Positions 1 to 64,000 of a stretch of 64,000 nt of DNA are shown here, piece by piece. The stretch lies in assembly GCA_041674805.1 (NCBI GenBank), contig JBAYVA010000001.1:262612-326611 (forward strand), in the 5' to 3' direction. The translations under genes and the position numbers were made by a program. The stretch is from Candidatus Magasanikiibacteriota bacterium (GTDB lineage: Bacteria > Patescibacteriota > Patescibacteriia > Magasanikbacterales > UBA922). The notes beneath the pieces were generated by a model. That model was not told where the DNA came from, made no database searches, and worked only from the letters and a program-made list of their open reading frames with translations. Position 1 is the first letter of the stretch; every line of letters starts with the position of its first letter.

Positions 1-2
1 TG

Positions 3-599
3 AATAGTGCTGATTTGAATATTTGTGATGGTCACGGCATAAAATTTTTGTCAAAAGAACACCTAACTGTGATAAATGGTGTTGACTTTATGATAGATAT
101 CTGTAAAATAGCTGAACAAAAAAATTATACTGTTTTTTTCTTAGGTTCAGGAAATGAGGATGTTCTCAAAGAAATGAAAAAAAAATTACAAATAAAATTT
201 TTAAATTTGAAAGTAGTTGGTTTTGATCCAGGCTTGAATATTAAATTACAAAAAGATGGTTCTAGAAACATGCTGATACAATATGATAAACAAGAAAATA
301 TTCATATTTTGGAAATAATAAAAACCAGTCAAGCACAAATACTTTTTGTGGCGTTTGGTCACAACAAACAAGAAAAATGGATTGAAGAAAATATGTCAAA
401 ATTACCAAATGTAAAATTGTTTATGGGAGTAGGGGGCAGTTTTGATTTTATTTCTGGACAAGTAAAACGTGCTCCAAAGTTGATGAGAAAACTTGGTTTG
501 GAATGGTTGTATAGATTATTAAAACAACCAAAAAGATTTACAAGAATTTTCAAAGCAACTGTTATTTTTAGTTTTTTAAAATTATTTAGAAGAATGTAA
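3..599 (+). CDS. WecB/TagA/CpsF-family glycosyltransferase (5' end outside window)
   Basis: The reading frame is open to the window edge. Motifs FFLGSGNEDV, FVAFGHNKQEKW and GVGGSFDFISGQVKRAP...WLYRL are typical of the TagA/WecG family. Confidence 0.7.
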   Translation, partial: NSADLNICDGHGIKFLSKEHLTVINGVDFMIDICKIAEQKNYTVFFLGSGNEDVLKEMKKKLQIKFLNLKVVGFDPGLNIKLQKDGSRNMLIQYDKQENIHILEIIKTSQAQILFVAFGHNKQEKWIEENMSKLPNVKLFMGVGGSFDFISGQVKRAPKLMRKLGLEWLYRLLKQPKRFTRIFKATVIFSFLKLFRRM

Positions 600-667
600 T
601 ACAAAACTTTAGTCTTGGTATCCTTTGTGGTTAAGGACTAAAATTCTGAGTTACCTAATTTATTAAT

Positions 668-1429
668 ATGTTGGAAAAATCAGTAATTAAACACTTAAAT
701 AAGCTACAACAAAAGAAATTTCGTAAGGAAGAAAAAGAATTTGTGGTGGAAGGAATCAAAGGAGTTTCGGAAGCTCTAAATTCACAGATGGAAGTAATAC
801 TTATAGTCATTGATGGAAAATTACGTGAGGAAAAAGAATTTGCAGAAATTATAAGCAAAGCTGAAAGTGAAGATGTTCCTGTAACTTTTTGCGGAAGGCA
901 AGATATCGAAGATATAAAAGATACAGAAACTTTTCCTGGTGTTTTGGCAATTATAGAACAGAGAGAATCTACTATGGATAATTTTGAAGATGGTCCTATA
1001 ATTTGTTTGGAAAATATAAAAGATCCTGGAAATCTTGGAACTATTATTCGTACTGCTGATTGGTTTGGTTTCAAAAACATTTTGCTTTCAGAAGAAACCG
1101 TTGATATTTACAATCCAAAGACTGTTCGTAGTACTATGGGTTCAATTTTTCATTTGAACTTTTTTAGAGCTACAAGTGTCTTGAAGACTTTAGAAAAAAT
1201 AAAAGAAGAGTATGAATACAAATTGTATTCATTAGATCTAGAAGGTAATGATTATAAGACAATGAAGCCAGAGAACAAAGCTGTCTATATTTTTGGTAGT
1301 GAATCTCATGGTATTAGTCCTGATCTTGAAAAAATAATTGATAAGAGCTATACTATAGCAGGTTCAGGTGAAGCTGAATCTTTGAATGTAGCTGTTTCAG
1401 CAGCAATTATTATGTCTCAATTATCATAA
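668..1429 (+). CDS. TrmH/SpoU-family RNA 2'-O-methyltransferase
   Basis: SPOUT motifs ICLENIKDPGNLGTIIRTADWFGF, IFGSESHGIS and ESLNVAVSAAIIM. Confidence 0.8.
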   Translation: MLEKSVIKHLNKLQQKKFRKEEKEFVVEGIKGVSEALNSQMEVILIVIDGKLREEKEFAEIISKAESEDVPVTFCGRQDIEDIKDTETFPGVLAIIEQRESTMDNFEDGPIICLENIKDPGNLGTIIRTADWFGFKNILLSEETVDIYNPKTVRSTMGSIFHLNFFRATSVLKTLEKIKEEYEYKLYSLDLEGNDYKTMKPENKAVYIFGSESHGISPDLEKIIDKSYTIAGSGEAESLNVAVSAAIIMSQLS

Positions 1430-1453
1430 AATAAATCAGTATTATAAATACTT

Positions 1454-2914
1454 ATGATTAGAACACGTTTTGCACCAAGTCCAACAGGTTATTTGCATAT
1501 AGGTGGTTTGAGAACCGCTCTTTTTGCTTATCTTTTTGCCAAAAAAAATAATGGACAATTTTTAATTCGTATTGAAGATACTGATAGAGAACGTTTTGTT
1601 GAAGGTTCTCTTCAAAATATTTTGGATTCTTTTGACTGGTCAAATATTAAAATTGATGAGGGTGTTTTATTGGAAAATGGAGAAATAACACAAAAAGGTG
1701 ATAAAGGTCCTTATATTCAATCTGAAAGATTAGAAATTTATCAAAAATATATCAAAGAACTTCTTGAAAAAGGTCATGCTTATCATTGTTTTTGTACCAA
1801 AGAAAGATTGGATGAAATGAGAGTTGTTCAAGAAGCAAACAAACAAGCTACTGGTTATGATGGACATTGCCGTAATTTGACTAGCGAAGAAGTAGCTGTC
1901 AAATTAGCTAATGCTGAAAAATCAGTTATTAGAATAAAAATGCCAAATAGTGGTTTGACTGTAATTGAAGATTTGGTTCGCGGAAAAGTAGAATTCAAAA
2001 ATGAACTTTTTGATGATCAAGTTCTTATCAAATCAGATGGTTTTCCAACTTATCATTTTGCTGTGGTAGTAGATGATCATCTTATGGAGATTACTCATGT
2101 TATTCGTGCTGAAGAATGGTTGTCTAGTACACCAAAACACGTTGCTCTATATCAAATGTTTGGTTGGGAAATTCCTAAATTTGCACATTTATCATTGCTT
2201 ATCAATGAAAAGAAACAAAAACTTTCCAAACGTCATGGTGACGTCGCAGTAGGTGACTATGTCAAAAAAGGTTATTTGCCAGAAGCTTTTGTTAATTTTA
2301 TTGCTTTTCTAGGTTGGAATCCAGGTGATGACAGAGAATTTTTTACATTAAAAGAATTGGAACAAGAATTTGATTTTTCCAAAGTAGGCAAAGCACCTGC
2401 TGTTTTCAATATAGAAAAATTAAATTGGTACAACAAACAATATATTATGAAAATGTCTGCAGAAGAATTAGCTAAAATATGCGAAAAATTTTATATAGAA
2501 AAAAATATTGATACCAAAAATTTTGATTTGAGCAAAGTAGTAGTATTAGAACAGGGGAGAGCCAATACTTTGTTAGATATTGCTCAAAATACTGCTTTTA
2601 TTTTTGCTGATAGTTTGCAATATGATGCAGATTTATTAGTTTGGAAAAAATCATACAAAACACAAACTAAAGAAAAACTTATTTTGGCTCAAACTTATTT
2701 ACAAGATTATGTAGGCAATTGGATACGTGAAGAATTAGAAAGTAGTTTGATCAATTGGATAAAAGAAAATAATTTTGGTAATGGTGATGTGTTGTGGCCA
2801 ATACGAGTAGCTTTGTCTGGTTTACAAAATTCTCCAGGACCGTTAGAAATAGCGGCTGTACTTGGAAAAGAAAAAACTCTACAGAGAATACAACAAGCTG
2901 TAGATAAATTATAA
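1454..2914 (+). CDS. gltX: glutamate--tRNA ligase
   Basis: N-terminal RFAPSPTGYLHIGGLRTAL (HIGH motif) and KLSKR (KMSKS motif). The 486-aa length fits. Confidence 0.95.
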   Translation: MIRTRFAPSPTGYLHIGGLRTALFAYLFAKKNNGQFLIRIEDTDRERFVEGSLQNILDSFDWSNIKIDEGVLLENGEITQKGDKGPYIQSERLEIYQKYIKELLEKGHAYHCFCTKERLDEMRVVQEANKQATGYDGHCRNLTSEEVAVKLANAEKSVIRIKMPNSGLTVIEDLVRGKVEFKNELFDDQVLIKSDGFPTYHFAVVVDDHLMEITHVIRAEEWLSSTPKHVALYQMFGWEIPKFAHLSLLINEKKQKLSKRHGDVAVGDYVKKGYLPEAFVNFIAFLGWNPGDDREFFTLKELEQEFDFSKVGKAPAVFNIEKLNWYNKQYIMKMSAEELAKICEKFYIEKNIDTKNFDLSKVVVLEQGRANTLLDIAQNTAFIFADSLQYDADLLVWKKSYKTQTKEKLILAQTYLQDYVGNWIREELESSLINWIKENNFGNGDVLWPIRVALSGLQNSPGPLEIAAVLGKEKTLQRIQQAVDKL

Positions 2915-2960
2915 AAAAATCTAGGATAAAAATAAAAAACATGCTATAATAGTTACAATT

Positions 2961-4208
2961 ATGAAAAAGCATGTTTTTTTATTTATTTTAATCTTTGTGT
3001 CTGCGGTTTTTTTCAGACCTTTTTTTGTTTTTTCTGAGACTGAAGCTGGAGGTAACAAAGAAGAAATTGATGAATTAAACAAACAAATAAATGATAAGAA
3101 AAACAAAGTTAAAGAACTAGAAAAAACTATCAATGATTACAAATTAAAAATTGAAAAAACCAAATTAGAAGCAACTTCACTAGCTAATCAACTATCTATT
3201 TTAGACAATTATCTAACACAATTGGATTTAGATATACAAATAACACAAGAAAAAATAGATACAACGGCTTTAGAGATCAAAGAATTGGATTTTTCTATTG
3301 AAGATAAAGAACAAAATTTAGCAAAACAACAAAAAATGTTACGTGGTCTTATCCGTACTTTGTATTATGAAAACAACAAAAAATATATAGAAGTAATGGC
3401 AGCTTACGACAATTTTTCAGAATTTTATAATAGAGTACATTATGTTCAAAATTTAGAAAGAGAAATGGGCAAAAGTGCCAAGACTTTGCGTATTATCAAA
3501 GAAGAATTGGAAGCTAAAAAACAACAACGAGAAGATCAACAAAAGAGTTATCTTGCTCTAAAAGAAACTTTGGACAATAAGAAAAAAGATTTGGAAGAAC
3601 AAGCTAACTACAAACAAAATTTATTGGTAAAAACAAAATCTTCTGAAATGACTTTCAATACTTTGGTAAAAAATTTGAAAGGTGAATATCAAAGTTTAGA
3701 AAATGATATTACAAGTATAGAGAGCCAAGTTAGAAGAAAATTGGAAGCACAAAACAAAATAAGTAATACAGGTGACACTTCATCATTATTACCATTAGCT
3801 TGGCCAACTCAAAGTCGTTATATTACTGCTTATTTTTATGATAAAAATTATCCATACCGAAATATTTTTGAACATAATGCTATCGATATACGTGCGGCAC
3901 AAGGCACAGCTGTCCGAGTTGCAGCTTCTGGTTATGTAGCTAGAGCCAGAACTTGTTCTACAGCTAGTTGTTATGGTTATGTGATGATTGTACACTCTGA
4001 TGGCTTTTCTACAGTTTATGGACATTTGAGTTCAATACCAGTCGTAGCAGATCAATTTGTGACTCGTGGTGATATTGTTGGTTATTCTGGTGCTACACCT
4101 GGCACTGTAGGAGCTGGACCATTTACGACTGGTCCACATTTACATATGGAAGTTCGTAAAAATGGTATACCAGTCAATCCTCTAAATTACTTAGCTCAAG
4201 ATTACTAA
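2961..4208 (+). CDS. M23-family peptidoglycan metalloendopeptidase with signal peptide and long coiled coil (EnvC-like)
   Basis: A hydrophobic N-terminus is followed by about 250 aa of heptad-rich K/E/L sequence. The C-terminal M23 domain carries HNAIDI...GPHLHMEVRKNGIPVNP. Confidence 0.8.
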   Translation: MKKHVFLFILIFVSAVFFRPFFVFSETEAGGNKEEIDELNKQINDKKNKVKELEKTINDYKLKIEKTKLEATSLANQLSILDNYLTQLDLDIQITQEKIDTTALEIKELDFSIEDKEQNLAKQQKMLRGLIRTLYYENNKKYIEVMAAYDNFSEFYNRVHYVQNLEREMGKSAKTLRIIKEELEAKKQQREDQQKSYLALKETLDNKKKDLEEQANYKQNLLVKTKSSEMTFNTLVKNLKGEYQSLENDITSIESQVRRKLEAQNKISNTGDTSSLLPLAWPTQSRYITAYFYDKNYPYRNIFEHNAIDIRAAQGTAVRVAASGYVARARTCSTASCYGYVMIVHSDGFSTVYGHLSSIPVVADQFVTRGDIVGYSGATPGTVGAGPFTTGPHLHMEVRKNGIPVNPLNYLAQDY

Positions 4209-4240
4209 TCCGCTCTACCAAAAAAAAGCGGATTTTTTTA
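4207..4240 (+). terminator. intrinsic terminator after the M23 peptidase gene
   Basis: aatccgct-N12-agcggatt stem followed by a T7 run. Confidence 0.6.
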
Positions 4241-4253
4241 TAATCATAACTAT

Positions 4254-4805
4254 ATGAAAAAAATCAAAATAAAAAAATCAAATAAAAAGTTTTTTAGTAA
4301 TAATATTATATTTTTTGATACAGAATTTAGTAATATAGATATTGAAAAAGGGGAGTTGATATCCTTAGCTCTAGTAAAGATGACTGGTGAAGAATTATAC
4401 TTAGAATTTGATTACAAAAAGAAAGAATTACATCCCTGGGTCAAAGAAAATGTAATACCATATTTGTCAGGGCATACTACCAAGAAAAAAGATGCTTTAA
4501 ACCAAATTTGGGATTTTGTCGGACGAGAAGGGGAGAAGCCATACTTGATGGCTTATGTTAATCAATTTGATAGTATTTATTGGTACAGATTATTTGCTGA
4601 TCCAAAAAATCATCCAGCATTTTGGATACCAATTGATTTTGCTTCAATACTTTTTTCTTTAGGTTATGATCCAGAAGTAATGAGAGACAAAGAATTCTTC
4701 AAAGAGTTAAAAATAGATACTAAAAAATACAACAAACATAATGCGCTTGATGACGCAAAACTTTTGGCTGAAACATTCAAAAAAATGAAGGCCCTCTCTC
4801 TCTAG
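4254..4805 (+). CDS. DEDD-family 3'-5' exonuclease (DnaQ/oligoribonuclease-like)
   Basis: Exo I motif IIFFDTEFS, YxxxD-like DSIYWY, and Exo III motif HNALDDAKLL. Confidence 0.6.
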   Translation: MKKIKIKKSNKKFFSNNIIFFDTEFSNIDIEKGELISLALVKMTGEELYLEFDYKKKELHPWVKENVIPYLSGHTTKKKDALNQIWDFVGREGEKPYLMAYVNQFDSIYWYRLFADPKNHPAFWIPIDFASILFSLGYDPEVMRDKEFFKELKIDTKKYNKHNALDDAKLLAETFKKMKALSL

Positions 4806-4818
4806 TGTCGCACAATGT
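4805..4818. repeat. 14-bp motif TGTCGCACAATGTA (copy 1); exact inverted partner at 5406-5419, degenerate direct copy at 5135-5151
   Basis: Read directly in the sequence. The motif starts at the exonuclease stop codon. Confidence 0.8.
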
Positions 4819-5405
4819 AGTTGATAAAATTTAAACAATTTGAAAGGGGAGTAGAATAATTATACATTATATTTTGTTATTTTATTTTTATAATTTTAAA
4901 TTCAGCAATTTTAAATTTTAAAACAATTTTTTAATTTACAAATTTCAAAATTTTTTTGTTTATTTTATTTGAATTTATTTCTAAAATACTTTTTAAATAA
5001 TTTTAGAAAAAAACATTAAATTTAGTTATTAAGCCCAACAAAGATACGAGTCAGATAGGTTCTAAAATACTTGTACAAATTTTTTAATAAAAAAGACGAT
5101 ACTCTATACCTTGGTGTAATGAAGCCCTGTTTTGTAGTGTCGCAAAATATACTATATATTGGCTCAACCTAGCCAAAAAGATAGGTGAGTGATTACTATC
5201 ATCAATATCTACCTAGATACAACAATAAACACTTCAAATCAAGCAAAATCAAGTCATTAAAGTTATAATTATATATAAATTAATTAAAAAATAAATTTAA
5301 TTAGCTATAGTGTAAAAGCATATAAGTATTAAATAATGTAAGAATTGGTTATTAAATGATTATTAATAATTAAAACTTATTTTATATAGTATATGTCGTA
5401 TAAGG

Positions 5406-5419
5406 TACATTGTGCGACA
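5406..5419. repeat. TACATTGTGCGACA, the exact reverse complement of 4805-4818
   Basis: Read directly in the sequence. Locally it forms the direct repeat ACATTGT-GCG-ACATTGT. Confidence 0.8.
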
Positions 5420-5551
5420 TTGTATAAATAGAGCAAATTTGTAATAATTAATATACTTTTTATATTATCGTTGCTTCACTTCTCTACCTCAAGCTTTTGC
5501 TTACTTATAACTTTTGTTAGAATTTGATTCTTAAATAACTTCTTGTTTTTT

Positions 5552-5583
5552 ACAAACAAAAAACGGAAATAGAACTCCGTTTG
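5552..5583 (-). terminator. intrinsic terminator downstream of the FtsQ-like gene
   Basis: On the minus strand: aaacggag-loop-ttccgttt followed by tttttgtttg. Confidence 0.5.
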
Positions 5584-5660
5584 ATGCAGGCGACGACCGG
5601 GTAGTAAAAGGATGAAGACATCTGTCTTATCCCCCACTTCCCGGTCGCCACATGGATATA
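5584..5660 (-). ncRNA. candidate small structured RNA or 3'-UTR stem-loop (locally GC-rich ~75-nt imperfect hairpin)
   Basis: ggcgacgaccggg pairs with cccggtcgcc, with an inner 9-bp stem (ggatgaagaca/tgtcttatcc). It is a GC-rich patch in an AT-rich spacer and sits immediately 5' of the terminator hairpin. No family could be assigned. Confidence 0.25.
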
Positions 5661-5729
5661 TTGCTATACCCATTTTATAGTTTAACTCTTAATATATTAT
5701 TTTGTCAATTGTATATAAATTTAGTTTTA

Positions 5730-6758
5730 TTATCGCCAATATATTCTATCAGAATAACGTAAATCTATATAATTAAAATTTGAATCGTTTTTCAATCTTT
5801 CTTTAAACAATTTATCTAAAATAAAGATTTGTTCATCTACATTATTATCTATTTTTGTTTTTACAAATGAGGCTTTGAATGTTTTTATAATCAAATCTTG
5901 TTTATTTTCTTCCAATAAAAAATATTTTAAAGGTAGTTTAGAATTAGTTTCAAAACTTTTAAACCAATAAATTATATTAGCAACATGTTCTTTTTTTAAA
6001 ACAACACTATTTATTTGAATATCTTCTATATGACTTTTATCATAAATAATGGGATAATTACCTAAATCTTTTTTGATAGCATTGATATCTGGTTCATGTA
6101 TTTTTCCTACTACTATGTCTATAGTAGATGTTGTACCATCGGAAGTACTAGTCACTACATTTTGTGTAATATTTTTCCATTCATAATCACTCACTTTACG
6201 CATTATTTCTACGACCTTACCATTCAAATCCAAATAAACATATTCTTTGCCATTATCATAAATTATAGTAGAAATTTTTTCTTGTATAATAATAAATAAT
6301 TTATTGGGAAAAGTTTTTTTGATAACAATTTTTTCAATAGGGTATCTTTCTTTCAAAATATCTTTCATTTCTTCTAAATTAGCCAATAAATAACTGTCTT
6401 GTGAGATAAAACCAAAAGTCTTGTAATTCATAATACCTTTTACAGTATCCTCAAATTCCATTTTTTTTATTCTCTGCAAACCTTCTATTTCGATATCGTT
6501 GATCTTAAAAAAAGAATGAAAAATTAAAATTAAAAAAATTGTAACAAAACTACAAATGATTATTGCTATTTTGATATAAAGACCTTTTTTACTATTTTCA
6601 TGAATGAAAGGGTTCACGACTTCTCTACCTTGCCAAGAAAAATCTCTTCTAGTTTTTTTGCTATTAAAAAAACCACTAAAAAAACTTTGTGTTTTTTTAA
6701 TTTTGTGCTTTAACTGTTTATGAAATTTATGATGATTTAATATTTTATTTATAGACAC
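5730..6758 (-). CDS. FtsQ/DivIB-like cell-division protein (single TM helix plus POTRA-like domain)
   Basis: Basic cytoplasmic N-terminus, one TM helix (IKIAIIICSFVTIFLILIF), then INDIEIEGLQRIKKMEFEDTV. It lies at the end of a mur/fem cluster (dcw-like context). Confidence 0.55.
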   Translation of the reverse strand: MSINKILNHHKFHKQLKHKIKKTQSFFSGFFNSKKTRRDFSWQGREVVNPFIHENSKKGLYIKIAIIICSFVTIFLILIFHSFFKINDIEIEGLQRIKKMEFEDTVKGIMNYKTFGFISQDSYLLANLEEMKDILKERYPIEKIVIKKTFPNKLFIIIQEKISTIIYDNGKEYVYLDLNGKVVEIMRKVSDYEWKNITQNVVTSTSDGTTSTIDIVVGKIHEPDINAIKKDLGNYPIIYDKSHIEDIQINSVVLKKEHVANIIYWFKSFETNSKLPLKYFLLEENKQDLIIKTFKASFVKTKIDNNVDEQIFILDKLFKERLKNDSNFNYIDLRYSDRIYWR

Positions 6759-6779
6759 AGGCTTTTTTAAAAAAATAAA

Positions 6780-7805
6780 CTAGAATCCTCTTTTTTTGCT
6801 ACGTATAGTCTCAATAATCCAATTGAACCAATACTTCTTGCTAACGATATAATCATGCGCTGGTAAAAGATTTTTTTGAAAACCACCAAAACCTTTTTTG
6901 AAATGAGTAATACCTTTGAAAGGATGCTTGTCAGATGCATTATCCGGAGCTATTCCCCAAAAATTATAATATTTCATTCCTCTTCTTTTGGCTTCTTTGA
7001 TTGCTTCCCATTGTACTAAATAAGACGTTGGTAGCTTTTTGTTTTTTACTAGAGATGCACCATGACGATAAGCTGCTGAATTACCATAAAAATAAACAAC
7101 AGCGCCTGCATCTATTTTTTGATCTTCAGGTAAATATGCTTTGATCACTGAAACTTCATTATCTTTTTCAAAAGCTATAAATTCTTTTTCTAAATAATTA
7201 TTAGAAAAACGCACAAAATGATGTTTTTTGGCTGTGTGATCTAACAATGTATTGAATTCTTTTAGATCTTGTATTTCTTTAGAGAAAGTTATTTTAACTT
7301 TTTCTCGCAAACATCTATTTATCAAATTACGGTGATTTTTATTCATGTTAAATAATAATTTTTCTTCACTTAATGATAAATCAAGTAACCAAGAAGTCTC
7401 AGCTAAGATATGAATAGGTGCTTTTCTAAAACCAACTTGTTGATAAATTCTTTTATTTTCTTCTGATTCATCAATAAAAGGAGAAAATTTTATGAAATTA
7501 TATTTTTCTTTTTCTGCTTTGGCTTTCAAAAATTTCATTAATTCTGTTAAAACATTTTGATAATCCTTTCTAATTATTGGACCATAAGGAGCAAGTAAAA
7601 AGTTGCCACGTCTAGCATGAACACTAATAATCATTGATCCACCAATCAAAATATTATTTTCATAAATACCAATCAACCAATAATTTTCTCCCATAGATTT
7701 GTGAAACTCACCATTTTTGTAAGATTGTTTCATCAAAACATATTCTTCTTGTGAAAGAAATTCTTCCCATTCTTGTTTATTTGTAATTTCTTTTATATCG
7801 TACAT
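6780..7805 (-). CDS. FemAB-family peptidoglycan interpeptide-bridge aminoacyltransferase (paralog 1)
   Basis: C-terminal WGIAPDNASDKHPFKGITHFKKGFGG signature of the FemABX family. The ~340-aa length fits. Confidence 0.75.
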   Translation of the reverse strand: MYDIKEITNKQEWEEFLSQEEYVLMKQSYKNGEFHKSMGENYWLIGIYENNILIGGSMIISVHARRGNFLLAPYGPIIRKDYQNVLTELMKFLKAKAEKEKYNFIKFSPFIDESEENKRIYQQVGFRKAPIHILAETSWLLDLSLSEEKLLFNMNKNHRNLINRCLREKVKITFSKEIQDLKEFNTLLDHTAKKHHFVRFSNNYLEKEFIAFEKDNEVSVIKAYLPEDQKIDAGAVVYFYGNSAAYRHGASLVKNKKLPTSYLVQWEAIKEAKRRGMKYYNFWGIAPDNASDKHPFKGITHFKKGFGGFQKNLLPAHDYIVSKKYWFNWIIETIRSKKRGF

Positions 7806-7820
7806 AATTATTTTTTATTA

Positions 7821-8807
7821 CTATAACCCATTTATACTTAGTTTTTTTAGTTTTCTTAATTTTTGTAAAAAAGAAAAAAAATTATATTTGAAAGGTTGTA
7901 AAATTATTTCCAAAGCTTTAGGATAAGAGACTAATTGTCCGTTGAATCCTGCTTTGAATTTGGCAACTCCTGCCAAAGAATTTTCTTTTTTCCAGGTATA
8001 GTTGTGATGTGAATCTGCATCATTGCTCCCCTTTTCAGCTGGAGGTGCAATACCCCAAAAATCATAAAATTTACAATTATTTTCTTTGGCAAATTTTATT
8101 GCTTCAAATTGATTTAAATAAGGCGCCATCAAATTACGATGTTTGTTTGATGAAGCACCAAAGAGGTAAAACATACGTTCGTTATACTTGAGCAAAATAG
8201 TAGAAGAAAGTATTTCGTTTCCTAAGTAAGTATTTAATTGATAAACATTTTCCATTTCTAATAGCTTACTCAAATAATTTTTTTCATGACTTTTTATATC
8301 ATTACGTTTACTTGTCATTTCATTTAGTTGCCAATATTTATCAATATTTTTCTCCATTTTGGATGTTACTCCTCTTTTACTAGCTAATTTGATATTATAT
8401 CTAGTCTTACTATGCATTTCTTGTAATATTTTTTCTTCTGATTTATTCAAATCTAATATCCAACTATGTTCTGGTTGACGGTTTTTAACATTGATATAAT
8501 TTATTTCTTGCAAATTTATTTTTGATAAAAGTTCTACGCGCCAAAAAGTATAATTATTTTCTTGTAAAAATTTGTTTATTTCTAAAATAGCTTCTTTGTT
8601 TAAATCAACTCTTGCTACATAAAAAAATTTTAAACCAAACAATAAGGAAGTAATTACACCTTGAAATTGCCAAGTACCTTCGTTGTTCTGCAATTCATAG
8701 CGTACAACATTTTTACCATTATTTTTGAGAAGGTCACCATATTCCCAAGATTGCAAAAAATCAGGTTTAGTAGTCCAATCATTTTTTTGTAAAATTTCCT
8801 TTATCAT
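7821..8807 (-). CDS. FemAB-family aminoacyltransferase (paralog 2)
   Basis: FWGIAPPAEKGSNDADSHHNYTWKKENSLAGVAKFKAGFNG. Architecture matches the adjacent paralog. Confidence 0.75.
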   Translation of the reverse strand: MIKEILQKNDWTTKPDFLQSWEYGDLLKNNGKNVVRYELQNNEGTWQFQGVITSLLFGLKFFYVARVDLNKEAILEINKFLQENNYTFWRVELLSKINLQEINYINVKNRQPEHSWILDLNKSEEKILQEMHSKTRYNIKLASKRGVTSKMEKNIDKYWQLNEMTSKRNDIKSHEKNYLSKLLEMENVYQLNTYLGNEILSSTILLKYNERMFYLFGASSNKHRNLMAPYLNQFEAIKFAKENNCKFYDFWGIAPPAEKGSNDADSHHNYTWKKENSLAGVAKFKAGFNGQLVSYPKALEIILQPFKYNFFSFLQKLRKLKKLSINGL

Positions 8808-10033
8808 ACATTCTTATTTATCAATTCAGCTATTTTTTTAGCTTGGACAAAACTAATATCTTTGTTTGTTGGCAAGTTCAAAGTTTTTTTGGACAATTTT
8901 TCAGCATTAGGACAACTTCCTAATATATAACCTGACATTAATATATCAATGTCTTTTGGAGCAATGACTGTATCATACCAATTACCTAAAATAATTTTAT
9001 TTTCTTTTGCTATCTGTAATAATTTTTTTGGTTCATCTACTAATATTGTATAACGTAAAAAAATGTTATCATCTTTAATATTTGGTTTAATTATTTTTTC
9101 ATTTTGTAAAAGTTCATCATAAATTTTAGCTATTTCCTGACGGTGCTTATTTATTTCTTCTACTTTTGAAAACTGATGTAATAAAATTTTGGCCAAAGAA
9201 TTGGCGTATTTAGTAGGATAAAAACTGACTCTTCTCCCCTCTTTTTCTTGTTTGTACATTATTTTGGCTGATAAATTTATTTTTTTAGCTAACGCCAAAA
9301 TAAATTTACCAATTTTTATATCATAAAGTTTTTTTCCAATATAAAATATTGGAAAATTTATTAAATTTTGTTTTGTTTTTATCAATTTTGGTTCAGGTAA
9401 ACTTTTATTTAAAGATATTATTTTTTCAGCTAGTTTTGTATTGTTAGTAATAAGAGCACCACCACGAGAAGATGATATTATTTTATCACTACCAAAACTA
9501 AACATAGCAACATCTCCAAAAGTGCCAAGTAGTTTGTTTTGAAATCTAGCCCCAAAAGAATGAGCACAATCTTCTATTACTATTAAATTATTTTTCTTAG
9601 CTATTTCTAATAATTTTGGTAAATCAGCAGCTTTACCAAAGGTGTGTTGAATGATCAAAACTTTGGATTTAGTAGTGATTTTCTTTTCTAGGTCAATACA
9701 ATTCATGTTGAAATCATTGTTGACATCGACATAAATAGGTTTGGCACCAGACCAACTTATAGCATTACTCACTACCATACAAGTATAAGCTTGAACCAAA
9801 ACTTCATCATCAGGCTGAACTTCTATAGCTTCCAGAGCTTTTTGTAAAGATGTACGACCACTATCAAAAGTTATAGCATATTTACTACCAAAATAATTTT
9901 GTAACCATTTTTCTACTTCAATAACATTTTTTCCATTTTTAATAGAAAACCATTTCCAAGGTAATAATAAAAAAGATAAAGCAATGCTCACATCTTTTTT
10001 ATAAATGTTGGGATGAAATCCTGTAAAAATCAT
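8804..10033 (-). CDS. DegT/DnrJ/EryC1/StrS-family PLP-dependent sugar aminotransferase
   Basis: VLVQAYTCMVVSNAISWSGAKPIYVDV, DCAHSFGA and SFGSDKIISSSRGGALI (PLP-lysine region). Confidence 0.8.
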   Translation of the reverse strand: MIFTGFHPNIYKKDVSIALSFLLLPWKWFSIKNGKNVIEVEKWLQNYFGSKYAITFDSGRTSLQKALEAIEVQPDDEVLVQAYTCMVVSNAISWSGAKPIYVDVNNDFNMNCIDLEKKITTKSKVLIIQHTFGKAADLPKLLEIAKKNNLIVIEDCAHSFGARFQNKLLGTFGDVAMFSFGSDKIISSSRGGALITNNTKLAEKIISLNKSLPEPKLIKTKQNLINFPIFYIGKKLYDIKIGKFILALAKKINLSAKIMYKQEKEGRRVSFYPTKYANSLAKILLHQFSKVEEINKHRQEIAKIYDELLQNEKIIKPNIKDDNIFLRYTILVDEPKKLLQIAKENKIILGNWYDTVIAPKDIDILMSGYILGSCPNAEKLSKKTLNLPTNKDISFVQAKKIAELINKNV

Positions 10034-10036
10034 AGT

Positions 10037-11638
10037 TTAAGTATTTTTTTCTAGTTCTTTTTTGACAATTTCTGGAATTCTATTTTCCAATAAAATGACA
10101 GATTTAATATTTTTGTGTTCTTGTATATATGATAATAAATCTTGACTATTTAATTTCACAAAAACTTTTGTTTGATATTTGGTACCAATACCTCGTTCTA
10201 AAGGTTCTATAAAATCTGGTGCAATAATAACCAATTCATCAGCCATAAAAGCTATTTCACCACCAATTTGTTCATGAATTTCATCGCTAAGTTCACCAAG
10301 CTCAATAATTCCTCTAGTTACTACAATTTTTTTATAATCATGAGAATATCCAGACATTCTATTGATAGCAACGCGAAAACCGTCAGGATTAGAATTGTAG
10401 GTATCATTTAAAATAATAGATTTTCCATAATTTTGAATATGTAGAGCATTTTCAGGACTTTTTACATTTTTTAAAGCTTCTTTAATATCTTCAGTTGAAA
10501 ATCCTAAATGATTGGCTAGTAAAAGTGTAGGTTGTAAATTCAAAATATTATATTCTCCAAAAAGTTTTGTTTGTAATTCTACGTGATTAGTAACGCCATC
10601 TAGATTTCTTGTCAATTTACAAAACACACCTTCATCATTTTCTTGCATATATTCTACTAAACAATTTGGTTTATATTCTTCTTCAAAACCAAAAGTTAGA
10701 ACCTTAGTTTTCAATTCTCCTAAAAATTCTCGACAATATTTGTTGTCTGAATTGGTAATAGCCAAACCATTTTTAGGTAAAGACCTGAGTAGTTCATATT
10801 TAGCTTTTTGAATATTTTCAATAGAACCAAACAAACTCAAATGTTGAGGACTAATAGCAGTCAAAATACCAATCTCTGGTTTAACTATGTTACATATTTT
10901 GTCTATTTCACCAATATTGTAAGCTCCCATTTCTACTATAAAAAAGTCTACGTTTTTGAAATTGGTTTGTAAAATAAATTTACTAACACCAATATCTGTA
11001 TTGATATTCTTTGGTGTTTTGATTACTTTAAATTTATAAGAAAGTAATTGTTTCAAAATTTCTTTGGTACTCGTTTTACCATAACTACCAGTAATACCAA
11101 TAACACGCATTTTTGAATACTTAGCAATTTTTTTTCTGGCCATTCGGGCAATATGATCTTTGACAAATTGTGAAATTATATTTAATAAGTGTACTAAAAT
11201 AGTAATAGTCACAAAACGTAAAAAACTAAAAGCTGCAATAGTCCTAATATCTTCTGTTTTTAGATAAAAAGCAATTTCAAGTAATATAGAAGAAAAAATT
11301 AACAAAATTATTTTCAAACTAAATTTTGGTTTTTTGAGAGGTTTTTTTAAAACAATTTTGGCTAAGAGATATAAAAAGTCTAAGAAATATATCAAAAACA
11401 CTGCCCATTCAATTACCAAAAAATGTCCTTGATCCCAAAAGAATACTACCAAAACAAGTGGCATTTTGTAAAAAAAATCATAACGGAAAATAATTCTTTT
11501 TCCTTCTGAAGTGCGAAGTAAATCTAAAAATCTGTCCCAACGATATTCTTTTAACTGCCAAAAATAAGCAAACTGAATATATTCATTGCTCATGCTGATA
11601 AACCAAAAGAAAATAATTGATAAATCTAAGAGATTCAT
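10037..11638 (-). CDS. murF: MurF-type Mur ligase with an unusual ~170-aa N-terminal multi-TM domain
   Basis: P-loop VIGITGSYGKTSTKE, followed by central and C-terminal Mur-ligase domains. The first ~170 aa are hydrophobic, about 4 predicted TM helices, where the canonical MurF N-domain would be. Confidence 0.7.
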   Translation of the reverse strand: MNLLDLSIIFFWFISMSNEYIQFAYFWQLKEYRWDRFLDLLRTSEGKRIIFRYDFFYKMPLVLVVFFWDQGHFLVIEWAVFLIYFLDFLYLLAKIVLKKPLKKPKFSLKIILLIFSSILLEIAFYLKTEDIRTIAAFSFLRFVTITILVHLLNIISQFVKDHIARMARKKIAKYSKMRVIGITGSYGKTSTKEILKQLLSYKFKVIKTPKNINTDIGVSKFILQTNFKNVDFFIVEMGAYNIGEIDKICNIVKPEIGILTAISPQHLSLFGSIENIQKAKYELLRSLPKNGLAITNSDNKYCREFLGELKTKVLTFGFEEEYKPNCLVEYMQENDEGVFCKLTRNLDGVTNHVELQTKLFGEYNILNLQPTLLLANHLGFSTEDIKEALKNVKSPENALHIQNYGKSIILNDTYNSNPDGFRVAINRMSGYSHDYKKIVVTRGIIELGELSDEIHEQIGGEIAFMADELVIIAPDFIEPLERGIGTKYQTKVFVKLNSQDLLSYIQEHKNIKSVILLENRIPEIVKKELEKNT

Positions 11639-11705
11639 ATTGTTAAAATTTCTAATATCTAATTCCTAATTTCTAATAAAATTTTTTAATTTTGTAATTT
11701 TAAAA

Positions 11706-12431
11706 TTATATTTTTGAAAATGATTTTATAATATTCAAAAGTTCTTCTTTTTTCCAAAGGTGTAAGCCATGTGTACCATTTTTTATTACTTCAAGTTTTG
11801 AACCTACGATATTATTGGCAATTAGTGTAGCATCTTTGACAGGAACAAAACTATCTTTATCGCCCCAGACAACTAGAGTTGGAATTTTTATGGCTGGCAA
11901 AAATTCACTGACATCTTCTTTGGTAATCTTGAGGAAAATATCTCTTTTGATGCCAGTTGTTTTATTGTAGTCCCCTGTTCCCGCTGATTTGTAAAGTAAT
12001 TTACGCATAAAAACAGCAAGCTTATTTAACCCTGGTAATCTAAATACTATTTTACCACTTTTGGCAATAAATTTAAAGATTTTATTTCTAATGCTTTCTG
12101 GTCGACGATAAACAGCTGCTCCGCTCAAAATTAATTTATCAACAATGTTTGGTTCGTGAGATAGTAAATAAGAAGCAACTTGTCCACCAAAACTATGGCC
12201 AAGCAAAATTGTGCTTTGTCCTTCTTGTTTGAGACTAATTATTTTGTCTTTAACAAACTGTGAGTACTCCTCCACACCCCAGATTGAGCTAGGACAGCTT
12301 TCCTCACCAAAACATGGTAGTTCTATCACTTCTACTTCAAAATCACTACTAGCCAAAGATACAAAACCAGACCAAGTTTGTTTTGATCCGTTCCAGCCGG
12401 GTAGGATTATTAGTTTTTGTTTTTGTTCCAT
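11706..12431 (-). CDS. alpha/beta-fold hydrolase
   Basis: Nucleophile elbow GHSFGG. C-terminal GTHGLHLW suggests the catalytic His region. Confidence 0.7.
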   Translation of the reverse strand: MEQKQKLIILPGWNGSKQTWSGFVSLASSDFEVEVIELPCFGEESCPSSIWGVEEYSQFVKDKIISLKQEGQSTILLGHSFGGQVASYLLSHEPNIVDKLILSGAAVYRRPESIRNKIFKFIAKSGKIVFRLPGLNKLAVFMRKLLYKSAGTGDYNKTTGIKRDIFLKITKEDVSEFLPAIKIPTLVVWGDKDSFVPVKDATLIANNIVGSKLEVIKNGTHGLHLWKKEELLNIIKSFSKI

Positions 12432-12475
12432 AATGCGGATATACTGATAATACGGATTTACGGATAATAACGAAT

Positions 12476-12952
12476 TTATTTTAAGGCTTTTTTGATAATA
12501 CTTTTTATATTATCATCGGCACTAGTTATTTTCAAATTATCTATTTCAGACAAAGGAATCCATTCTAATTTAGCATTCAACTGTATTTCTTTTTCTTCAA
12601 AATTTTGTTCTTTTGCATTACCTACTAATTCACAGACATAAAAAAACTTAATAGCATGCGACGAACCTAAGTTAAATGGCATTTCAAAAAAACGAGTGTT
12701 TACTTCTATCAAATCTTTTACTTCAATTTCAAAACCTGTTTCTTCCAAAAATTCTCTACGCAAAGCATCAATATGATCTTCGCCAAGTTCAATTCCACCA
12801 CCGATCAAATAATAACCTAAATCTCCAAATTTTATCATGAAAACTTTATCATCTTTTATTACCACAGCGTATACAGATGGACGAAAATATAAATTACTAA
12901 CTTTCATTATTACTTTTTCACCTTCCATATTGTAGCCTTCAACAGTTTTCAT
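12476..12952 (-). CDS. NUDIX hydrolase
   Basis: Nudix box GGGIELGEDHIDALRREFLEETG. Confidence 0.8.
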   Translation of the reverse strand: MKTVEGYNMEGEKVIMKVSNLYFRPSVYAVVIKDDKVFMIKFGDLGYYLIGGGIELGEDHIDALRREFLEETGFEIEVKDLIEVNTRFFEMPFNLGSSHAIKFFYVCELVGNAKEQNFEEKEIQLNAKLEWIPLSEIDNLKITSADDNIKSIIKKALK

Positions 12953-12956
12953 GTTT

Positions 12957-14216
12957 TTATGCTTTTATAGTATCCTTGCCCATAAAATTCTGCAAAACTT
13001 TCGGTACTCTAATACTTCCATCAGCTTGCTGATTGTTTTCAAGTAAGGCAATTGGAAAACGACTTAGCACTACTGCAGTACCATTTAGTGTATGCACAAA
13101 TTCATTTTTACCTTCATCGTTTTTGTATTTGATATTTAGTCTTCTTGCTTGATAATCAGTACAGTTACTGGTACTAGTGATTTCACCATAACCACCTTTA
13201 GCTTCATCTTCAGCTTTCATCGTCATCCAAGCTTCAATATCATATTTGCGGTAAGCTGGACCACCAAGATCGCTAGTTGGAATGTCAATAACGCGATAAG
13301 GAATTTCTAGACCATCACAGATTTCTTTTTCAATACTTAATAATTCTTGATGCAAAGCTTCACTTTCTTCTGGTTTACAGAAAATAAACATTTCTAGTTT
13401 GGTGAATTGATGCACACGATAAAGACCTTTGCTAGTACGACCATAAGCTCCAGCTTCAGTACGGAAACAGTGAGACATCGCAGCGTATTTCTTTGGTCCT
13501 GAACTCAAATCCAAAACTTCGTCAGCATGATAGCCTAGCATTGTGATTTCTGCAGTGCCAACTAGACTCAAGCCTTCATCATTGATATTATAAATTTGTT
13601 TTTCTGCTCCACGAGGATTGAAACCAGCACCAAGCAAAATTTCATGTTTGGCCAAATCTGGAGTTTCGACAAGATTGTAGCCATGTTTTGCCAAAATATC
13701 CATGCCATAATTTAGCATAGCTTGGTTTAATCTTACCATATCATTTTTGACAAAGTAAAACTTACTACCAGTTACTTTGGCACCACGTTCGAAATCTATC
13801 AAATCAAGATTGATCATAAGTTCTTCATGATCTTTGGCAGGAAAATCAAAGTTTGGGATAGTACCACGTTCTTCGATTGTGACAAAATCTTCTTCGCCAC
13901 CAATCGGACTTTGAGGATGAGTCATATTTGGTACTTGAAGCATTAGCTCCATAAAATCAGCATCAACTTTTGCAAGTTCCTCTTCCAAAGATTTTATTTT
14001 CTCCCCTACTTCACGCATTTGTTTTATTTCTTCTTCACTTGGTTTTCCTTTTGAACCACTATTTCTTTTTGAACGTAGTTCTTCTACTTCTTGCATTTTT
14101 TCTCTCTTTTGTTTGTCCAAATCAAGAAGATTATCAATATTTATTTTGACTCTTCTATTTACACAATTTTGTTTTATGAGTTCGCTATTGTCGCGAATGA
14201 ATTTTATGTCGAGCAT
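12957..14216 (-). CDS. serS: serine--tRNA ligase
   Basis: N-terminal coiled-coil arm (MLDIKFIRDN...), class II core with FRTEAGAYGRTSKGLYRVHQFTKLE, and GSGLAV-like C-terminus. Confidence 0.95.
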   Translation of the reverse strand: MLDIKFIRDNSELIKQNCVNRRVKINIDNLLDLDKQKREKMQEVEELRSKRNSGSKGKPSEEEIKQMREVGEKIKSLEEELAKVDADFMELMLQVPNMTHPQSPIGGEEDFVTIEERGTIPNFDFPAKDHEELMINLDLIDFERGAKVTGSKFYFVKNDMVRLNQAMLNYGMDILAKHGYNLVETPDLAKHEILLGAGFNPRGAEKQIYNINDEGLSLVGTAEITMLGYHADEVLDLSSGPKKYAAMSHCFRTEAGAYGRTSKGLYRVHQFTKLEMFIFCKPEESEALHQELLSIEKEICDGLEIPYRVIDIPTSDLGGPAYRKYDIEAWMTMKAEDEAKGGYGEITSTSNCTDYQARRLNIKYKNDEGKNEFVHTLNGTAVVLSRFPIALLENNQQADGSIRVPKVLQNFMGKDTIKA

Positions 14217-14273
14217 AAATTATATTATTAATTTATATGTTTATTTTTAAAATTTTTTCTATTTTATCCATAT

Positions 14274-14594
14274 TTATTTCTTTAAAAAATTTTCTATTGC
14301 TATTTTTATTGATTCAAGAGGTATAGCGCAATTTGCATGAGAAACTATACCACTACTTTTACCTATATAACCATATGTACCATCATCAAAGGCTTCGCTA
14401 TCTATTTGCTTATGAAAATAATTAGGACCTGAAATTTTTATATTCCAACTATTATTATTAAATGTCCATCTCAAATCAAAAACATATCCTTTGTCTTTTT
14501 CATAGAGTTCCTTTAATACTTCAGGAATATAACCATAAAATTCAACAGTACATAGTTCAGCATAAAATTCTGGACTTTTTTCTTTTTCTAACAT
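14274..14594 (-). CDS. hypothetical small protein (tandem paralog A)
   Basis: Shares WTFNNNSWNI, DSEAFDDGTYG and IP...IAI motifs with the neighbouring ORF. Confidence 0.5.
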   Translation of the reverse strand: MLEKEKSPEFYAELCTVEFYGYIPEVLKELYEKDKGYVFDLRWTFNNNSWNIKISGPNYFHKQIDSEAFDDGTYGYIGKSSGIVSHANCAIPLESIKIAIENFLKK

Positions 14595-14606
14595 AATTTT
14601 TATAAA

Positions 14607-14936
14607 TTATTGTATTTTTTCAAAGAATTTTTTTATAGCCAAGTCTATAGCTGCAATAGGTATCGTAAAATTATTATTTTCGTGATAAACACATAATTTT
14701 TTATTCATAATAAAACCAGTAGTATCATCAAACACAGCTTCAGAATCCATTTGATTGTGAGAAGCGTCTATTTCTCTAGCTATATTTATATTCCAACTAT
14801 TTTTATTAAATGTCCATTTTATTAATTGTTCCGATTTTTCATATGTTAATTTTAAATCTTTCTTAGTAACATCTCCATGTAGGTGTACAGCACACATGCT
14901 GGCAAGTCTCTCAATACTTTTTTCAGAGTCAATCAT
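14607..14936 (-). CDS. hypothetical small protein (tandem paralog B)
   Basis: WTFNKNSWNI, DSEAVFDDTTG and IPIAAIDLAI; paralog of 14274..14594. Confidence 0.5.
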   Translation of the reverse strand: MIDSEKSIERLASMCAVHLHGDVTKKDLKLTYEKSEQLIKWTFNKNSWNINIAREIDASHNQMDSEAVFDDTTGFIMNKKLCVYHENNNFTIPIAAIDLAIKKFFEKIQ

Positions 14937-14939
14937 ATT

Positions 14940-15998
14940 TTATAAATTATTATTTTTGATTATTTCTTTCACATCAGGCACAATCTGCATCAAAAATTCT
15001 TTATTCTTCTCAATAAAATCATAATCTGACAATTCATCTACTTCTACAAATTTTGTTTCCATAACTTCTGTATCATTTACTTCCTGTGCGTGAGAAATAA
15101 ATTTACAGACAAAAGGAATCAGGTATACTTGATAAGAAAAGTCTCTCCCAGCACTTGCTACTACTTGAATTTTGTTTAATTGTTTTACTATTTCAACTTC
15201 ACAACCAGTTTCTTCCAAAATTTCTCTCTTCACATTTTCTTCCAATTTTTCACCATATTCCATACTGCCACCTGGCAATTCCCATTTACCATGAAAACGT
15301 GGATTGTGTGGATCGTTACGTTTAGAGATAAGAACTTTACCTTCTTTGATAATTATTCCAACTGGCACAACTATATGTTTACTACAAAAATGATCTGCCA
15401 AAAAATATTTTATTCTATTTAATGCTATCCCTCTATGGGAAGTAGAATTTTTTTCTACAGCTGTTAATTCACTATAAGTTTTACCTAAATCTTCCAAATA
15501 AAAAATCGGGTCATAACCGAATCCATTTGTAGTTTCTCTTTCTTCTTTCAAAATTTTTCCTCTTCTATCACCATAAGCACAAAATAATTCATTTTTGTGT
15601 GGATTGTAAATTGCTAAAACAGCTTTAAAACTAGCACTTAATTTTTCTTCTGGTATATCTTGTATTTTTTCTAAAAGTTTTTTTCTTCTGTCTACAGCAT
15701 CAATACCAATACGAGCACTAATTACTCCAGGCCAACCATCCAAAGCATCGACAAAAATTCCACCATCATCAGCAAGAGATATTAAACCTGTTTTTTCAGC
15801 ATAATATTTGGCTTTAAGAATTGCGTTGCCTTCAATAGTTGCTTCGTTTTCTTCTGGTTCTTCAGGAATATTTTCTAAATCTTTTAGAGATAAAAAATCA
15901 AAATTTAAATCTTGTAAAAATTTTTTCATTTCTCTAAACTTACCTTCGTTAGTTGTTGCTATAAGAATTTTATTTTTTTCTAGTTTATTTTCACTCAT
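14940..15998 (-). CDS. RdgB/Ham1-family non-canonical purine NTP pyrophosphatase fused to a C-terminal NUDIX hydrolase domain
   Basis: N-terminal KILIATTNEGKFREMKKFL...FGYDPIFY (Ham1/ITPase). C-terminal GGSMEYGEKLEENVKREILEETGCE (Nudix box). Confidence 0.8.
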   Translation of the reverse strand: MSENKLEKNKILIATTNEGKFREMKKFLQDLNFDFLSLKDLENIPEEPEENEATIEGNAILKAKYYAEKTGLISLADDGGIFVDALDGWPGVISARIGIDAVDRRKKLLEKIQDIPEEKLSASFKAVLAIYNPHKNELFCAYGDRRGKILKEERETTNGFGYDPIFYLEDLGKTYSELTAVEKNSTSHRGIALNRIKYFLADHFCSKHIVVPVGIIIKEGKVLISKRNDPHNPRFHGKWELPGGSMEYGEKLEENVKREILEETGCEVEIVKQLNKIQVVASAGRDFSYQVYLIPFVCKFISHAQEVNDTEVMETKFVEVDELSDYDFIEKNKEFLMQIVPDVKEIIKNNNL

Positions 15999-16414
15999 AA
16001 AATTTTTTCTAGTTTATTTTTTATAATACCAGATTTGAAATTATTTTTTTTATAAGATTTTAATCTAACAACTTTTACTTTTAAACCAAAGTTAAGTAAT
16101 TTTACTGACAAATTTTCTGTATTAACTTGTTGATCATAACCAAGAGCAATAATGTCTGGTTTTTCTGCTTTTATTACTTTGTAATAATCTTTTTTATCAC
16201 CTAAGATAGCTTCATCTACAATTTTCAATTCTTGCAAAAAACTCAGTCTTTCTTTTTCTGAATAAACTAATTTTATTTTTTTTATTTTTTCAGCGCTCAC
16301 ATCCCTAGATACAACTACAACCAAATAATCCCCTAGTTTCTTGGCTTGTTTGAACAAATTGATATGTCCTAAATGCAAAATATCAAAAGTACCAAAGACC
16401 ATTACTTTTTTCAT
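15995..16414 (-). CDS. small cytidylyl/adenylyltransferase-like nucleotidyltransferase (HxGH class; TagD/RibL-like)
   Basis: VFGTFDILHLGH (HxGH motif). The 139-aa size fits. Confidence 0.6.
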   Translation of the reverse strand: MKKVMVFGTFDILHLGHINLFKQAKKLGDYLVVVVSRDVSAEKIKKIKLVYSEKERLSFLQELKIVDEAILGDKKDYYKVIKAEKPDIIALGYDQQVNTENLSVKLLNFGLKVKVVRLKSYKKNNFKSGIIKNKLEKIL

Positions 16415-16422
16415 AAATAAAA

Positions 16423-17922
16423 TTATTTCTTTTTTTCATCTTTCTCTTCCACTTCTTCTACAGGTTTCATAAGTGGAAAAGCTGTCACTTCACGCAAAGT
16501 ATGTGAACCTGTAATCAAAGCAGCAAATCTATCAATACCAATACCAGTGCCTGTAGCTGGAGGCATGCCGTGCTCTAATGCTTCTACATAACTCCAGTCG
16601 TTGGCCATAGCTTCATCATCCCCTTCTTCTTTATTTTTTACTTGTTCTTCGAATCTTTCACGTTGATCGATTGGATCATTTAGCTCTGTATAAGAATTAC
16701 TAAGTTCAAAACCATTGACGATAAGTTGGAACATTTCGGTGTATCTTGGGTCTTCGGCTTTTTTGGCCAGAGGTTTGAGTTCAATTGGATAATTCAACAC
16801 AAAAGTTGGTTGAATCAATTCTTTGCGAGCTGATTGTTTATATAAATTATCAAGCAATTTGCCACGTTCGGTAAGATTTTCATGATCATAACCTTTGGCT
16901 GACATGACTTTTTTCAATTCTTCCAAATCTGTGAATTCGTCAATATCAATACCAGAATATTTGAGAACTGCATCATGAAAAGTAATGCGAGGATAAGGAC
17001 CTGCAAAATTTATTTTGTGTTCATCTACCTCTACTTCCAATTTACCTATAGAATTTTCAACAACATAAGGAATCAATTTTTCATGCAAGGTCATGTTGTC
17101 TTCATAATCAGCATAAGCCCAATAATATTCAAGCATGGTAAATTCTGGATTGTGTTGGTGATCAACGCCTTCATTGCGGAAAGCTCTACCCATTTCAAAA
17201 GTTTTTTCAAAACCACCCACTAACAATCTTTTTTGCCAAAGTTCACCCATACAAATACGTAAATGCACATCAAGATCATACGCATTCAAATGTGTATCAA
17301 AAGTTTTGGCCATAGCGCCTGAAGAGATAGTTTCAAGTACTGGTGTTTCTACTTCAATAAAATTTTCATTTTGTAAAAATTCGCGAATATAGCGTAATAT
17401 TTTCCCACGAACAATAATTTTGGCTTTTTCTTCTGGATTGACCAAAAGATCCAAATATCTCTTACGGTAGCGTACTTCTTCATCATTCAAACCATGAAAT
17501 TTGTCTGGTAGTGGTAACAAAGTTTTTGCGAGTAGTGTCCAAGAACTAACCAAAATAGAAGGTTCGCCTTTGTGTGTCATGAATTTTTTGCCTTGAACTT
17601 CAACAATATCACCTGAATCAATTTTTTTACTAAATAATTTGTAATTATCAATTCCAATTTCATCTTGCTTAAAAGCTATTTGCATTCTACCTGATTCATC
17701 TTGTAAATGACAAAACATAAGCTTTCCCATGTCACGTTTGGTCATAAGACGTCCAGCAACACTAAGTTCAGCATCTTCTTTTGCGTCAAGAGCTTCTTCA
17801 ATAGTTTGTTTACGATTTATTCTAGCAGGATAAATACTTATATTCATTTCCTGAAGTTCTTTCAATTTACGAAGACGTATTTCACGCTCGTCATTGATAT
17901 TGATTTCTGTATTATTTGTCAT
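16423..17922 (-). CDS. lysS: lysine--tRNA ligase (class II)
   Basis: OB-fold N-domain and class II core with FRNEG, GMPPATGTGIGIDR. Confidence 0.95.
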   Translation of the reverse strand: MTNNTEININDEREIRLRKLKELQEMNISIYPARINRKQTIEEALDAKEDAELSVAGRLMTKRDMGKLMFCHLQDESGRMQIAFKQDEIGIDNYKLFSKKIDSGDIVEVQGKKFMTHKGEPSILVSSWTLLAKTLLPLPDKFHGLNDEEVRYRKRYLDLLVNPEEKAKIIVRGKILRYIREFLQNENFIEVETPVLETISSGAMAKTFDTHLNAYDLDVHLRICMGELWQKRLLVGGFEKTFEMGRAFRNEGVDHQHNPEFTMLEYYWAYADYEDNMTLHEKLIPYVVENSIGKLEVEVDEHKINFAGPYPRITFHDAVLKYSGIDIDEFTDLEELKKVMSAKGYDHENLTERGKLLDNLYKQSARKELIQPTFVLNYPIELKPLAKKAEDPRYTEMFQLIVNGFELSNSYTELNDPIDQRERFEEQVKNKEEGDDEAMANDWSYVEALEHGMPPATGTGIGIDRFAALITGSHTLREVTAFPLMKPVEEVEEKDEKKK

Positions 17923-18153
17923 AGCTATTTAACTTAAATTTAGGCTAATTTACTGACTTATTGTAACAGATTTCTTTCAAAAATACAAATATTATGTTTT
18001 AAAAACAAATTTAGCTATATATAGCCAAATTTGTTTTATTTTGTATATAAATTAAGACAAACAAAAAATCCAAAATCTAAAATCCTAAATTAAAAATAAA
18101 TTTTTAAATGAGGTTAGTTTTATGATTTCGGATTTATGATTTTTGAGTATAAA

Positions 18154-18615
18154 CTATTTAATATCTACAATCTTATAAACTTGTACACCAGATGACAAAG
18201 TCACTTGTACTTCTTCTCCCTTGTCTCTTCCTAAAAAGGCAGCACCTAAAGGTGATTCATTGGATATTTTACCTGATACTGGATCTGCTTCTTGAGCTCC
18301 GACAATTGTATATTCTTTTTCTTTACCATTTATTTTTACAGTAACAGTAGAACCTATTTGAACAAAACTGCTTTTTTCTTCTGAAATTATTTCAGAATTA
18401 TCTATCAAATTTTGTAATTCTATGACTCTACTGCCAGCCCATGACATTTCTTCTCTAGCAGCTTGATATTCAGCATTTTCAGACAAATCTCCCATTTGTT
18501 TTGCTTCATCAATTTTTTTGGCAATCACAGGAATTTTGATTTCTTTCAAATCATACAATTCTTGTTTTAAATTATCTAACTTTGTTTTTGTCATGTATTG
18601 GATATCATCTGTCAT
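18154..18615 (-). CDS. greA: transcription elongation factor GreA
   Basis: EAKQMGDLSENAEYQAAREE coiled-coil tip with the acidic D/E pair, followed by an FKBP-like C-domain. Confidence 0.9.
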   Translation of the reverse strand: MTDDIQYMTKTKLDNLKQELYDLKEIKIPVIAKKIDEAKQMGDLSENAEYQAAREEMSWAGSRVIELQNLIDNSEIISEEKSSFVQIGSTVTVKINGKEKEYTIVGAQEADPVSGKISNESPLGAAFLGRDKGEEVQVTLSSGVQVYKIVDIK

Positions 18616-18737
18616 ATATTTTATTAAAATTAATTTATAAATAATTGAGACTTAAAAAAAGAGCACCACCGATGTGGACTTCAATAGCACACAGTATAGC
18701 AGTTTTAAATTTTAGGTCAAATTAGTTTTCCACACTA

Positions 18738-20777
18738 CTAATTTTGTCTATAATTAGCCCACCAACGATAGAATTCATCAACTATTCTAGTTGCAACACC
18801 ACTACCTTCTATACCTTCTTCAACTAAAACAGTGACTACTATATCTGGATTATCAAAAGGAGCAAAAGATGTAAACCAAGAATGATTATCTTTTTCTTGA
18901 CTCCACTGAGCAGTACCTGTTTTACCAGCAACTTCAAATGGCAGAGTTGAAAGTCTACGACAAGAACCATATTCTACACAATCTTTCATACCTAGACGAA
19001 TAATATTTAGATTATTTTGATCTACAAAATTTTCATTTAAAATTTTGTTTTCTACTTCAGTTACTTCACCTGTTTCAGGATTTATTATTTCTTTTACCAA
19101 ATAAGGAGCATACAAAGTACCACCATTAGCAATACTAGCTGTCATATTGGCAATTTGCAAAGGTGTAGTTAAAAAATCTCCTTGCCCAATAGCATAATTA
19201 TATGTATCACCAATATACCACGGTTCTTTTTTGACTCTTTGCTTCCACTGTGGTGTAGGCAAGAAACCTGCTGATTCTGAAGGTAAATCTATACCAGAAA
19301 TTTTTCCAAAACCAAATTTTTTTAAATATTCATTTATTTTGTCTACACCCAAACCAACAAAATCACCATAACCACCGCCAATATAATAATAAAAAGTATT
19401 TACAGACCAAGCAATAGATCTTCTGACATTTGTAATACCATGTCCACCTGCTTGCCAATCAGGAAAAAACCATTTATCAACTCTTAAACCACCAGTACTT
19501 AAAAATGAAGTATTTTCAGTAATAACTTTTTCTTCCAAAGCTGCTGATGAAATTACTGGTTTGATAACAGAACCAGAGGGAAAATTACCACTAATAGCTC
19601 TATTGAACAATGGCATATCTTCATCTGCCAAATAAGCAGCATAAACAGCTTTGTCTATACCACCAGAAAAATCATTATTATCAAAACCAGGATAACTAAT
19701 CAAAGCTAAAATTTCACCATTTTTAGGATTCATTACTATTGCAGAAGCTCTTTTTTTTTCAATTTGTTTTAATTGACTAGCTATCAATTCTTCTAACTTA
19801 TTTTGAATATTTATATCTATAGATAAAATAATATTAGAACCAGAGACAGGATCTTTTTCAGACAAAACTTGTTGTTCTTTTCCACTTGCATTTACTTCTA
19901 CTTTTTTCTCACCATAAACACCCCGTAAATATTGTTCATATATCTTTTCTACACCTATTTTACCTATAATATCAGATGGTAAATAACCTTTTTTATAATA
20001 AGTCTCCAACTCTTCTGGAGACAATTTTCCAACATAACCTAACACGTGTGAAAGACTATTTTTATTTTGATTAATTTCATTATTTTCTTCTGCTAAATTT
20101 TCTGCTAAAGTTTGAACAGTCGTACTAACAATACCTATCACTAAATCTTCTTTGGTATTTAAATATAATCTTTTACTACCCAATTGAACATCTATACCTG
20201 GTAAATCAGCTGTGGCAATTTCAGCTTTCAAAGCTGTCTCATAAGAAATATCTTCAGCAATTACAATAGATTCTTTGGTATAATTTTTATATTTTTCCAA
20301 AATTTCAAAAACTTCTTCTCTATTTTGATTTGTAATTTCAATTAATTTATCAACTAATCTATTCATTTGGTTAATATCTTTTGGTAAATTTTTTGGAATA
20401 ACTGTCAAATAAAAATTAGAAATATTTTGTGTCAATTGTACTTTGTTTCTATCAAATATCAAACCTCTTTCAGCAATGACTGGCACATTTTTTTGACGAT
20501 TGTTTTCAGCTAATACTCGATAATTATCTCCCAACAAAATTTGTAAAAAGAAACTTCTACCTAAGATAATAGAAAAACAAAAAACTACAAAAATCAAAAA
20601 CCAAAACATTTTCTTTTGTCCAGAAAAACTTGATCCTAAGTGAGAATTACCAAAAACTAAAACATCTCCATTACCTTTGTTATTACAAAAAGAACTATCT
20701 TCTGTCCAAGATAATTTGTATTTTCCATTCATCTCTATTTTTTTTTCTGGATTTATCAAGTAAGGATCAATTTCCAT
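18738..20777 (-). CDS. mrdA: penicillin-binding protein 2 (class B transpeptidase, elongasome)
   Basis: N-terminal TM helix, SxxK (SGSVIKP), SxN-like motif and KTGTAQ. It follows mreBCD. Confidence 0.85.
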   Translation of the reverse strand: MEIDPYLINPEKKIEMNGKYKLSWTEDSSFCNNKGNGDVLVFGNSHLGSSFSGQKKMFWFLIFVVFCFSIILGRSFFLQILLGDNYRVLAENNRQKNVPVIAERGLIFDRNKVQLTQNISNFYLTVIPKNLPKDINQMNRLVDKLIEITNQNREEVFEILEKYKNYTKESIVIAEDISYETALKAEIATADLPGIDVQLGSKRLYLNTKEDLVIGIVSTTVQTLAENLAEENNEINQNKNSLSHVLGYVGKLSPEELETYYKKGYLPSDIIGKIGVEKIYEQYLRGVYGEKKVEVNASGKEQQVLSEKDPVSGSNIILSIDINIQNKLEELIASQLKQIEKKRASAIVMNPKNGEILALISYPGFDNNDFSGGIDKAVYAAYLADEDMPLFNRAISGNFPSGSVIKPVISSAALEEKVITENTSFLSTGGLRVDKWFFPDWQAGGHGITNVRRSIAWSVNTFYYYIGGGYGDFVGLGVDKINEYLKKFGFGKISGIDLPSESAGFLPTPQWKQRVKKEPWYIGDTYNYAIGQGDFLTTPLQIANMTASIANGGTLYAPYLVKEIINPETGEVTEVENKILNENFVDQNNLNIIRLGMKDCVEYGSCRRLSTLPFEVAGKTGTAQWSQEKDNHSWFTSFAPFDNPDIVVTVLVEEGIEGSGVATRIVDEFYRWWANYRQN

Positions 20778-20781
20778 AAAA

Positions 20782-21285
20782 TTATCTAAAATTTTTATTT
20801 TTTAATATGAATTTATCTATAAAAAAATAAAAAATAAAGACAAAAAAAGTAGTCAAAAACATTTCCCAAAGATAAAAAATAAAAATATCACTATTCAAAT
20901 ATTTACCATCAAAAATAAATAAACCTGTATAAAAAGTTCTAAAAAATAAAATAGTAATTACAGACATAACTGTCAAAGACAATACTGATTTATTGGTAAA
21001 AAATTCATAATACAACCAATAAATAAATAAAAAAGCAAATGTCAAAGAAATTGTAAAAACACCAAAATACAAATCACTATACAAATCCATCAAAAATCCT
21101 GAAAAAAAAGCCAACCACACTAAGTTACCATGACCTTTAATACCCAAGAAAATAAGTAAATAAATAATTACAAAATTTATAGTATTAAATGGAAAAGGCA
21201 AAACAGAATAAAAATAAAAATTGAAAATAAAAATGATAATAGTTAAAATAATATACAAAATAGAATTTATAATATTTTTTAACAT
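20782..21285 (-). CDS. mreD: rod shape-determining protein MreD (polytopic membrane protein)
   Basis: 167 aa and highly hydrophobic. Called by position between mreC and PBP2. Confidence 0.5.
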   Translation of the reverse strand: MLKNIINSILYIILTIIIFIFNFYFYSVLPFPFNTINFVIIYLLIFLGIKGHGNLVWLAFFSGFLMDLYSDLYFGVFTISLTFAFLFIYWLYYEFFTNKSVLSLTVMSVITILFFRTFYTGLFIFDGKYLNSDIFIFYLWEMFLTTFFVFIFYFFIDKFILKNKNFR

Positions 21286-21286
21286 A

Positions 21287-22081
21287 CTACTTATTTTCTT
21301 TTATAATAACTGAAACCAAATTGATATAACCCAAATCTGCCAATGGTGTAATCACAGCTTGCTGAAAAGGCTCATGAGGTTGTTTGTCAATTATTTCCAC
21401 CTCACCTATTAACAAACCTTTTGGAATACCTTCTGTCAATCCAGAAGAGACAATAACATCACCAGGATTTATTACTTCATTTTGAGGAATATAATTCATT
21501 CTGACGCCAAGTCCATAACCACCTTCTAACAAGCCCAAACTTTTATCATTATTGATAATAGTCGCAGCAACAACACTATTATTATCATTTATCAGTCTTA
21601 CTGTAGATCTGTTTTTTTCTACTTCAATAATTCTCCCAATAAAAATACCATCAGAAACAATAACAGAATTACCAATTTCTATGTTATCTTCTATGCCTCT
21701 GTCTATTATCAAAGTAGTTCCTAAAGGATTAATAGTTCTACTTACCACTCTAGCACTTAAATAAACAAAATTTTTATCTGAAAAAAAATTTAATTGTTTT
21801 TTGAATTCTTCATTTTCTTCAGTAATTATTTGTAATTTATTTTTTATTACTTCATTTTCTTTTTTCAAATCTTCAAAATAAATTTTGTCTTCAAAAGTAA
21901 AAATTTCATCATTAGATTTAAAAAATTGTTTCAAATTATTTACTGGATGTAAAGACCAATCAATAAAAGAAATTATAGGTTTTTCCAAAAAAGTAATCAT
22001 TTTAAAATGATGTAAAACAACAAAAATCATTACTACAAAAAATATAGAAAAAAAAATAGTTGTTTTATTTTTTGTAACCAT
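21287..22081 (-). CDS. mreC: rod shape-determining protein MreC
   Basis: N-terminal TM helix plus coiled coil, then a beta-rich C-domain. Called by position after mreB. Confidence 0.7.
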   Translation of the reverse strand: MVTKNKTTIFFSIFFVVMIFVVLHHFKMITFLEKPIISFIDWSLHPVNNLKQFFKSNDEIFTFEDKIYFEDLKKENEVIKNKLQIITEENEEFKKQLNFFSDKNFVYLSARVVSRTINPLGTTLIIDRGIEDNIEIGNSVIVSDGIFIGRIIEVEKNRSTVRLINDNNSVVAATIINNDKSLGLLEGGYGLGVRMNYIPQNEVINPGDVIVSSGLTEGIPKGLLIGEVEIIDKQPHEPFQQAVITPLADLGYINLVSVIIKENK

Positions 22082-22114
22082 AATAAAACTACAGAATAAA
22101 ACTAAAACAATACT

Positions 22115-23161
22115 TTATCTTTTATCTTTTGAAGAAGGCAAAGCAATATTTTTTAATAATTCTGGTTCTTCTAACAAAATACCAGCCCCCCGTACTGTAG
22201 TAGTCAAAGGATCATCAGCTATTCTAACAGCAATTTCAGTTGCTCTAGAAATAATTTTGTCCATACCACGAAGCAAAGCCCCTCCACCTACTAGCAAAAT
22301 ACCACGTTCATGTATATCTGCAATAAGTTCTGGTGGTGTGGTTTCCAAAGTCATTTTTATATGTTCTACAATAGTTTTGATACTACGAGCCAAAGCTTCT
22401 CTAATTTGATTATCTGTTATCAAAACTTCTTTTGGCAAACCAGTAATGACATCTCTACCTTTCATTTGAAATTCAATGACTTCATTACTTGGCAAAGCAG
22501 AACCAACTTTCAATTTTATTTGTTCAGCATGACTCTCACCTACCAATAAATTAAAAACTTCTCTCGCATATTGAATAATATTTCTATTCATTTCATCTCC
22601 TGCTATTTGGGTAGATTTCCAAGTTACAACACCATTCAATGATAAAACCGCAATTTCTGTATTGCCAGCACCAATATCTACTACCATATTCCCCACAGGT
22701 TCTTGAATTGGCAAACGTGCCCCAATAGCAGCTGCCATAGGACCTTGTACTACAATCACTTCACGAGCACCCGCTGAAGTGACAGCATCTTCTACAGCTT
22801 TTATTTCTACTTCAGTTACTTCTAGTGGTACTGCAATAATTACACGCGGACGACTAGTAAAAGAAAAACCATCTCTTTGTACTTTGTCTATAAAATATTT
22901 CAACATTTTTTCTGTAACTTCATAATCAGAAATAACTCCAGCAGTAAGAGGTCTTGTCACTTGGATATGAGCAGGTGTTTTACCAAGCATTTGTTTAGCT
23001 TCTTGTCCTACAGCAAGAATTTGTTCAGTTTTAATATTTACAGCCACAACAGAAGGTTCATCAATTACGATACCTTTTTCCGGAGTATAAACTAAAGTAT
23101 TGCCAGTTCCCAAGTCAATCGCAATATCTTTACCTATTTTTTTAAACAATTTTTCAAACAT
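22115..23161 (-). CDS. mreB: rod shape-determining actin homolog MreB
   Basis: IDLGTGNTLVY phosphate-1 motif and DIGAGNTEIAV; 348 aa. Confidence 0.95.
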   Translation of the reverse strand: MFEKLFKKIGKDIAIDLGTGNTLVYTPEKGIVIDEPSVVAVNIKTEQILAVGQEAKQMLGKTPAHIQVTRPLTAGVISDYEVTEKMLKYFIDKVQRDGFSFTSRPRVIIAVPLEVTEVEIKAVEDAVTSAGAREVIVVQGPMAAAIGARLPIQEPVGNMVVDIGAGNTEIAVLSLNGVVTWKSTQIAGDEMNRNIIQYAREVFNLLVGESHAEQIKLKVGSALPSNEVIEFQMKGRDVITGLPKEVLITDNQIREALARSIKTIVEHIKMTLETTPPELIADIHERGILLVGGGALLRGMDKIISRATEIAVRIADDPLTTTVRGAGILLEEPELLKNIALPSSKDKR

Positions 23162-23259
23162 ATTTTAATTAAAACACTAGAACATAAAAACATTAAAACA
23201 ATTTTTTCAAATAAATTATTATTTCAATGTGTTCATTTATATCTACTAAATAATTTTTA

Positions 23260-24495
23260 CTATTTTAATAATTCATCAATTGCAATAATTTTAGCTTCAC
23301 TTTCATTACGTTTTTTCATTTCAACAGAATCTTGTGCCAAAGTCTTTGGACTAATAATGACACGAAGAGGAATACCGATTAAATCACTATCAGCAAACTT
23401 CTCCCCTGCTCGCACGCCAACTCTATCATCATACAAGACTTCTTTGCCTTGTTTTGTCAAAGTTTCATAAAGTTCATCAGCTTTCTTCACATCAGCTTCT
23501 TCTGTACAAAGTGAGACTAAATGAATTTGGAAAGGAGCAACACTTTCTGGCCAGATAATACCTTTGTCATCAGATAAAGCTTCTACGACAGTACCTATCA
23601 AACGACTAAGTCCAATACCATAACAACCCATTAAAACTATATGATTTTGTCCTTGATCATCAGTAAATGACAAATCAAAAGGTGCAGAAAATTTTGTTTT
23701 CAAGTCAAAAATATTACCTACTTCAATAGATTTTTTTTCTACTAATTTTTCTTTTTCAAAACCTAGACTTTCTAAAACCTCATCATTAAAGACCTCTTTA
23801 TTTACAGCAAGTTTCTTTTCTTCATCAACATAGATAGTATCTTCACCAGCATTGGTGATAGTCTGGAATTCGTGTGAATATTTTGAAAAAGTACCACCAG
23901 AAGCAAAGGTCATGTAAGTTATACTACCAAGACCAACTCTTTCAAAAATATTTTTGTAAACATCTTTCATTTTATCATAGAATTTTTCAAAATCTTCTTG
24001 TGAAGTATGGAAAGAGTACATATCTTTCATAATAAATTCTCTACCACGCAAAATACCAGATTTGGCGCGAAGTTCCATTCTAAATTTATTTTGAATTTGA
24101 TAGACTACAACAGGAAAATCTTTGTATGAATTGGCATAATTTTTCAAAATTGGAACTACTATTTCTTCATGAGTAGGACCTAATGCAACCTCTCTACCAG
24201 AAGAATCACTGACTTTGTACAAATCATCCATAGAAGTCCAACGTTCAGTTTTTTCCCAGTTTTCTTTTGGTTGAAAAGAAGACATAAGTATTTCTTGACC
24301 ACCAGCTTTATCCATTTCTTCTCTGATTATGTTTTCTATTTTTTTGAAGACTCTTAGACCTAAAGGTAAATAAGAGTAAACACCAGCCATTTCTTTGTTA
24401 ACAAATCCTGCACGAATAAGTAGTTGAGCATTTTTTGACACTTCATCAGCAGGCGCCTCTTTGCGAGTTTTGGTAAATAATTGTGATTGTTTCAT
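23260..24495 (-). CDS. proS: proline--tRNA ligase (short form without the INS editing domain)
   Basis: The class II core is conserved through to the C-terminal anticodon-binding domain. The likely start is the internal ATG (MKQSQLF), not the upstream ORF start. Confidence 0.85.
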   Translation of the reverse strand: MKQSQLFTKTRKEAPADEVSKNAQLLIRAGFVNKEMAGVYSYLPLGLRVFKKIENIIREEMDKAGGQEILMSSFQPKENWEKTERWTSMDDLYKVSDSSGREVALGPTHEEIVVPILKNYANSYKDFPVVVYQIQNKFRMELRAKSGILRGREFIMKDMYSFHTSQEDFEKFYDKMKDVYKNIFERVGLGSITYMTFASGGTFSKYSHEFQTITNAGEDTIYVDEEKKLAVNKEVFNDEVLESLGFEKEKLVEKKSIEVGNIFDLKTKFSAPFDLSFTDDQGQNHIVLMGCYGIGLSRLIGTVVEALSDDKGIIWPESVAPFQIHLVSLCTEEADVKKADELYETLTKQGKEVLYDDRVGVRAGEKFADSDLIGIPLRVIISPKTLAQDSVEMKKRNESEAKIIAIDELLK

Positions 24496-24549
24496 AATAA
24501 TAATTTTAATAGAATTTATTTTAATTTTAAATTTTATCAACATTACGAA

Positions 24550-24600
24550 TAAATGGAGATAAAATAAAGATACAATTGAGATAATTTTAGCTGAGTCTGC
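24550..24600. repeat. GAGATAA-type short intergenic repeat (copy upstream of proS)
   Basis: aataaatggagataaaataaagatacaattgagataa. Related copies lie at 26236-26340 and 42693-42781. Confidence 0.5.
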
Positions 24601-24632
24601 TGTATCTGCTGACAGCTGTATCTGCTTATTTA

Positions 24633-25022
24633 CTACCCCACGGGTTTGTGCTTAACTGAAATATTAAAAGATATAATCAAAACAAAAATAATCAATAATA
24701 ATGTTCCTGTTACAACATTTAGATAATTATTACCTTGTAAAAACAAAGTAAAAATCAAAAATGAAGAAAGAAACAAAGATTGACGAAAACTTATCTGCAC
24801 ATATCTAAATAAAGGCATTTCTTTTGATCCAAATAATTTGTAAAAAAAGAAAAAAATAATAGAAAAAGTACCAAGCACAGACAAAAGCAAACTACCATAA
24901 AAAAACAAAAAACCCGAAACAGGAGTAGTAAAAGGATCAATATTGTTTATGACAAAAAACCAAGAAACCCAACACAGCATAGTGGCAAACATCATGGTAA
25001 ATATATATTGTCTCAAATTCAT
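24633..25022 (-). CDS. hypothetical polytopic membrane protein
   Basis: 129 aa with about 4 hydrophobic segments. Confidence 0.45.
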   Translation of the reverse strand: MNLRQYIFTMMFATMLCWVSWFFVINNIDPFTTPVSGFLFFYGSLLLSVLGTFSIIFFFFYKLFGSKEMPLFRYVQISFRQSLFLSSFLIFTLFLQGNNYLNVVTGTLLLIIFVLIISFNISVKHKPVG

Positions 25023-25112
25023 ATAATTTTAGATATAAAACAAAATATAGCTATATTTAGCTATATCTTATATTACACTTTTTTTGTGGCTTTGGCAAGG
25101 GTAGTTTTCTAG

Positions 25113-25910
25113 CTATTTTTTGGCTTTTTTTCTAGGAAAAATACTTTTAACTCTACCCCAAAGACCAACTACTTCTTGTTTTTCTTCTATTTCTAATTCT
25201 TCTACTTTTGGCACAAGAATTAATTCACCTTGACCTACATTATCTGCAATAGATAATTTACCATCAGCACCAAGCAATCTTACAGCTTCAGTTTTTTTAA
25301 ACTTACCTAATTCTTCAACAATAACATCACCAGCATTTTTCCAGTTCGTACTTAATTTTGGTGAATGAATATTGAATATTTTTTTTAATATTTCTATATT
25401 TGGATTACTACAAAGATATATAATATTTTCAGCAAAATTTGAAGAATTGTATATAGCTTCTAACAAAGTCTTAATTTGTATATCAGATAATTTGTCTACA
25501 CTAATGAGTGAAAATAACAAATTAGTTGCTACTCTTGGTTGTTTCAAAATTCTATTCCATAAAACATCCAAATTACCATCATATTCATGCATAGTCAATA
25601 ATACATACAATTCCTGTGCTGCTACGCCTGTTTTATCATTTGCAACAGCTTGTATTAATTTTTGCATTCTTGTTTCAGGGATAATATGACCTCTTTCTAT
25701 AATATCTTTTATAAAATGTAAACATCTTCTTGGATTTTCTTCTAATAATTTAAAAGTAGCTTCCTCATGTAAATTAAAACCTGTTTCAGCTATTTCATCT
25801 GTTTCAGTTGATGATCTATCATTTCTGATATGAACAAATCCCTCAGAAGTGATTGGCTCTTGTTTTCCTTCTTGTCTAATCCAATCATAAGATGGACTTC
25901 TTTCTGACAT
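25113..25910 (-). CDS. hypothetical protein
   Basis: 265-aa ORF with no family recognised. Basic C-terminal tail. Confidence 0.45.
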   Translation of the reverse strand: MSERSPSYDWIRQEGKQEPITSEGFVHIRNDRSSTETDEIAETGFNLHEEATFKLLEENPRRCLHFIKDIIERGHIIPETRMQKLIQAVANDKTGVAAQELYVLLTMHEYDGNLDVLWNRILKQPRVATNLLFSLISVDKLSDIQIKTLLEAIYNSSNFAENIIYLCSNPNIEILKKIFNIHSPKLSTNWKNAGDVIVEELGKFKKTEAVRLLGADGKLSIADNVGQGELILVPKVEELEIEEKQEVVGLWGRVKSIFPRKKAKK

Positions 25911-25932
25911 ATTATAAAAATTAAAAATAAAT

Positions 25933-26232
25933 TTAAGCCAAATATCTAATCCTATCTACTTCATTTCTTCCTAATTTTTCATTCAATTTATCCACTATTT
26001 GTACTTGATTAAGCCTTATCTCTTGAGCCATAGCAGAACTACTGCAACTTATAGTCAAAGTTCTGTTTTTGAGAAAAAGTGGAATAGCGGTATTTGCCAA
26101 TTCTTCACCAAACATCTCTGATAACACAACTTTGGCTTCCTCAACTACTTGAGAATCCTCCAATTGTTTTTTGAGTGGGCCTTTTTGAGCGAATCTACTA
26201 TTTAGTGTGTCTCCAAGGGAGGAAAAGGGCAT
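25933..26232 (-). CDS. DUF721 (DciA-like) family protein, tentative
   Basis: 99 aa. The TLTISCSSSAMAQEIRLNQVQIVDKLNEKLG pattern resembles the DUF721 family. Confidence 0.4.
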   Translation of the reverse strand: MPFSSLGDTLNSRFAQKGPLKKQLEDSQVVEEAKVVLSEMFGEELANTAIPLFLKNRTLTISCSSSAMAQEIRLNQVQIVDKLNEKLGRNEVDRIRYLA

Positions 26233-26235
26233 AAA

Positions 26236-26340
26236 TTCTTTGTATAAATAAATGGAGATAAACTTGAGATAAATAGAGATGATACAATAGTTTTTCGGTT
26301 AAAACTCATCTCAAGTGTATCTCTATCTTATCTCTTCGTC
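26236..26340. repeat. GAGATAA-type intergenic repeat with internal inverted repeat
   Basis: aaataaatggagataaacttgagataaatagagat ... atctcaagtgtatctctatcttatctc; the second arm is roughly the reverse complement of the first. Confidence 0.5.
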
Positions 26341-26400
26341 TTTTATCTTACCACACATCATTTCAAAATCCAAATTATTCTTAATAAACAAAGCCCAACA

Positions 26401-29340
26401 TCAAAGTTGTCTAAACTCACATATTTCTTTAAAATCACAATACTGACAAACATGTTTATTTGGGGTAGCTTTAAAATCCCCCTTTTGAATTCGTTCCATT
26501 GCGTCAAATAGCTTGGCTTCTAACTTTTCTTTGTCTTTGTCTGTGCCTACAAAAGACATTTTCTTGTTTTCATTTAAATAAAAGAAAGTTAATTTATCTA
26601 TCTTTCCTAAATTTTGATATTGTGGCAAAGTTTCTACAGCAATTTGATAAATAAGCAATTGTTGTTTGTCATCAATCGTCAGCTTATCTTTTGGTTGTCC
26701 TGTCTTATAATCTATAATCTCCAATTTATTATCTCCCACAGCATCTATTCTATCTATTCTACCTTTGACAAGATACTCACCTATTTTTATTTTAAATCCG
26801 CCTTCGATTGTCACGGGTATTGTCCAATTGTTTTCTTGTGATTTGTAAAATTCTTTAAGCAATTCTTCACCTTTGGCAAAATATTCTTCTCTTTGATTTT
26901 TACTCTTGTACCAATCTGGAATCCATTTCCTTTTGTAAATTGCGAGTAATTCTTCTTGACTTGGTACTTTTGTTTTGCCAGTACTTTTGTCTTCGGTAAC
27001 AGTCTCAAACAAAGATACTTGCTTAGCACTATTTATATCTTGAACTTTTTCATAAAATTCTTGCAAAGTACTGTGAATAGTATTACCAAAACTAAAATGA
27101 GGGCTACCTTTACTTGGTAAATTCAAAACATAAGCCAACTTGTAATTGTAAGGACATTTTTGGTAAGTACTAATACGAGAATAAGAAAATATTTTTGGTG
27201 GAATGTATTCTATTTCTTCTTCAGCATTTTCTATTTGCGTATTTAGTTTCTTGATTTCTTGCATTAGAGTTTGTTCTTTTTCAACAAGTTTTTTTTCTTT
27301 ATTATCGAAATCAAGTTCAGCCAAAAAGCGACTTATTTTCTTTGCTCTAGTACCACCATAACTACTTGCACTGGTCAAAAATAATCTTTGTTTGGCACGA
27401 GTCACTGCCACATAAAAAAGACGACGCTCTTCCTGATAATGCAAATCATTATTTTCCAAAAACTTTTCTCTAATAAGTTCATCTGGCAAAGGTATGCCTT
27501 CACTCTTGCGTCTAGTTGGAAATCTTTCTTCCACCAAATTCACAATGAAAACATTTTTGTATTCTAAACCTTTTGAACCATGAACTGTAATAATATTAAC
27601 TGAGTCTGGTGTATCTTTGATTTGATTTATTTTGCCACCGTCCCCTGATTCGATGATGAATTCATAATTCTCAACAAAACCAGCCACATGAGCTCCCGGT
27701 ACATTTTCTTCATAAGTCCGAATAAGATCAAAAAATTGTTTCAAATGATAAATTTGTCTAATAACATCTTTGTTTCCTTTGTTTTCTTCAATAGTTAGAT
27801 ATGACAAATAGCCAATGCTTTCCATAAATTGATAAAGCAAACTGGTTGGCTTTTCAAATTTACTTTGTTTGATTCCTTCGTGACAGGCGTTCAATAATTT
27901 GTTAGCCATTTCTATCGCGTGATTAGACAAAAAGAATTCTTGAGCTCGCTTGAGTGTTTCATAATAAGACATACTTTTTCTCTTGGCAGTACTTGTCACT
28001 TTTTGCAAATCGTTTTGACTAAATTCCAAAAACGGCATTTTTAGCAAACGAAAAAATGCTTTATCATCATAAATATTAGTCAGAAGTGTGAGGAAATTGA
28101 AAGCATCAATCACAATATCTTGACGATAAAGTCCTGCAGATGCTAGATATTCAAAAGGAATGCCAAAGCTTTCCAAAGCGTTGCTAAATGGCTCTACGTG
28201 AGAATTAGCACGAACAAGAATTGCGAAATCATCCCAGTTACTATCTTTATCATTTTCTTTTATTTCCACTATTTTGTTTATCACGCCTACTACTTCTTCA
28301 TCAAGCGTTTCATAATGTAAATGTTCTATTTGAGTGTACAAATCTTTGAGGCCACTTTCTAATCTTTTACTAATTTGTAATTTTTCTTCTAGACGATGTG
28401 GATTATTATTTTTGATAGAGTTGTAAGCCAAATCCAAGATTTCTTGACCAGAACGATAATTGTCTGTCAGAACAATATTTTTAGCATCAGGATAATCTGT
28501 TTTGAAATTCATGATGATAGCGACATTGGAACCACGAAAAGAATAAATAGCTTGATCATCATCCCCTACTACTGTTAGTTTATTATTTTCTCCTGTTAAC
28601 AATTTTACCAATTGATATTGCGCCCAATTGACATCTTGAAACTCATCTACCATTATATATTTAAATCTTTTTTGTAATTTTTTGAGCACGTTTGGTCTAT
28701 CTTGCAAAAGTTTGACTGCATAAAAAATAATATCACCAAAATCCATTGACTCATTATCCAATAATAATTTTTGATATTTATTATAGGCATCAGCTAATTC
28801 AATCAATCTATTTTTTTCTTGTTTTTCAGCTTCATCTTTGTCCAAAATCAAAGACTTTACATAATCCAAATAAGCTTGCGGTGTTATCATTTCATCTTTG
28901 GCTTTGGAAAAGTGTGTAAGAAGTTCATGAATATAACGATTGGGACTACCCATTGGTCGATAATAATCAAAATTAAAATCATAAATATGTTCTCGCAAAA
29001 GCAACCAAGCATCTGTTTCATTTAATAATTTGAAATGATTTGGTAGGCCAATCTCAAGACCATATTCTTCCAAAACTTTTTGGCAAAAACTATGAAATGT
29101 AGAAATTTGCATTTCGGTATAATTGGCTTCAATCAGGTCGTCTACTCTATCTTGCATTTCTTGCGCTGCTTTGTCAGTAAAAGTCAAAGCCAAAATTTCT
29201 TCGGGCATAGCCAATTTTTGCTCGACAATGTGAGCAATTTTTTTGGTAATGACGGTAGTTTTGCCAGTACCAGCTCCAGCAATGATCAACAAATTACCGT
29301 CGTTGTATTCTATGGCTTCTTTTTGGTTTTTATTTAACAT
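26401..29340 (-). CDS. UvrD/PcrA-family helicase fused to a C-terminal PD-(D/E)XK (RecB/Cas4-like) nuclease domain (AddA-like single chain)
   Basis: Walker A GAGTGKTT and UvrD motifs (VDEFQD, TVVGDDDQAIYSFRG...VHGSKGLE). C-terminal GRIDRIDAV...EIIDYKTG...QLLIYQIAV plus CQYCDFKEIC cluster. Confidence 0.85.
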   Translation of the reverse strand: MLNKNQKEAIEYNDGNLLIIAGAGTGKTTVITKKIAHIVEQKLAMPEEILALTFTDKAAQEMQDRVDDLIEANYTEMQISTFHSFCQKVLEEYGLEIGLPNHFKLLNETDAWLLLREHIYDFNFDYYRPMGSPNRYIHELLTHFSKAKDEMITPQAYLDYVKSLILDKDEAEKQEKNRLIELADAYNKYQKLLLDNESMDFGDIIFYAVKLLQDRPNVLKKLQKRFKYIMVDEFQDVNWAQYQLVKLLTGENNKLTVVGDDDQAIYSFRGSNVAIIMNFKTDYPDAKNIVLTDNYRSGQEILDLAYNSIKNNNPHRLEEKLQISKRLESGLKDLYTQIEHLHYETLDEEVVGVINKIVEIKENDKDSNWDDFAILVRANSHVEPFSNALESFGIPFEYLASAGLYRQDIVIDAFNFLTLLTNIYDDKAFFRLLKMPFLEFSQNDLQKVTSTAKRKSMSYYETLKRAQEFFLSNHAIEMANKLLNACHEGIKQSKFEKPTSLLYQFMESIGYLSYLTIEENKGNKDVIRQIYHLKQFFDLIRTYEENVPGAHVAGFVENYEFIIESGDGGKINQIKDTPDSVNIITVHGSKGLEYKNVFIVNLVEERFPTRRKSEGIPLPDELIREKFLENNDLHYQEERRLFYVAVTRAKQRLFLTSASSYGGTRAKKISRFLAELDFDNKEKKLVEKEQTLMQEIKKLNTQIENAEEEIEYIPPKIFSYSRISTYQKCPYNYKLAYVLNLPSKGSPHFSFGNTIHSTLQEFYEKVQDINSAKQVSLFETVTEDKSTGKTKVPSQEELLAIYKRKWIPDWYKSKNQREEYFAKGEELLKEFYKSQENNWTIPVTIEGGFKIKIGEYLVKGRIDRIDAVGDNKLEIIDYKTGQPKDKLTIDDKQQLLIYQIAVETLPQYQNLGKIDKLTFFYLNENKKMSFVGTDKDKEKLEAKLFDAMERIQKGDFKATPNKHVCQYCDFKEICEFRQL

Positions 29341-29522
29341 ACTGAGCAGAGCTAAGTATCTTTCCTAAGAAAAATATCAATAATAAGAAAAAACTTCATC
29401 TATATTAAAATTGTTTAAGCTAGTATTATTCTACTACAATTATTCAAAAAAACAAAATCTCCCCAACTAAGAGAGATTCTATTCCGCGTCTATCCGCGTA
29501 AATATCCGTTTAATCTGCATTT

Positions 29523-29675
29523 TTAAACTCCACAATTACATCCACCACAACAACTATCTTCTTTGTCTGTTTCCTCATCACAAGCGCATTCACCTGTTTC
29601 ACAACAAGCGTCTTCTGCTACTTCTTTTTCATCTTTATCTTCTTTACAATCACAATTTTGACATGTATTTTGCAT
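29523..29675 (-). CDS. 50-aa cysteine-rich acidic small protein (metallothionein-like?), not in the ORF track
   Basis: ATG...TAA ORF: MQNTCQNCDCKEDKDEKEVAEDACCETGECACDEETDKEDSCCGGCNCGV, 11 Cys in 50 aa. It fills the only gap between the ABC exporter and the helicase. Confidence 0.4.
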   Translation of the reverse strand: MQNTCQNCDCKEDKDEKEVAEDACCETGECACDEETDKEDSCCGGCNCGV

Positions 29676-29729
29676 ATTTTTCTAAATTTAAAAATTATAA
29701 GTATATACTATAATTACAGAACAAAAATG

Positions 29730-31478
29730 TCAAGCCATAAAACCACCAACTTGAATATCCCACAAATTACGATAAATACCATTTTTTTTCTTCAAAAGTA
29801 CTTTGTGTGAACCTTGTTCAAGAATTCCACCTTGCTCTATCACCAAAATTCTATTTGAATTCATAATAGTTGAGAGTCTATGTGCGACGATAATGACAGT
29901 CTTGCCTTTCATCAGATTTCCCAAAGCATCTTGGATAAGCTTTTCTGACTTAGAATCTAGACTAGAAGTCGCTTCGTCCAAAATCAAAATTGGAGAATTT
30001 TTTAGTATTGCTCGAGCTATAGCTACACGCTGTCTTTCACCGCCCGAAAGTTTGATACCTCTTTCTCCTACCAAAGTATTGTAACCATCTGACAAATTCA
30101 AAATAAAATCATGAGCATTGGCTTGCTTGGCAACGGACATCACTTCTTCATCACTAGCGTCTGGTTTGGCATAACGAATATTTTCCATAATACTTCTATG
30201 AAAAAGCATCGGATCTTGTGGGACAAGACTGACATTTTGCCACAAACTTTCTTGAGTACACTTGGCAATGTTTTGTCCATCTATCAGAATTTTTCCACCA
30301 GAAATATCATGCTGACGTAAAAGCAATTTTACAATCGTAGACTTACCTGCACCTGACGAACCAACCAAAGCTATTTTTTCTTGAGGTTTGATTACCAAAT
30401 CCATTTTTCTAATTATTTCTCTAGTTTTGTTATAAGCAAAAGAAACATCTTTGAATTCTATTTTACCTGTGGTAACTTGTAATTTTTTGGCATTTTTAAC
30501 ATCTTGTATATCATAAGGCATATTTAGTATTTCGGTCATCTCTTCAGCGTCAGCCAGTGACTCATAAAAATCTCTAATCACACGACCAAAGCCAAAAAAC
30601 TTTTCAAAAATAATAATAAGATAAGATTGAATCAAAATAAAATCACCAACTGTAATACTACCAGCTTGCCAAACTTTGACAGCATAAAACAACATCACGA
30701 TTTCCAACAAAATCATCAGCATCCATTGTACACCATCAAACCAAGTAGAAATGTCCCAAGAAAATTTTCTTATTTTCCTTAGATCTTCTGTTTTTTGTTC
30801 AAATTCATTACACTCTCTACCATAACCAACCAACAACTTTACATTGGTATTATTAGTAAAAGAATCAGCCAAAAAAGCTCCAACTTTAGAATCAAGCTGG
30901 CTTCTCTCAAAATCATATTTTAATTTGAATTTACTAAAAAAGTAACTAGTCAAAACAAAGATGAATATCCAAGAAAGTATTATTAAAGCAAAAAATTTAT
31001 TACGACTAAATAAGACAATAGAAATAAGTGTAACATTGACAATGATAGGCAAAAGATCCCAAATTATTCTATCTGAAATTCTATCAAAAGCTTGTACAAA
31101 TCTACCAACTTTTTTTACCAGAGAACCTACAAAACTGTTGTTGAAAAAAGAAAAAGAATGTTTGTGAACTTTGGAAAAACAAGCATCATTCAAATCTTTT
31201 AGACTATCTGTACTAAATTTTATGTACAAAAAAGCCATGACACGAATAAAAAACCAATGTGAAATTTTTATACCCAAAATAATAAATAATGTGGTATAGA
31301 GAATCTCAACATTAGGATTGGTAGACAAGACATCAAAAAACTTTTTGTACCAATAAGGAGCCAATATTGAAAAAGCATCACCAATCAATAACAACAAAAA
31401 CATAGACATAAAGCTCCATTTGTATTTCCAAGCTTGTTGCCAATAAATTTTCAAAGTTATTTTGGTATTATTTTTCAT
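29730..31478 (-). CDS. ABC transporter, fused permease/ATPase (exporter type, MsbA-like)
   Basis: N-terminal 6-TM domain. NBD with GSSGAGKST, LSGGERQRVAIARAIL and ILILDEATSSLD. The track ORF begins with TTG; ATG at MKNNTKI is the likely start. Confidence 0.9.
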   Translation of the reverse strand: MKNNTKITLKIYWQQAWKYKWSFMSMFLLLLIGDAFSILAPYWYKKFFDVLSTNPNVEILYTTLFIILGIKISHWFFIRVMAFLYIKFSTDSLKDLNDACFSKVHKHSFSFFNNSFVGSLVKKVGRFVQAFDRISDRIIWDLLPIIVNVTLISIVLFSRNKFFALIILSWIFIFVLTSYFFSKFKLKYDFERSQLDSKVGAFLADSFTNNTNVKLLVGYGRECNEFEQKTEDLRKIRKFSWDISTWFDGVQWMLMILLEIVMLFYAVKVWQAGSITVGDFILIQSYLIIIFEKFFGFGRVIRDFYESLADAEEMTEILNMPYDIQDVKNAKKLQVTTGKIEFKDVSFAYNKTREIIRKMDLVIKPQEKIALVGSSGAGKSTIVKLLLRQHDISGGKILIDGQNIAKCTQESLWQNVSLVPQDPMLFHRSIMENIRYAKPDASDEEVMSVAKQANAHDFILNLSDGYNTLVGERGIKLSGGERQRVAIARAILKNSPILILDEATSSLDSKSEKLIQDALGNLMKGKTVIIVAHRLSTIMNSNRILVIEQGGILEQGSHKVLLKKKNGIYRNLWDIQVGGFMA

Positions 31479-31502
31479 AAGTAATTTATTTTTTTTGCAA
31501 TA

Positions 31503-31548
31503 AAAAAACGTCAATAGTATTATACACCTTTTGACGTTTTTTTAAAAT
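31503..31548. terminator. bidirectional intrinsic terminator-like hairpin
   Basis: aaaaaaacgtcaa-N16-ttgacgttttttt. Confidence 0.5.
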
Positions 31549-31792
31549 AGTTTTTTTAAAAAATAAAAAACAATAATAAAAAATAATTATTGTTTATCTT
31601 TAAAATCTTATAATTATTATTTACAAAATAAATTATAAAAAATTCAAATTACAATAATTAACAAATCTTTTGTCAAAATCAATCTAAATTTTTGTTTCAA
31701 AAAACCAAAACTTAGATTGATTGAGACGACGTACCTCCTTTGTTAAAGTAATCTCAATCCTCCTTTTGTTCTTCTTTTTTTTCGATGAGCCC

Positions 31793-32215
31793 TCACAATG
31801 GGGGCTTTACCGAAGAATGGTGTTGAATGGCTCTGCCAAACACCACCACAAAGCTGAACCGAGCTACAAGAGGATGATCGGAACCCTCCACTTTAAACTC
31901 GTATATACCAGACGTAACAAAAATAAACAGAAAATTATGATGCACTTCTTCGACTACTCGGCACTGTGGCCGCTTAGCCAAAAAGTGAATCATATACATC
32001 AAAACGCCTTCATGCGTTTTGATGTGTTGACCACAAAAAGTTGGAAGAAAAGAGATACTACGTAGGTGATAAAGTCTGCAAACAGTCTTGATATCTCCAC
32101 TGTTCACAGCACCAACCCACCTCCCTAAAAAAGCTGTATTGCGCCGCCACGACTCTGTCGCGGCAGCTACAAATAAAAACAACACCAAGAAAGGCACTGT
32201 TGCCAAAAGATCCAC
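31793..32215 (-). CDS. candidate 140-aa protein with hydrophobic N-terminus, GC-rich (putatively acquired)
   Basis: GTG start 5 nt after AGGAGG, downstream of a TTGACA-N17-TATGAT promoter. Begins MDLLATVPFLVLFLFVAAATESW. No homology recognised, and an antisense ORF also exists. Confidence 0.3.
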   Translation of the reverse strand: MDLLATVPFLVLFLFVAAATESWRRNTAFLGRWVGAVNSGDIKTVCRLYHLRSISFLPTFCGQHIKTHEGVLMYMIHFLAKRPQCRVVEEVHHNFLFIFVTSGIYEFKVEGSDHPLVARFSFVVVFGRAIQHHSSVKPPL

Positions 32216-32233
32216 CTGGACCTCCTAGAAATG

Positions 32234-32440
32234 CGACTTCACAACGTGAGAACTTCTCACGCCATTCAGTCGCTGGTTTCTATCTAAAAAATAGACAAAA
32301 ATCAGCAACTGAATTTTTTGGCACGCACAAAATCATACTCTCCGACATATCCACTGTCAATTACTATATCCTTGACAGAGTGTAATTTGTCGTTCTATTT
32401 GTAAAAGTTCTCTATACAAAAAAATACACCTAATTTAATA
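32234..32440. repeat. direct repeat copy 1 (~205 bp) of the promoter/leader/terminator module
   Basis: Near-identical to 32648-32850; read directly. Confidence 0.9.
32332..32360 (-). promoter_or_regulatory. sigma70-type promoter P1 (TTGACA-N17-TATGAT); the -35 lies in a TTGACA-N7-TGTCAA palindrome
   Basis: On the minus strand: ttgacagtggatatgtcggagagtatgat. Confidence 0.5.
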
Positions 32441-32455
32441 GATGTATTTTTTTTG
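32416..32455 (-). terminator. intrinsic terminator ending the P2 transcription unit (usable on both strands)
   Basis: aaaaaaatacacct-loop-agatgtattttttttg. Confidence 0.55.
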
Positions 32456-32500
32456 CCCCTCCTTTCCTCCTTTGTGTATGTGAATGGTTGGGCAATTACC

Positions 32501-32629
32501 TCAAGCGGATCCCCAATAGCGGGAATCTCCACCTGAAGCCCCTGATTTCCGGCGGCTGTTTAGCCAGCCGGAAACCATCAACAACACAATGACGGGAGAC
32601 ACTCCCGCCAAAAACTCCAAAAAGCTCAT
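32501..32629 (-). CDS. candidate 42-aa hydrophobic peptide (single TM helix plus basic tail)
   Basis: GGAGG-N5-ATG; MSFLEFLAGVSPVIVLLMVSGWLNSRRKSGASGGDSRYWGSA. Downstream of promoter P2 and the conserved leader. Confidence 0.3.
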   Translation of the reverse strand: MSFLEFLAGVSPVIVLLMVSGWLNSRRKSGASGGDSRYWGSA

Positions 32630-32647
32630 GTGAGCCTCCGAAACGGC

Positions 32648-32850
32648 GACTTCGCAACGTGAGTACTTCCCACGCCATTCAGTCGCTAGTTTCTATCTAA
32701 AAAATAGACAAAAATCAGCAACTGAATTTTTTGGCACGCACAAAATAATACTCTTTGACATATCCACTGTCAATTACTTTACCCTTGACAAATTTCAATT
32801 TGTCGTTCTATTTGTAAAAGTTATTTATATAAAAAAATACACCTATTTTC
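32648..32850. repeat. direct repeat copy 2 (~205 bp)
   Basis: Near-identical to 32234-32440. Confidence 0.9.
32744..32772 (-). promoter_or_regulatory. sigma70-type promoter P2 (TTGACA-N17-TATTAT)
   Basis: On the minus strand: ttgacagtggatatgtcaaagagtattat. Confidence 0.5.
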
Positions 32851-32866
32851 TAGGTGTATTTTAATT
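32835..32866 (-). terminator. intrinsic terminator of the ArsB/NhaD permease gene
   Basis: On the minus strand: aaaatacacctagaaaataggtgtattttttt. Confidence 0.6.
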
Positions 32867-32881
32867 AATTTATTTTAATTT

Positions 32882-34156
32882 CTAAACAAGATAACGTAAG
32901 AAAATATAGACAGTACACATCACCAAAGCTACAAAAGTCAAAGGTAATGCCATCTTCATATACTCCCAAAAACCAATACCATGACCTTCTTTACTAGCAA
33001 TACCACTTACTACAACATTGGCTGAAGCACCAACCAAGGTCGCATTTCCACCAATATCAGCACCAAGAGCCAATGCCCACCAAATTGGTGCCAAAGGTAA
33101 TCCAGCAATAGTTCCCAAATCTTTGACAAGTGGGATCATAGTAGCTACAAATGGAATATTATCAATTACAGCTGAAAATATAGCTGAACCCCACAAAACA
33201 CTCAAAGTAGTAGCTGTCATGTTTCCACCAGTAAGATTTAGCAAACCTTCAGCCAACATACGAATAGCGCCAACTTCTTCTAGAGCTACAACCAAGATGA
33301 AAAGTCCCATGAAGAAAAATATTGTAGTCCATTCTACTTCTTTCAAATGTTCTTCTGGATCATGCATGGTCAAAAGCAACATAAGAGCAGCACCACCAAG
33401 AGCGATAGTAGCACCTTCTAAATGAGTTACACTATGGGTAAAAAATCCAACCAAAACTATAGCTAAGACAAACAATGCTTTTTTTAGTAATTTTACGTCA
33501 GACAAAGCTTCTCTTGGGTTGAATTTTGCGATAGTAGCTTGTGCTTCTGCAGTAGCCACAAGTTGCTTGCGATAAATAAAAACCAAAAGACCAATAGTGA
33601 CAGCAGAAATAAGTAAAGAAATAGGAGCAAGATTAACCAAAAAATCATTGAAAGTAAGTCCACTAGCACTACCAATCAAAATGTTTGGTGGATCTCCGAT
33701 AAGAGTAGCTGTACCACCAATATTGGCCAACAAGATTGCGCCTATCAAAAATGGCTTAGGGTGAATTTTCAAATTATGAGCAACCACAAAAGTGACTGGT
33801 ATCATAAGAAGTACAGTTGTTACGTTGTCGAGTAAAGCAGAAAAAACAGCAACAATAGACAATAATAATATGTATATTTTTACAGGGTTACCTTTACCAA
33901 CTTTGGTAGCCCAGATAGCCACATATTGAAACATACCACTGTGTTTGGCTATTCCCACAATAATCATCATACCAATCAAAAGGCCTAGAGTATTGAAGTC
34001 AATCCCCTCAATTGCTTTTTCTTGTGTCACAATACCAAGCAAAACCATCAATCCAGCACCAGCCATAGCAATGACAGTACGATGAATTTTTTCAGAGATG
34101 ATAATAGCGTAAGTAGTAATAAAGACGACAAGTGTAATCCAAAAAAAGATTCCCAT
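32882..34156 (-). CDS. ArsB/NhaD-superfamily (SLC13/CitMHS-like) anion/ion permease
   Basis: 424 aa, polytopic. Has LLDNVTTVLLMIPV and IGGTATLIGDPPNILI motifs. Confidence 0.7.
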   Translation of the reverse strand: MGIFFWITLVVFITTYAIIISEKIHRTVIAMAGAGLMVLLGIVTQEKAIEGIDFNTLGLLIGMMIIVGIAKHSGMFQYVAIWATKVGKGNPVKIYILLLSIVAVFSALLDNVTTVLLMIPVTFVVAHNLKIHPKPFLIGAILLANIGGTATLIGDPPNILIGSASGLTFNDFLVNLAPISLLISAVTIGLLVFIYRKQLVATAEAQATIAKFNPREALSDVKLLKKALFVLAIVLVGFFTHSVTHLEGATIALGGAALMLLLTMHDPEEHLKEVEWTTIFFFMGLFILVVALEEVGAIRMLAEGLLNLTGGNMTATTLSVLWGSAIFSAVIDNIPFVATMIPLVKDLGTIAGLPLAPIWWALALGADIGGNATLVGASANVVVSGIASKEGHGIGFWEYMKMALPLTFVALVMCTVYIFLRYLV

Positions 34157-34183
34157 ATAGTTTATAGATCTTTATTATATTTA

Positions 34184-34654
34184 TTAATGAATTCCTAGTA
34201 CACGAGCGATAGCTTTTTTGATATCAGTACGATTGATATAACCAACCAATTTTTCTTCAGCATCGACTACTGGAATTTGACGAATCTTGAATTCTGAAAG
34301 AACAGTAGCAGCTTCCATCAAAGTATGACTTTCTTTGATAGTGTGAACTTCTTTGGTCATAAATTTGGTAATAGGTTCATCAGCAACTTCTTTGATTCTA
34401 ACACTAAATTCTTCAGCAGCTTCAAAAGAAGCTAAGTGTTTGTCTTCTTCCAAATAATCTGGAACTACATATTGAATCAAATCCATACTAGACAAAATTC
34501 CTTTTACATAATTTTCATCGTCAACAACAACCACTCCATTGGTGCGACCATCAACCATTTTTTGCAATGCTTCTCTAAAAGTAGCATTAATATTTATCGA
34601 TGTTACAACATTTTGCATGTTGTTTCTAACAAGATATTTTTCTTGTTCTGTCAT
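34184..34654 (-). CDS. CBS-pair domain protein
   Basis: Two CBS repeats (VVTSININATFREALQKMVDGRTNGVVVVDDEN...; VHTIKESHTLMEAATVLSEFKIRQIPVVDAEEKLVGYI). Confidence 0.8.
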   Translation of the reverse strand: MTEQEKYLVRNNMQNVVTSININATFREALQKMVDGRTNGVVVVDDENYVKGILSSMDLIQYVVPDYLEEDKHLASFEAAEEFSVRIKEVADEPITKFMTKEVHTIKESHTLMEAATVLSEFKIRQIPVVDAEEKLVGYINRTDIKKAIARVLGIH

Positions 34655-34837
34655 ATATTCTATATATTATATATAAATTAAATTACTTTTTGCTTTGATT
34701 TTGTATCAAGACAGACAATATTATATGCTAATTTTACTATAATTTCAAGGGTAACAGTGGATAAATAATCAAACAATAAAAATACCAGTTTATAATCTGG
34801 TATTTTCTATTTTTTTACTTTAAAAGTCAATTTGCCT

Positions 34838-36412
34838 CTATAAGTCATTTCCCGTATATGACATATTAAAACTCTTATTAATTAGAGGAAAATCAGGGAT
34901 TATATTGTTTAAACCAGCCTCACCCAAGGCTGACCAATTGACGAAAGAAGGATCTCTTGGAAATACTCTACTAATATTGCCTTGTGCGTCTGTAGCTACG
35001 AAATAGGCTATTTCTCCACGCCAACCTTCCACCATACTTACAGCGTAAGCACTTTTTTGCAAAATAAGGCTAGTAATATTGGCTACAATACTTTCTCCCT
35101 CAGGTATTTTTTGCAAAGATTCTTGTATTATTTCCAATGATTTACGAATTTCTTTTAGACGAATTTGAAATCTAGCATTGACATCACCATCTTCTTCTAC
35201 AGGTATTTGACCCATAGAAACTTCGGCGTAAGCAGCATAAGGATGATCTACGCGTGTATCATGTTTTACACCTACTGCACGGCCAGCAACACCCAGAGTA
35301 CCTTGATTATTAGCCACTTCAAGAGAAATGATACCAGTACCCTTCAAACGATTTAATACAGAAGCACTATTTTCAGCAATATCAACAACTTCTTCAAAGT
35401 CTTTACTAATATCTTTGAGGATTTTATTTAAATAATCTTTGTTTTCATTAGTTATATCTTTCTTTACTCCACCAACAACATTGACTTGGCGCAAAAATCT
35501 ACTGCCTGTTATTTTTTCATTTATTTGCATCATCATTTCACGCAAACGTCCACCATGAGCTCCACCAAAACTAAAACCAGTATCCATCATAATAGCCCCA
35601 ATATCACCAAAATGATTAGCCAATCTTTCAAGTTCAGCAAAAATGGTTCTCAAATACAAGGCACGTTTTGGAACATTAGTTCCTGCCAATTTTTCTACTG
35701 TCTGACAAAAAGCTAAGGAGTGACTAAAAGAACTATCACCAGAAATTTTTTCTGACAAACGTATTTTATTTTCCAAAGACAAAACTTCAAATAATTTTTC
35801 ACTACCTTTGTGAACATACCCCAAACGTGGCTCAAGTTGTACGATACTTTCTCCAGCCATACTAAAACGAAAATGACCAGGTTCGATAATACCAGCATGA
35901 ATTGGACCAACAGGAATTTCATAAATTCCCTCACCTTTTACTTCTTGAAATTCATATTTACCAGTCACTTCTTTTAATTTAGTTTTCCATTCAAAATCTT
36001 TTCTAAGAGGAAAAACATTACTTGGATAATTTTCATGCAAAATAAGTGGTCTATTGTCTGGAATATCTGTAGCTACTAGACCAAAGAAAGTCTGAATTCT
36101 TCTTTCGTAGTTTAATATTTCAGGTACAATGTTAGCCAATGAAGGAAACTCAGTAGTATTTTTCAATTCAATAAAAGGACAGATAAAAAAATCATCACCA
36201 GGTACAGCAAATAAATACCAGATTTTGAAAGCTCCTTTTTCTTTTCTTTCGTCTGTAGCGGTAACCAACTTAAGTGAAAGCTTTTTTTGATTATGTAACT
36301 CTCCAACAATTTCAGCTATTTGTGAAGAAGTTACTTCGAAGATAGCCAAATTATCATGATACTCTACATTAGCATTCTTTGGAAAGTATGATTGTATTTT
36401 TTCTTTTATCAT
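34838..36412 (-). CDS. fused NuoC/NuoD-like (HycE/HyfG-like) large subunit lacking [NiFe]-ligand cysteines
   Basis: N-terminal 30-kDa-like domain plus GPIHAGIIEPGHFRF, where [NiFe] hydrogenases have RxCGxCxxxH. There is no C-terminal DPCxxC. Confidence 0.75.
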   Translation of the reverse strand: MIKEKIQSYFPKNANVEYHDNLAIFEVTSSQIAEIVGELHNQKKLSLKLVTATDERKEKGAFKIWYLFAVPGDDFFICPFIELKNTTEFPSLANIVPEILNYERRIQTFFGLVATDIPDNRPLILHENYPSNVFPLRKDFEWKTKLKEVTGKYEFQEVKGEGIYEIPVGPIHAGIIEPGHFRFSMAGESIVQLEPRLGYVHKGSEKLFEVLSLENKIRLSEKISGDSSFSHSLAFCQTVEKLAGTNVPKRALYLRTIFAELERLANHFGDIGAIMMDTGFSFGGAHGGRLREMMMQINEKITGSRFLRQVNVVGGVKKDITNENKDYLNKILKDISKDFEEVVDIAENSASVLNRLKGTGIISLEVANNQGTLGVAGRAVGVKHDTRVDHPYAAYAEVSMGQIPVEEDGDVNARFQIRLKEIRKSLEIIQESLQKIPEGESIVANITSLILQKSAYAVSMVEGWRGEIAYFVATDAQGNISRVFPRDPSFVNWSALGEAGLNNIIPDFPLINKSFNMSYTGNDL

Positions 36413-36413
36413 A

Positions 36414-37859
36414 TTAGTATTGCAAAACAGCATTATTAATTAAAGTCTGCAAAAATGGTGGTAAATAAACACTCAAAATAACTATAATAGTAACAAATAA
36501 AATTTGTGGAATAAACAACCAAATATTATTTTCACCTTTTTCAATATTGTCTGGTTTTTCTCCAAAAAACATAGCTGTAAAATGTTTCAAAAAACTTACA
36601 AAAACTAAGGCGAGAAAAAATAAAGCAATCAAACTAACAACAGGATAATCTTTTATACCAGCTGACAAAATATAAAGCTTGGTCATAAACATACCAAATG
36701 GTGGTACACCTGTCACAATCAGAAAACCAATAAGGGAGAGTACACCAGTCACAGGCAAGACTTTCAAAGCTCCTTTGACATTGAAAATTTTGGCAGAACT
36801 ATATTTTAATAACAAATTTCCTGAAGATAAAAAGAGTACAACTTTGACACAAGAATGATAAACTAAATGGAGTATGGCTGCAAAAATACCTAATCCTCCA
36901 AAACCAAAACCAAGTGCCATTACACCAGCATTTTCAATACTAGAATAAGCAAGCAATCTTTTGTAATTTTTGGCATTGAACATAATCAAAGCTGAGACAA
37001 CGATAGACAATAAACCAAAAACAATCAATAGAGTTTGACTAAACAAAGTTCCAACTGCAGTGTCTACAATAACTTTGTATCTAAGCATAATCACAAAAGC
37101 AATTGGTAACAAAGCGCCAGATAACAAAGCGCCTATAGGTGCTGGCGCTTTACTATAAGCATCTGGTTTCCAAGTGTGCATTGGAACAAAACCAATCTTA
37201 GTGCCATAACCAATAAGTACAAAAACGAAAGCAATCTTAGCAAGTAATGGATCAAGATGAACAGCATTGTTAGTCAATGTCTGCCAATCTACCAAACCAG
37301 CACTAGATAAATCAATAGAAGTAAAAAATAATAAAGTTCCAAAAAATCCCAAAAGTAAGCCAACAGAATTGATAATCAAATATTTCCAAGCTCCTTCAAT
37401 TGCTGATGGTTTATTGTAAAAACTTATCAAAAAGGCAGTAGACAGTGTAGTAGCTTCAATAGAAATCCAAGCAAAAATAGGATTACTAGAAGTAATTGCC
37501 AAAAACATTGCCACAAAAAACATATTCAACAAAACAAAATATTGTTTTACACGTGTAAAACCAATAATATTTTTTTGCATTTCTTGACGTAAATATTGTA
37601 CAGAATAAATAGTAGTAGCAAAACCAACAAAACCAAGAACTAAGACGATAATGGCACCCAAAGAATCAATTGAAAAGAATCTTCCAGAACCTGGTATATA
37701 AATTCCTAATGAGGCCACTTTCAAAGCTACAACAATAGACAATACCAAAGAAATTAACGAAGAAACAACTGAAACAACTTCAATAACGACCTTTCTTTTA
37801 GAAAGAAGGTTTATTATAGCTGCAATAAACAAAGTTATTATTATAAAAAAAATTTCCAT
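36414..37859 (-). CDS. NuoN/HyfF-like proton-conducting antiporter-type membrane subunit
   Basis: 481 aa with about 14 TM helices of the NuoL/M/N fold (WKPDAYSKAPAPIGALLSG). Confidence 0.7.
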   Translation of the reverse strand: MEIFFIIITLFIAAIINLLSKRKVVIEVVSVVSSLISLVLSIVVALKVASLGIYIPGSGRFFSIDSLGAIIVLVLGFVGFATTIYSVQYLRQEMQKNIIGFTRVKQYFVLLNMFFVAMFLAITSSNPIFAWISIEATTLSTAFLISFYNKPSAIEGAWKYLIINSVGLLLGFFGTLLFFTSIDLSSAGLVDWQTLTNNAVHLDPLLAKIAFVFVLIGYGTKIGFVPMHTWKPDAYSKAPAPIGALLSGALLPIAFVIMLRYKVIVDTAVGTLFSQTLLIVFGLLSIVVSALIMFNAKNYKRLLAYSSIENAGVMALGFGFGGLGIFAAILHLVYHSCVKVVLFLSSGNLLLKYSSAKIFNVKGALKVLPVTGVLSLIGFLIVTGVPPFGMFMTKLYILSAGIKDYPVVSLIALFFLALVFVSFLKHFTAMFFGEKPDNIEKGENNIWLFIPQILFVTIIVILSVYLPPFLQTLINNAVLQY

Positions 37860-37863
37860 ATTT

Positions 37864-38511
37864 TTAATCTTTTAATTTTTTCATTGAAGAAACATTTAGT
37901 GTTCCAAAATGTTTATACAACATTGAAATAAAAATTGAGGCAATCATAATCCAAATAAAAATATTAAAAATAATTCCCAATTGAAGAGAAGCCGACTGTT
38001 CCAACTCAGCAAAAACAGCAAACAACACAATACTATTTTCAAAAGACAAAATACCAATAATTTGTGACAAAGCACCTTTACGATTGACTATCAAAAATAA
38101 AGAAAGAAACATCGATGATAAAGCAAGAGACAACAACATTTGATGATCTGGTACGATACTAGTCAAAGGAACAAACTTATGTGAATGAGCTATAAAAATT
38201 AAAACAGCAATAACAATTAAGGTAATTGGTGTATTTAAATAAGTACTAACAGAAAAAGACAGAGCATACTTTTTGATCAGACTAATAAAAAACTTTGGTG
38301 CCACAATAACTTTGACAATCAACATCACAAATATAACTAATAACATCCACAAATCTTTGGTCTCAAAAAAAGAATTCAACAATATAATAACAACTACTAA
38401 TGATTGTAAAGCATATGCATATACAGCTGAAAAGTTTTTCTTCATTATCAGCAAAAAGACAACAGATAATAGAACTATCTCAGATAAAAATTGTAAAGTT
38501 AATAGATTCAT
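37864..38511 (-). CDS. HyfE-like membrane subunit (NuoK-related)
   Basis: 215 aa. GILSFENSIVLFAV...HFGTLNVSSMKKLK parallels the E. coli HyfE C-terminus (MENGSHLVL...HGTLDVNNLTALK). Confidence 0.65.
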   Translation of the reverse strand: MNLLTLQFLSEIVLLSVVFLLIMKKNFSAVYAYALQSLVVVIILLNSFFETKDLWMLLVIFVMLIVKVIVAPKFFISLIKKYALSFSVSTYLNTPITLIVIAVLIFIAHSHKFVPLTSIVPDHQMLLSLALSSMFLSLFLIVNRKGALSQIIGILSFENSIVLFAVFAELEQSASLQLGIIFNIFIWIMIASIFISMLYKHFGTLNVSSMKKLKD

Positions 38512-38544
38512 AAGTTATCACTATAAAAAACAAAGTTAGATGTT

Positions 38545-39480
38545 TTATTTAATTGAATAAATAAGTCCAATTGCCACAACATTGAAAATAAAAGAAATAA
38601 ATAATAAATCTGGCAATCTGAAAAATCTAAATTTAGCAATAGTTGATTCTAGCACAGCAATAGCACCACAAAATAAAAATATTTTTATTAAAAAATAAAA
38701 AATACTCAAAAATATTGCAGTAAATCCAACATTAGTATCAAAACCAAATGGAAAAAATAAATTAGCACCAAGTACCATAAAAATAAGTAATTTGTTGGCA
38801 GCAGCCCATTCCATAAGTGCCAAACGTTTACCAGAAAATTCCAAAATCATAGCTTCATGCACCATAGTCAATTCCAAATGAGTTGATGGATTATCAAAAG
38901 GAAATCTAGCATTCTCAGCTAACAAAACAATGAAAAAACCACAGAAAGCAAGTATTGCTGGCAAAAAGTATTGACCACTAATTGATTGACTAAAGTTTGC
39001 AATGTCAAAAAGGTTACTAGAACCAGCTATCAACGCCATAGTTAAAAGTGAAAAAATGAAGCCTCCTTCAGCCAAAGCTGAAATAGTCATTTCACGACTT
39101 GAACCAAAACCACCAAAAGCACTACCAGTATCGACACCAGCCAAAGCCATAAAAAAAGTACCAATAGCTAAAGTATAGACAACAAATAAAATATCACTAG
39201 TAACAAAACCTGCAATAAGTGGAAAAAAAATAGGTATACTAAAGCCAACCACCAAAGTTACAGCAAAAACAATATAAGGAGTAAATCGAAAAACCCAAGA
39301 AGCATCATTACTTATAACTTCATCTTTATGTAAAAGTTTCCAAATATCTCTATAAGGTTGAAAAATATTGGCACCTTGACGATTTTGTAACTTAGCTTTT
39401 ATTTTTCTAATGATACCAATACACAAAGGTGACAACGCTGGTACAAAAAATAATTGGATTATCCAAATAAATATTGACAT
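38545..39480 (-). CDS. NuoH/HycD-like membrane subunit
   Basis: LLAENARFPFDNPSTHLELTMVHEAMILEFSG matches the NuoH signature E..R.PFD..E.ESEL. Confidence 0.75.
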   Translation of the reverse strand: MSIFIWIIQLFFVPALSPLCIGIIRKIKAKLQNRQGANIFQPYRDIWKLLHKDEVISNDASWVFRFTPYIVFAVTLVVGFSIPIFFPLIAGFVTSDILFVVYTLAIGTFFMALAGVDTGSAFGGFGSSREMTISALAEGGFIFSLLTMALIAGSSNLFDIANFSQSISGQYFLPAILAFCGFFIVLLAENARFPFDNPSTHLELTMVHEAMILEFSGKRLALMEWAAANKLLIFMVLGANLFFPFGFDTNVGFTAIFLSIFYFLIKIFLFCGAIAVLESTIAKFRFFRLPDLLFISFIFNVVAIGLIYSIK

Positions 39481-39484
39481 AAAA

Positions 39485-40291
39485 TTATAATATTACGAGT
39501 AGAGCTAGCATAAGAGCTACAAAAATATAAGTGATATAAAGATCGATATTACCATTCTGTATAGTCTTAGCTTTTACAGATAACTTATTGATTACTATAT
39601 GTATAGGTTGATAAAAGTAAGTATTGTATATATTACTAATACTCAAAGTGATTGTTCTTGATTTTGGTAAATATCTATTTTGATCATCATAATATTCAAT
39701 GTTATGTTGAATAGTTGGTTTGAGTAAACCTTTGAAAATCAATATTATTGATCGTGAGAATCCTGTAGCTGTTATTTCAGCACGTGGAGTAAGATCTGTA
39801 CCACAATCCCAAGTATTGGTCTTACATTCTTTTTGTGTTTTGTTAATTACTTTTTTGAAAATTAAAATTACCAAAAAAGTAGAAACCACAAGCAAAAGAA
39901 AAATAAACATACCAGAGATTGAAGAAAATCCATTAGAAACACTCATACTTTGATTAGAAGAAACATTTACAGCAGAAGCTGAATCTTTGAAGATGCTCAA
40001 ACTTTGACTTATGATATTGATAAGACTAATTACATATCCAGAAAATATACCAAACAAAAGTGTCAACAATGCTAAAGCACCCATACCTAAACGCATAGAA
40101 AAAGGAGATTCTTTGGCATGTTTCACTTCCTTACTACGTGGACGAGCCAAAAAAGTAGCTGCAAAAGCTTTGACAAAACAAGCAAGTGCTAATCCCCCAG
40201 TAAATACCAATGATCCTGCTGCCAAAATAAATATCCATTGTGTTACAAAATGCATTTGATTTATTCCTTGAAACAAAGCTTGGTAAGTCAA
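39485..40291 (-). CDS. membrane protein, possibly the split C-terminal part of the NuoL/HyfB-like subunit
   Basis: Overlaps the upstream NuoL-like ORF by 4 nt (ATGA). 268 aa with TM segments. The two ORFs together total about 680 aa, similar to HyfB. Confidence 0.4.
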   Translation of the reverse strand: MTYQALFQGINQMHFVTQWIFILAAGSLVFTGGLALACFVKAFAATFLARPRSKEVKHAKESPFSMRLGMGALALLTLLFGIFSGYVISLINIISQSLSIFKDSASAVNVSSNQSMSVSNGFSSISGMFIFLLLVVSTFLVILIFKKVINKTQKECKTNTWDCGTDLTPRAEITATGFSRSIILIFKGLLKPTIQHNIEYYDDQNRYLPKSRTITLSISNIYNTYFYQPIHIVINKLSVKAKTIQNGNIDLYITYIFVALMLALLVIL

Positions 40292-41535
40292 CCACTCACT
40301 AAAAAACCATTAAACGGTGGCAAGGCAGAAATAGCAATTGAACCAATAAGAAAGAAGAAAGCTGTTTGTGGCATGTACTTTATTAGACCACCATATTCCT
40401 CCATATTACGAGTATGTACTTGATTTATTACTGACCCTGCACTCAAGAAAAGTAAAGCCTTGAAAATAGCATGATTAAGTGTGTGAAATAAGGCTGCACC
40501 AAGGCCAAGCAAAGCCAAAGCTGGTAAATTTAGAGAATAAAAAGTCAAAGCACTGCCCAAACCAAGCAAGATAATACCAATGTTTTCTATACTATGATAA
40601 GCGAGCAATCTCTTGATATCATGCTCAGTAAGAGCATACAAAACTCCAAGTAAAGATGAAATTGAACCAATCACTAATATTACTAATCCCCACCAATATG
40701 GTGCTGGAGCAAGAATGTCCAAAAACAATCTTACCATCATATAGATACCAGTCTTAATCATGACACCTGAGAGTATTGCTGAAACATGAGAAGGGGCAGC
40801 TGGATGAGCGGCTGGTAACCAAATATGCAATGGAATAATACCAGCTTTCAAGCCAAAACCAATAAAAGCAGAAACGAAAATAATATTTTTTATAAATGCT
40901 GGAACAAGAGCTATATTTTCTTTTATCACTAGAAAATCAAAAGAACCAATATACTTAAACAAAAGCAAAAAAGCTAAAATAATAAAAGCTGTACCAATAT
41001 AAGTCATCACCAAATACAAAAAACCTGCCTTTACATTATCTTGATCATTTTTTTCATAAACAATCAAGAAATATGAAGTCACCGCCATTATTTCCCAAAA
41101 AATAAGGAAAAAAAGAGCATTAGAAGATGTTACTACTAAAAGAACACTTGCAATAAAAATATTATAAAAAAATCCAAGAGCACCTATGCTATATTTTTTA
41201 TAGTAATGTCTTATGTAACCTATACCATATATAGAACAAAACAAAGCTATCAAAGAAATTACAAAAACAAAAAAACTAGACAACAAGTCAATATGAAAAG
41301 ACAAAGTGAAAAGTGAAAAAACAGATGTTTTTAGGTCAAACAACAAACTACTTTTTGTTAAAATTGATGTAATCGAAAAAATTAAACCCCATAAAGAACC
41401 AACAATCGCAAAAAAACTATTCCAACCATTTGCGTATTTATCATTTTTGAGGAAAAACAAAGAACCAACAGCTCCAACAAAAAATAAGGAAAGTAAAATA
41501 AAAAAGCTAATTGGTGAGGTAATGATTTCTAACAT
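40288..41535 (-). CDS. NuoL/HyfB/HycC-like antiporter-type membrane subunit (N-terminal part)
   Basis: NuoL/M/N core motifs (LHTLNHAIFKALLFLSAGSV, WLPAAHPAAPSHVSAILSGV). Confidence 0.7.
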   Translation of the reverse strand: MLEIITSPISFFILLSLFFVGAVGSLFFLKNDKYANGWNSFFAIVGSLWGLIFSITSILTKSSLLFDLKTSVFSLFTLSFHIDLLSSFFVFVISLIALFCSIYGIGYIRHYYKKYSIGALGFFYNIFIASVLLVVTSSNALFFLIFWEIMAVTSYFLIVYEKNDQDNVKAGFLYLVMTYIGTAFIILAFLLLFKYIGSFDFLVIKENIALVPAFIKNIIFVSAFIGFGLKAGIIPLHIWLPAAHPAAPSHVSAILSGVMIKTGIYMMVRLFLDILAPAPYWWGLVILVIGSISSLLGVLYALTEHDIKRLLAYHSIENIGIILLGLGSALTFYSLNLPALALLGLGAALFHTLNHAIFKALLFLSAGSVINQVHTRNMEEYGGLIKYMPQTAFFFLIGSIAISALPPFNGFLVSG

Positions 41536-41536
41536 A

Positions 41537-42079
41537 TTATTTTTTTTGTGAAGGTTTATTTTCTATTGTTTCGAGAATTTTAAGTAAGGATTGAAGAATA
41601 AAAGTAGGTGTAGGAGGGTCACCAGGAATTTGATAATCTACAGGTATCACTGAATCGACACCATTTAAAACAGCATAAGAATCTTTGAATATTCCTCCAT
41701 CAATAGCGTCATCCCCTACTGCTACTACAATTTTAGGGTTAGGTGTACCATCATAAGCATCTTTGAGTGCCTTAGCCATATTTTTCGCCACAGGACCTGT
41801 TACAAGTAACATGTCAGCGTGTCTTGGAGATGCCACAAAATGAATACCAAAACGTTCAACATCATAGAAACTGTTAGACAAAGCTACTAGTTCTTGTTCA
41901 CAAGAATTATCTGATCCAGCATCAATTTGTCTGATAGCCAAAGAACCCCTAAATAATTTTTTTACTTTATCTTGTATTTTTTCTCCAATTTCAAAAAAAT
42001 CCTTTTGGTTAAGATCATCTTTTGAAATAGAAATTATATTTTTTGGTGTTTTGAATATTTTTACAAAAAGTTTCAACAT
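41537..42079 (-). CDS. NuoB/HycG-like small subunit lacking Fe-S cluster cysteines
   Basis: RFGIHFVASPRHADMLLVTGPV...VVAVGDDAIDGGIF...GVDSVIPVDYQIPGDPP. NuoB has GACA and PGCPP at these positions, so the Cys are replaced by Asp. Confidence 0.75.
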   Translation of the reverse strand: MLKLFVKIFKTPKNIISISKDDLNQKDFFEIGEKIQDKVKKLFRGSLAIRQIDAGSDNSCEQELVALSNSFYDVERFGIHFVASPRHADMLLVTGPVAKNMAKALKDAYDGTPNPKIVVAVGDDAIDGGIFKDSYAVLNGVDSVIPVDYQIPGDPPTPTFILQSLLKILETIENKPSQKK

Positions 42080-42263
42080 ATAGACCTTAAAATAATATTT
42101 TATTATACTTTACAAAAAATCACTAAAATGTGAACATACCTACGATTAGCAGATTTATAACAGGACATATTTTCTCACTAAATAAACTAATTGTCAACCC
42201 AATAAATTTATATTATACACATGAAAAAATCAAAAAACCACTTTTGAAAAGTGGTCTTACCTT

Positions 42264-42692
42264 TTATCTTAATTTTCTGTATTTGTTGGCAACCCTGATT
42301 CTGTTCATTTCTTTATCAATAAGTGCTTGCAGTCTAGCATAATCAACATCTTCAGTATTTTTGACTTTTTCCATTTCTTCCTCAGCCCTCTTACGAGCTT
42401 CTTCAGCTCTAGCAAGATCAATATTATCAGCTCTTTCAGCACTATCAGCCAAGATGACTAATTCACTATTTGCTCTCACTTCCAAAAAACCACCAGAGAT
42501 AGCATAAGGATGTTCACCATCTTTATCTTTGATTCTCATTTCTCCAGCTTGAAGAACAGAAACCATAGGAATATGGCTTGGCAATACGGTAATTTCACCA
42601 GAAGTTGTTGGAATACTTACTTGAAAAACATCATTTTTGTAAACTTTTTTTTCTGGTGTGATTATTGTAAATTTTAAAGTTTGTGTTGACAT
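42264..42692 (-). CDS. atpC: F1 ATP synthase epsilon subunit
   Basis: N-terminal beta-sandwich plus C-terminal helical hairpin. Position after atpD. Confidence 0.85.
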   Translation of the reverse strand: MSTQTLKFTIITPEKKVYKNDVFQVSIPTTSGEITVLPSHIPMVSVLQAGEMRIKDKDGEHPYAISGGFLEVRANSELVILADSAERADNIDLARAEEARKRAEEEMEKVKNTEDVDYARLQALIDKEMNRIRVANKYRKLR

Positions 42693-42781
42693 AGATACAA
42701 ATTTTATCTCAATATATCTCTATTTTATCTCTATCTTATTATAAGGAGATAAATGGAGATAATGTAGAGATATGGTTTTAT
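42693..42781. repeat. GAGATAA-type repeat element inserted between atpD and atpC
   Basis: atatctctattttatctctatc ... aaggagataaatggagataatgtagagatat (imperfect inverted repeat). Confidence 0.5.
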
Positions 42782-44173
<1,392 letters not shown>

Positions 44174-44200
44174 TTAGTTGATTTGTTTTTAAAATATTTA

Positions 44201-45166
44201 TTAATTTAATGCTGCAGCACCACCAGCAATTTCTGCGATTTCTTGAGTAATAGCAGCTTGTCTAGTCTTGTTATAAGTAAGATTCAATTCTTTGATCATA
44301 TCATTTGCTGAGTCACCTGCATTTTTCATAGCCAACATGCGAGCACTGTGTTCACTAGCAGAGCTTTCAAGCAAAGATTGATATATTTGCATTTCTACAA
44401 GTCTAGGTAAAATTGTTTTCAAAACTTCAGCCTTACCTGGTTCAAATAAGTATTCATTCAATTGTTCTTGTTTTCCTTTATTCAAAGTTCTATCTTTTAG
44501 GTCTTCATCACGACCAAGTTCAGTAATCATTTTTTCCAAATCAAATTCTGAAATTGGTAAAACTTGACGAATTTTAGCTTCTTGAGCCACAGCTGAACGA
44601 TAATCTGTATAAGATACTACAACTTTATCATATTTTTTTTCTATATAATTTCCAATTATCATCTGTGAAGCTGTCATAACATCTTCCAAAACCGGTTTAT
44701 CTGAAATACTATTGAAAGAAGCAATCAAGTTGTAACCGTGTTTTTTACAAAAATCAGCACCTTTTTTACCAATACCAATCACATCTACTTCCACACTTTC
44801 ACTAGGCTGAGTATGTTTATTACGAGCACGTTGAAAACTAATATTTCTTGGATCTTTTAGTTGAGCTGCAGTTTTTTTGATAATATTGGAATTGAAACTT
44901 CCACACAAACCACGATTGGAAGTAATCAAAATTAACAATATTCTTTTTACTTGTCTTATTTCGAGCAAAGGCATTGATTCCTTTTCAGTCTTTGACAGAT
45001 TTATCAACAAATCCCACGCAGTAGTAGCGTATTCTCTAGTATCCAAAGCAGCCTGCACAGCTTTGCGCATTTTGGCAGCCGAAACCATTTCCATCGCCTT
45101 AGTAATTTTTTTGGTGTTGGAAACTGATTTGATTCTAGTTTTGATTGCTTTAGCACTTACAGCCAT
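44201..45166 (-). CDS. atpG: F1 ATP synthase gamma subunit
   Basis: Conserved N- and C-terminal helices (AITQEIAEIAGGAAAL). Confidence 0.9.
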   Translation of the reverse strand: MAVSAKAIKTRIKSVSNTKKITKAMEMVSAAKMRKAVQAALDTREYATTAWDLLINLSKTEKESMPLLEIRQVKRILLILITSNRGLCGSFNSNIIKKTAAQLKDPRNISFQRARNKHTQPSESVEVDVIGIGKKGADFCKKHGYNLIASFNSISDKPVLEDVMTASQMIIGNYIEKKYDKVVVSYTDYRSAVAQEAKIRQVLPISEFDLEKMITELGRDEDLKDRTLNKGKQEQLNEYLFEPGKAEVLKTILPRLVEMQIYQSLLESSASEHSARMLAMKNAGDSANDMIKELNLTYNKTRQAAITQEIAEIAGGAAALN

Positions 45167-45237
45167 ATAATTTAATAAAAAGTTTAAAGTTTAAAGTATC
45201 TGTGTTAATCCGCGTCATTATCTGATTATTCTGCGTC

Positions 45238-46725
45238 TTATTTCTTAAATTCTTCACAAACACCTTTCAAATCCGCAATAATACTATCATCCCATTCACC
45301 TTTAGAGATTTTTTCTAACAAAGATTGGTGACCACCTCTAACAAAATCCAAAAATTTTTCTTCTGTTTTCAAAATATCAGTAACAGCAACATCATCAAAA
45401 TAACCGCTATCTACTGCAAAAATAGAAGCAACTTGATCTTCAACATGCATTGGACTATATTGAGGTTGTTTCATAAGTTCTACTACTCTAGCACCTCTAT
45501 CCAATTGTTTCTTTGTTTCGACATCTAGATCACTAGCAAATTGAGCAAAAGCTTCAAGTTCACGATATTGAGCAAGAGCAAGCTTAATTTTACCAGAAAC
45601 TTTTTTCATTGGTTTGGTTTGAGCAGCACCACCTACACGAGAAACTGAAATACCGACATTAACAGCTGGACGAATACCCTTGAAAAACAAATCTGTTTCC
45701 AAGAAAATTTGTCCATCAGTGATAGAAATTACGTTGGTTGGAATATAAGCAGTCACGTCAGAAGCTTGTGTTTCAATAATAGGCAAAGCGGTGATAGATC
45801 CACCACCATGTTCTTTGTTCAAGTTACAAGCACGTTCCAAAAGACGGGAATGAAGATAAAAAACATCTCCAGGATAAGCTTCACGTCCTGGTGGGCGTCT
45901 TAGAAGCAAAGAAATTTCACGATAAGCCCAAGCTTGTTTTGTCAAATCATCATAAACGATTAAGACATCTTCACCTTTATCAGCGAAGTATTCAGCCATA
46001 GTTACACCAGCATATGGAGCAATAAAAGACATAGCAGCAGGATCAGATGCACCAGCGACAACAACAGTTGTATATTCCATAGCACCATTTTCTTCAAGTT
46101 TAGCTACGATACGAGCTACTTTTGACTCTTTTTGTCCAATAGCTACATAAATACATTTCATGTTTTGACCTTTTTGGTTGATGATAGCATCAATTGCAAT
46201 AGCTGTTTTACCAGTTTGACGATCACCAATGATAAGCTCACGTTGTCCACGTCCAATTGGAATCATAGCGTCAATAGCTTTGATACCAGTCTGTACAGGA
46301 ACACCAACAGGTTGACGACTCATCACACCAGGAGCTGTTTTTTCGATAGGATAAAATTCTTTTGTAACAATATCACCTTTACCATCAATAGCTTGACCAA
46401 GAGCATTTACCACACGACCAATCACTTTTTCACCAACTGGTACTGACAAAATTCTACCAGTTCTTTTGACAGTGTCACCTTCTTTGATTTTTTCATATTC
46501 ACCAAGAATCATGGCACCAACAGTCTCTTCTTCCAAATTCAAAGCTACACCCATGATACCACCTGGGAATTCAAGCATCTCTTGAGATTGACAACTTGTC
46601 AGACCACTCATACGAGCAATACCGTCCCCTACTTCAATAACAGTACCGACTTCTTCTACTTCTACTGTTTTTTGAAAAGCAGAAATATGTTTTTTTAGTT
46701 CTTCGATTACTTGATTTGTAGACAT
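45238..46725 (-). CDS. atpA: F1 ATP synthase alpha subunit
   Basis: [12 protein letters not shown]-loop; 495 aa. Confidence 0.97.
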
Positions 46726-46801
46726 ATGTTTTTTTACTAATCTTGAGCGGAACGAAAGATCTGTAGACCCTGCGAACGCTTCTTTTAATTTAAATGTTTT
46801 T

Positions 46802-47188
46802 TTAAATAGTTAAACTTTTTTTTAAATTTGCCAATTGTGTTTTCACACTAGCATCCAATATTTTATCTTCTATTTTCACTCTAATACCACCTATCAAATT
46901 TTTATCAATCTTTTCTTGAACAAAAACTTCTTTACCAAAAGATTCTTTAATTTTTTTGATAATTTCAGTATCCAAATCTCTTGCAGAAGTCACTTCCAAT
47001 TCAACTATTCCTTGTTTTTTCTTAAGAATAGTTTCAAATTCAGCTATAATATTATTGGTTTGTTTTATTTTGTGTTTCTTAGCTAATAGACCCACAAAAT
47101 TTTTCAAAACAATATCTAAATCACTAGCATTCAAACCAATAGTCAATTCGTAAAGAGCTTCAGCAAATTGTTTATTAGAAATTTTCAT
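46802..47188 (-). CDS. atpH: F1 ATP synthase delta (OSCP) subunit, short form
   Basis: 128 aa. C-terminal [18 protein letters not shown] matches the delta consensus; the N-terminal part is shorter than typical. Confidence 0.6.
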
Positions 47189-47295
47189 AAATTTACGTCA
47201 TTCCGAGCGGAGCGAGGAATCTTTCCTGGCAACATCTCAGTATAAATGATTAAACGATCAAATGATTCTAAAATACTTTTTCAATTAATTTATTA

Positions 47296-47856
47296 TTATT
47301 TTTTTAGACTAGCTAAACTATCTTCAATTATTTTTTTGTCAATTTTACCATCCATTTTTTCATTCAAGATTTTTTCTAAAGCAGTTACAATAAGTGTAGC
47401 TGATTCCTGTCTAATCTCTTCCATCATTTGTACTTTTTCTGTTTGAATACTTTTTTTAGCTTGATCCACAATCACTTCGACTTCACTTTTAGCTTTTACT
47501 TTCATATCCTCACCAAGTTGCTTAGCATCAGTATGTGCTTTTTCAATTAATTTATTAGCTTCGCCTTTGGCTTCTTTCAATTTATCTTGATATTCTTTTT
47601 CACTAAGAGCTAAATTAGTTTCAATTTCTTTAGCATTATCAATACTATCATCAATCATTTTTTTACGTTCAGCCAATGTCTTAGTCAAAGGTTTTAAAAT
47701 CAAAAACCACAGAATAACCGCAACAACAGTAAAGTTAATAAGTTGAAAAACAAAAAGTTGAGCATTTAAACCCAAAGATGCTGGTAAACTTTGTTCAGCG
47801 ACGCCTGTTTCCTCATGTGTATTTAATGTTTCTTCTGTCATAATAATATTAAACAA
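47296..47856 (-). CDS. atpF: Fo ATP synthase b subunit
   Basis: Single N-terminal TM helix plus a long charged helix. Position between atpE and atpH. Confidence 0.7.
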   Translation of the reverse strand: MFNIIMTEETLNTHEETGVAEQSLPASLGLNAQLFVFQLINFTVVAVILWFLILKPLTKTLAERKKMIDDSIDNAKEIETNLALSEKEYQDKLKEAKGEANKLIEKAHTDAKQLGEDMKVKAKSEVEVIVDQAKKSIQTEKVQMMEEIRQESATLIVTALEKILNEKMDGKIDKKIIEDSLASLKK

Positions 47857-47966
47857 GTAAATAATTATTTGTGTTTATTTGTGTAACATTTGTGTTATTT
47901 TCAAACAAACAAACCAATGGAACCAAGTTTACCAGTTTTTAACTAGTAAACTCAGTCTACAACGAT

Positions 47967-48254
<288 letters not shown>

Positions 48255-48325
48255 TTATAAATTAAGTGACCTTTCGATCTTAGTCCCCTTGAAAATTTCA
48301 AGAAGATTGAAGATTGAAATGTCTT

Positions 48326-49144
48326 TTAGTGATGTGCTTCTTCTTCATCTCCATGTGGAACAGAAGTGGCTACCGTCATATATACCAAAGTAAGCATCGC
48401 AAATACCGTAGCTTGAATCACACCTACCAATATCTCAAGTAACATGAAAGGTGTTGGAACAAAAGCCGCAACTAAAGCCGAAATCACAGAAATCAAGATT
48501 TCTCCAGCAAAAATATTACCAAAAAGACGTAGAGAAAGAGATACAACTTTTGCAACCTCAGAAACTATTTCGATAAGACCCACACCAAATTCAATGATAG
48601 CTGCAAAAACAGCAATGAACCCTTCGCCAATACCATTTTTGAATTTTTTAAAACTTTTGAAAACATTTTTTATTTGTACAAACTTACCCAAATGTGTAAA
48701 AACACCAATAGTAGCAAAAGCATAGAGATGCGAACCAATCACAGAAACAAGTGCCATAGCGAGAGTAAGATTCAAATCAGTGTTGGCAGGACGAAGCAAC
48801 ATATTGTGTCCAAAAGTAATACTTCCTGTACCTGGTAAAAGTCCAAGCCAATTTGATAACAAAATAAAAAAGAAGATAGCACCAACTATTGGCAAAAATC
48901 TAATAGTCTTTTTTCTATCTCCTGTAACTTGATCAAAATAACCAAGTAGCGTGTCTAAGAAAAATTCACTAGCATTTTGTAATTTTCCTGGTTTCAAACT
49001 TATACTTCTTTTTATAAAAATTCCTAAAATCAAAAAAATGACAATCGCAAGCCAAGCATTTACCATAGTATTGGTAATATTTAGATTACCAATGTGAAAT
49101 ACTGCTTCTGGAGCAAGTGTAGGAATGTGAATTTCTGCAGCCAT
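48326..49144 (-). CDS. atpB: Fo ATP synthase a subunit
   Basis: Conserved Arg in LSLRLFGNIFAGE; 272 aa. Confidence 0.85.
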   Translation of the reverse strand: MAAEIHIPTLAPEAVFHIGNLNITNTMVNAWLAIVIFLILGIFIKRSISLKPGKLQNASEFFLDTLLGYFDQVTGDRKKTIRFLPIVGAIFFFILLSNWLGLLPGTGSITFGHNMLLRPANTDLNLTLAMALVSVIGSHLYAFATIGVFTHLGKFVQIKNVFKSFKKFKNGIGEGFIAVFAAIIEFGVGLIEIVSEVAKVVSLSLRLFGNIFAGEILISVISALVAAFVPTPFMLLEILVGVIQATVFAMLTLVYMTVATSVPHGDEEEAHH

Positions 49145-49225
49145 AACTTTAGTTATAAAGTTTGTAAAGTCAAAAGTTTATGAAGTCTTTTGTTTACAAC
49201 AATTAATTTTAAAAAATATTTGTGT

Positions 49226-49546
49226 CTATTTGTGAGTATTTGTGTCATCCCATTCATTTTTAACGGAATTGTCTTTTGATTTATCACTTATTTTTTCATC
49301 TAACTTCTTATACTCTTCCCCATACAACTTAGCTTTCTTATAAATCATTTTAGTAGAAAGAAAGGCAGCCAAGAGAAAAGCTCCAATAGTAAACCAAGGA
49401 GCGTATCCATATTTACCTTCAAGCCACTGACCAATTAAGACAAAAACTATAATAGGTACAGCAATTATGGCTCCAAAATCACCCACAATACGTAGACCCA
49501 ACATCATATATTTTCTATCTTTTGGGTCTTCTGGTAAAAGAGACAT
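49226..49546 (-). CDS. AtpZ/AtpI-family small membrane protein (first gene of the atp operon)
   Basis: 106 aa with two TM helices, at the 5' end of the operon. Confidence 0.5.
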   Translation of the reverse strand: MSLLPEDPKDRKYMMLGLRIVGDFGAIIAVPIIVFVLIGQWLEGKYGYAPWFTIGAFLLAAFLSTKMIYKKAKLYGEEYKKLDEKISDKSKDNSVKNEWDDTNTHK

Positions 49547-49582
49547 ATTTTTGAAAGAGTATCTAGAATGAAAAACGGTGCT

Positions 49583-49611
49583 ATTATAACTGTTTTAAAC
49601 TATTTCGTCAA
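49583..49611 (-). promoter_or_regulatory. near-consensus sigma70 promoter of the ATP synthase operon (TTGACG-N17-TATAAT)
   Basis: On the minus strand: ttgacgaaatagtttaaaacagttataat, about 35 nt upstream of the atpZ ATG. Confidence 0.55.
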
Positions 49612-49764
49612 TTATTTAACAAATTTGTTGTGAATAATAGTAACTAGACAAAATTTGGCTAAAACTTCAGTCTGCCTTGGGCAGATTAGAAACGCCATCA
49701 GTTTATCACTATGACATATGCTGTCAATCTGACTACCCTTGACAAAGCTACAAAACATGTTCTA

Positions 49765-49792
49765 AGTAAAAAACTTCCTTTTTAGGAAGTTT
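49765..49792 (-). terminator. intrinsic terminator (bidirectional hairpin) after 49804..50889
   Basis: aaaaaacttcct-tttt-aggaagtttt. Confidence 0.55.
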
Positions 49793-49803
49793 TCTATTTA
49801 AAT

Positions 49804-50889
49804 CTACTTATAAAGTATCTTTAATTTTTTTAAAAAATCACTATTTTCCAATAAATCAGCAGTATTTGTTATTTGATTCACCGATCCTACCTCATAACGT
49901 ATTTTTTTAATCAATGGATCTTTTATTTTTTTCTTAATTTCATTTGCAAAGATGTCCGCATGTATAACAAAATAAGGACGTTCATGGTAGCTAGAAACAT
50001 CTATAGATAATTCTTTGGTTATCTTTAACTCATTGTGCATATTAGCTAATACACTATATGCTTTAGATAGATATTTTTCTCTATCTTTCCAAGTTTCTGC
50101 TAATAAAACTTTATTAAAAGTTGGAGTAAGTTTTTTGGCAGATTTCAACTTTGAAAATGCCGTACCAAACCACTTGCTATAAGCTGAATATTCTTTTTCC
50201 ATAAGGAAACAAAGATTCATAAGAGAATGTACCAAGCGGGCAGATATTACTTTTGAGCCAAGTTCATCACCAACATGTCCTGTTCTACCCACGAATGCTT
50301 CTTCCTGACTTATTTTCATCCATTCAGATGCCAATAAAAATAACCAAATATCTTTTGGATAATAAAATAATTTTTTTCTAATTAAATTTAAATCCAAATC
50401 ATCATGAAAAATTTTTCCATTCTTTATTGTTCTGAGTTTTTGTTCTGGAAAAGTAAGCCAATCAAAAACTGAAATTTCTTTGTTTAAATCTAGGGACAAA
50501 TATTCTTTGAAAAAAGAGTCTATTGTATATATCTCTACTCTATGATTTATTTTATTACCTATTTCCACTTCCTTAAGAAATTGAACACCTATATCATCAG
50601 GACTACCAAAATTGGTTGAATAACCTTTGAATTTATTTGGTAAATTGTTACTCAAAAAATTAGAAATACTTTTTTTCTTTTCAAAATCTTTTTTTGAGAG
50701 AAACAATAAGACTCTAGGACCCCAATGATGATCTCTAGAAATTTCAGTATCAAAACCCAAAACTTCTGATCCAAAATCTATCAAACCAGCTGAGTATTTT
50801 AAACCAACAAACTCTTTTTCTAACAAAGGTTTGACTATTTCCTTATAAAAATCTTCACTAAGTTTTAGTCCAGGTATAAATTTCGGCAT
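49804..50889 (-). CDS. hypothetical protein, possibly a nucleotidyltransferase-fold (DUF4037-like) protein
   Basis: GLIDFGSEVLGFDTEISRDHHWGP resembles the hG[GS]...D.D motif region. Family assignment is weak. Confidence 0.35.
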   Translation of the reverse strand: MPKFIPGLKLSEDFYKEIVKPLLEKEFVGLKYSAGLIDFGSEVLGFDTEISRDHHWGPRVLLFLSKKDFEKKKSISNFLSNNLPNKFKGYSTNFGSPDDIGVQFLKEVEIGNKINHRVEIYTIDSFFKEYLSLDLNKEISVFDWLTFPEQKLRTIKNGKIFHDDLDLNLIRKKLFYYPKDIWLFLLASEWMKISQEEAFVGRTGHVGDELGSKVISARLVHSLMNLCFLMEKEYSAYSKWFGTAFSKLKSAKKLTPTFNKVLLAETWKDREKYLSKAYSVLANMHNELKITKELSIDVSSYHERPYFVIHADIFANEIKKKIKDPLIKKIRYEVGSVNQITNTADLLENSDFLKKLKILYK

Positions 50890-50894
50890 AAAAG

Positions 50895-51740
50895 TTATAT
50901 TTTAATCTTATCAAACAACCTCAAACTATTTTCCCAAACAATATTTTGGACTTCTTTAACACTCAAATCTTTTATAATAGCTACTTGTTTGAGGACTTCT
51001 TCTACCATCCAAGGTTCACAACGCTTGCCACGATACTTTTGTGGAGCGAGATATGGAGCATCTGTTTCTATTAGAAATCTATCCAAAGGAACATTTTTTA
51101 CCACTTCCCACAAATCTTTTTGAATTTTTGGTTCTGTCTTTTTACTAGGAAAAGTGATAATACCCGTGAAACCCAGATACAAACCAAAATCCAAATATTT
51201 TTGAGCAACTTCCCAATCCCCACTAAAACAATGTACTACTCCACGTATTGGCTTTGCCAGAGTTTCTAGTACTTCAATCAGCTCTTTGTGAGCATCACGA
51301 ACGTGAATTACCAGTGGTAAATTATTTTTTACAGCAAAATGATATTGCGCCAAAAATATTTCCTTTTGCCTGTCTAATACTTCTTCAACTGTTTTGTCTT
51401 TTGGAACATGATACAATTCAAAACCACATTCCCCTACTGCAATTACTTTGTCTGATTTAGCAAGTTCAGCAAAATATTCTTCATCAAAATTTTCTTCACG
51501 AGAAACAAAAGATGATTCTTCTTCATCGACATAAGTTGGAAATAAGTGTATTGGATGAATCCCTATTGAAGCAAAAATATTAGAATTACTTTCAGCTAAC
51601 TCCACCGCTTTTCTACTCGTTTCTTTTTGGGTACCAATAGCATGAAGCCAAATATTTTTTTCAGCACAAACTTCAAGCACTTTTTCACGCTCTTCATCAA
51701 AACCTTTGAATTGTATATGGCAGTGAGAGTCAAACAACAT
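50895..51740 (-). CDS. tatD: TatD-family metal-dependent hydrolase/DNase
   Basis: MLFDSHCHI N-terminus, VGECGFE, and HCFSG...ETDAPYL. Confidence 0.85.
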   Translation of the reverse strand: MLFDSHCHIQFKGFDEEREKVLEVCAEKNIWLHAIGTQKETSRKAVELAESNSNIFASIGIHPIHLFPTYVDEEESSFVSREENFDEEYFAELAKSDKVIAVGECGFELYHVPKDKTVEEVLDRQKEIFLAQYHFAVKNNLPLVIHVRDAHKELIEVLETLAKPIRGVVHCFSGDWEVAQKYLDFGLYLGFTGIITFPSKKTEPKIQKDLWEVVKNVPLDRFLIETDAPYLAPQKYRGKRCEPWMVEEVLKQVAIIKDLSVKEVQNIVWENSLRLFDKIKI

Positions 51741-51757
51741 ATTATTTCGTATCCCTA

Positions 51758-52294
51758 TTAACGAATTATATTCTCAGCATAATCTACCGTAGATTGCAAA
51801 AGTTGTAAAGCCTGTGGCAATAATGGCAAGAAAATAGAAGCAATATCACTTAAAGTTGGAGCTAATGTTGAATTTGCCAAACCTGTCATTATTTTTTCAG
51901 AAAGAGGAATTCTCTCAATAAAATATACAAACAAACCAAGACTTAATATACCTTCGAGCAAACCTAAGCCTAAACCAAACAAACGATTGAAAGTTTTTAC
52001 AAAAGGAATAATAGAAATGATCTTAAATATTCTATCTACAAACCAGAAAAATACACCTACCGCACTTGTGATAACAAAAAAAGCCAAAATAAACATCAAT
52101 ACTTTGCTAGTATTAGCTTGCCAACCTGTCACAGATATTAGCCAAGTAGCTAATTCATTATAATATCTACCAGCCAAATAAACACCCAAAAAAGTACCAA
52201 TGAGTGAGCCAAACGCACGCACAAAACCAGACCAAAAACCATAAATTCCAAAACCGCCGATAATTATAAGAAAAATGATATCTGTAAGATTCAT
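51758..52294 (-). CDS. cvpA: CvpA-family membrane protein
   Basis: DIIFLIIIGGFGIYGFWSGFVRAFGSLIGTFLGVYLA. Confidence 0.7.
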   Translation of the reverse strand: MNLTDIIFLIIIGGFGIYGFWSGFVRAFGSLIGTFLGVYLAGRYYNELATWLISVTGWQANTSKVLMFILAFFVITSAVGVFFWFVDRIFKIISIIPFVKTFNRLFGLGLGLLEGILSLGLFVYFIERIPLSEKIMTGLANSTLAPTLSDIASIFLPLLPQALQLLQSTVDYAENIIR

Positions 52295-52392
52295 ATTATT
52301 ATGAATAAAAATTATATTAATATTTTATCACAAAAATAAACAAAATAAAAACATTCTCTTTTTTTGAGAATGTTTTTTATAAATTTCACAAA

Positions 52393-53913
52393 CTATTTTA
52401 CTAATCTTGCAAACAATATTTCTGCTTTTTTTATTTCTTTTCCTTCTTGCAATAAACCCCATTTTTTTTCTTCAGCAAAATTGTCTGAAACTTCCAAATT
52501 CAATTGAGACAAAATCTTTTCAGCAGTTCCAGGAATAATTGGTACCAATGATAAAGCCAAATGTCGTAGACCTTCTACCAACTGATACAACAAAACAGAG
52601 ATATTTTCACCAGTCTTCACTTTTTCCCAAGGTTTTTCTTCAGAAATTTTCAAATCTATTTTTGAAACCAAGGAATTAATATTTTTTATTACTTCTTCAA
52701 AATCAAATTTAGCAAAAGCACTTTCATGATCTAACCAAAATTTTTCTGTTTCAAAAATATCTACTGCAACAGCTGGTACTTTATTTTCTTGATATTTCTC
52801 TATCATGGTCAAAATACGAGAAGTAAGGTTACCAATACCATTTACTAGATGAGCGGTGTAAAAATTTTCAAAACGTGATACTGAAAAATCACCATCTTTA
52901 GTTGAAGAAACTGCTCCAAGCAAATAATAACGTACAGCATCTGTTCCATATTTAGTAACAACATCTTCTGGATTCACGACATTTCCTAGAGATTTACTCA
53001 TCTTCTCTCCTTCAGTTGTCAAATAACCATGTATAAATTCTGTTGTAGGCAAATCCAAACTTGCAGAAATAAGCATGGCTGGCCAATAAAGAACATGAAA
53101 CTTACCAATACCTTTACCAATTACATGCACGACTTCCCTATTTTCTTGATCATTTTGTTCCCAATATTTTGTAAACAAACTTTCATCAGTACTACCAAAA
53201 TTCAAACCTGTTATATAATTTGACAAAGCATCCACCCAAACATACATGATTTGACTTTCATCACCCGGAACTTTTACCCCCCAATTGTGAGCACGCTCTG
53301 CACTACGAGAAATACTAAAATCTTCCAATCCTCTATCTATAAAAGCAAGCCACTCATTTTTACGAAATTCTGGAGTAATATTTATAATATTTTTTTCTAC
53401 CAATTCTTTCAATTTTTCTTGGTAATTGGAAAGTTTGAAAAACCAATTTTCTTCTTCAACCACTTCAGGTGCAGTCTTATGTTCCAAACATTTACCATCC
53501 TCAAGCTCTTCTTCTTTATAAAAAGCTTCGCAACCAACACAATACAAACCTTTATATTTTCTTTTTTCCAAATCTTCTTTTTTGAAATTATTCCACAATT
53601 TTTGGGCACCTTTCATATGTCTATCTTCTGTAGTACGAATGAAACCATCAAAAGAAATATTCAAAATATTTTTGAAATTATAAAATTCCTTGTAATATTC
53701 ATCAACAAATTCTTGAACACCCTTGCCAGCTTTTTCAGCTGCTTGTACATTTTTGAGAGAGTTTTCATCAGTACCAGACAAAAAGAAAACATCTTTACCA
53801 ACAAGTCTCTGGTAACGAGCTATAGCATCTGTTTGAATATATTCAAGAGCATGTCCAATATGAGGTTTGCCATTGATATAAGGAATGGCGGTTGAAATGT
53901 AATATTTATTCAT
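52393..53913 (-). CDS. metG: methionine--tRNA ligase (minimal form)
   Basis: PYINGKPHIGHALEY (HIGH motif) and KMSKSLGNVV. Likely start at MNKYYIST, internal to the track ORF. Confidence 0.9.
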   Translation of the reverse strand: MNKYYISTAIPYINGKPHIGHALEYIQTDAIARYQRLVGKDVFFLSGTDENSLKNVQAAEKAGKGVQEFVDEYYKEFYNFKNILNISFDGFIRTTEDRHMKGAQKLWNNFKKEDLEKRKYKGLYCVGCEAFYKEEELEDGKCLEHKTAPEVVEEENWFFKLSNYQEKLKELVEKNIINITPEFRKNEWLAFIDRGLEDFSISRSAERAHNWGVKVPGDESQIMYVWVDALSNYITGLNFGSTDESLFTKYWEQNDQENREVVHVIGKGIGKFHVLYWPAMLISASLDLPTTEFIHGYLTTEGEKMSKSLGNVVNPEDVVTKYGTDAVRYYLLGAVSSTKDGDFSVSRFENFYTAHLVNGIGNLTSRILTMIEKYQENKVPAVAVDIFETEKFWLDHESAFAKFDFEEVIKNINSLVSKIDLKISEEKPWEKVKTGENISVLLYQLVEGLRHLALSLVPIIPGTAEKILSQLNLEVSDNFAEEKKWGLLQEGKEIKKAEILFARLVK

Positions 53914-54018
53914 AAAATTATTTATTTGTAATATATAAGTTTGGTGAGGAGACAATGCCGAGGGTAGAAACACTGTCAACCTCCTTTGAACCCTACAGCG
54001 ATTGTTTGGCTGTACTAC

Positions 54019-54216
54019 TTAGTCAGCCATTTCATCGTTGGGGGGATCACACGAAGTAGCCGAGAACGCCTCGACATCATCGAAGTGTACTGTACAACCC
54101 TGGCAACGATAGTAAAGCACACGCCCCTTCTTCGTTCCCTGAGGAGTCTCCCTTACAGCTTCATAACCACCATCATACCCGCAAACAGCACAGGTAAAAT
54201 TTGAATCCATCGGCAT
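54019..54216 (-). CDS. small C4 zinc-ribbon protein (66 aa), GC-rich relative to the genome
   Basis: AAGGAG-N7-ATG; MPMDSNFTCAVCGYDGG...YRCQGCTVHFDD (CxxC-N17-CxxC). Local GC is about 50%, against roughly 30% background. Confidence 0.5.
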   Translation of the reverse strand: MPMDSNFTCAVCGYDGGYEAVRETPQGTKKGRVLYYRCQGCTVHFDDVEAFSATSCDPPNDEMAD

Positions 54217-54271
54217 TGCCAATCTCCTTATTTTTCCCCTCGCCAAACATATATATTTATATTTATAATAA

Positions 54272-54952
54272 CTATCCGCGTCTAATAATAACAACAAATT
54301 CCCCCTTATCCTTCACCTGCATTTCAGCCAAACCACCGACAGTCCCACGATAAATCGTTTCAAATTTTTTGGTAAGTTCCCGACAAATACAAACTTTTGT
54401 TTCAGGTGCTAAAAACTCTTGCATACTTGCCACGGCTTTGAGAATTCTGTGATTTGATTCATAAAAACAAACTGTCTGTTCAATATTTGCTAAATTTTTG
54501 AAATATGATTGTCTACCATTTTTTTGAGGAGGAAAACCAAGGAAAATAAATTTGTCAGTAGGAAAACCAGAAATAGAGAGTGCTGTCACTACAGCAGAAA
54601 CACCTGGTATAGGTACAATTTCTATTTCAGAATTATTTTCCAATATTTCAAAAATCAACTTGTTTCCAGGATCAGAAATTCCTGGGGTACCAGCATCAGA
54701 GACAAGAGCTAAATTCTTACCTTCTTCAAGTAATTCTTTTATTTCAGAAACTTTTCTTTCGTCACTATGTTGATGATAACTAATCGTCTTAGTAGTGATT
54801 TCATAGTGATTCAACAATTTTTGGGTGACTCGAGTATCTTCACACAAAATAAAATCAACGCTTTTCAAAGTTTCCAAAGCACGCAAAGTAATATCACCTA
54901 GATTACCAATCGGTGTAGCGACTATATACAATTTTCCAAAATCAGTCGTCAT
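54272..54952 (-). CDS. rsmI: 16S rRNA (cytidine1402-2'-O)-methyltransferase RsmI
   Basis: LYIVATPIGNLGDITLRALETLK. The track ORF begins with TTG; the likely start is MTTDFGK. The internal start coordinate is approximate. Confidence 0.85.
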   Translation of the reverse strand: MTTDFGKLYIVATPIGNLGDITLRALETLKSVDFILCEDTRVTQKLLNHYEITTKTISYHQHSDERKVSEIKELLEEGKNLALVSDAGTPGISDPGNKLIFEILENNSEIEIVPIPGVSAVVTALSISGFPTDKFIFLGFPPQKNGRQSYFKNLANIEQTVCFYESNHRILKAVASMQEFLAPETKVCICRELTKKFETIYRGTVGGLAEMQVKDKGEFVVIIRRG

Positions 54953-55186
54953 AATCTGTTTAAATTTGTTTAACTTGTCCGCCTTGGGCGGAATCAATGC
55001 TATTATAACAAATTCAGCCAAAAAATCAATAATAAACAAAAAACAAGATTTTTTTTGTTTTTTATGTTATAATGCAAAAGCTTGAAAGGCTAAAAAGCTT
55101 TTTTTTAAAACATTGTCTTTCAAACTCACTGCCTATCAACAAGCAGATTTTAAAAATTATAAGCCTTTCAGGCATTCACAAAAACT

Positions 55187-56572
55187 ATGAAAAAAACACT
55201 AATTTATATATTACTATTCAATCTATTAATTCCACAAATTTCTTTGGCTGTCGATTTTAATCCAAACTATATTATCAGTGATGAAACTTTGCAAAACAAA
55301 GATACTATGAGTACATCTGACATACAGATTTTTTTGGAAGAAAAAAATAGCCCATTGGCAAGTTTTATTACTGAGTATATAGATGGCAATCGACAAAAAG
55401 CATCAGCAATTATCTACAACTCCGCTCAAAAATACAATATAAATCCCAAATATTTACTTGTAAAACTACAAAAAGAACAAAGTTTAGTAACTGACAAAAA
55501 TCCTAGTCAAAAACAATTTGATTGGGCTACAGGCTACGCTGTTTGTGATAGTTGTGCTATGGATGATCCAAGTATTCAAGAATACAAAGGATTTACCAAC
55601 CAAGTAGATAGTGCTGCTGGTGTCATGAGAAGTTATTATGAAAAATATCCTACACAAGCTTGGATCAAACGCGCAGGACAAACATATAATATTGATGGTC
55701 AAAAAATCACACCAGCGACCAACGCGACAGCTTTTCTTTATACCTATACACCTCATATTCACGGCAATCAAAATTTTTGGACAATCTGGCAATCTTGGTT
55801 TGAACAAAGCTACCCAGATGGTACTTTAGCCAAAACAAACGAAAATCCCACAGTTTATCTATTGCAAGATGGCAAAAAAAGAAAAATTGATAATATGACT
55901 TCTCTTGTCACCAGATTTGATCCAAAAATGATAATAACAGTACCACAATCAGAAATTGACAAACTAGAAAATGGTAAAGAAATAAAATTACCAAATTATG
56001 CGATTGTCCAAGCTCCTTCAGGTTATTATTTACTTGATTATGATTATAAAAGAAAATTTGATAGCTATGATGTAGTCAGAAAATTTGGCTATAACCCAGA
56101 TGAAATCATAGAAGTAGAAGAATCTGATTTAGAAAGTTATTTACCAGCTGAAAATATTAGTGCGGATGTAAGAGATCTTACTGGTAGAATTGTCAAACTA
56201 AAAAATACACAAAATTTTTATTATATAAAAGATAACACCTATTCACCTATTTTGGACCAAAAAATTATACAAACAAATTTTAATAACTTAGATATTGAAA
56301 CCGTTGAAAGTACAACTTTTGATACTCTCACCAAAACAAATCCTATTTTACCAAAAGATGGTATAATTATTGGAGTAGAAGGAGATTCTTCTATATATGT
56401 CATAGAAAATGGTAAAAAAAGACACATCAAAAATGAAAAAACTTTCAATACTTATGGTTATAATTGGAAAAACATTGTCTGGATCAATTTTTATGCAGGT
56501 TTAGCTATACCAGATGGCTTACCATTGCAATTAATTGAAGAAATTGATAATTTAGATACAGTTACTAACTAA
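55187..56572 (+). CDS. hypothetical secreted protein (signal peptide)
   Basis: MKKTLIYILLFNLLIPQISLA signal peptide. 461 aa with no family recognised. Confidence 0.5.
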   Translation: MKKTLIYILLFNLLIPQISLAVDFNPNYIISDETLQNKDTMSTSDIQIFLEEKNSPLASFITEYIDGNRQKASAIIYNSAQKYNINPKYLLVKLQKEQSLVTDKNPSQKQFDWATGYAVCDSCAMDDPSIQEYKGFTNQVDSAAGVMRSYYEKYPTQAWIKRAGQTYNIDGQKITPATNATAFLYTYTPHIHGNQNFWTIWQSWFEQSYPDGTLAKTNENPTVYLLQDGKKRKIDNMTSLVTRFDPKMIITVPQSEIDKLENGKEIKLPNYAIVQAPSGYYLLDYDYKRKFDSYDVVRKFGYNPDEIIEVEESDLESYLPAENISADVRDLTGRIVKLKNTQNFYYIKDNTYSPILDQKIIQTNFNNLDIETVESTTFDTLTKTNPILPKDGIIIGVEGDSSIYVIENGKKRHIKNEKTFNTYGYNWKNIVWINFYAGLAIPDGLPLQLIEEIDNLDTVTN

Positions 56573-56580
56573 TATTCTTT

Positions 56581-57375
56581 ATGCCTATAGTTTTTGCAGC
56601 TATTACACCTCATCCTCCTATATTGATAGAAGGTATAGGAAAAGAACAAAAAGAAAAAATAAACAAAACAATCAATTCTTTTGCTATTTTGGAAAAAGAT
56701 CTGTATGTAACAAAACCAGACATCATAGTTATACTTTCACCTCACAATACTTTTTCAGAAAAAATTTTTTCTATAAATTTGGCAACTGAGTTCGTTTCTT
56801 ATTATGAAAAATTTGGTTATTTTGCAACTACCGATATTTGGAAAGGTGAAACAACTCTTTCTTATATTATAAAAGAAAAAACTCAAGAAAAAGATATTCC
56901 TATCCAAATCATTACTGAAAAAAAATTAGACCACAGTACTTCTATACCTCTTTCCAAAATAAGTAAAAATTTAACAAATATAAAAATTTTACCAATAAAC
57001 ACCTCACAACAAACTGAAGCAAAAACACTACTAGACTTTGGCAAAATTTTGTATGAAATATTAGCTGACTCAGAAAAAAGAATAGCGATTATTGCTTCAG
57101 CTGATTTGTCTCACGCACTAACAAATGAATCACCGGCTGGATACCACAAAGCTGGCAAAGAATTTGATGAAACAATTATCAAACTTTTGGAAACACATAA
57201 TACAGTAGGTATTACTCAAATGGACAAAGATTTAATCAAAAATTCAGAAGAATGCGGTTATAATTCTATTTTGATTTTACTAGGTTGCCTAAAAAATATT
57301 AAATATGAATTCAAAAATTTGTCTTATGAAAGTCCTTTAGGTATTGGTTACCTAACTGGTGAATTTGTATTTTAA
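56581..57375 (+). CDS. class III extradiol dioxygenase (LigB)/MEMO1-like family protein, tentative
   Basis: MPIVFAAITPHPP...ILSPHN...SADLSHAL pattern of metal-binding His residues. Confidence 0.35.
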   Translation: MPIVFAAITPHPPILIEGIGKEQKEKINKTINSFAILEKDLYVTKPDIIVILSPHNTFSEKIFSINLATEFVSYYEKFGYFATTDIWKGETTLSYIIKEKTQEKDIPIQIITEKKLDHSTSIPLSKISKNLTNIKILPINTSQQTEAKTLLDFGKILYEILADSEKRIAIIASADLSHALTNESPAGYHKAGKEFDETIIKLLETHNTVGITQMDKDLIKNSEECGYNSILILLGCLKNIKYEFKNLSYESPLGIGYLTGEFVF

Positions 57376-57393
57376 AAAAATAATCCCTATATT

Positions 57394-59262
57394 GTGATTG
57401 CCAAAATTATTCCACTCACAAGATTACCAAGAACTTTTTCTTTTTTTGATTATCAAGTTAATGCTGATTTTGCAACTTCAATCAAAACAGGTCAACTAGT
57501 AAAAATACCTTTTCGTAACAAAGAAATATTTGGTGTCATTTTTGATATAGAAAAAAATCTAAACAATGATAAGCTAAAAGAAATAAAAGATATTGTAAAT
57601 AACACTCCCCTATTTAGCAAAAAACAATTGGAACTATTTTTACTATTATCACAAGTCTATTTAGTTTCTACTTCTATATTTTTGAAAATGAGTTTGCTAC
57701 CATTACAAAAAAGAAAATTGAAAAATATTGAAATAAAATTAGCAGAAAAAAATAATATAAAAACGATAGATGAAAATACTTCTTATTTTTTTTATCAAAA
57801 TTCAGAAGAACATCAGGAAGTTTATAAAAATATTACTGAGAATACTTTGATAATCGTACCAGAAATAAGCCAAATAAAAGACATCCTACAAATTTTGCCA
57901 GAAAACTTGAAAGAAAAAACTATAGTTTGGTATTCAGAACTTAGCGAAAAACAAAAATTTGAAAATTGGCTAAAAATAAAAAATGAAGAAAAAACTATTA
58001 TTATAGGCACACGCAATACTTTGTTTTTGCCATTTAACAATCTAAAAAATATTATTATAGATTATGAACACAATGACAATATAAAAAGTTGGGATAGCTC
58101 ACCAAAATTTCATGCCAAAGACATTGTAAAATATTTACAAAAACTTTATAATTGTCAACTCACTTTTGCTAGTTTTTCACCAAGTTTTGAAAAATACTAT
58201 GAAATAAGCAAAGAAAAAATTAGCTACAATAAAAAATTAAATACAAATAAAACTTTGTTTGAAAATACAAATGACAAACTACCAAGTTTGATTAATTATA
58301 ATTATTTTTCCAATAAACAAAATATTTTTTCTCTAGATTTAGAAGACAAAATAAAAAATACAACTGAAAATGTTTTTATCTATATCAATCGCAAAGGTTA
58401 TAGCACTACCACTATTTGTCAAAAATGTAATTATATAGAAACCGACCCAAAAACAGGCTTGCCACTCATCTATATCAAAGAAAAAAATATTTTATATTCA
58501 CCTTATAGCAAATTTAGCAAAACTTACTCAGCTACTTGTCCCAAATGTCAAAATGAATTAGTCAAAAATTATGGTTTTGGAATTGAACAAGTGGCTGACG
58601 AAATTAGCAAATTATTGCCAAAAGAAAATTATCAAATTTTCCAAATAGACAAAGAAAATAATAAAATAGATTTGCAAGAAGAAAAACAAAATATTATAAT
58701 TGGCACAGACGCAGCTTTCAAAAACATTCAATGGGAAAAAATTTCCCTAGTTATTTTCTTGGACATAGACAGACAATTAGCAATACCTGAATATTTGAAT
58801 ATAGAAAATATTTGGCATACTATTCAAGAAATAAATTATTATCGTAAAATAAATAGCGAATTTGTAATTCCAACCAACAAAGTTGAGCATCCCCTATTCA
58901 AATCTTTGAATGAAAAAGATAGAATCTACCGAACAGAATTGAATAATAGACAAAAACTAGGTTTGTCACCTTACAAATACTTAGTCAAATATTACTATGG
59001 TGCCGAACAAGACTGGCTGAGCAAAAATAAGCTAAGTGAAGCCACAAACAACATTTCTCAACTATTGACAAAAAACTCAAAAAATGTTACTATTCTGGGT
59101 CCTTACGAGATGCAACCAAAGTACTTTCGTAGACAATATTGGTATTGTTTGGTACTCAAAATAAACGAAAAAAATCCTTTGAACCTAATAAAAGATATAA
59201 ATCAAAATATACCAGATAATTTCAAAATAGATCCTAATCCTATCAGTTTGCTTTCTCCTTAA
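57394..59262 (+). CDS. priA: PriA-like primosomal protein N' with degenerate ATPase motifs
   Basis: N-terminal 3'-DNA-binding domain (RTFSFFDYQV...GQLVKIPFRNKEIFGVI), CxxC...CxxC region, and conserved priA-def-fmt gene order. Walker A is absent (NSEEHQEVY where GSGKTEVY is expected) and DEEH becomes DYEH. Confidence 0.65.
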   Translation: MIAKIIPLTRLPRTFSFFDYQVNADFATSIKTGQLVKIPFRNKEIFGVIFDIEKNLNNDKLKEIKDIVNNTPLFSKKQLELFLLLSQVYLVSTSIFLKMSLLPLQKRKLKNIEIKLAEKNNIKTIDENTSYFFYQNSEEHQEVYKNITENTLIIVPEISQIKDILQILPENLKEKTIVWYSELSEKQKFENWLKIKNEEKTIIIGTRNTLFLPFNNLKNIIIDYEHNDNIKSWDSSPKFHAKDIVKYLQKLYNCQLTFASFSPSFEKYYEISKEKISYNKKLNTNKTLFENTNDKLPSLINYNYFSNKQNIFSLDLEDKIKNTTENVFIYINRKGYSTTTICQKCNYIETDPKTGLPLIYIKEKNILYSPYSKFSKTYSATCPKCQNELVKNYGFGIEQVADEISKLLPKENYQIFQIDKENNKIDLQEEKQNIIIGTDAAFKNIQWEKISLVIFLDIDRQLAIPEYLNIENIWHTIQEINYYRKINSEFVIPTNKVEHPLFKSLNEKDRIYRTELNNRQKLGLSPYKYLVKYYYGAEQDWLSKNKLSEATNNISQLLTKNSKNVTILGPYEMQPKYFRRQYWYCLVLKINEKNPLNLIKDINQNIPDNFKIDPNPISLLSP

Positions 59263-59265
59263 AAT

Positions 59266-59766
59266 ATGAATTTAAAAATTGTTACAATTCCAAATGAAAA
59301 CTTGAGAAAAAGATCCATAGAAGTTGATCTTGATTTTGTGCGTGATGAATCAAATCAAGATTTTTTTGATGATATGATACAAACTATGTATGAAGATGAT
59401 GGTATTGGACTAGCTGCTCCGCAAGTTGGTAAAAATATTCGTGTTTGTGTGATTGGAAAAGAAGCTTTAAAAAAAGACAAACAAAATAAACTAGACAATA
59501 ATAAAGACTTGGTTTTAATAAATCCTATGTGGCAAAAAACCACAAAAAACACAAACATTGATTTAGAAGGCTGTCTTTCTGTACCAAAAACTTATGGCAA
59601 AGTAAAACGCTACAAAAATATTTATGTAGAAGCCCTAAATAGAAAAGGTGAAAAAATAAAGTTTGAAGCCAATAATTTCTTTGCTCGCGTCATCCAACAT
59701 GAAGTAGATCATCTTGATGGTGTACTTTTTATTGATAAAGCGAAGGGAATCTACCAAGTTGAATAA
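59266..59766 (+). CDS. def: peptide deformylase
   Basis: GIGLAAPQVG, EGCLSVP and HEVDHLDG motifs. Confidence 0.9.
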   Translation: MNLKIVTIPNENLRKRSIEVDLDFVRDESNQDFFDDMIQTMYEDDGIGLAAPQVGKNIRVCVIGKEALKKDKQNKLDNNKDLVLINPMWQKTTKNTNIDLEGCLSVPKTYGKVKRYKNIYVEALNRKGEKIKFEANNFFARVIQHEVDHLDGVLFIDKAKGIYQVE

Positions 59767-59771
59767 TTTTT

Positions 59772-60722
59772 ATGAAACCATTAAAAAATGAAAACACAAA
59801 AAAAATAAAGATTGTTTTTTTTGGAACACACGAATTTGCGAAAACAATTTTACAAGGATTAATAAATAGTCCTCTTTTTGAAATAGAAAAAGTTATCACT
59901 CAACCAGATAAACCAGTGGGACGTAAACAGATTTTGCAAAAATCTCCTGTTAAAATTCTAGCCGAAGAAAATAATCTTAATATTGACCAACCAGAAAGCT
60001 TAAAGAACTATGAACTAAGAACTATTAACTCTGAACTTTTCATAGTTGCTCAATACGGACTGCTTATTCCAGAAAATATTTTGAATATTCCAAAATTTGG
60101 AACAATAAATACTCACACTTCCCTACTGCCAAAATACCGAGGAGCTTCTCCTATTCAATCAGCAATTCTAAATGGTGAAACAAAAACAGGTGTGACAATT
60201 ATGCTAATGAACAAAGGTATGGATTCTGGACCTATTTTGAGTCAAAAAACAGTAAAAATATTACCAGATGAAACTTATATAGATTTAGATACAAAAATGG
60301 CGCAAATCGCCTCACAATTGCTTCTAGATACTGTACCAAAATATATTAATGATGAAATAAAACCACAAACTCAAAATGAAACTGAAATAACATTTTGTAA
60401 AAAATTAGATAGAGATGATGGCAAAATTGATTGGAAAAAATCTACAACAGAAATTTACAATCAATATCGTGCTTTTACACCTTGGCCAGGTGTTTGGACT
60501 CTTTGGAATGACAAACGACTAAAACTTTTGGTAACAGAAAAATCTGATAAAAAAATAGAAATTGGTCAAGTAATTATAGAAAATGACATAATATATATTG
60601 GTACAGCTGATAGTTCAATAAAAATATCAAAGTTACAGCTAGAAGGAAAACCTATCATGGATGCCAAAGCATTTATAAATGGCTATGGCAAACAATTTGC
60701 TAAAGAGCTAATGTCATTCTGA
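59772..60722 (+). CDS. fmt: methionyl-tRNA formyltransferase
   Basis: KIVFFGTHEFA N-terminus and HTSLLPKYRGASPIQ (SLLP motif). Confidence 0.9.
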   Translation: MKPLKNENTKKIKIVFFGTHEFAKTILQGLINSPLFEIEKVITQPDKPVGRKQILQKSPVKILAEENNLNIDQPESLKNYELRTINSELFIVAQYGLLIPENILNIPKFGTINTHTSLLPKYRGASPIQSAILNGETKTGVTIMLMNKGMDSGPILSQKTVKILPDETYIDLDTKMAQIASQLLLDTVPKYINDEIKPQTQNETEITFCKKLDRDDGKIDWKKSTTEIYNQYRAFTPWPGVWTLWNDKRLKLLVTEKSDKKIEIGQVIIENDIIYIGTADSSIKISKLQLEGKPIMDAKAFINGYGKQFAKELMSF

Positions 60723-60774
60723 ACCTACGAAGTAAGGTGAAGGATCCCTGACAGCAGACAAGTTTCATATAATT

Positions 60775-61491
60775 TTAAGAAAGATGATGCTTCTTTAAAA
60801 TAATGTTTCTAGCATTTTCATACTTCTTTACTTTTTCACTCCACCATGGCAAATTTTTCCATGGTTTTTTGTAAGCAAATTTCGGCAACCAACCACTTAT
60901 TATTCCCGTAGAAATGATTGTAAACAAATATTCATCAATCCATTCTCCTTTTTTACCAAGTTCTACCATAGTAAGCCACAAATCCCAATCTTGAAAACGT
61001 TTTAATTTTTCATCAAACATTGGAAAATCCTCCCGACGAATAAGTGAACTGGTATGTATGTAATTGTTTTTTTGTAATTGTATCGGTGAAAATTTTTGTG
61101 CCAACATTTTTTTCTTACCCAAATTAAAACTAGAATAAACAAAATTAACATCTTGTTTTTCATCCAAAATTTTAGCCATTTTATTTAACATATTACTTTC
61201 AGCTTCAATATCTGCATCCCAAAATATAACATAATCTCCTTTTGACAATTCAAAACCTTTGTTTCTAGCAACTGGAGCACCTTTGTTTTCTTGACGGTAA
61301 TAACTAATGTTTACGTTTATATTTTTTTTCACATTCCTCATTCCCCTTTCCACATTCCCCTCGACACTGCCATCATCCACCACAATAATTTCTTTATTCT
61401 CATAATTTTGTTGTGTAGCCGAAAGTAAAGACTTATCAAAAATCTCGGCACGATTATAAACTGGGATAATAATACTAATCAATTTTGACAT
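60775..61491 (-). CDS. family 2 glycosyltransferase
   Basis: ISIIIPVYNRAEIF...VVDDGS and DAD motif. Confidence 0.8.
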   Translation of the reverse strand: MSKLISIIIPVYNRAEIFDKSLLSATQQNYENKEIIVVDDGSVEGNVERGMRNVKKNINVNISYYRQENKGAPVARNKGFELSKGDYVIFWDADIEAESNMLNKMAKILDEKQDVNFVYSSFNLGKKKMLAQKFSPIQLQKNNYIHTSSLIRREDFPMFDEKLKRFQDWDLWLTMVELGKKGEWIDEYLFTIISTGIISGWLPKFAYKKPWKNLPWWSEKVKKYENARNIILKKHHLS

Positions 61492-62581
61492 ATATTTTTT
61501 TGTATCTAACTAAAATTGGAAAAATTAAATATAAGATAGCTACACTTACAAAAGCTTCTTTCAAAAAACCTAAATAAACAATAAAAGCCACTAATCCAAG
61601 TATAAAAAAACGTCCAATATTTAAATACAGCTCTCTTGAAATCCAAGTTATCGGACCATTGGACACTTTATCAAACAAAATATTTGATCTAAGAGGATTA
61701 AACAGTATAGTAATAAATCTAAACAACACAATCAAAACAACAGACCAAAACAAACTATTCACAAAATAAAAAGATATCATCACCAAAGCAGACAAAAAGG
61801 ATAGAGGCCAAATAAATTCTATTCTTTTTTTGAATTTATCAGAAATTTTGGCAAGTTTAAAAGAAAAGACAATAGAAATTAAAGCTATGATTGATAATAT
61901 TTTACCAAAATCAAATTCATCTTTAATAAAATTAAGTAAAAATAAAGCAATCAATAACTGTGAAACATTTTGTAGTCCGCCATCCAACATGGTAATAGTA
62001 CGAACACCTTTTATATGCACTAATATATCTTTTAATTTATATTTGTAAGTAGCATTTTTAACATAATGTATCAAACATAAACCAATCAACAAAACCAAGA
62101 TTGCCAAAATAATGAAACCTAACAATCCAAATCTTAAAAATATATAACCTCCAAGCAAAGGGGCAACAATTCCTACCACAGTACCAATGGCCCAATAAAC
62201 AGTCATCTTGTGAACTTTTTTATCTTGATTAGTACTCTCAAAAAATAAAATATTGTAAGGTATAAAAAACATGATAGCACCAGCTATTTTTAAAACCATA
62301 TAGGGTATCAACAAATAGTACGCAGAAAAAGGCAATAACAAAACTAACAGAGCACACAATATCAATAAATAACCAATAAGAATATCTCTTTTTGTAGCGA
62401 AATTACGCTTAAAAAAAATAAAGATTACCGCAAACAGATAACCCAAAGCTTCAGCTAGTATAATATGCCAAAAATTTATTTCATTTTTGACAAAATAAAC
62501 ATACAAAATAGAAATAAATCCAGCTTGAACCATCATGTAGATAGCTTGCAACCACCAAATTTTGAAATATTTTTCAATCAC
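61475..62581 (-). CDS. polytopic membrane protein (MFS-transporter-like)
   Basis: 368 aa with about 10-12 TM helices. No catalytic motifs recognised. Confidence 0.4.
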   Translation of the reverse strand: MIEKYFKIWWLQAIYMMVQAGFISILYVYFVKNEINFWHIILAEALGYLFAVIFIFFKRNFATKRDILIGYLLILCALLVLLLPFSAYYLLIPYMVLKIAGAIMFFIPYNILFFESTNQDKKVHKMTVYWAIGTVVGIVAPLLGGYIFLRFGLLGFIILAILVLLIGLCLIHYVKNATYKYKLKDILVHIKGVRTITMLDGGLQNVSQLLIALFLLNFIKDEFDFGKILSIIALISIVFSFKLAKISDKFKKRIEFIWPLSFLSALVMISFYFVNSLFWSVVLIVLFRFITILFNPLRSNILFDKVSNGPITWISRELYLNIGRFFILGLVAFIVYLGFLKEAFVSVAILYLIFPILVRYKKIYVKID

Positions 62582-62585
62582 ACAA

Positions 62586-63875
62586 TTATTTTTTAGCTAA
62601 AAATTCTCTAACAATCTTCCTATCATCCCAAGCAATCATCTTACCACCAGCCACACACATTCCTTGTTCACTGCCTTTGCCAGTAACCAAAATCAAATCC
62701 CCTTTTTCTGCCATCTCAACAGCTTTACAAATGGCTTCTTTTCTATCCAAAATTTTTAAAAGATTTTTATTAATTTCTTTTCCTTGTTTGCTAACAGCAG
62801 TAGCGACATCATCAATAATTTCTTGTGGATCATCTTCATAAGGATCTTCGTCAGTAACAATACAAATATCAGATCTCTTGCCAATCATCTCACCCAGTTT
62901 GAAACGTCTATCTTTGTCACGTCCACCACCAGTCGAACCAAAAACATGAATTATTTTACCCGTAGGTTTCAACAAAGCTACAACTTGATAAAGTTTTTCC
63001 ATAGCAACTGGCTCAAAAGCATAATCAACTATTACATCAAAACCTTTTTCTTTAGCTTCAGAGATAAATTCATTTCTACCTGGAACATTTTTGAAATGAC
63101 TTACAGCTTTTATAATCACATCCCAAATAATATCAAAATCACGTGCAACAGCAATCGCCGCTGCTATATTATAAATATTATGTTCACCATACATAGGCGC
63201 TTGCAATTTATGATTTTCAATTTCAAAATGCAAACCATCATTTTTTGTTTGTTGATTTAAAATATTTGTACCAAAAATAATTTTTTTATCAAAATTAAAT
63301 TGCAAAAATTCATCTTTGTATTCAGAATTCCCATTTACAATAGCAGTCTTACCAATAGATTTTTTATTTATAATTTTTGATTTATAATTTTCCACATATT
63401 CAAAAATATCCAATTTTGCTTGTTTATACGCCTCAAAAGAACCATGTGAATCAATATGCTCTGGATACAAATTTGTCAAAATCATCATATCATAATTAAT
63501 AAAACTATGACGATATTGCAATCTACCTTCAGAAGTTGTTTCAACAATAGCAACATCACATTTCTTATCTACCATTTCACGTAAATATTTTTGAATTTGC
63601 ATACGCCCAAGCATTGTCATCTTTTGGTCATTCAATTTTTCTTCACCTGCCACATAAAAATCAATAGTAGAAAGTGAACCCACACGCATACCAGCACTTT
63701 CCAAAATTTGTCGCAACAAATAAGCAGTCGTAGATTTACCACTAGTACCAGTAATACCAATAACTATTAATTCTTCTGAAGGGTGATGATATTTGAAAGC
63801 ACCTAACCAAGCAAAAAATAAATGACGCAAATTTAATATTTTTTTTGGTATTAATTTTTTTACAATTTTTTTCAT
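62586..63875 (-). CDS. MurE-like Mur ligase with very short N-terminal region
   Basis: IGITGTSGKSTT P-loop. MurE-like C-terminus ...DRKEAICKAVEMAEKGDLILVTGKGSEQ. TDEDPYEDDP sits at the DNPR-motif position. Confidence 0.65.
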   Translation of the reverse strand: MKKIVKKLIPKKILNLRHLFFAWLGAFKYHHPSEELIVIGITGTSGKSTTAYLLRQILESAGMRVGSLSTIDFYVAGEEKLNDQKMTMLGRMQIQKYLREMVDKKCDVAIVETTSEGRLQYRHSFINYDMMILTNLYPEHIDSHGSFEAYKQAKLDIFEYVENYKSKIINKKSIGKTAIVNGNSEYKDEFLQFNFDKKIIFGTNILNQQTKNDGLHFEIENHKLQAPMYGEHNIYNIAAAIAVARDFDIIWDVIIKAVSHFKNVPGRNEFISEAKEKGFDVIVDYAFEPVAMEKLYQVVALLKPTGKIIHVFGSTGGGRDKDRRFKLGEMIGKRSDICIVTDEDPYEDDPQEIIDDVATAVSKQGKEINKNLLKILDRKEAICKAVEMAEKGDLILVTGKGSEQGMCVAGGKMIAWDDRKIVREFLAKK

Positions 63876-64000
63876 AAAACTGATTACATTGATTATAACC
63901 TATTAGGTTGATTATACTGATTTTTTTATAATTTAACAATTAGATTAACTTTCTTTGTAAATATCTCAGTGTAATATATGATTAATCATTTTTACTCAGT

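Follow-up and report, generated by a model that had tools for sequence, protein, structure and literature searches.

A metallothionein-like small gene beside an Atm1-like ABC exporter in Candidatus Magasanikbacteria

Within the 64-kb stretch of DNA analyzed here (hereafter the window), a 50-residue open reading frame (ORF) beside an ABC exporter gene is a genuine small gene under purifying selection, and one that is restricted to the lineage of Candidatus Magasanikbacteria (Patescibacteria/CPR), represented by an ultra-small groundwater bacterium. Judging from its sequence, the encoded peptide belongs to no known family, though by composition and motifs it looks like a metallothionein. The neighboring exporter has an Atm1-like membrane domain and is the probable co-transcribed partner of the peptide. 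We tentatively propose that the two genes form a conserved module in which a metal-thiolate peptide partners the exporter, a reading that we hold to be quite possible but just short of probable, and for which we infer the metal binding, the bound metal, and the functional interaction with the exporter.

Identification and composition of the peptide gene

The coding sequence of the peptide (29523..29675, minus strand) runs from ATG to TAA and translates into 50 residues (MQNTCQNCDCKEDKDEKEVAEDACCETGECACDEETDKEDSCCGGCNCGV), of which 11 are cysteines (positions 5, 8, 10, 24, 25, 30, 32, 42, 43, 46, and 48). These coordinates and the translation agree with those of an earlier sequence-only reading of this DNA. 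That reading had also taken the ORF to be unannotated, which is not the case, since an identical protein exists in GenBank (MFA7244823.1, 'hypothetical protein WC070_01415 [Candidatus Magasanikbacteria bacterium]'). On the same strand, the TGA stop codon of the ABC exporter gene (29730..31478) precedes the ORF by a gap of 54 nt, and on the other side 182 nt lead to the start of a gene for a UvrD/PD-(D/E)XK helicase-nuclease (26401..29340).

The cysteines are arranged in an N-terminal CxxCxC, a middle CCxxxxCxC, and a C-terminal CCGGCxCGV module. Moreover, the 5.4-kDa peptide contains 16 aspartates and glutamates, some serine and threonine, and no aromatic residue or histidine, and carries a net charge of about -12.6. 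Its cysteine richness is far beyond chance. Here, the cysteine share of 22% (11/50) compares with 0.57% across the 51 long ORFs of the window, in which no 50-residue stretch holds more than 4 cysteines, and with 8% for the next-ranking small ORF, while shuffled windows yield 0.04 ORFs with at least eight cysteines. Codon usage of the peptide gene fits that of the genome (e.g., TGT and TGC at 10:1). An AlphaFold prediction from a three-sequence alignment gave no autonomous fold (pLDDT 50, pTM 0.27).

Conservation of the peptide gene

Intact relatives of the peptide numbered 10, all of them on Candidatus Magasanikbacteria-type contigs, and the ORF stays intact in relatives with ABC proteins down to 54% identity. 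Conservation and a coding signature, the two properties on which the sequence-only reading had let the reality of the gene depend, are both present. Thus, every relative that carries the peptide has an undisrupted ORF, with all indels being multiples of three, and per site the synonymous changes (TGT/TGC, GGA/GGT, and GTT/GTA among them) exceed the non-synonymous ones. The pN/pS values lie between 0.31 and 0.47 (pS 0.17-0.23, pN 0.07-0.09), with a Fisher p of 0.015 for synonymous versus non-synonymous changes in the best pair and no significance in the remaining two pairs. The gene is nonetheless dispensable, as it is cleanly lost in two related loci (L025 and L026) and not present in a third (L028).

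Searched against 1.84 billion proteins, the profile of the peptide family returned five matches. Two of the homologs (39 and 43 residues) have never been called as genes and are missing from a collection of 15 billion proteins, which means that searches of protein databases undercount micro-ORF families of this sort. A phage origin for the peptide was considered and dropped, with no relative found in viral contigs.

Transcription signals and flanking elements

Ahead of the ORF, a consensus scan predicted a sigma-70-like promoter (29705..29733, minus strand; TTGACA-17 nt-TAGTAT, 10/12 matches), whose -35 box (29728..29733) overlaps the TGA stop codon of the ABC gene. Both boxes are kept in four related loci (L011, L014, L030, and L031) despite diverged spacer sequences, and the -10 box is absent from the peptide-less L025. 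The 5' leader (29676..29704, minus strand) is short, A/T-rich, and devoid of a Shine-Dalgarno sequence, an absence that is uninformative for this ORF because such a sequence precedes just 2 of the window's 51 long ORFs. We noticed that the final ~20 nt of the leader (ttaatttttaaatttagaaaaat) remain joined to the ORF despite genes inserted upstream, as seen at the junctions of L016, L018, and L020.

The 3' untranslated region (29483..29522, minus strand) is built of ~10-nt phased units and ends with ACGCGGA-TAG-ACGCGGA (29483..29499), a motif for which 0.01 chance matches are expected in the window. It is kept together with the peptide in L001, L011, L014, and L030, irrespective of the downstream gene, and is absent in L015 and L031. 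At the end of this region is a predicted intrinsic terminator (29446..29484, minus strand), with a stem (AAUCUCUC/GGGAGAUU) followed by a U-run, that is common to the ABC gene and the peptide. Its fold energy is -23.4 kcal/mol (z = -4.4), and the stem is preserved by compensatory changes in L015 and L031 with a loop that varies. This terminator was missed by the promoter/terminator scanner through its stem criteria, and the call rests on the folding and the comparison. Between the ABC gene and the peptide, no terminator was found in the window's clade. Across the 64 kb, Rfam reported no match at its gathering thresholds, and around the locus those at E ≤ 1 were all at chance level.

Association of the peptide with the exporter gene

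In L025, where the peptide is missing, the same hairpin is found ~30 nt after the ABC stop codon, and by this comparison the peptide is located between the stop codon of the ABC gene and the ancestral terminator of that gene. More distant lineages, with ABC proteins 54-61% identical, have homologous or analogous micro-ORFs directly upstream of the ABC gene. When loci were fetched via the ABC protein alone, five to six of eight lineages had such a peptide, and a search of all six frames over 174 kb, aimed at small acidic ORFs containing at least four cysteines, recovered nothing but the ABC-adjacent peptides and a single unrelated zinc-ribbon-like ORF. Homologous micro-ORFs adjoin the ABC orthologue even after a move to its upstream side. 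The sequence-only reading had treated the ABC neighbor as a minor alternative, an assessment that we would reverse, because a peptide lying inside the terminator-bounded ABC unit, and micro-ORFs that keep adjoining the ABC gene, make this association the strongest contextual signal. Such persistent adjacency to the same Atm1-like exporter suggests that the peptide and exporter work together. However, other lineages have unrelated genes in the interval between the ABC and helicase genes, which makes it a variable slot, and some of the adjacency may thus reflect position and nothing more.

Family features and comparison with metallothioneins

Every member of the peptide family has 39-50 residues, 6-11 cysteines (13-26%) in CxxC, CC, and CxC clusters, a net charge of -8 to -13.5, and at most one aromatic residue and one histidine. 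Conservation is highest in the C-terminal CCGG(x)CxC[GC]V, and the N-terminal region varies or is lacking altogether. Cysteine modules are gained and lost between the members, and with the cysteine count falling to six in L031 and a single invariant cysteine column in the widest alignment, one defined cluster geometry is unlikely.

The metallothionein likeness claimed by the earlier note stands for the whole family where operational sequence features are concerned, these being a low mass (<~10 kDa), richness in cysteines set in CxC, CC, and CxxC motifs, and few or no aromatics and histidines, but it does not extend to any curated metallothionein family. In particular, the peptide matched no Pfam family at E ≤ 1 (the Metallothio* entries and the SmtA/BmtA-type Metallothio_Pro included), no NCBIfam family at E ≤ 10, and nothing in PADLOC, and the family profile had no match at E ≤ 10 among the PDB sequences. 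With metallothioneins such as SmtA/BmtA, MymT, and the plant types 1 and 2 with their CCGGNCGC-like N-termini, the peptide shares a mass below 6 kDa, CxC, CC, and CxxC clusters, cysteine-rich modules split by cysteine-free linkers, the modular gain and loss of clusters, the essential lack of aromatics and histidines, and the absence of a predicted autonomous fold; metallothioneins are unstructured when metal-free. With 11 cysteines, the peptide has as many potential ligands as the M(II)4Cys11 cluster of the mammalian metallothionein α-domain. Unlike metallothioneins, the family shows no detectable homology to any of their families and is extremely acidic (see above), and the peptide gene lacks an adjacent SmtB/ArsR-type regulator and is tied to an ABC exporter gene instead of standing alone. 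The peptide probably also lacks the histidine ligands and zinc-finger-like fold of SmtA/BmtA. Genes for metal sensing, metal pumping, or metal resistance of another kind were not found in the 64-kb window.

As of 2020, biological function had been investigated for two bacterial metallothioneins only, and the functions so far are detoxification of zinc (SmtA) and copper (MymT) (PMC7387436). No metallothionein is reported from the Candidate Phyla Radiation as far as our full-text literature search goes, which returned no paper that connects Patescibacteria with metallothioneins or small proteins rich in cysteines.

The neighboring ABC exporter

The exporter gene (29730..31478, minus strand) encodes an ABCB-type half-transporter of 582 residues from its ATG, in which Pfam finds ABC_membrane and ABC_tran only, with no C39 peptidase domain, and which reaches no NCBIfam equivalog cut-off. 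For the membrane domain alone (residues 1-321), the best match was NaAtm1 (68 bits, E 8e-18), described as an 'ATM1-type heavy metal exporter', followed by ABCB7 (51 bits) and TM288 (46 bits), with Sav1866 and MsbA falling short of the E ≤ 1e-10 bar. Orthologue-level matches to the exporter (E < 1e-100) across Patescibacteria number 6309, and most of the Patescibacteria that carry it have no known homolog of the peptide.

Transporters of the Atm1/ABCB6/HMT-1 group bind Cd(II) complexed with the Glu/Cys/Gly peptides glutathione or phytochelatin, and in ABCB6 the Cd(II) is held as a tetrathiolate by two PC2 molecules within a positively charged cavity (PMC11143254). Cavities of the Atm1/ABCB6 type measure ~2300-2600 cubic angstroms, and Cd:PC3 at ~2000 already strains them (PMC11143254). 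For the pocket, we compared the glutathione-contact positions of hABCB6 (R435, R439, N498, Q501, N545, T549, and R552) and NaAtm1 (R206, R210, N269, Q272, D316, M320, and R323) with their counterparts in the exporter, which are K185, D189, D248, Q251, F295, R299, and R302. Here, two of the seven residues are identical (Q and R), two are conservative (K and D), and three are different, in an alignment of ~20% identity that is somewhat uncertain. A conserved Atm1-family glutathione-binding pocket is therefore not what the exporter displays. These positions are nearly invariant among 121 CPR orthologues. We also looked for cavity residues that covary with the presence of the peptide, and there was no correlation, with F295 marking the closest clade only. 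The HMT-1 subfamily is described as having a hydrophobic N-terminal extension ahead of the membrane domain (PMC2944878). In the exporter, ABC_membrane begins at residue 38 of a 594-residue TTG-start reading (approximately residue 26 of the 582-residue protein), which leaves no room for such an extension.

Proposed mechanism and alternative explanations

In the mechanism we propose, the strongly acidic peptide would be cytoplasmic and intrinsically disordered, and its clustered cysteines (CxxCxC, CC..CxC, and CCGGCxCGV) would hold thiophilic metal ions in metal-thiolate clusters, much as metallothioneins do, with the Asp/Glu linkers keeping it soluble. Transcripts would start at the peptide's own promoter or reach the ORF by read-through of the ABC gene upstream, with one shared terminator ending both genes. 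The peptide might then buffer or present a thiol-bound cargo for removal by the exporter, in a module analogous to glutathione or phytochelatin with Atm1, HMT1, or ABCB6. What is alike in these systems is the pairing of an acidic thiol peptide rich in Glu, Cys, and Gly with an ABCB half-transporter nearest to NaAtm1. In contrast to phytochelatin, the peptide is ribosomally encoded with α-peptide bonds, and at 39-50 residues in the family is far larger than PC2 or PC3 and the described cavity; the exporter departs from the Atm1 family in its contact residues and from HMT-1 in lacking the N-terminal extension described above. Against the proposed mechanism count the absence of homology to curated metallothioneins or solved structures, a cysteine count that is not fixed, the lack of other metal genes in the window, the clean losses of the gene, the variable ABC-to-helicase interval, the poorly kept glutathione contacts, cavity residues that do not follow the peptide, and the many Patescibacteria in which the exporter has no known peptide homolog beside it. 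A stricter version, in which an encoded Cys/Glu/Asp/Gly peptide replaces glutathione or phytochelatin in glutathione-poor ultra-small bacteria, as the thiol partner or co-transported ligand of the Atm1-like exporter for thiophilic metals, persulfide, or Fe-S, seems to us improbable; it would amount to a previously undescribed two-gene module of 'encoded phytochelatin plus exporter'.

Alternatively, the peptide might itself be the cargo, secreted by the exporter as an unmodified leaderless peptide, with an extracellular role as a metallophore that scavenges metal, as a factor at the surface or in host interaction, or as a signal. The adjacency that persists on either side of the exporter gene would suit this, as would the shared direction of the two genes with no intervening terminator in the window's clade, and ABCB half-transporters without a C39 domain (e.g., NisT and McjD) do export peptides of 21-57 residues. 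Still, we find it unlikely. There is no signal peptide, C39 domain, or double-glycine leader, the last in line with the earlier note's remark on the missing leader, as the sole GG sits within the C-terminal CCGGC. A variable N-terminus with a conserved C-terminus is the reverse of leader-plus-core precursors, the free thiols would be oxidized extracellularly, and the peptide, at ~6500 cubic angstroms as estimated from its mass, compares poorly with cavities of ~2300-2600. Moreover, an exporter that is near-universal in Patescibacteria and has an invariant cavity signature with or without the peptide gene points to another primary substrate. A small peptide gene next to a same-strand ABCB-type exporter does recall the PCAT/bacteriocin ABC transporters, NisT/LanT, and McjD, but the leader, double-glycine site, C39 domain, maturase, and immunity genes of those systems are all missing here, and unlike known bacteriocins the would-be cargo is anionic and thiol-rich, with an exporter that is a housekeeping-type orthologue throughout Patescibacteria. 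The same small cysteine-rich ORF beside an ABC exporter, with its few Ser and Thr residues, could also be viewed as a RiPP precursor (ranthipeptide/SCIFF-like, lanthipeptide, or thiazole type), with its maturation left to enzymes whose genes lie elsewhere and its export to the ABC transporter. Yet the likeness to SCIFF (six cysteines in forty-five residues) precursors ends at being a cysteine-rich peptide of ~45 residues, as the taxon and the cysteine spacing differ, no NCBIfam model matched at E ≤ 10 (SCIFF TIGR03973 included), and no radical-SAM maturase is adjacent. Given, too, that no radical-SAM, LanB/C/M, YcaO, or MNIO gene occurs among the 45 window ORFs examined by Pfam over the 64 kb or in the gene lists of the related loci, and that a conserved leader is wanting, with a reversed conservation pattern and an exporter free of a C39 domain, we regard a RiPP precursor as very improbable.

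That the thiols might act in redox or Fe-S chemistry is a further alternative to the metal-thiolate peptide, albeit a decidedly unlikely one. The peptide would be an encoded surrogate for a low-molecular-weight thiol (a redox buffer or persulfide carrier) or an Fe-S ligand, and the link to the exporter would lie in the glutathione-polysulfide or [2Fe-2S](GS)4 cargo proposed for the Atm1 family. Biosynthesis is minimal in CPR bacteria, in which glutathione synthesis is commonly missing, and the density of reactive thiols in the peptide is very high. The membrane domain of the exporter is Atm1-like, and Atm1-family substrates include glutathione polysulfide and glutathione-coordinated Fe-S species (PMC4156053, PMC9329353, PMC6424863). 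On the other hand, the cysteine spacing of the peptide is not that of a ferredoxin, a rubredoxin, or a CCG domain, Pfam gives no match, Fe-S assembly and sulfur-transfer genes are absent nearby, and a cysteine number varying between 6 and 11 argues against a defined Fe-S site. The least probable explanations, to which we give hardly any credence, are an acidic regulator of the DNA-mimic type for the downstream UvrD/PD-(D/E)XK helicase-nuclease and a chance ORF within an RNA element of the 3' untranslated region. For the former speak the charge, the size of ~50 residues, and a position directly upstream of the RecB-like helicase-nuclease, but a terminator separates the two genes, the adjacency is lost in L001 (sulfatase downstream) and in L033 and L034 (peptide upstream of the ABC gene), and conserved cysteine clusters would be needless in a DNA mimic. 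For the latter speak the conserved 3' motif and the Cys-cluster segments, which have high nucleotide identity among close relatives, whereas the in-frame indels, the synonymous TGT/TGC, GGA/GGT, and GTT/GTA changes, and an ORF intact to 54% ABC identity argue against chance, as does the lack of any above-chance Rfam match against an RNA element.

An encoded metallothionein-like thiol peptide beside an Atm1-like exporter suggests a way in which organisms with almost no biosynthesis might handle thiophilic metals or sulfur species in metal-rich groundwater. Should the metal-thiolate reading be wrong, the peptide gene would still be a clean case of an orphan micro-gene that evolves fast yet is conserved and has defined transcription signals.

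Other genes near the peptide

An orphan protein of 320/327 residues adjoins the peptide in L011, L015, L001, and possibly L027, and is absent from the window. It has no Pfam, NCBIfam, or PADLOC match, two database relatives only in a word search, and an AlphaFold pLDDT of 45. We also considered the peptide as a nickel chaperone for a neighboring 'hydrogenase' and rejected this. The large subunit has three cysteines with no CxxC and the small subunit has one, which identifies an Ehr/complex-I-like module and not a NiFe enzyme, and the cluster is absent beside the peptide in L001, L011, and L023. A link to the ArsB/CitMHS permease was likewise rejected, because a Na/H exchanger or other genes replace the permease in several peptide-bearing lineages. 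Lastly, the region upstream of the ABC gene (31.5-32.9 kb) was considered for two non-coding RNA genes, which were discarded, as it is made up of a SnoaL/DUF4440-like coding sequence and a duplicated promoter and leader.

Peptide ORF and its relatives

Translation of the minus strand at 29523..29675 reproduced the ATG-to-TAA ORF as the sequence-only reading had given it, namely 50 codons with 11 cysteines, whose product is MQNTCQNCDCKEDKDEKEVAEDACCETGECACDEETDKEDSCCGGCNCGV. That reading had called the peptide unannotated, which holds for its own ORF track only, as an identical protein exists in GenBank ('hypothetical protein WC070_01415 [Candidatus Magasanikbacteria bacterium]', 743,922-bp contig). 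The peptide contains 16 Asp and Glu residues but no aromatic residue or histidine (net charge of about -12.6), and its cysteine content of 22% is ~39 times denser than in the window's proteins (0.57%), where 50-aa stretches of the long ORFs hold at most four. Shuffled windows gave 0.04 comparable ORFs. On the same strand, the TGA stop of the ABC exporter gene (29730..31478) lies 54 nt before the peptide, with the UvrD/PD-(D/E)XK helicase-nuclease gene (26401..29340) 182 nt beyond. Since the long ORFs of the whole window (G+C of about 30%) almost never carry a Shine-Dalgarno-like motif upstream (2 of 51) and have A/T-rich start regions instead, the lack of one here is uninformative.

Relatives were sought by word-indexed and profile searches, by genome and metagenome scans, and in loci fetched via the neighbouring ABC protein. 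While the word-indexed search gave two relatives, the profile search (1.84 billion representative proteins, E<=0.001) returned five matches in all, including one repeat artefact, and both scans added a RIFOXYD12/ACD variant. Four further finds came from the ABC-fetched loci: ORFs of 43 aa (locus L030) and 45 aa (L031) directly 3' of the ABC gene, an incomplete relative at a contig end (L027), and forms upstream of the ABC gene. Both the conservation and the coding signature on which the sequence-only reading had made the ORF depend were found. Among the five closest sequences, 11 of 11 cysteines are invariant and the lengths differ by in-frame indels only, confined to Lys/Glu/Asp linkers. Moreover, per-site divergence is higher at synonymous (0.17-0.23) than at non-synonymous sites (0.07-0.09), all non-synonymous changes fall outside the cysteine clusters, and codon choice matches the genome; with sites this scarce, only a single pair of the three reaches significance by itself (p = 0.015). 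The peptide ORF is thus a real gene.

The family (39-50 aa, 6-11 Cys, 0-1 aromatic residues, 0-1 His, net charge of -8 to -13.5) is built from cysteine-cluster modules, M-x-N-(x)-C-x-N-C at the N-terminus, CC..(E)CxC in the middle, and CCGG(x)CxC[GC]V, the best conserved of the three, at the C-terminus, combined differently from member to member. No family matched the peptide in Pfam (E<=1) or NCBIfam (E<=10), nor did any PADLOC model or PDB sequence, and AlphaFold predicted no fold (pLDDT 50). As to the earlier label of metallothionein-like, the likeness stands in small size, CxC, CC, and CxxC motifs, and the lack of aromatics, by which the family qualifies under the operational sequence criteria for metallothioneins; homology to a known metallothionein family does not, and in these terms the peptide belongs to none and its family is an orphan. 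For a metallothionein-like peptide it is unusually acidic, and it is paired with an ABC exporter; our full-text literature search found no paper tying metallothioneins or cysteine-rich small proteins to Patescibacteria.

Genomic context

The ABC exporter gene is the peptide's constant neighbour. Where the ABC protein is 69-100% identical (the close clade), the peptide is directly 3' of this gene in the window and in loci L011, L014/L023, L019, L030, and L031, while in other lineages strain-variable genes are inserted between the two: a 327-aa orphan (L001-L005), a 250-aa protein (L027), or two AAA-type ATPases (L016). The gene past the peptide is a helicase, a sulfatase, or a 320-aa orphan, depending on lineage. 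More distant Magasanikbacteria (ABC 54-61% identical) have the order ATP synthase - ABC - variable slot - helicase - DciA and no Cys-rich ORF 3' of the ABC gene. Here, a six-frame scan revealed acidic Cys-rich micro-ORFs immediately upstream of ABC, each with its own terminator. That of L034 (MANCSNCEMPMENESEQCSCNNELCFHCCECDTDCECACSEKE, 11 Cys) has MxNCxNC and CCE..ECAC in common with the window peptide, and that of L033 is MECTNCGAPMEGESCPGCGGCPECCTCGGGDETDTGEEN (8 Cys); as neither is called as a gene nor present in the protein collection, protein searches undercount the family. Also upstream of the ABC orthologue is a weaker candidate (L032:4643-4795, 50 aa, MAKCDKCGVEFADGTEHTCTPATEEAPAATEEVVATEAPAEEAPAATPEA; GenBank MFH1286892.1, hypothetical protein), in which a CxxC...HxC knuckle is combined with a tail rich in Ala, Pro, and Glu; it may belong to the family in degenerate or divergent form.

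Over 174 kb in 14 loci, a specificity rule (25-80 aa, Cys >= 4, net charge -5 or lower) picked nothing beyond these peptides next to the ABC gene and a single unrelated ORF of zinc-ribbon-like type. In loci fetched solely by way of the ABC protein, so that the peptide itself could not bias the choice, 5-6 of eight lineages have such a peptide, and L025 and L028 have none. Adjacency is partly positional, given the variable slot between the ABC and helicase genes, but its retention despite relocation from upstream to downstream favours a functional tie.

Contents of this strain-variable slot are lineage-dependent (L016:563-3325, L001:3569-4552, L011:7303-8265, L015:292-1038, L027:6824-7576, L033:5801-6717, L034:5832-6308). 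They include a 320/327-aa acidic orphan family, which adjoins the peptide on either side in 3-4 lineages and has no Pfam, NCBIfam, or PADLOC match, two paralogous AAA-type ATPases with weak matches to PADLOC PDC-S01, a DUF5671 protein, and a NUDIX hydrolase.

Transcription signals

A predicted promoter (TTGACA-17-TAGTAT) starts on the ABC stop codon; both boxes are retained in L030 and L031, with a diverged spacer. Downstream of the peptide is a conserved hairpin with a U-run (-23.4 kcal/mol, z = -4.4), which in L015 and L031 shows compensatory stem changes and a variable loop. In L025/L026 (same gene order, ABC 72% identical), the peptide ORF is entirely absent and the terminator is retained about 30 nt past the ABC stop, which places the peptide within the terminator-bounded unit of ABC and, from so clean an absence, makes it dispensable.

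The heptamer ACGC[AG]GA occurs seven times in the 64 kb, with five copies on the coding strand at or just past the stop codons of three minus-strand genes: in the peptide 3' UTR (29483..29522), at an ATP synthase alpha-type gene (45238..46725; site 45209..45236), and at a TP_methylase gene (54272..54952; site 54275..54281). The copies in the peptide 3' UTR make up repeats phased at ~10 nt (ACGCGGA-TAG-ACGCGGA; chance expectation 0.01). The heptamer may be recognised by an RNA-binding protein or represent a small repeat element.

Exporter and possible function

The exporter (582 aa) is an ABCB half-transporter without a peptidase domain, and falls below every NCBIfam equivalog cut-off. Its orthologue-level relatives number in the thousands across Patescibacteria, a far wider spread than the peptide's. 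Taken by itself, the membrane domain best matches NaAtm1 ('ATM1-type heavy metal exporter', 68 bits), followed by ABCB7 (51) and TM288 (46). In transporters of the Atm1/ABCB6/HMT-1 kind, Cd(II) is carried complexed with glutathione or phytochelatin, inside a cavity lined by Arg (PMC11143254). Of the seven glutathione-contact positions (K185, D189, D248, Q251, F295, R299, R302), two match identically, two are conservative substitutions, and the other three differ; all seven positions are almost invariant among 121 CPR orthologues, whether or not a peptide is present. For these reasons, the exporter is Atm1-like by closest sequence match, but not demonstrably a glutathione-type Atm1.

Our best-supported reading, held tentatively, is that the peptide would be a cytoplasmic metal-thiolate (metallothionein-like) product, transcribed both from a promoter of its own and through read-through out of the ABC gene, and would form a buffer-plus-efflux module together with the Atm1-like exporter. 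What the analysis shows is that the gene is real, its transcription signals and composition, its adjacency to the ABC gene, and the exporter's similarity; metal binding, metal identity, and the partnership are what we infer here. That it serves this exporter as an encoded phytochelatin or glutathione surrogate is an unlikely further reading. Export of the peptide itself as cargo is unlikely. Set against the Atm1/ABCB6 cavity the peptide is large, and the exporter's cavity is invariant; both points speak against transport of the whole peptide being what this exporter mainly does. A role as a thiol/persulfide or Fe-S peptide seems slightly less probable again, a RiPP precursor would be very surprising, and a DNA mimic or non-coding stretch is the least credible of all.

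Other features of the window

At Rfam gathering thresholds, the 64 kb contained no RNA gene of any kind, tRNA included. Two candidate non-coding RNA genes at 31.5-32.9 kb were dropped in favour of a 140-aa coding ORF (31793..32215, minus strand, GTG start), whose G+C is raised (about 0.39) and which has taggagg, a Shine-Dalgarno-like motif rare here. The ORF resembles a SnoaL_3/DUF4440/CaMKII_AD-type gene (Pfam E = 0.004, below cut-off) that L025/L026/L031 have at this position. A duplication covers its promoter and structured 5' leader (32233..32436 and 32646..32849; 204 nt, 92% identical), the second copy preceding a 60-aa ORF without a match, and the whole looks like a horizontally acquired gene with a decayed duplicate. 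A 65-aa ORF (MPMDSNFTCAVCGYDGGYEAVRETPQGTKKGRVLYYRCQGCTVHFDDVEAFSATSCDPPNDEMAD; 54019..54216, minus strand) with two zinc-ribbon-like CxxC pairs and an acidic tail is unrelated to the peptide family. Adjoining the ATP synthase operon, a hydrogenase-like membrane complex (34838..42079, minus strand) includes fused Complex1_30kDa+49kDa, Oxidored_q6, and antiporter-like subunits. With three cysteines and no CxxC in the large subunit and one cysteine in the small, no NiFe site or usual Fe-S cluster is possible, and the complex is an Ehr/Mbx-like ion-translocating module in a CPR genome, probably redox-inactive.

Follow-up and report, generated by a model that had tools for sequence, protein, structure and literature searches.

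A GC-rich, probably horizontally moving expression cassette with a duplicated 5' control region in a Magasanikbacteria-like CPR bacterium

Phage morons are autonomous promoter-gene-terminator units of deviant base composition that are located between genes adjacent in relatives. Tandem duplication is common at type I toxin-antitoxin loci, and in fourU thermometers the Shine-Dalgarno (SD) sequence is bound to a run of U, largely via G-U and A-U pairing. The closest known protein system for the locus described here is that of the iota-carbonic anhydrases (SgcJ/EcaC, TIGR02246; CaMKII_AD, PF08332; 3H51 XcaCA, BteCA-iota; 7C5V, 7C5X). Their hallmarks are a C-terminal (H)HHSS consensus and conserved Thr, Tyr, His, and Ser residues, and in AspCA the catalytic residues are Thr106, Tyr124, and Ser199, together with His197 (PMC8425729).

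The locus is an island between an ArsB/NhaD permease gene and an ABC exporter gene in the window, which is the whole 64-kb stretch of DNA analyzed. Its GC content is 0.44–0.535 in 200-nt windows, against a mean of 0.307 over the entire stretch. Two direct repeats of 204 nt with 92% identity, which can alternatively be extended to about 218 nt at 90.8% identity with one gap, are located in the island (Table 1), and at least three assemblies show them independently. Each repeat copy comprises, on the minus strand, a terminator hairpin, an operator-like dyad site, a sigma-70 promoter, a leader about 108 nt long, and a hairpin formed by GGAGG and the start codon; the duplicated 5' control region extends from the terminator through the promoter, the 108-nt leader, and the SD to the first three to four codons. 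The promoter scan and RNA folding agree with the initial annotation, which had described a GC-rich island with a duplicated promoter-plus-leader module driving two small ORFs. Both ORFs, of 42 and 140 aa, are present as it described, and each belongs to an autonomous transcription unit that has its own predicted promoter and a terminator-type hairpin after the ORF. Neither the gene callers nor the NCBI annotation predicts a gene here, and that a 1.2-kb stretch is left empty by three pipelines despite at least one recognizable gene is of concern for annotation practice. Taken together, the island is probably a horizontally moving, self-contained, moron-like expression cassette, with its 5' control region duplicated and its translation gated by a hairpin, in a Magasanikbacteria-like CPR host.

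Table 1. Coordinates of the features in the window
Feature	Positions	Strand	Details and evidence
Permease (ArsB/NhaD) gene terminator hairpin; first element of repeat copy 2	32834..32862	-	terminator scan
Direct repeat copy 2	32646..32849	-	terminator, operator-like dyads, promoter, leader, SD
Promoter/operator module P, unit 2	32745..32810	-	promoter scan; kept in L127 and L137
5' leader, unit 2	32630..32738	-	long hairpin 32727-32677, short hairpin 32676-32656, SD/start hairpin 32639-32620
42-aa ORF	32501..32629	-	one hydrophobic helix, then WLNSRRK; orphan; 53% GC
Two SD-like AAGGAGG motifs, 3' untranslated region of the 42-aa unit	32458..32472	-	
Direct repeat copy 1	32233..32436	-	elements as in copy 2; terminator hairpin 32418-32453 ends the 42-aa unit
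Promoter/operator module P, unit 1	32332..32397	-	promoter scan, nhmmer
5' leader and first codons, unit 1	32205..32325	-	long hairpin 32314-32264, short hairpin 32263-32243, SD/start hairpin 32226-32205
140-aa ORF	31793..32215	-	hydrophobic segment residues 3-19; predicted NTF2-fold, iota-carbonic-anhydrase-like domain 28-138; T59, Y74, H132-H133-S134-S135
Cassette 3' module	31672..31765	-	two AAGGAGG motifs, hairpin H1 31759-31719, long terminator-type hairpin H2 31727-31672
Third, degenerate promoter/operator core (TAGAAC..CTTTGTCAAGGGT..ATTGACAGCATATGTCA)	49709..49770	-	weak partial nhmmer match

An assembly chimera or a contaminant junction might be suspected from the base composition, which is sharply unlike that of the flanks, and from two short-read assemblies that break within the repeat; the Logan read-set assemblies L002 and L111 each extend into one repeat copy. 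However, the full arrangement recurs in independent ENA, NCBI, and JGI assemblies, namely the ENA source contig (L001), NCBI GCA_028687045.1 (L110, 99.6% identical), and a JGI contig that encodes both the 140-aa and the 42-aa ORF, and relatives with partial versions have the same junctions. A chimera is thus extremely improbable, and the island arrangement is not an assembly artefact.

The foreign character of the island is evident from its composition and signals. GC3 is 0.20 ± 0.04 in the host genes, 0.42 and 0.58 in the island ORFs, and 0.49–0.71 in the cassette alleles of relatives. As annotated, AGGAGG or GGAGG stands 5 nt before each start codon (GTG at 32215 and ATG at 32629), and the accompanying statement that most genes of the window lack an SD proved too cautious, since an SD-like motif was found in none of the 58 host genes. 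The occurrence of the cassette among relatives is patchy. The site is empty in L133–136 and likewise at the same junction in L137, with the permease and ABC genes adjacent; L127–132 and L138 carry a single cassette with the same promoter as in the window, a different leader, and a protein of 31–34% identity; L007 retains a truncated cassette remnant; and in L137, a cassette is located at another intergenic site, between nuoCD and a CBS gene. While these proteins have diverged so far, the 5' and 3' modules around them are conserved (nhmmer E 1e-16 to 1e-28). Moreover, positions 31400–33400 are 99.6% identical to L110, against about 95% in the flanks. The deviant composition and SD use, the empty sites, the second location in one relative, and this near-identical block bear out the earlier view of the island as foreign or mobile DNA.

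No recombinase, target-site duplication, or terminal repeat was found at the island, and it is flanked by core genes (those for nuo-like proteins, CBS, the permease, the ABC exporter, and an AddB-type helicase). A residence within a prophage or phage received no match from PHROG, and phage, plasmid, and viral contigs showed no similarity. Readings of the island as an integron cassette, retron, CRISPR, tRNA, or tmRNA locus were rejected, with no attC-like site, integrase, or tRNA present, and matches to CRISPR-DR21 and snoRNA models over 31664–31765 are attributed to the 3' hairpin scoring by chance. Both L007 and L137 keep the 3' module itself, matched by nhmmer at E values of about 1e-28, and the terminator of the permease gene is kept after the permease in L007, L127, and L133.

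The near-consensus promoters proposed earlier were recovered by the scan, each matching 11 of the 12 consensus positions (TTGACA-17-TATGAT at 32360–32332 and TTGACA-17-TATTAT at 32773–32745), with predicted transcription starts near 32325 for unit 1 and near 32738 for unit 2. The unit 2 module consists of TAGAAC, TGTCAA (32790–32785), the -35 box TTGACA (32773–32768), TGTCAA (32760–32755), and the -10 box TATTAT (32750–32745), and that of unit 1 has CTGTCAA (32378–32372), the -35 box TTGACA (32360–32355), and the -10 box TATGAT (32337–32332). The palindrome TTGACA-N7-TGTCAA, which was said to include the -35 box in each repeat, is exact in copy 2, but copy 1 has TGTCGG in place of the second half. 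The dyad TGTCAA-N11-TTGACA is kept in all module copies, and the promoter module was matched in L127 and L137 with nhmmer E values of 1e-16 to 1e-22.

Copies of the module were searched for across 64 kb of the genome, and a third, degenerate core was located upstream of the atp operon, directly after the terminator that follows a DUF4037 gene. Owing to this position, the 5' module could be an element of a host regulon rather than part of a mobile unit, that is, the host operator of an ion/energy regulon behind which carbonic-anhydrase-like genes have been captured. The shared dyad is consistent with this reading, as is the placement of all copies, which are co-oriented with host genes and adjoin genes for ion transport or energy functions (the permease and CBS genes as a pair, nuoCD, and the atp operon). 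Nevertheless, of the three locations, two combine a GC-rich foreign gene of the same kind with the same 3' module, relatives that retain the neighboring genes have an empty site, and the third copy, which has no -10 hexamer, leader, or ORF, drives nothing; leader homology at that copy was not significant (P 0.04–0.06). We therefore regard a host regulon as unlikely.

The initial annotation found no ORF in the island assignable to a family, which no longer holds for the 140-aa ORF. Residues 28–138 are 39% identical to an annotated DUF4440 protein, and a profile built from six aligned members of the cassette family, namely four alleles from Magasanikbacteria, the nearly identical copy in L110, and P0002, a homolog from Ignavibacteria, detected PDB 3H51 at E 1.3e-22 and the iota-carbonic anhydrase 7C5X at 6.6e-8. 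The L137 allele scores above the cut-offs of Pfam CaMKII_AD (47.9 bits), DUF4440, and SnoaL_3 and of NCBIfam TIGR02246 (49.5 bits). The window ORF alone reaches 17.6 bits with CaMKII_AD (Pfam cut-off 22.1) and E 0.036 with 3H51, and no NCBIfam model matched it. At its C-terminus, IQHHSS (residues 130–135) aligns to INHHSS of 3H51, with H132, H133, S134, and S135 invariant in all six aligned sequences, and T59 (within FLPTF), Y74, H132, and S134 align with the LPT, Y, and HHSS of 3H51. Through this alignment, T59, Y74, H132, and S134 would correspond to Thr106, Tyr124, His197, and Ser199 of AspCA. Judged from its sequence, the protein probably belongs to the NTF2-fold, iota-carbonic-anhydrase-like family (SgcJ/EcaC, CaMKII_AD). 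With an alignment of two sequences, AlphaFold produced a low-quality model (pLDDT 47.5), and in it the order of helices and strands alone fits the NTF2 fold.

The gene may be decaying, as suggested by its score below the Pfam cut-off when searched alone, by three deletions relative to homologs, and by the substitution W33C at a conserved tryptophan in the L110 copy. Its dN/dS against the L007 remnant is 0.36, and that of the permease is 0.075.

Folding of the leaders confirmed the hairpins described from the sequence, with minimum free energies of -49.7 and -46.0 kcal/mol and z-scores of -6.7 and -4.7, far better than for shuffled sequences. In the predicted SD/start hairpin, GGAGG pairs with a C/U-rich stretch in codons 2–4, and the start codon lies in the loop. 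The two leader copies differ in this 8-pair helix by two double compensatory changes and two GC/GU switches, and all positions remain paired in both, whereas slid controls were 42–49% paired. From where the -10 hexamer ends as far as the long hairpin, the two copies share a difference-free run of 58 nt (permutation P = 0.002). The whole unit 2 transcript is also highly structured (z = -9.6). The leaders of the cassettes in L127 and L137 are shorter and unrelated in sequence to that of the window, and in L127 a hairpin design alike is found in the unrelated leader sequence.

The strong, conserved three-helix fold, the invariant 58-nt stretch, and a pairing of GGAGG with a U-run that, like that of fourU elements, consists mostly of G-U and A-U pairs could indicate that the 108-nt leader senses a ligand or temperature, either as a riboswitch or as a fourU-like thermometer, and thereby opens the SD/start hairpin. 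Such a sensor is very unlikely. Stability across 10–45 °C is predicted for the hairpins, and that of the SD/start hairpin, predicted at -8 to -12 kcal/mol at 37 °C and greater still in the cold, speaks against simple melting; in addition, the U-run lies inside the ORF and not upstream, the cassettes of L127 and L137 have the unrelated leaders mentioned above, and two sequences are insufficient to show an aptamer. Rfam gave no match at the E-value threshold over the region and none at the gathering score across the whole window, and the best sub-threshold matches over the leader were chance hits to microRNA and snoRNA models of 17–25 bits. No leader copy was found beyond this strain group in metagenome, viral, phage, and plasmid searches: all 23 matches of a metagenome DNA scan with TTCAGTTGCTGN{20,36}AGCGACTGAA were chance matches inside unrelated coding DNA, and a viral contig scan with GCGACTGAATGGCGTG and a blastn search of the island against phages and plasmids returned chance 16–40-mers only.

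The initial annotation likened the locus to type I toxin-antitoxin systems, with a plus-strand antisense RNA covering the leader and SD. In that case, the 42-aa peptide would be a membrane toxin translated from a silent structured mRNA, the antitoxin would be an antisense RNA ending at the plus-strand hairpin and T6, and the helix of the 140-aa protein would perhaps be a toxin too. Several features agree with this proposal. The peptide is short (<60 aa) and has one hydrophobic helix (mean hydropathy 2.32 over residues 3–19) followed by the basic tail NSRRK, a conserved hairpin of a highly structured transcript sequesters the SD together with the start codon, the control region is duplicated in tandem, and the plus-strand hairpins with T6 exist as described (32264–32320 and 32677–32733). 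On the other hand, a consensus scan of 31942–32900 found no promoter-like site on the plus strand, where TTGACA boxes only point off the leader or into the bidirectional terminator, and the plus-strand hairpin was not scored as terminator-like. The leader RNA folds about 15 kcal/mol worse on the plus strand (-33.5 and -30.8 kcal/mol) than on the minus strand, and both stem differences between the copies are changes from G-C to G-U on the minus strand that would be A-C mismatches on the plus strand, so pairing is preserved on the minus strand only. Furthermore, the peptide has no homolog, and an enzyme-like gene stands behind the identical control region as well. The antisense proposal is accordingly unsupported, and a type I system here is improbable.

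The 42-aa peptide is an orphan. A search of 5.8 billion proteins returned nothing but the identical sequence, one of 1.84 billion representatives returned no more than the peptide itself and a spurious tandem-repeat protein, and Pfam, NCBIfam, and PHROG gave no match; exact look-ups of both ORFs in a contig index recorded nothing. It is possible, though rather doubtful, that unit 2 is dead, the stump of a former cassette allele made up of a signal-anchor and an enzyme domain, left by an internal deletion or by recombination in the shared 5' module and without a function of its own. The orphan state and the absence of gene calls fit this reading, and cassette ORFs have been replaced or eroded in relatives, as shown by the L007 remnant and the divergent alleles. 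The GC content by codon position (0.47, 0.56, and 0.58) shows no clear coding periodicity, and the N-terminal layout, a hydrophobic helix followed by W and RR(K), parallels that of the 140-aa protein. However, the unique region of unit 2 has no nucleotide or protein similarity to cassette alleles: its DNA alignments to four alleles were no better than shuffles (P 0.19–0.60), which led us to reject it as a recognizable relic, and the family HMM did not match its six-frame translation. Besides, the SD/start hairpin kept by compensatory changes, the promoter at 11 of 12 consensus positions, and the unit's own terminator are not expected to remain intact for long without use.

The cassette reading, which we prefer, can be followed along the minus strand. 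The 5' module has an operator-like dyad, at which a putative repressor may act, overlapping the near-consensus sigma-70 promoter, and is followed by the structured leader ending in the SD/start hairpin. The long 5' hairpin may stabilize the mRNA, and the SD/start hairpin would hold translation down until it is opened. The gene behind this region is a GC-rich ORF for a probably NTF2-fold, iota-carbonic-anhydrase-like protein, which in this strain appears to have gained an N-terminal signal-anchor-like helix, and the unit ends with the conserved 3' hairpin and terminator. The cassette is located directly downstream of a host gene terminator; in relatives it is absent, replaced by another allele, or found at another site. 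In this lineage, the control region was presumably duplicated via recombination in the shared 5' module, and its upstream copy is predicted to drive the 42-codon orphan ORF, which may encode a small membrane peptide or be the stump of an earlier allele.

If this is true, tiny, AT-rich, SD-free CPR genomes keep and exchange small autonomous foreign units that rely on the SD; the ribosomes of such hosts would then still be able to use it, which would make the locus a natural test of translation initiation in uncultured CPR bacteria. A literature search on SD use in CPR bacteria found nothing directly usable. An iota-type carbonic-anhydrase-like gene would also be variable accessory cargo beside an ion permease and a complex-I-like cluster, a clue to how Magasanikbacteria may deal with inorganic carbon or pH. 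It is further conceivable, albeit unlikely, that the island represents a previously undescribed, recombinase-less kind of CPR cassette, in which conserved ends serve as homology arms and GC-rich foreign ORFs, here divergent iota-carbonic-anhydrase-like alleles and a small membrane peptide, are swapped behind host terminators and translated through hairpin-gated SD sites in a host without SD.

Compared with the iota-carbonic anhydrases, the window protein has the same C-terminal HHSS and the conserved Thr (LPT), Tyr, and His/Ser in what is probably a single NTF2-fold domain of about 115 residues, and the cassette-family profile matches 3H51 over its full length. It differs in scoring below the family cut-offs and in its three deletions, and its enzymatic activity is putative; its N-terminal hydrophobic segment is also unusual and lacks a basic n-region, and the sister-strain alleles are only about 32% identical to it. 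Type I loci such as hok/sok, tisB/istR, fst, and sprA1 likewise combine a small hydrophobic ORF, a long structured mRNA, a sequestered SD, and tandem repetition. In contrast to them, the island has no antisense promoter, its structure is specific to the mRNA strand, its peptide is an orphan, and the same leader drives an enzyme-like gene. The SD/start hairpin resembles SD-occluding hairpins and fourU thermometers in that the SD is bound to a U-run largely via G-U and A-U pairs and the start codon is in or next to the loop, but the U-run is located here in codons 2–4, whereas in fourU elements it is upstream, in the 5' UTR. As in phage morons, the island has its own predicted sigma-70 promoter and terminator, a GC content unlike that of its neighbors, and a position between two genes that adjoin in related genomes. 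Unlike phage morons, it resides in a bacterial chromosome with phage genes absent nearby and no PHROG match, its control region is duplicated, and its conserved 5' and 3' ends enclose a highly variable ORF.

The region of ~1.2 kb between the ABC exporter and ArsB/NhaD-type permease genes reaches a GC content of 0.44-0.535 in 200-nt windows, compared with 30.7% for the whole window, and contains a 204-nt direct repeat whose two copies are 92% identical (90.8% over ~218 nt if one gap is allowed), in agreement with the GC-rich island and ~205-bp duplication described in the initial annotation. In both copies, the minus strand reads from an intrinsic-terminator hairpin into AT-rich DNA containing inverted TGTCAA/TTGACA half-sites, and then through a promoter (TTGACA-17-TATGAT or TTGACA-17-TATTAT) and a leader of ~108 nt to GGAGG, 5 nt ahead of a GTG or ATG start codon; the similarity of the copies stops ~10 nt inside the ORFs. 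The promoter scan scored both promoters at 11 of 12 consensus positions; the near-consensus sigma70 promoters and the closely spaced Shine-Dalgarno (SD) sequences noted earlier both hold. Both ORFs also contain, 15-50 nt past the start codon, a hairpin that resembles a terminator and has a U/G-rich tail; it could be a translation-coupled attenuator giving ~158-nt RNAs, or could be a mere by-product of hydrophobic codons.

Coordinates of features in the window
Feature	Position	Strand	Remark
ABC exporter gene	29730-31478/31514	minus	
Inverted repeat	31501-31546		17-nt arms
140-aa ORF	31793-32215	minus	unit 1
Hairpin inside 140-aa ORF	32178-32201	minus	U/G-rich tail
Repeat copy 1	32233-32436	minus	unit 1
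42-aa ORF	32501-32629	minus	unit 2
Hairpin inside 42-aa ORF	32590-32610	minus	U/G-rich tail
Repeat copy 2	32646-32849	minus	unit 2
ArsB/NhaD-type permease gene	32882-34156	minus	
(C)AAAGGAGG motifs	31734-31765, 32458-32472, 53980-53986	minus	past stop codons
Complex-I-like cluster	34838-41535	minus	
Third, degenerate promoter/operator core	49709-49770	minus	directly after DUF4037 gene terminator, upstream of atp operon
Second GC-rich islet	53921-54257	minus	GC up to 0.53
65-aa islet ORF	54019-54216		AAGGAG ahead

The island differs from the host genes in composition and signals. The third-codon-position GC (GC3) is 0.20 +/- 0.04 in host genes (maximum 0.27) versus 0.42 and 0.58 in the island ORFs. 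Of the 25 GGAGG pentamers of the 64-kb window, eight fall in the island, these eight all on the minus strand, as do four of the six AAGGAGG heptamers. An SD-like tetramer at -20 to -4 was found in none of the 58 window genes of at least 100 aa, which bears out the earlier remark that most genes lack an SD. The TATAAT-like box ~10-17 nt before the ATG of many host genes suggests leaderless or very short-leader host mRNAs. No gene in the island was called by gene callers or the NCBI annotation, and the ABC, permease, and CBS genes have consecutive protein accessions. Among named genomes, Candidatus Magasanikbacteria CG10_big_fil_rev_8_21_14_0_10_36_16 comes closest (permease identity 90%), and NCBI lists the proteins encoded in the window under Candidatus Magasanikbacteria.

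An assembly artefact is ruled out, as the arrangement or parts of it recur in ENA, Logan, NCBI, and JGI assemblies. The window is identical to a 744-kb ENA contig (ERZ27247358:k141_1563332), a Logan assembly (SRR6484325) matches it exactly from the permease to a point within repeat copy 2, and another (SRR22315507, L111) covers the stretch between repeat copy 1 and the ABC gene, both included. The entire island is present at 99.6% identity in NCBI GCA_028687045.1 (L110), and both ORFs are encoded on a 474-kb JGI contig.

Neither ORF had originally been assigned to a family, which no longer applies to the 140-aa ORF. Its residues 28-138 align at 39% identity with a protein from an Ignavibacteriaceae MAG that is annotated as DUF4440 (E 4e-7 in the database search, 2e-19 pairwise). 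By itself, it scores 17.6 bits against Pfam CaMKII_AD, under the 22.1-bit cut-off; the homologous ORFs of relatives at the same kind of locus are clear family members, and the allele of the related locus L137 exceeds the cut-offs of Pfam CaMKII_AD, DUF4440, and SnoaL_3 and NCBIfam TIGR02246 (SgcJ/EcaC). When six sequences were aligned (four alleles from Magasanikbacteria, the nearly identical one of L110, and P0002, the homolog from Ignavibacteria), the resulting profile matched PDB 3H51, regarded as an iota-carbonic anhydrase (PMC8425729), over its full length (E 1.3e-22). It likewise matched 7C5X, the iota-carbonic anhydrase of Bigelowiella (E 6.6e-8). The hallmarks of the iota class are a C-terminal (H)HHSS motif and T106/Y124/S199/H197 (PMC8425729); in the protein of the window, T59 (within FLPTF), Y74, and H132-H133-S134-S135 (within IQHHSS) occupy columns invariant in the alignment. 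Comparison through its homologs places the 140-aa ORF in a known, iota-carbonic-anhydrase-like family. The protein also has a hydrophobic segment at residues 3-19 followed by WRR, which the relatives' alleles lack; its structure model (pLDDT 47.5) was too poor for use.

On the minus strand, the leaders form three hairpins: one of 22 pairs, one of 8-9 pairs, and one enclosing the SD and start codon. Their free energies are -49.7 and -46.0 kcal/mol (z-scores -6.7 and -4.7), and the hairpins are predicted to be stable from 10 to 45 C. The two-hairpin leader noted earlier is strongly folded, with no family match in the Rfam search. Both stem differences between copies in the first two helices replace a G-C by a G-U pair on the minus strand. 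Of the eight pairs in the SD/start helix, four differ, and pairing is kept in all (two double compensatory changes and two GC/GU switches), despite codons for different residues. A stretch of 58 nt that runs from the -10 hexamer and takes in the long hairpin shows zero differences between the copies (P = 0.002). The leader of L127, a related locus, has the same design in unrelated sequence.

These structures also bear on the type I toxin-antitoxin resemblance proposed initially, in which an antisense RNA would end at a plus-strand hairpin followed by T6. The hairpin and T6 do exist; however, the scan did not score them as a terminator and found no promoter-like site on the plus strand of 31942-32900. 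As read from the sequence, the palindrome-derived plus-strand TTGACA boxes point away from the leader or into the bidirectional terminator. Moreover, the leaders fold more weakly on the plus strand (-33.5 and -30.8 kcal/mol), and RNA structure in general speaks for the minus strand. Together, these observations make a type I toxin-antitoxin locus improbable.

The 42-aa ORF encodes a single hydrophobic helix followed by WLNSRRK. No relative beyond the identical sequence was found in 5.8 billion clustered proteins, and a search of 1.84 billion representatives returned just the peptide itself and a spurious repeat protein. The unique DNA of unit 2 shows no similarity to cassette alleles at the DNA or protein level, and the complete unit-2 transcript is highly structured (z = -9.6). 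With promoter, SD/start hairpin, and terminator all intact, the ORF may be translated; its orphan status and the lack of clear codon periodicity speak against this.

Related loci, located via permease and ABC homologs, revealed a patchy distribution with five states. The site is empty in L133-136 (permease identity 88%) and L137 (82%), with 129-181 nt from the permease terminator to the ABC gene. L127-132 and L138 (permease identity 96%) hold a single cassette. Its promoter module is the same as in the window, its leader is shorter and unrelated, and it has an SD and encodes a 113-aa homolog (GC3 0.61); an AT-rich 456-aa gene comes next. L007 (permease identity 90%) retains a remnant that has kept the 3' hairpins and lost the promoter, leader, and N-terminal third. 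The duplicated form occurs in the window, L110, and L111. Finally, L137 carries a cassette at another site, between nuoCD and the CBS gene. The promoter there (TTGACAGTGGATATGTCGGAGAGTATTAT) nearly matches that of the window; this cassette has a short leader, encodes a 124-aa homolog (GC3 0.71), and shares the 3' double hairpin. In every case, the insertion starts a few to ~35 nt past the upstream host gene's terminator. Across cassettes, the 5' and 3' modules are well conserved (nhmmer E 1e-16 to 1e-28), with a compensatory pair in the 3' hairpin; the proteins are only 31-34% identical to each other.

The allele of the window appears orthologous to the L007 remnant, and the pair fast-evolving (dS 1.09, dN/dS 0.36, versus 0.75 and 0.075 for the permease). 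The window and L110 differ at nine sites within 31400-33400 (99.6% identity, versus ~95% in the flanks), which fits a recent recombinational import of this block. Five of the nine differences cluster in codons 11-33 of the 140-aa ORF (V11A, V16L, W33C, one synonymous). The permease-ABC junction also hosts further AT-rich genes that are strain-specific and have no family (L127 7019-8389, L007 7846-8298), encoding proteins of 456 aa with an N-terminal helix and 150 aa, which makes it a hot spot for accessory genes in general. Immediately ahead of the start of the ABC exporter gene, in a 13-19% GC spacer, the window has an inverted repeat (AAAAAAACGTCAA...TTGACGTTTTTTT) with a TATAAT box in its loop, unlike the conserved ABC upstream region of relatives.

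Island-like motifs occur elsewhere in the window. The degenerate core lacks a -10 hexamer, leader, and ORF, and ~110 nt separate it from the promoter of the atp operon downstream (TTGACG-17-TATAAT). The 65-aa islet ORF has CxxC...CxxC zinc-ribbon-like motifs, with only weak zinc-ribbon-type matches in Pfam and NCBIfam, and is followed 3' by CAAAGGAGG-TTGACAGTG, motifs shared with the main island. All three GC-rich ORFs have (C)AAAGGAGG 15-45 nt past their stop codons, with no start codon at usable spacing after it, GTG 53973 being a possible exception. The complex-I-like cluster (fused NuoC/D, NuoH, and several Proton_antipo_M subunits) adjoins the CBS-domain protein and permease genes. Clusters of this kind are unusual in CPR genomes, and a functional link with the carbonic-anhydrase-like cassette is possible.

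The compensatory changes, the strand-specific structure, and the patchy distribution, together with the anatomy and the assignment to a family, are shown directly; by inference, the dyad may serve as a site of repression, the SD hairpin may gate translation, the cassette would move by homologous recombination, and the 42-aa product might have some function. The 5' control region is duplicated in this lineage, with an orphan small ORF also under its predicted control, and the island is best explained as a moron-like, horizontally exchanged cassette with an iota-carbonic-anhydrase-like gene and conserved regulatory ends.

Follow-up and report, generated by a model that had tools for sequence, protein, structure and literature searches.

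A probable Ehr complex without the usual cofactor ligands, encoded beside the ATP synthase operon of a Candidatus Magasanikbacteria genome

Results

The stretch of DNA analysed here (the window, 64,000 nucleotides) comes from a Ca. Magasanikbacteria (CPR) genome and carries on its minus strand six genes for what is, judging by sequence comparison, very probably an energy-converting-hydrogenase-related (Ehr) complex without the usual cofactor ligands. Matches to Pfam and NCBIfam profiles and to PDB sequences give the gene order EhrS-A-B-C-D-L (nomenclature after PMC7894505), with the Ehr subunit set EhrA, EhrB, EhrC, EhrD, EhrL and EhrS complete within one cluster. EhrS (41537-42079, 180 aa) is the NuoB/HycG-like small subunit (Pfam Oxidored_q6, 3e-25); it is followed by EhrA (39485-41535), a HyfB/NuoL-like antiporter-like subunit (NCBIfam hydrogenase 4 subunit B), the HycD/NuoH-like EhrB (38545-39480, 311 aa; Pfam NADHdh 1e-45, HycD 7z0s_D 4e-41), EhrC (37864-38511, 215 aa), a HyfE-like small membrane subunit (NCBIfam hydrogenase 4 membrane subunit, 2e-15), the HyfF/NuoN-like, antiporter-like EhrD (36414-37859, 481 aa; Pfam/NCBIfam and PDB matches), and EhrL (34838-36433), a fused NuoC/NuoD (HycE-like) large subunit (Pfam, NCBIfam and alignment to HycE) whose likely true start at 36412 gives 524 aa, matching its relatives. 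These identities and their order are as originally predicted, apart from a split HyfB gene that had raised the count to seven; there are six genes, and the split is a 1-nt deletion.

As read in the window, EhrA (HyfB) falls into pieces of 415 aa and 268 aa that cover positions 10-405 and 410-667 of the 669 in the NCBIfam profile, the frameshift being caused by a T6 homopolymer (40301-40306, minus strand) in the TM12 motif GFFSEW. Three relatives at 79-85% identity have T7 at this point and read GFFSEW, HyfB is a single ORF in 19 of 19 relatives, and the repaired 683-aa protein has an exact match in a sibling assembly from this organism. The ATGA overlap that had been proposed between two genes does not exist, one nucleotide having been lost from a T7 run that is intact elsewhere, and a designed split or programmed frameshift is ruled out by the intact relatives and the identical sibling protein.

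A neighbour-joining tree of the large subunit, a rough method used without support values, places the module in a monophyletic clade, made up mostly of CPR members, inside Ehr, beside a Nitrospira-type group and not among true hydrogenases or NuoD, in agreement with Jaffe 2020 (PMC7304191), and EhrL contains the Ehr-wide motifs HAGIIEPG and DFPLINKS; together these support the earlier pointer to Ehr complexes. Recent horizontal transfer of the module was rejected, since its G+C content resembles that of the flanks.

All four NiFe cysteines are lost from EhrL, in which SGDSS stands at the CGICG and NMSYTG at the DPCYSC of HycE, in keeping with the predicted absence of the RxCGxC and DPCxxC motifs. 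The ligand positions correspond in the HycE alignment to S231, S234, S525 and G528, and the ligands are absent in all clade members; the protein extends 3 residues beyond the last former ligand, stopping where hydrogenase large subunits undergo proteolytic maturation. Quinone-site residues are absent as well (Nqo4 Y87 aligns to G232, and H38 to Ile), and E184, D233, H238 and D530 are invariant in the clade. Comparison of the FeS-less form of Ehr found here with FeS-containing forms gave 91 EhrL positions identically conserved in both and zero group-specific positions, so that the conserved core stayed unchanged as the cluster was lost.

In EhrS, alignment to HycG (7z0s_G) and MbhJ (6cfw_J) places D57, C60, D124 and D154 at the positions of the proximal-cluster ligands, with GDD for GxC and PGDPP for PGCPP. 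The claim that the four Fe-S cysteines are missing thus holds for the three that have become Asp and fails for C60, which is retained. Among the 120 closest homologues D57, D123 (likewise invariant) and D124 are found in 100% and C60 in 99%, position 154 is D or N, and the signature D-x-x-C…DD…D/N is nearly invariant; 82 of the 120 have a single Cys in the entire protein. The four cysteines (C..C…C…C) are kept in 90 of 90 ordinary Ehr or group-4 loci with usable flanks, and the set is missing in 29 loci, none of which has all four. At these ligand positions the deeper members of the clade carry S/T, E or G (SAEGD, TGEGD), which means that the Asp3-Cys site is not universal in the clade. The former cluster loops (DAGSDNaCEQEL, GDDAi.GG, IpG.PP) are among the best-conserved segments of EhrS, and they are also where a poor AlphaFold2 model from a 35-sequence alignment (mean pLDDT 56) has its lowest confidence, at residues 56-71 and 122-154. 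The alignments indicate that a conserved acidic site (D57, C60, D123, D124 and D/N154) replaces the cysteines of the sole remaining [4Fe-4S] cluster.

The membrane subunits keep the canonical Glu and Lys residues of the hydrophilic axis used for ion translocation in complex-I-type machines. Residues E148, K230, K261, K359 and E414 of EhrA (HyfB), K67 and E158 of EhrC (HyfE), and E135, K221 and K339 of EhrD (HyfF) are invariant in the clade, the TM8 and TM12 lysines of EhrD not being conserved; the TM5-6 loop of EhrB is strongly conserved (PFDNPxTHLELTMxHEAM..E.SG), with the HyfC Glu/His loop invariant. Only two subunits, HyfB and HyfF, are Mrp-antiporter-like (both with Pfam Proton_antipo_M), and not three as had been supposed; HyfE (EhrC) is a small NuoK-like subunit, whose orthologues give weak Oxidored_q2 (NuoK) matches and which gave no match to PDB sequences. 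Values of dN/dS against three relatives lie at 0.07-0.19 in all six genes, indicating that all are under purifying selection and that the module is not decaying.

Directly upstream of the module, and co-directional with it, lies a complete F1Fo atp operon (42264-49546, minus strand; Pfam) encoding AtpZ/ATPase_gene1, a, c, b, a short delta, alpha, gamma, beta and epsilon. The predicted adjacency to the atp operon, downstream and on the same strand, is therefore correct, and a survey of relatives, with upstream flanks of only about 4.3 kb, found the linkage to recur: atp genes stand beside the module in 10 of 24 non-redundant clade loci and in none of the 90 ordinary Ehr or group-4 loci (Fisher p = 3e-8, chance expectation 2-5% per locus; the loci are phylogenetically related and the statistics rough). 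Four different arrangements occur in the clade. The module may follow atpC in the same direction, with a gap of 10 bp in locus L165; it may be convergent with the atp genes (L086/L166); it may be encoded on the other strand, flanked on both sides by atp genes (L006); or it may come directly after atpH, in the usual place of the F1 genes (L088), where the order is AtpZ-a-c-b-delta-Ehr and the next 8 kb lack F1 genes. This last operon, AtpZ-a-c-b-delta-EhrSABCDL, may hint at an integration with Fo/F1. In about half of the clade loci the observed flank is free of atp genes, and this applies to every carrier that does not look like CPR, e.g. Firestonebacteria (L162). In the c subunits the motif is AFAEA(I/V)AIY; the Glu is not followed by Ser/Thr, and helix 1 lacks a Gln. 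Without the Na+-site signature these subunits are presumably of the H+ type, and a Na+-coupled ATP synthase is not supported by the motifs.

The module had been described as directly abutting the atp genes. Adjacency and shared strand stand, but the 184-bp gap between atpC and EhrS contains, by consensus matches only, first a terminator-like hairpin (42258-42234) and then a promoter-like site (42197-42169; TTGACA-17-GAAAAT with TG), all on the minus strand. A further predicted terminator-like hairpin closes the module after EhrL (34807-34778, minus strand), and the module here appears to form a separate transcription unit and not a continuation of the atp operon. Downstream lie a CBS-pair gene and then a CitMHS/ArsB-superfamily permease gene (Pfam/NCBIfam), with a promoter-like site (34748-34720) between the EhrL hairpin and the CBS gene. 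Their predicted position is right; membership in the system was rejected, as the two genes stand beside the module only in its two closest relatives (L081, L082), are absent in L096 and all other loci, and appear to form a separate transcription unit, with promoter-like and terminator-like sites of their own. Rfam gave no credible riboswitch or leader, either across the whole window at gathering thresholds or in both spacers at E<=1.

A CxxCxxCxxxC ferredoxin motif is absent from every ORF in the 64-kb window, and a motif scan of the window ORFs and about 25 clade loci found no 2x[4Fe-4S] subunit of the HycF/MbhN/NuoI type. Apart from atp, no conserved flanking gene family was found at these approximately 25 loci, which disposes of a hidden redox partner beside the module and agrees with the predicted lack of a ferredoxin, NuoE/F/G or formate dehydrogenase partner, none of which is present in the window. 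At ordinary Ehr loci the sole recurrent neighbour clue is an ArsR-type regulator, often upstream.

Discussion

The elements that seem to be new here are the loss of the small-subunit cluster and the linkage to atp, the missing NiFe ligands of CPR Ehr having been published before (Jaffe 2020, PMC7304191); neither a report of the former nor a mention of the latter was found in a literature search whose reach did not extend to the original Ehr description (Marreiros 2013). Ordinary Ehr complexes (Geobacter sulfurreducens GSU0739-45; the operons of Nitrospira, Acidobacteria and Rokubacteria), whose own function is unknown (PMC10284858, PMC6349859), have the same six subunit types, an EhrL without any of the NiFe cysteines and the common motifs HAGIIEPG, SGDSS and DFPLINKSF..SY.GNDL, and most of them, like the module, lack a HycF/NuoI subunit. 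They differ in keeping the four small-subunit [4Fe-4S] cysteines (in all 90 sampled loci, group-4 loci included), in their gene order, which is mostly A-B-C-D-L-S, and in lacking, in our sample, the atp linkage that is confined to the FeS-less clade.

For every subunit the closest structural relatives are the group 4 [NiFe] hydrogenases (E. coli Hyf and Hyc/FHL, 7z0s; Pyrococcus MBH, 6cfw), with matches to FHL at 3e-68 for HycE, 8e-30 for HycG and 4e-41 for HycD, and with a NuoC-NuoD fusion in EhrL as in HycE; unlike these enzymes, the module has no NiFe site, proximal cluster, HycF/MbhN ferredoxin subunit or formate dehydrogenase. With complex I/NDH-1 it shares the L-shaped set of NuoB/C/D/H and antiporter-like subunits and the conserved NuoH TM5-6 and NuoD beta1-beta2 loops, whilst lacking the N2 cluster, the quinone-site Tyr/His and NuoA/I/J/E/F/G, HyfE being weakly NuoK-like. 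The TM5 Glu, TM7 Lys and TM12 Lys/Glu of MrpA/MrpD-type subunits are likewise matched in the module, which, compared with the Mrp antiporter, adds a NuoH-like subunit and a three-domain peripheral arm and lacks MrpB/E/F/G.

We tentatively propose, at a strength somewhat short of probable, that the complex is a redox-independent translocator of protons, or of a cation against protons, working with the H+-type F1Fo. Protons, or a cation exchanged for them, would cross via the HyfC E-channel, HyfE, HyfF and HyfB, and protonation or cation binding in the conserved cavity between EhrL, EhrS and the EhrB loop, not electron transfer, would act as the gate. The F1Fo of a fermenter would be expected to hydrolyse ATP and so build a proton gradient, which the complex might use or convert for cation extrusion or pH homeostasis, making it a redox-independent multi-subunit ion exchanger like the Mrp antiporter. 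In Mrp and MBH, Na+ translocation is assigned to MrpE/F/G-type subunits; the module has none, which puts exchange of a cation against H+ on weaker ground than simple H+ conduction. An ion-translocating or -sensing device coupled to the ATPase had already been suggested, and the conserved ion path and the recurrent atp neighbourhood agree with it; the device and its coupling are both inferred from gene neighbourhood.

The recurrent atp link, including the L088 operon, and the short delta subunit in the window would also suit a role in regulating or assisting F1Fo, for example as a gated proton leak or valve or as a stator-like or assembly factor, with the complex not itself a transporter. We consider this unlikely, as a six-subunit complex of 2,300 residues with fully conserved ion-path residues would be a costly regulator and the atp link is missing at half of the loci. 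The strong conservation of the former cluster loops, the invariant cavity residues and C-terminus of EhrL, and the fusion, in L165 and L088, of the module operon with atp genes could instead point to a converter driven by non-redox chemistry, in which a substrate or metal binds at the remodelled acidic Asp/Cys site and in the EhrL cavity and an exergonic hydrolysis, decarboxylation or hydration drives proton pumping that feeds the ATP synthase, or the reverse. A precedent in concept is offered by CO2 hydration coupled to the antiporter-like subunits of cyanobacterial NDH-1MS (bioRxiv 10.64898/2026.08.03.742399). Such a converter is nevertheless improbable, given that there is no catalytic motif or candidate substrate, that the Asp3-Cys site varies in deeper members and that EhrL shows no clade-specific changes.

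Aspartate ligates [4Fe-4S] clusters in a few proteins, and the near-universal C60, together with a view limited to 64 kb of the genome, leaves a small chance that the complex is still a redox enzyme, its electrons passing through an unusual Asp-ligated cluster or metal in EhrS or arriving directly from a soluble partner, for instance a ferredoxin, whose gene lies elsewhere. Against this, carboxylates occupy three of the four ligand positions, with Ser, Thr, Glu or Gly in deeper members; in most homologues only one Cys is present; a NiFe site, the quinone-site Tyr/His and HycF/NuoI are all absent; and some 25 loci share no redox neighbour. The HyfB frameshift in this assembly and the loss of all usual cofactor ligands might suggest a decaying, functionless hydrogenase or Ehr relic, a reading made extremely improbable by the low dN/dS, by invariant functional residues in hundreds of homologues at 60-85% identity and by an intact HyfB in all relatives and the sibling assembly.

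To our knowledge, ion translocation in all characterised members of the complex I, MBH, MBS and FHL superfamily is coupled to electron transfer via at least a NuoB-type cluster. A widespread, conserved clade in which the coupling apparatus is whole and the usual redox-centre ligands are gone would be a natural 'redox-dead' machine, and could reveal the role of the interface between the peripheral arm and NuoH apart from electron transfer. As EhrL is unchanged between FeS-containing and FeS-less forms, the conserved Ehr core may be something other than a redox catalyst, which, via this shared core, would bear on the function of all Ehr complexes. A conserved membrane complex that travels with atp is also a concrete candidate in the question of how CPR/Patescibacteria energise their membranes and use F1Fo. 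More speculatively, and with little probability in our estimate, FeS-less Ehr may be an unrecognised chemiosmotic machine, a pump or gradient-driven engine of complex-I architecture with a non-redox input at the acidic site and functionally, perhaps physically, integrated with Fo/F1; if so, it would supply a missing route by which fermentative CPR make or use a membrane potential.

Identity of the module

In Pfam, NCBIfam and PDB-sequence searches the genes match the subunit set named EhrA/B/C/D/L/S in Geobacter (PMC7894505), which makes the module an energy-converting-hydrogenase-related (Ehr) complex. In transcription order, all on the minus strand, the genes encode a NuoB/HycG-like small subunit, EhrS (42079-41537; Oxidored_q6 3e-25, HycG 7z0s_G 8e-30, MbhJ 2e-29); a HyfB/NuoL-like subunit (41535-39485; NCBIfam 'hydrogenase 4 subunit B', profile 10-405 then 410-667); a HycD/NuoH-like subunit (39480-38545; NADHdh 1e-45, HycD 4e-41); a HyfE-like subunit (38511-37864; NCBIfam 2e-15); a HyfF/NuoN-like subunit (37859-36414; profile and PDB-sequence searches); and a fused NuoC/NuoD large subunit, EhrL (36433 or 36412 to 34838; HycE 3e-68). 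Since the Proton_antipo_M domain occurs only in HyfB and HyfF, there are two antiporter-like subunits and not the three originally predicted. A protein annotated in a Candidatus Magasanikbacteria (CPR/Patescibacteria) MAG matches EhrL at 100% identity, and the module has the composition of its flanks (G+C of the window ~30%). Genes of the window are strongly co-oriented, presumably with replication, given ~47 consecutive minus-strand genes (5733-55066) and a cumulative GC skew that falls steadily across it.

The original prediction counted seven genes, with HyfB split at an ATGA overlap; no such overlap exists at the junction, which reads GGT TTT TTA GTG AGT GGT TGA, and the split is a frameshift. 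Relatives of 79-85% identity carry one extra T (GGTTTTTTTAGTGAGTGG), which gives the canonical TM12 motif GFFSEWLTYQ, and in each of the 19 clade relatives examined HyfB is a single ORF (666-694 aa). Restoring the seventh T yields a protein that matches letter for letter a public sequence from an ENA assembly (743,922-bp contig), the 415-aa truncated form deriving from an NCBI/JGI assembly (474,546-bp contig). The split accordingly reflects either a mistake in the assembly or variation within the population, and the module comprises six genes.

Loss of cofactor ligands

The usual NiFe and Fe-S ligands have been lost. Aligned with HycE, EhrL retains none of the four NiFe cysteines (RVCGICGFAHS becomes KISGDSSFSHS, and DPCYSC becomes NMSYTG), and where T. 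thermophilus Nqo4 has its quinone-site Tyr87 and His38, the aligned EhrL residues are Gly and Ile. In EhrS, compared with HycG and MbhJ, C-N-G-C is replaced by D57-N-S-C60, G-x-C by G-D123-D124 and PGCPP by PGD154PP, such that three of the four proximal-cluster ligand positions are Asp and one is still Cys. The claim that ligands are missing from both 'catalytic' subunits is therefore borne out for the NiFe site, but must be qualified for the small subunit, which keeps C60.

To place these substitutions, GTDB species genomes and JGI metagenomes were scanned and long contigs looked up, giving 166 loci. A canonical group combines Ehr whose large subunits read S-[STE]-S-G (from Nitrospira, Acidobacteria, Rokubacteria, Verrucomicrobia, Thaumarchaeota, Firmicutes and others) and a few true CCCC hydrogenases; its 90 loci with usable flanks all have C..C…C…C in the small subunit. 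This cysteine set is missing from every member of the clade containing the window, which in a neighbour-joining tree of large subunits forms one group nested in Ehr, beside Nitrospira-type Ehr; GDDAIDGG in the window corresponds to GDCAIDCG in the Nitrospira small subunit. At positions 57/59/60/124/154 clade members read DACDD, DSCDD, TACDD, DACDN, DSCGD or DAVDD, and the deepest SAEGD or TGEGD. The 120 closest small-subunit cluster representatives show no variation at D57, D123 and D124 and 99% conservation of C60; residue 154 is D in 68% and N in 33% of them, and 82 have a single cysteine. Few parts of EhrS are as conserved as the former cluster loops, so the site was remodelled, not abandoned. 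An AlphaFold2 model of EhrS (41537-42079), too poor overall for interpretation (pLDDT 56), has its lowest confidence exactly at these loops (residues 56-71 and 122-154), which are the protein's most conserved segments.

Carriers are mainly CPR (Magasanik-, Falkow-, Staskawicz-, Nomura-, Morani-, Pacei-, Davies-, Peregrini-, Gracili- and Saccharibacteria), and a few look non-CPR. In one of these, a Firestonebacteria MAG (locus L162:2751-14567), the FeS-less Ehr directly follows a cytochrome c552-like gene and lies beside CODH/ACS and a ferredoxin-domain gene, with no atp link; FeS-less Ehr thus also occurs in organisms with real redox metabolism. An unrelated Ehr lineage (L111:3630-10818 and L112) likewise lacks the small-subunit cysteines, reading [PS]DVGN, with a SESG large subunit, gene order A-B-C-D-L-S and no atp neighbour, which suggests independent cluster loss. 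Two Nitrospirota genomes (L050:4814-19900 and L059) carry two complete Ehr modules in tandem, with SSSG and STSG large subunits.

Linkage to ATP synthase operons

When flanking ORFs of 20 clade loci were clustered, the atp operon was the sole recurrent neighbour family. Across flanks of ~4.3 kb upstream, where coverage was short, and 10 kb downstream, atp genes were found at 10 of 24 non-redundant clade loci versus 0 of 90 canonical loci (Fisher p = 3e-8, the loci being mutually related), chance adjacency being expected at 2-5% per locus for a 0.6-1.2 Mb genome. Atp adjacency is thus enriched, and in approximately half of clade loci, all the non-CPR-looking ones among them, the observed flank is free of atp genes. 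For ordinary FeS-containing Ehr the only recurrent neighbour is a small ArsR/SmtB-like winged-helix regulator, identified by eye, which often starts the operon in Acidobacteria, Rokubacteria and similar taxa (immediately upstream in L031, L032, L036, L037, L039, L043, L045, L048, L049, L051, L105, L106, L108 and L124).

The linkage takes several forms. ehrS follows atpC in the same direction in the window, L003, L046 (a deep branch) and L165 (10-bp gap), and with 1-3 kb inserts in L010, L081, L082 and L093; the arrangement is convergent in L086/L166, and in L006 atp genes lie on both sides of an Ehr on the opposite strand. In L088 (1690-11575) only 25 nt separate AtpZ-atpB-atpE-atpF-atpH (AtpZ-a-c-b-delta) from a downstream EhrS-A-B-C-D-L, whose six genes stand where atpA-G-D-C usually come, and no F1 genes occur in the next 8.2 kb, up to the contig end. 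By consensus matches only, the 184-bp spacer between atpC and ehrS in the window has a terminator-like hairpin as well as a promoter-like site, and a second hairpin ends the module before a CBS gene with its own promoter-like site. Conservation of the CBS-pair protein and of the CitMHS/ArsB-family permease does not extend beyond the two closest relatives. Within the window's atp operon, a long hairpin between atpE (c subunit) and atpF (47921-47957, minus strand; 17-bp stem with G-T pairs allowed, no clear T-tract) may serve in mRNA processing or attenuation, and ATP synthase delta (46802-47188) has, judged from its sequence, a missing or divergent N-terminal part, being only 128 aa long and matching the OSCP profile at positions 51-172 only.

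The original headline of a cofactor-less Ehr next to ATP synthase stands once these details are corrected; the finding is real and its description mostly accurate. NiFe-less CPR Ehr is already known: Jaffe et al. 2020 (PMC7304191), in passages on Ehr that leave the small subunit aside, describes the CPR sequences as a monophyletic subclade within Ehr that lacks the large-subunit metal-binding cysteines and 'likely cannot interact with H2', and it nowhere mentions ATP synthase. Ehr function is described as unknown (PMC10284858, PMC6349859). The full-text literature searched, whose scope did not extend to the original Ehr description, contained no report of small-subunit cluster loss or atp linkage, and neither the clade-wide Asp/Cys site in place of the last Fe-S site nor the recurrent, varied atp-operon linkage appears to have been described in searchable literature.

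Possible function

Residues of the ion path are conserved. Clade-invariant positions comprise E148 (TM5), K230 (TM7), K261 (TM8), H351/H355/K359 and E414 (TM12) in HyfB; E135, K221 and H331/H335/K339 in HyfF; the PFDNPxTHLELTMxHEAM..E.SG loop and several Glu in HyfC, the HycD/NuoH-like subunit; K67 and E158 in HyfE; and, in EhrL, E184 and H187 (beta1-beta2 loop), D233/H238 (former L1 motif) and the whole C-terminus DFPLINKSF..SY.GNDL. The window clade and FeS-containing Ehr have 91 identically conserved EhrL positions in common and none distinguishes them, so the conserved Ehr core did not need changing when the cluster was lost.

Our leading, still tentative, proposal is a complex that works without electron transfer, either moving protons or swapping a cation for them; its gate would be the acidic EhrS site together with the EhrL/EhrB cavity, responding to protonation or to a bound cation. 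In Mrp and MBH, however, certain subunits are assigned to Na+ transport, and their absence from the module makes simple gated H+ conduction, or an unknown coupled process, almost as probable. That the complex is an accessory or valve of F1Fo is rather improbable; it would suit the varied atp linkage, and about half of the clade loci show no such neighbour. We consider a non-redox chemical driver, which would act at the remodelled EhrS site, unlikely. An unconventional redox centre or a remote partner is equally unlikely: although C60 persists, the flanks of the clade loci show no conserved redox partner, and the CxxCxxCxxxC motif is absent from every ORF of the 64-kb window. A relic is highly improbable, as all six genes give dN/dS values of 0.07-0.19 in comparisons with three relatives, close to the value for atpC, and the module is under purifying selection and not decaying.

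For redox-free translocation of protons or cations, the candidate partner is an H+-F1Fo. Na+-binding c rings have Ser/Thr after the Glu and a helix-1 Gln, and in the window and in linked operons the c subunits, with the motif AFAEA(I/V)AIY, have neither. In a fermenter such an F1Fo is expected to hydrolyse ATP and thereby generate the gradient, and the Ehr complex may operate alongside it.
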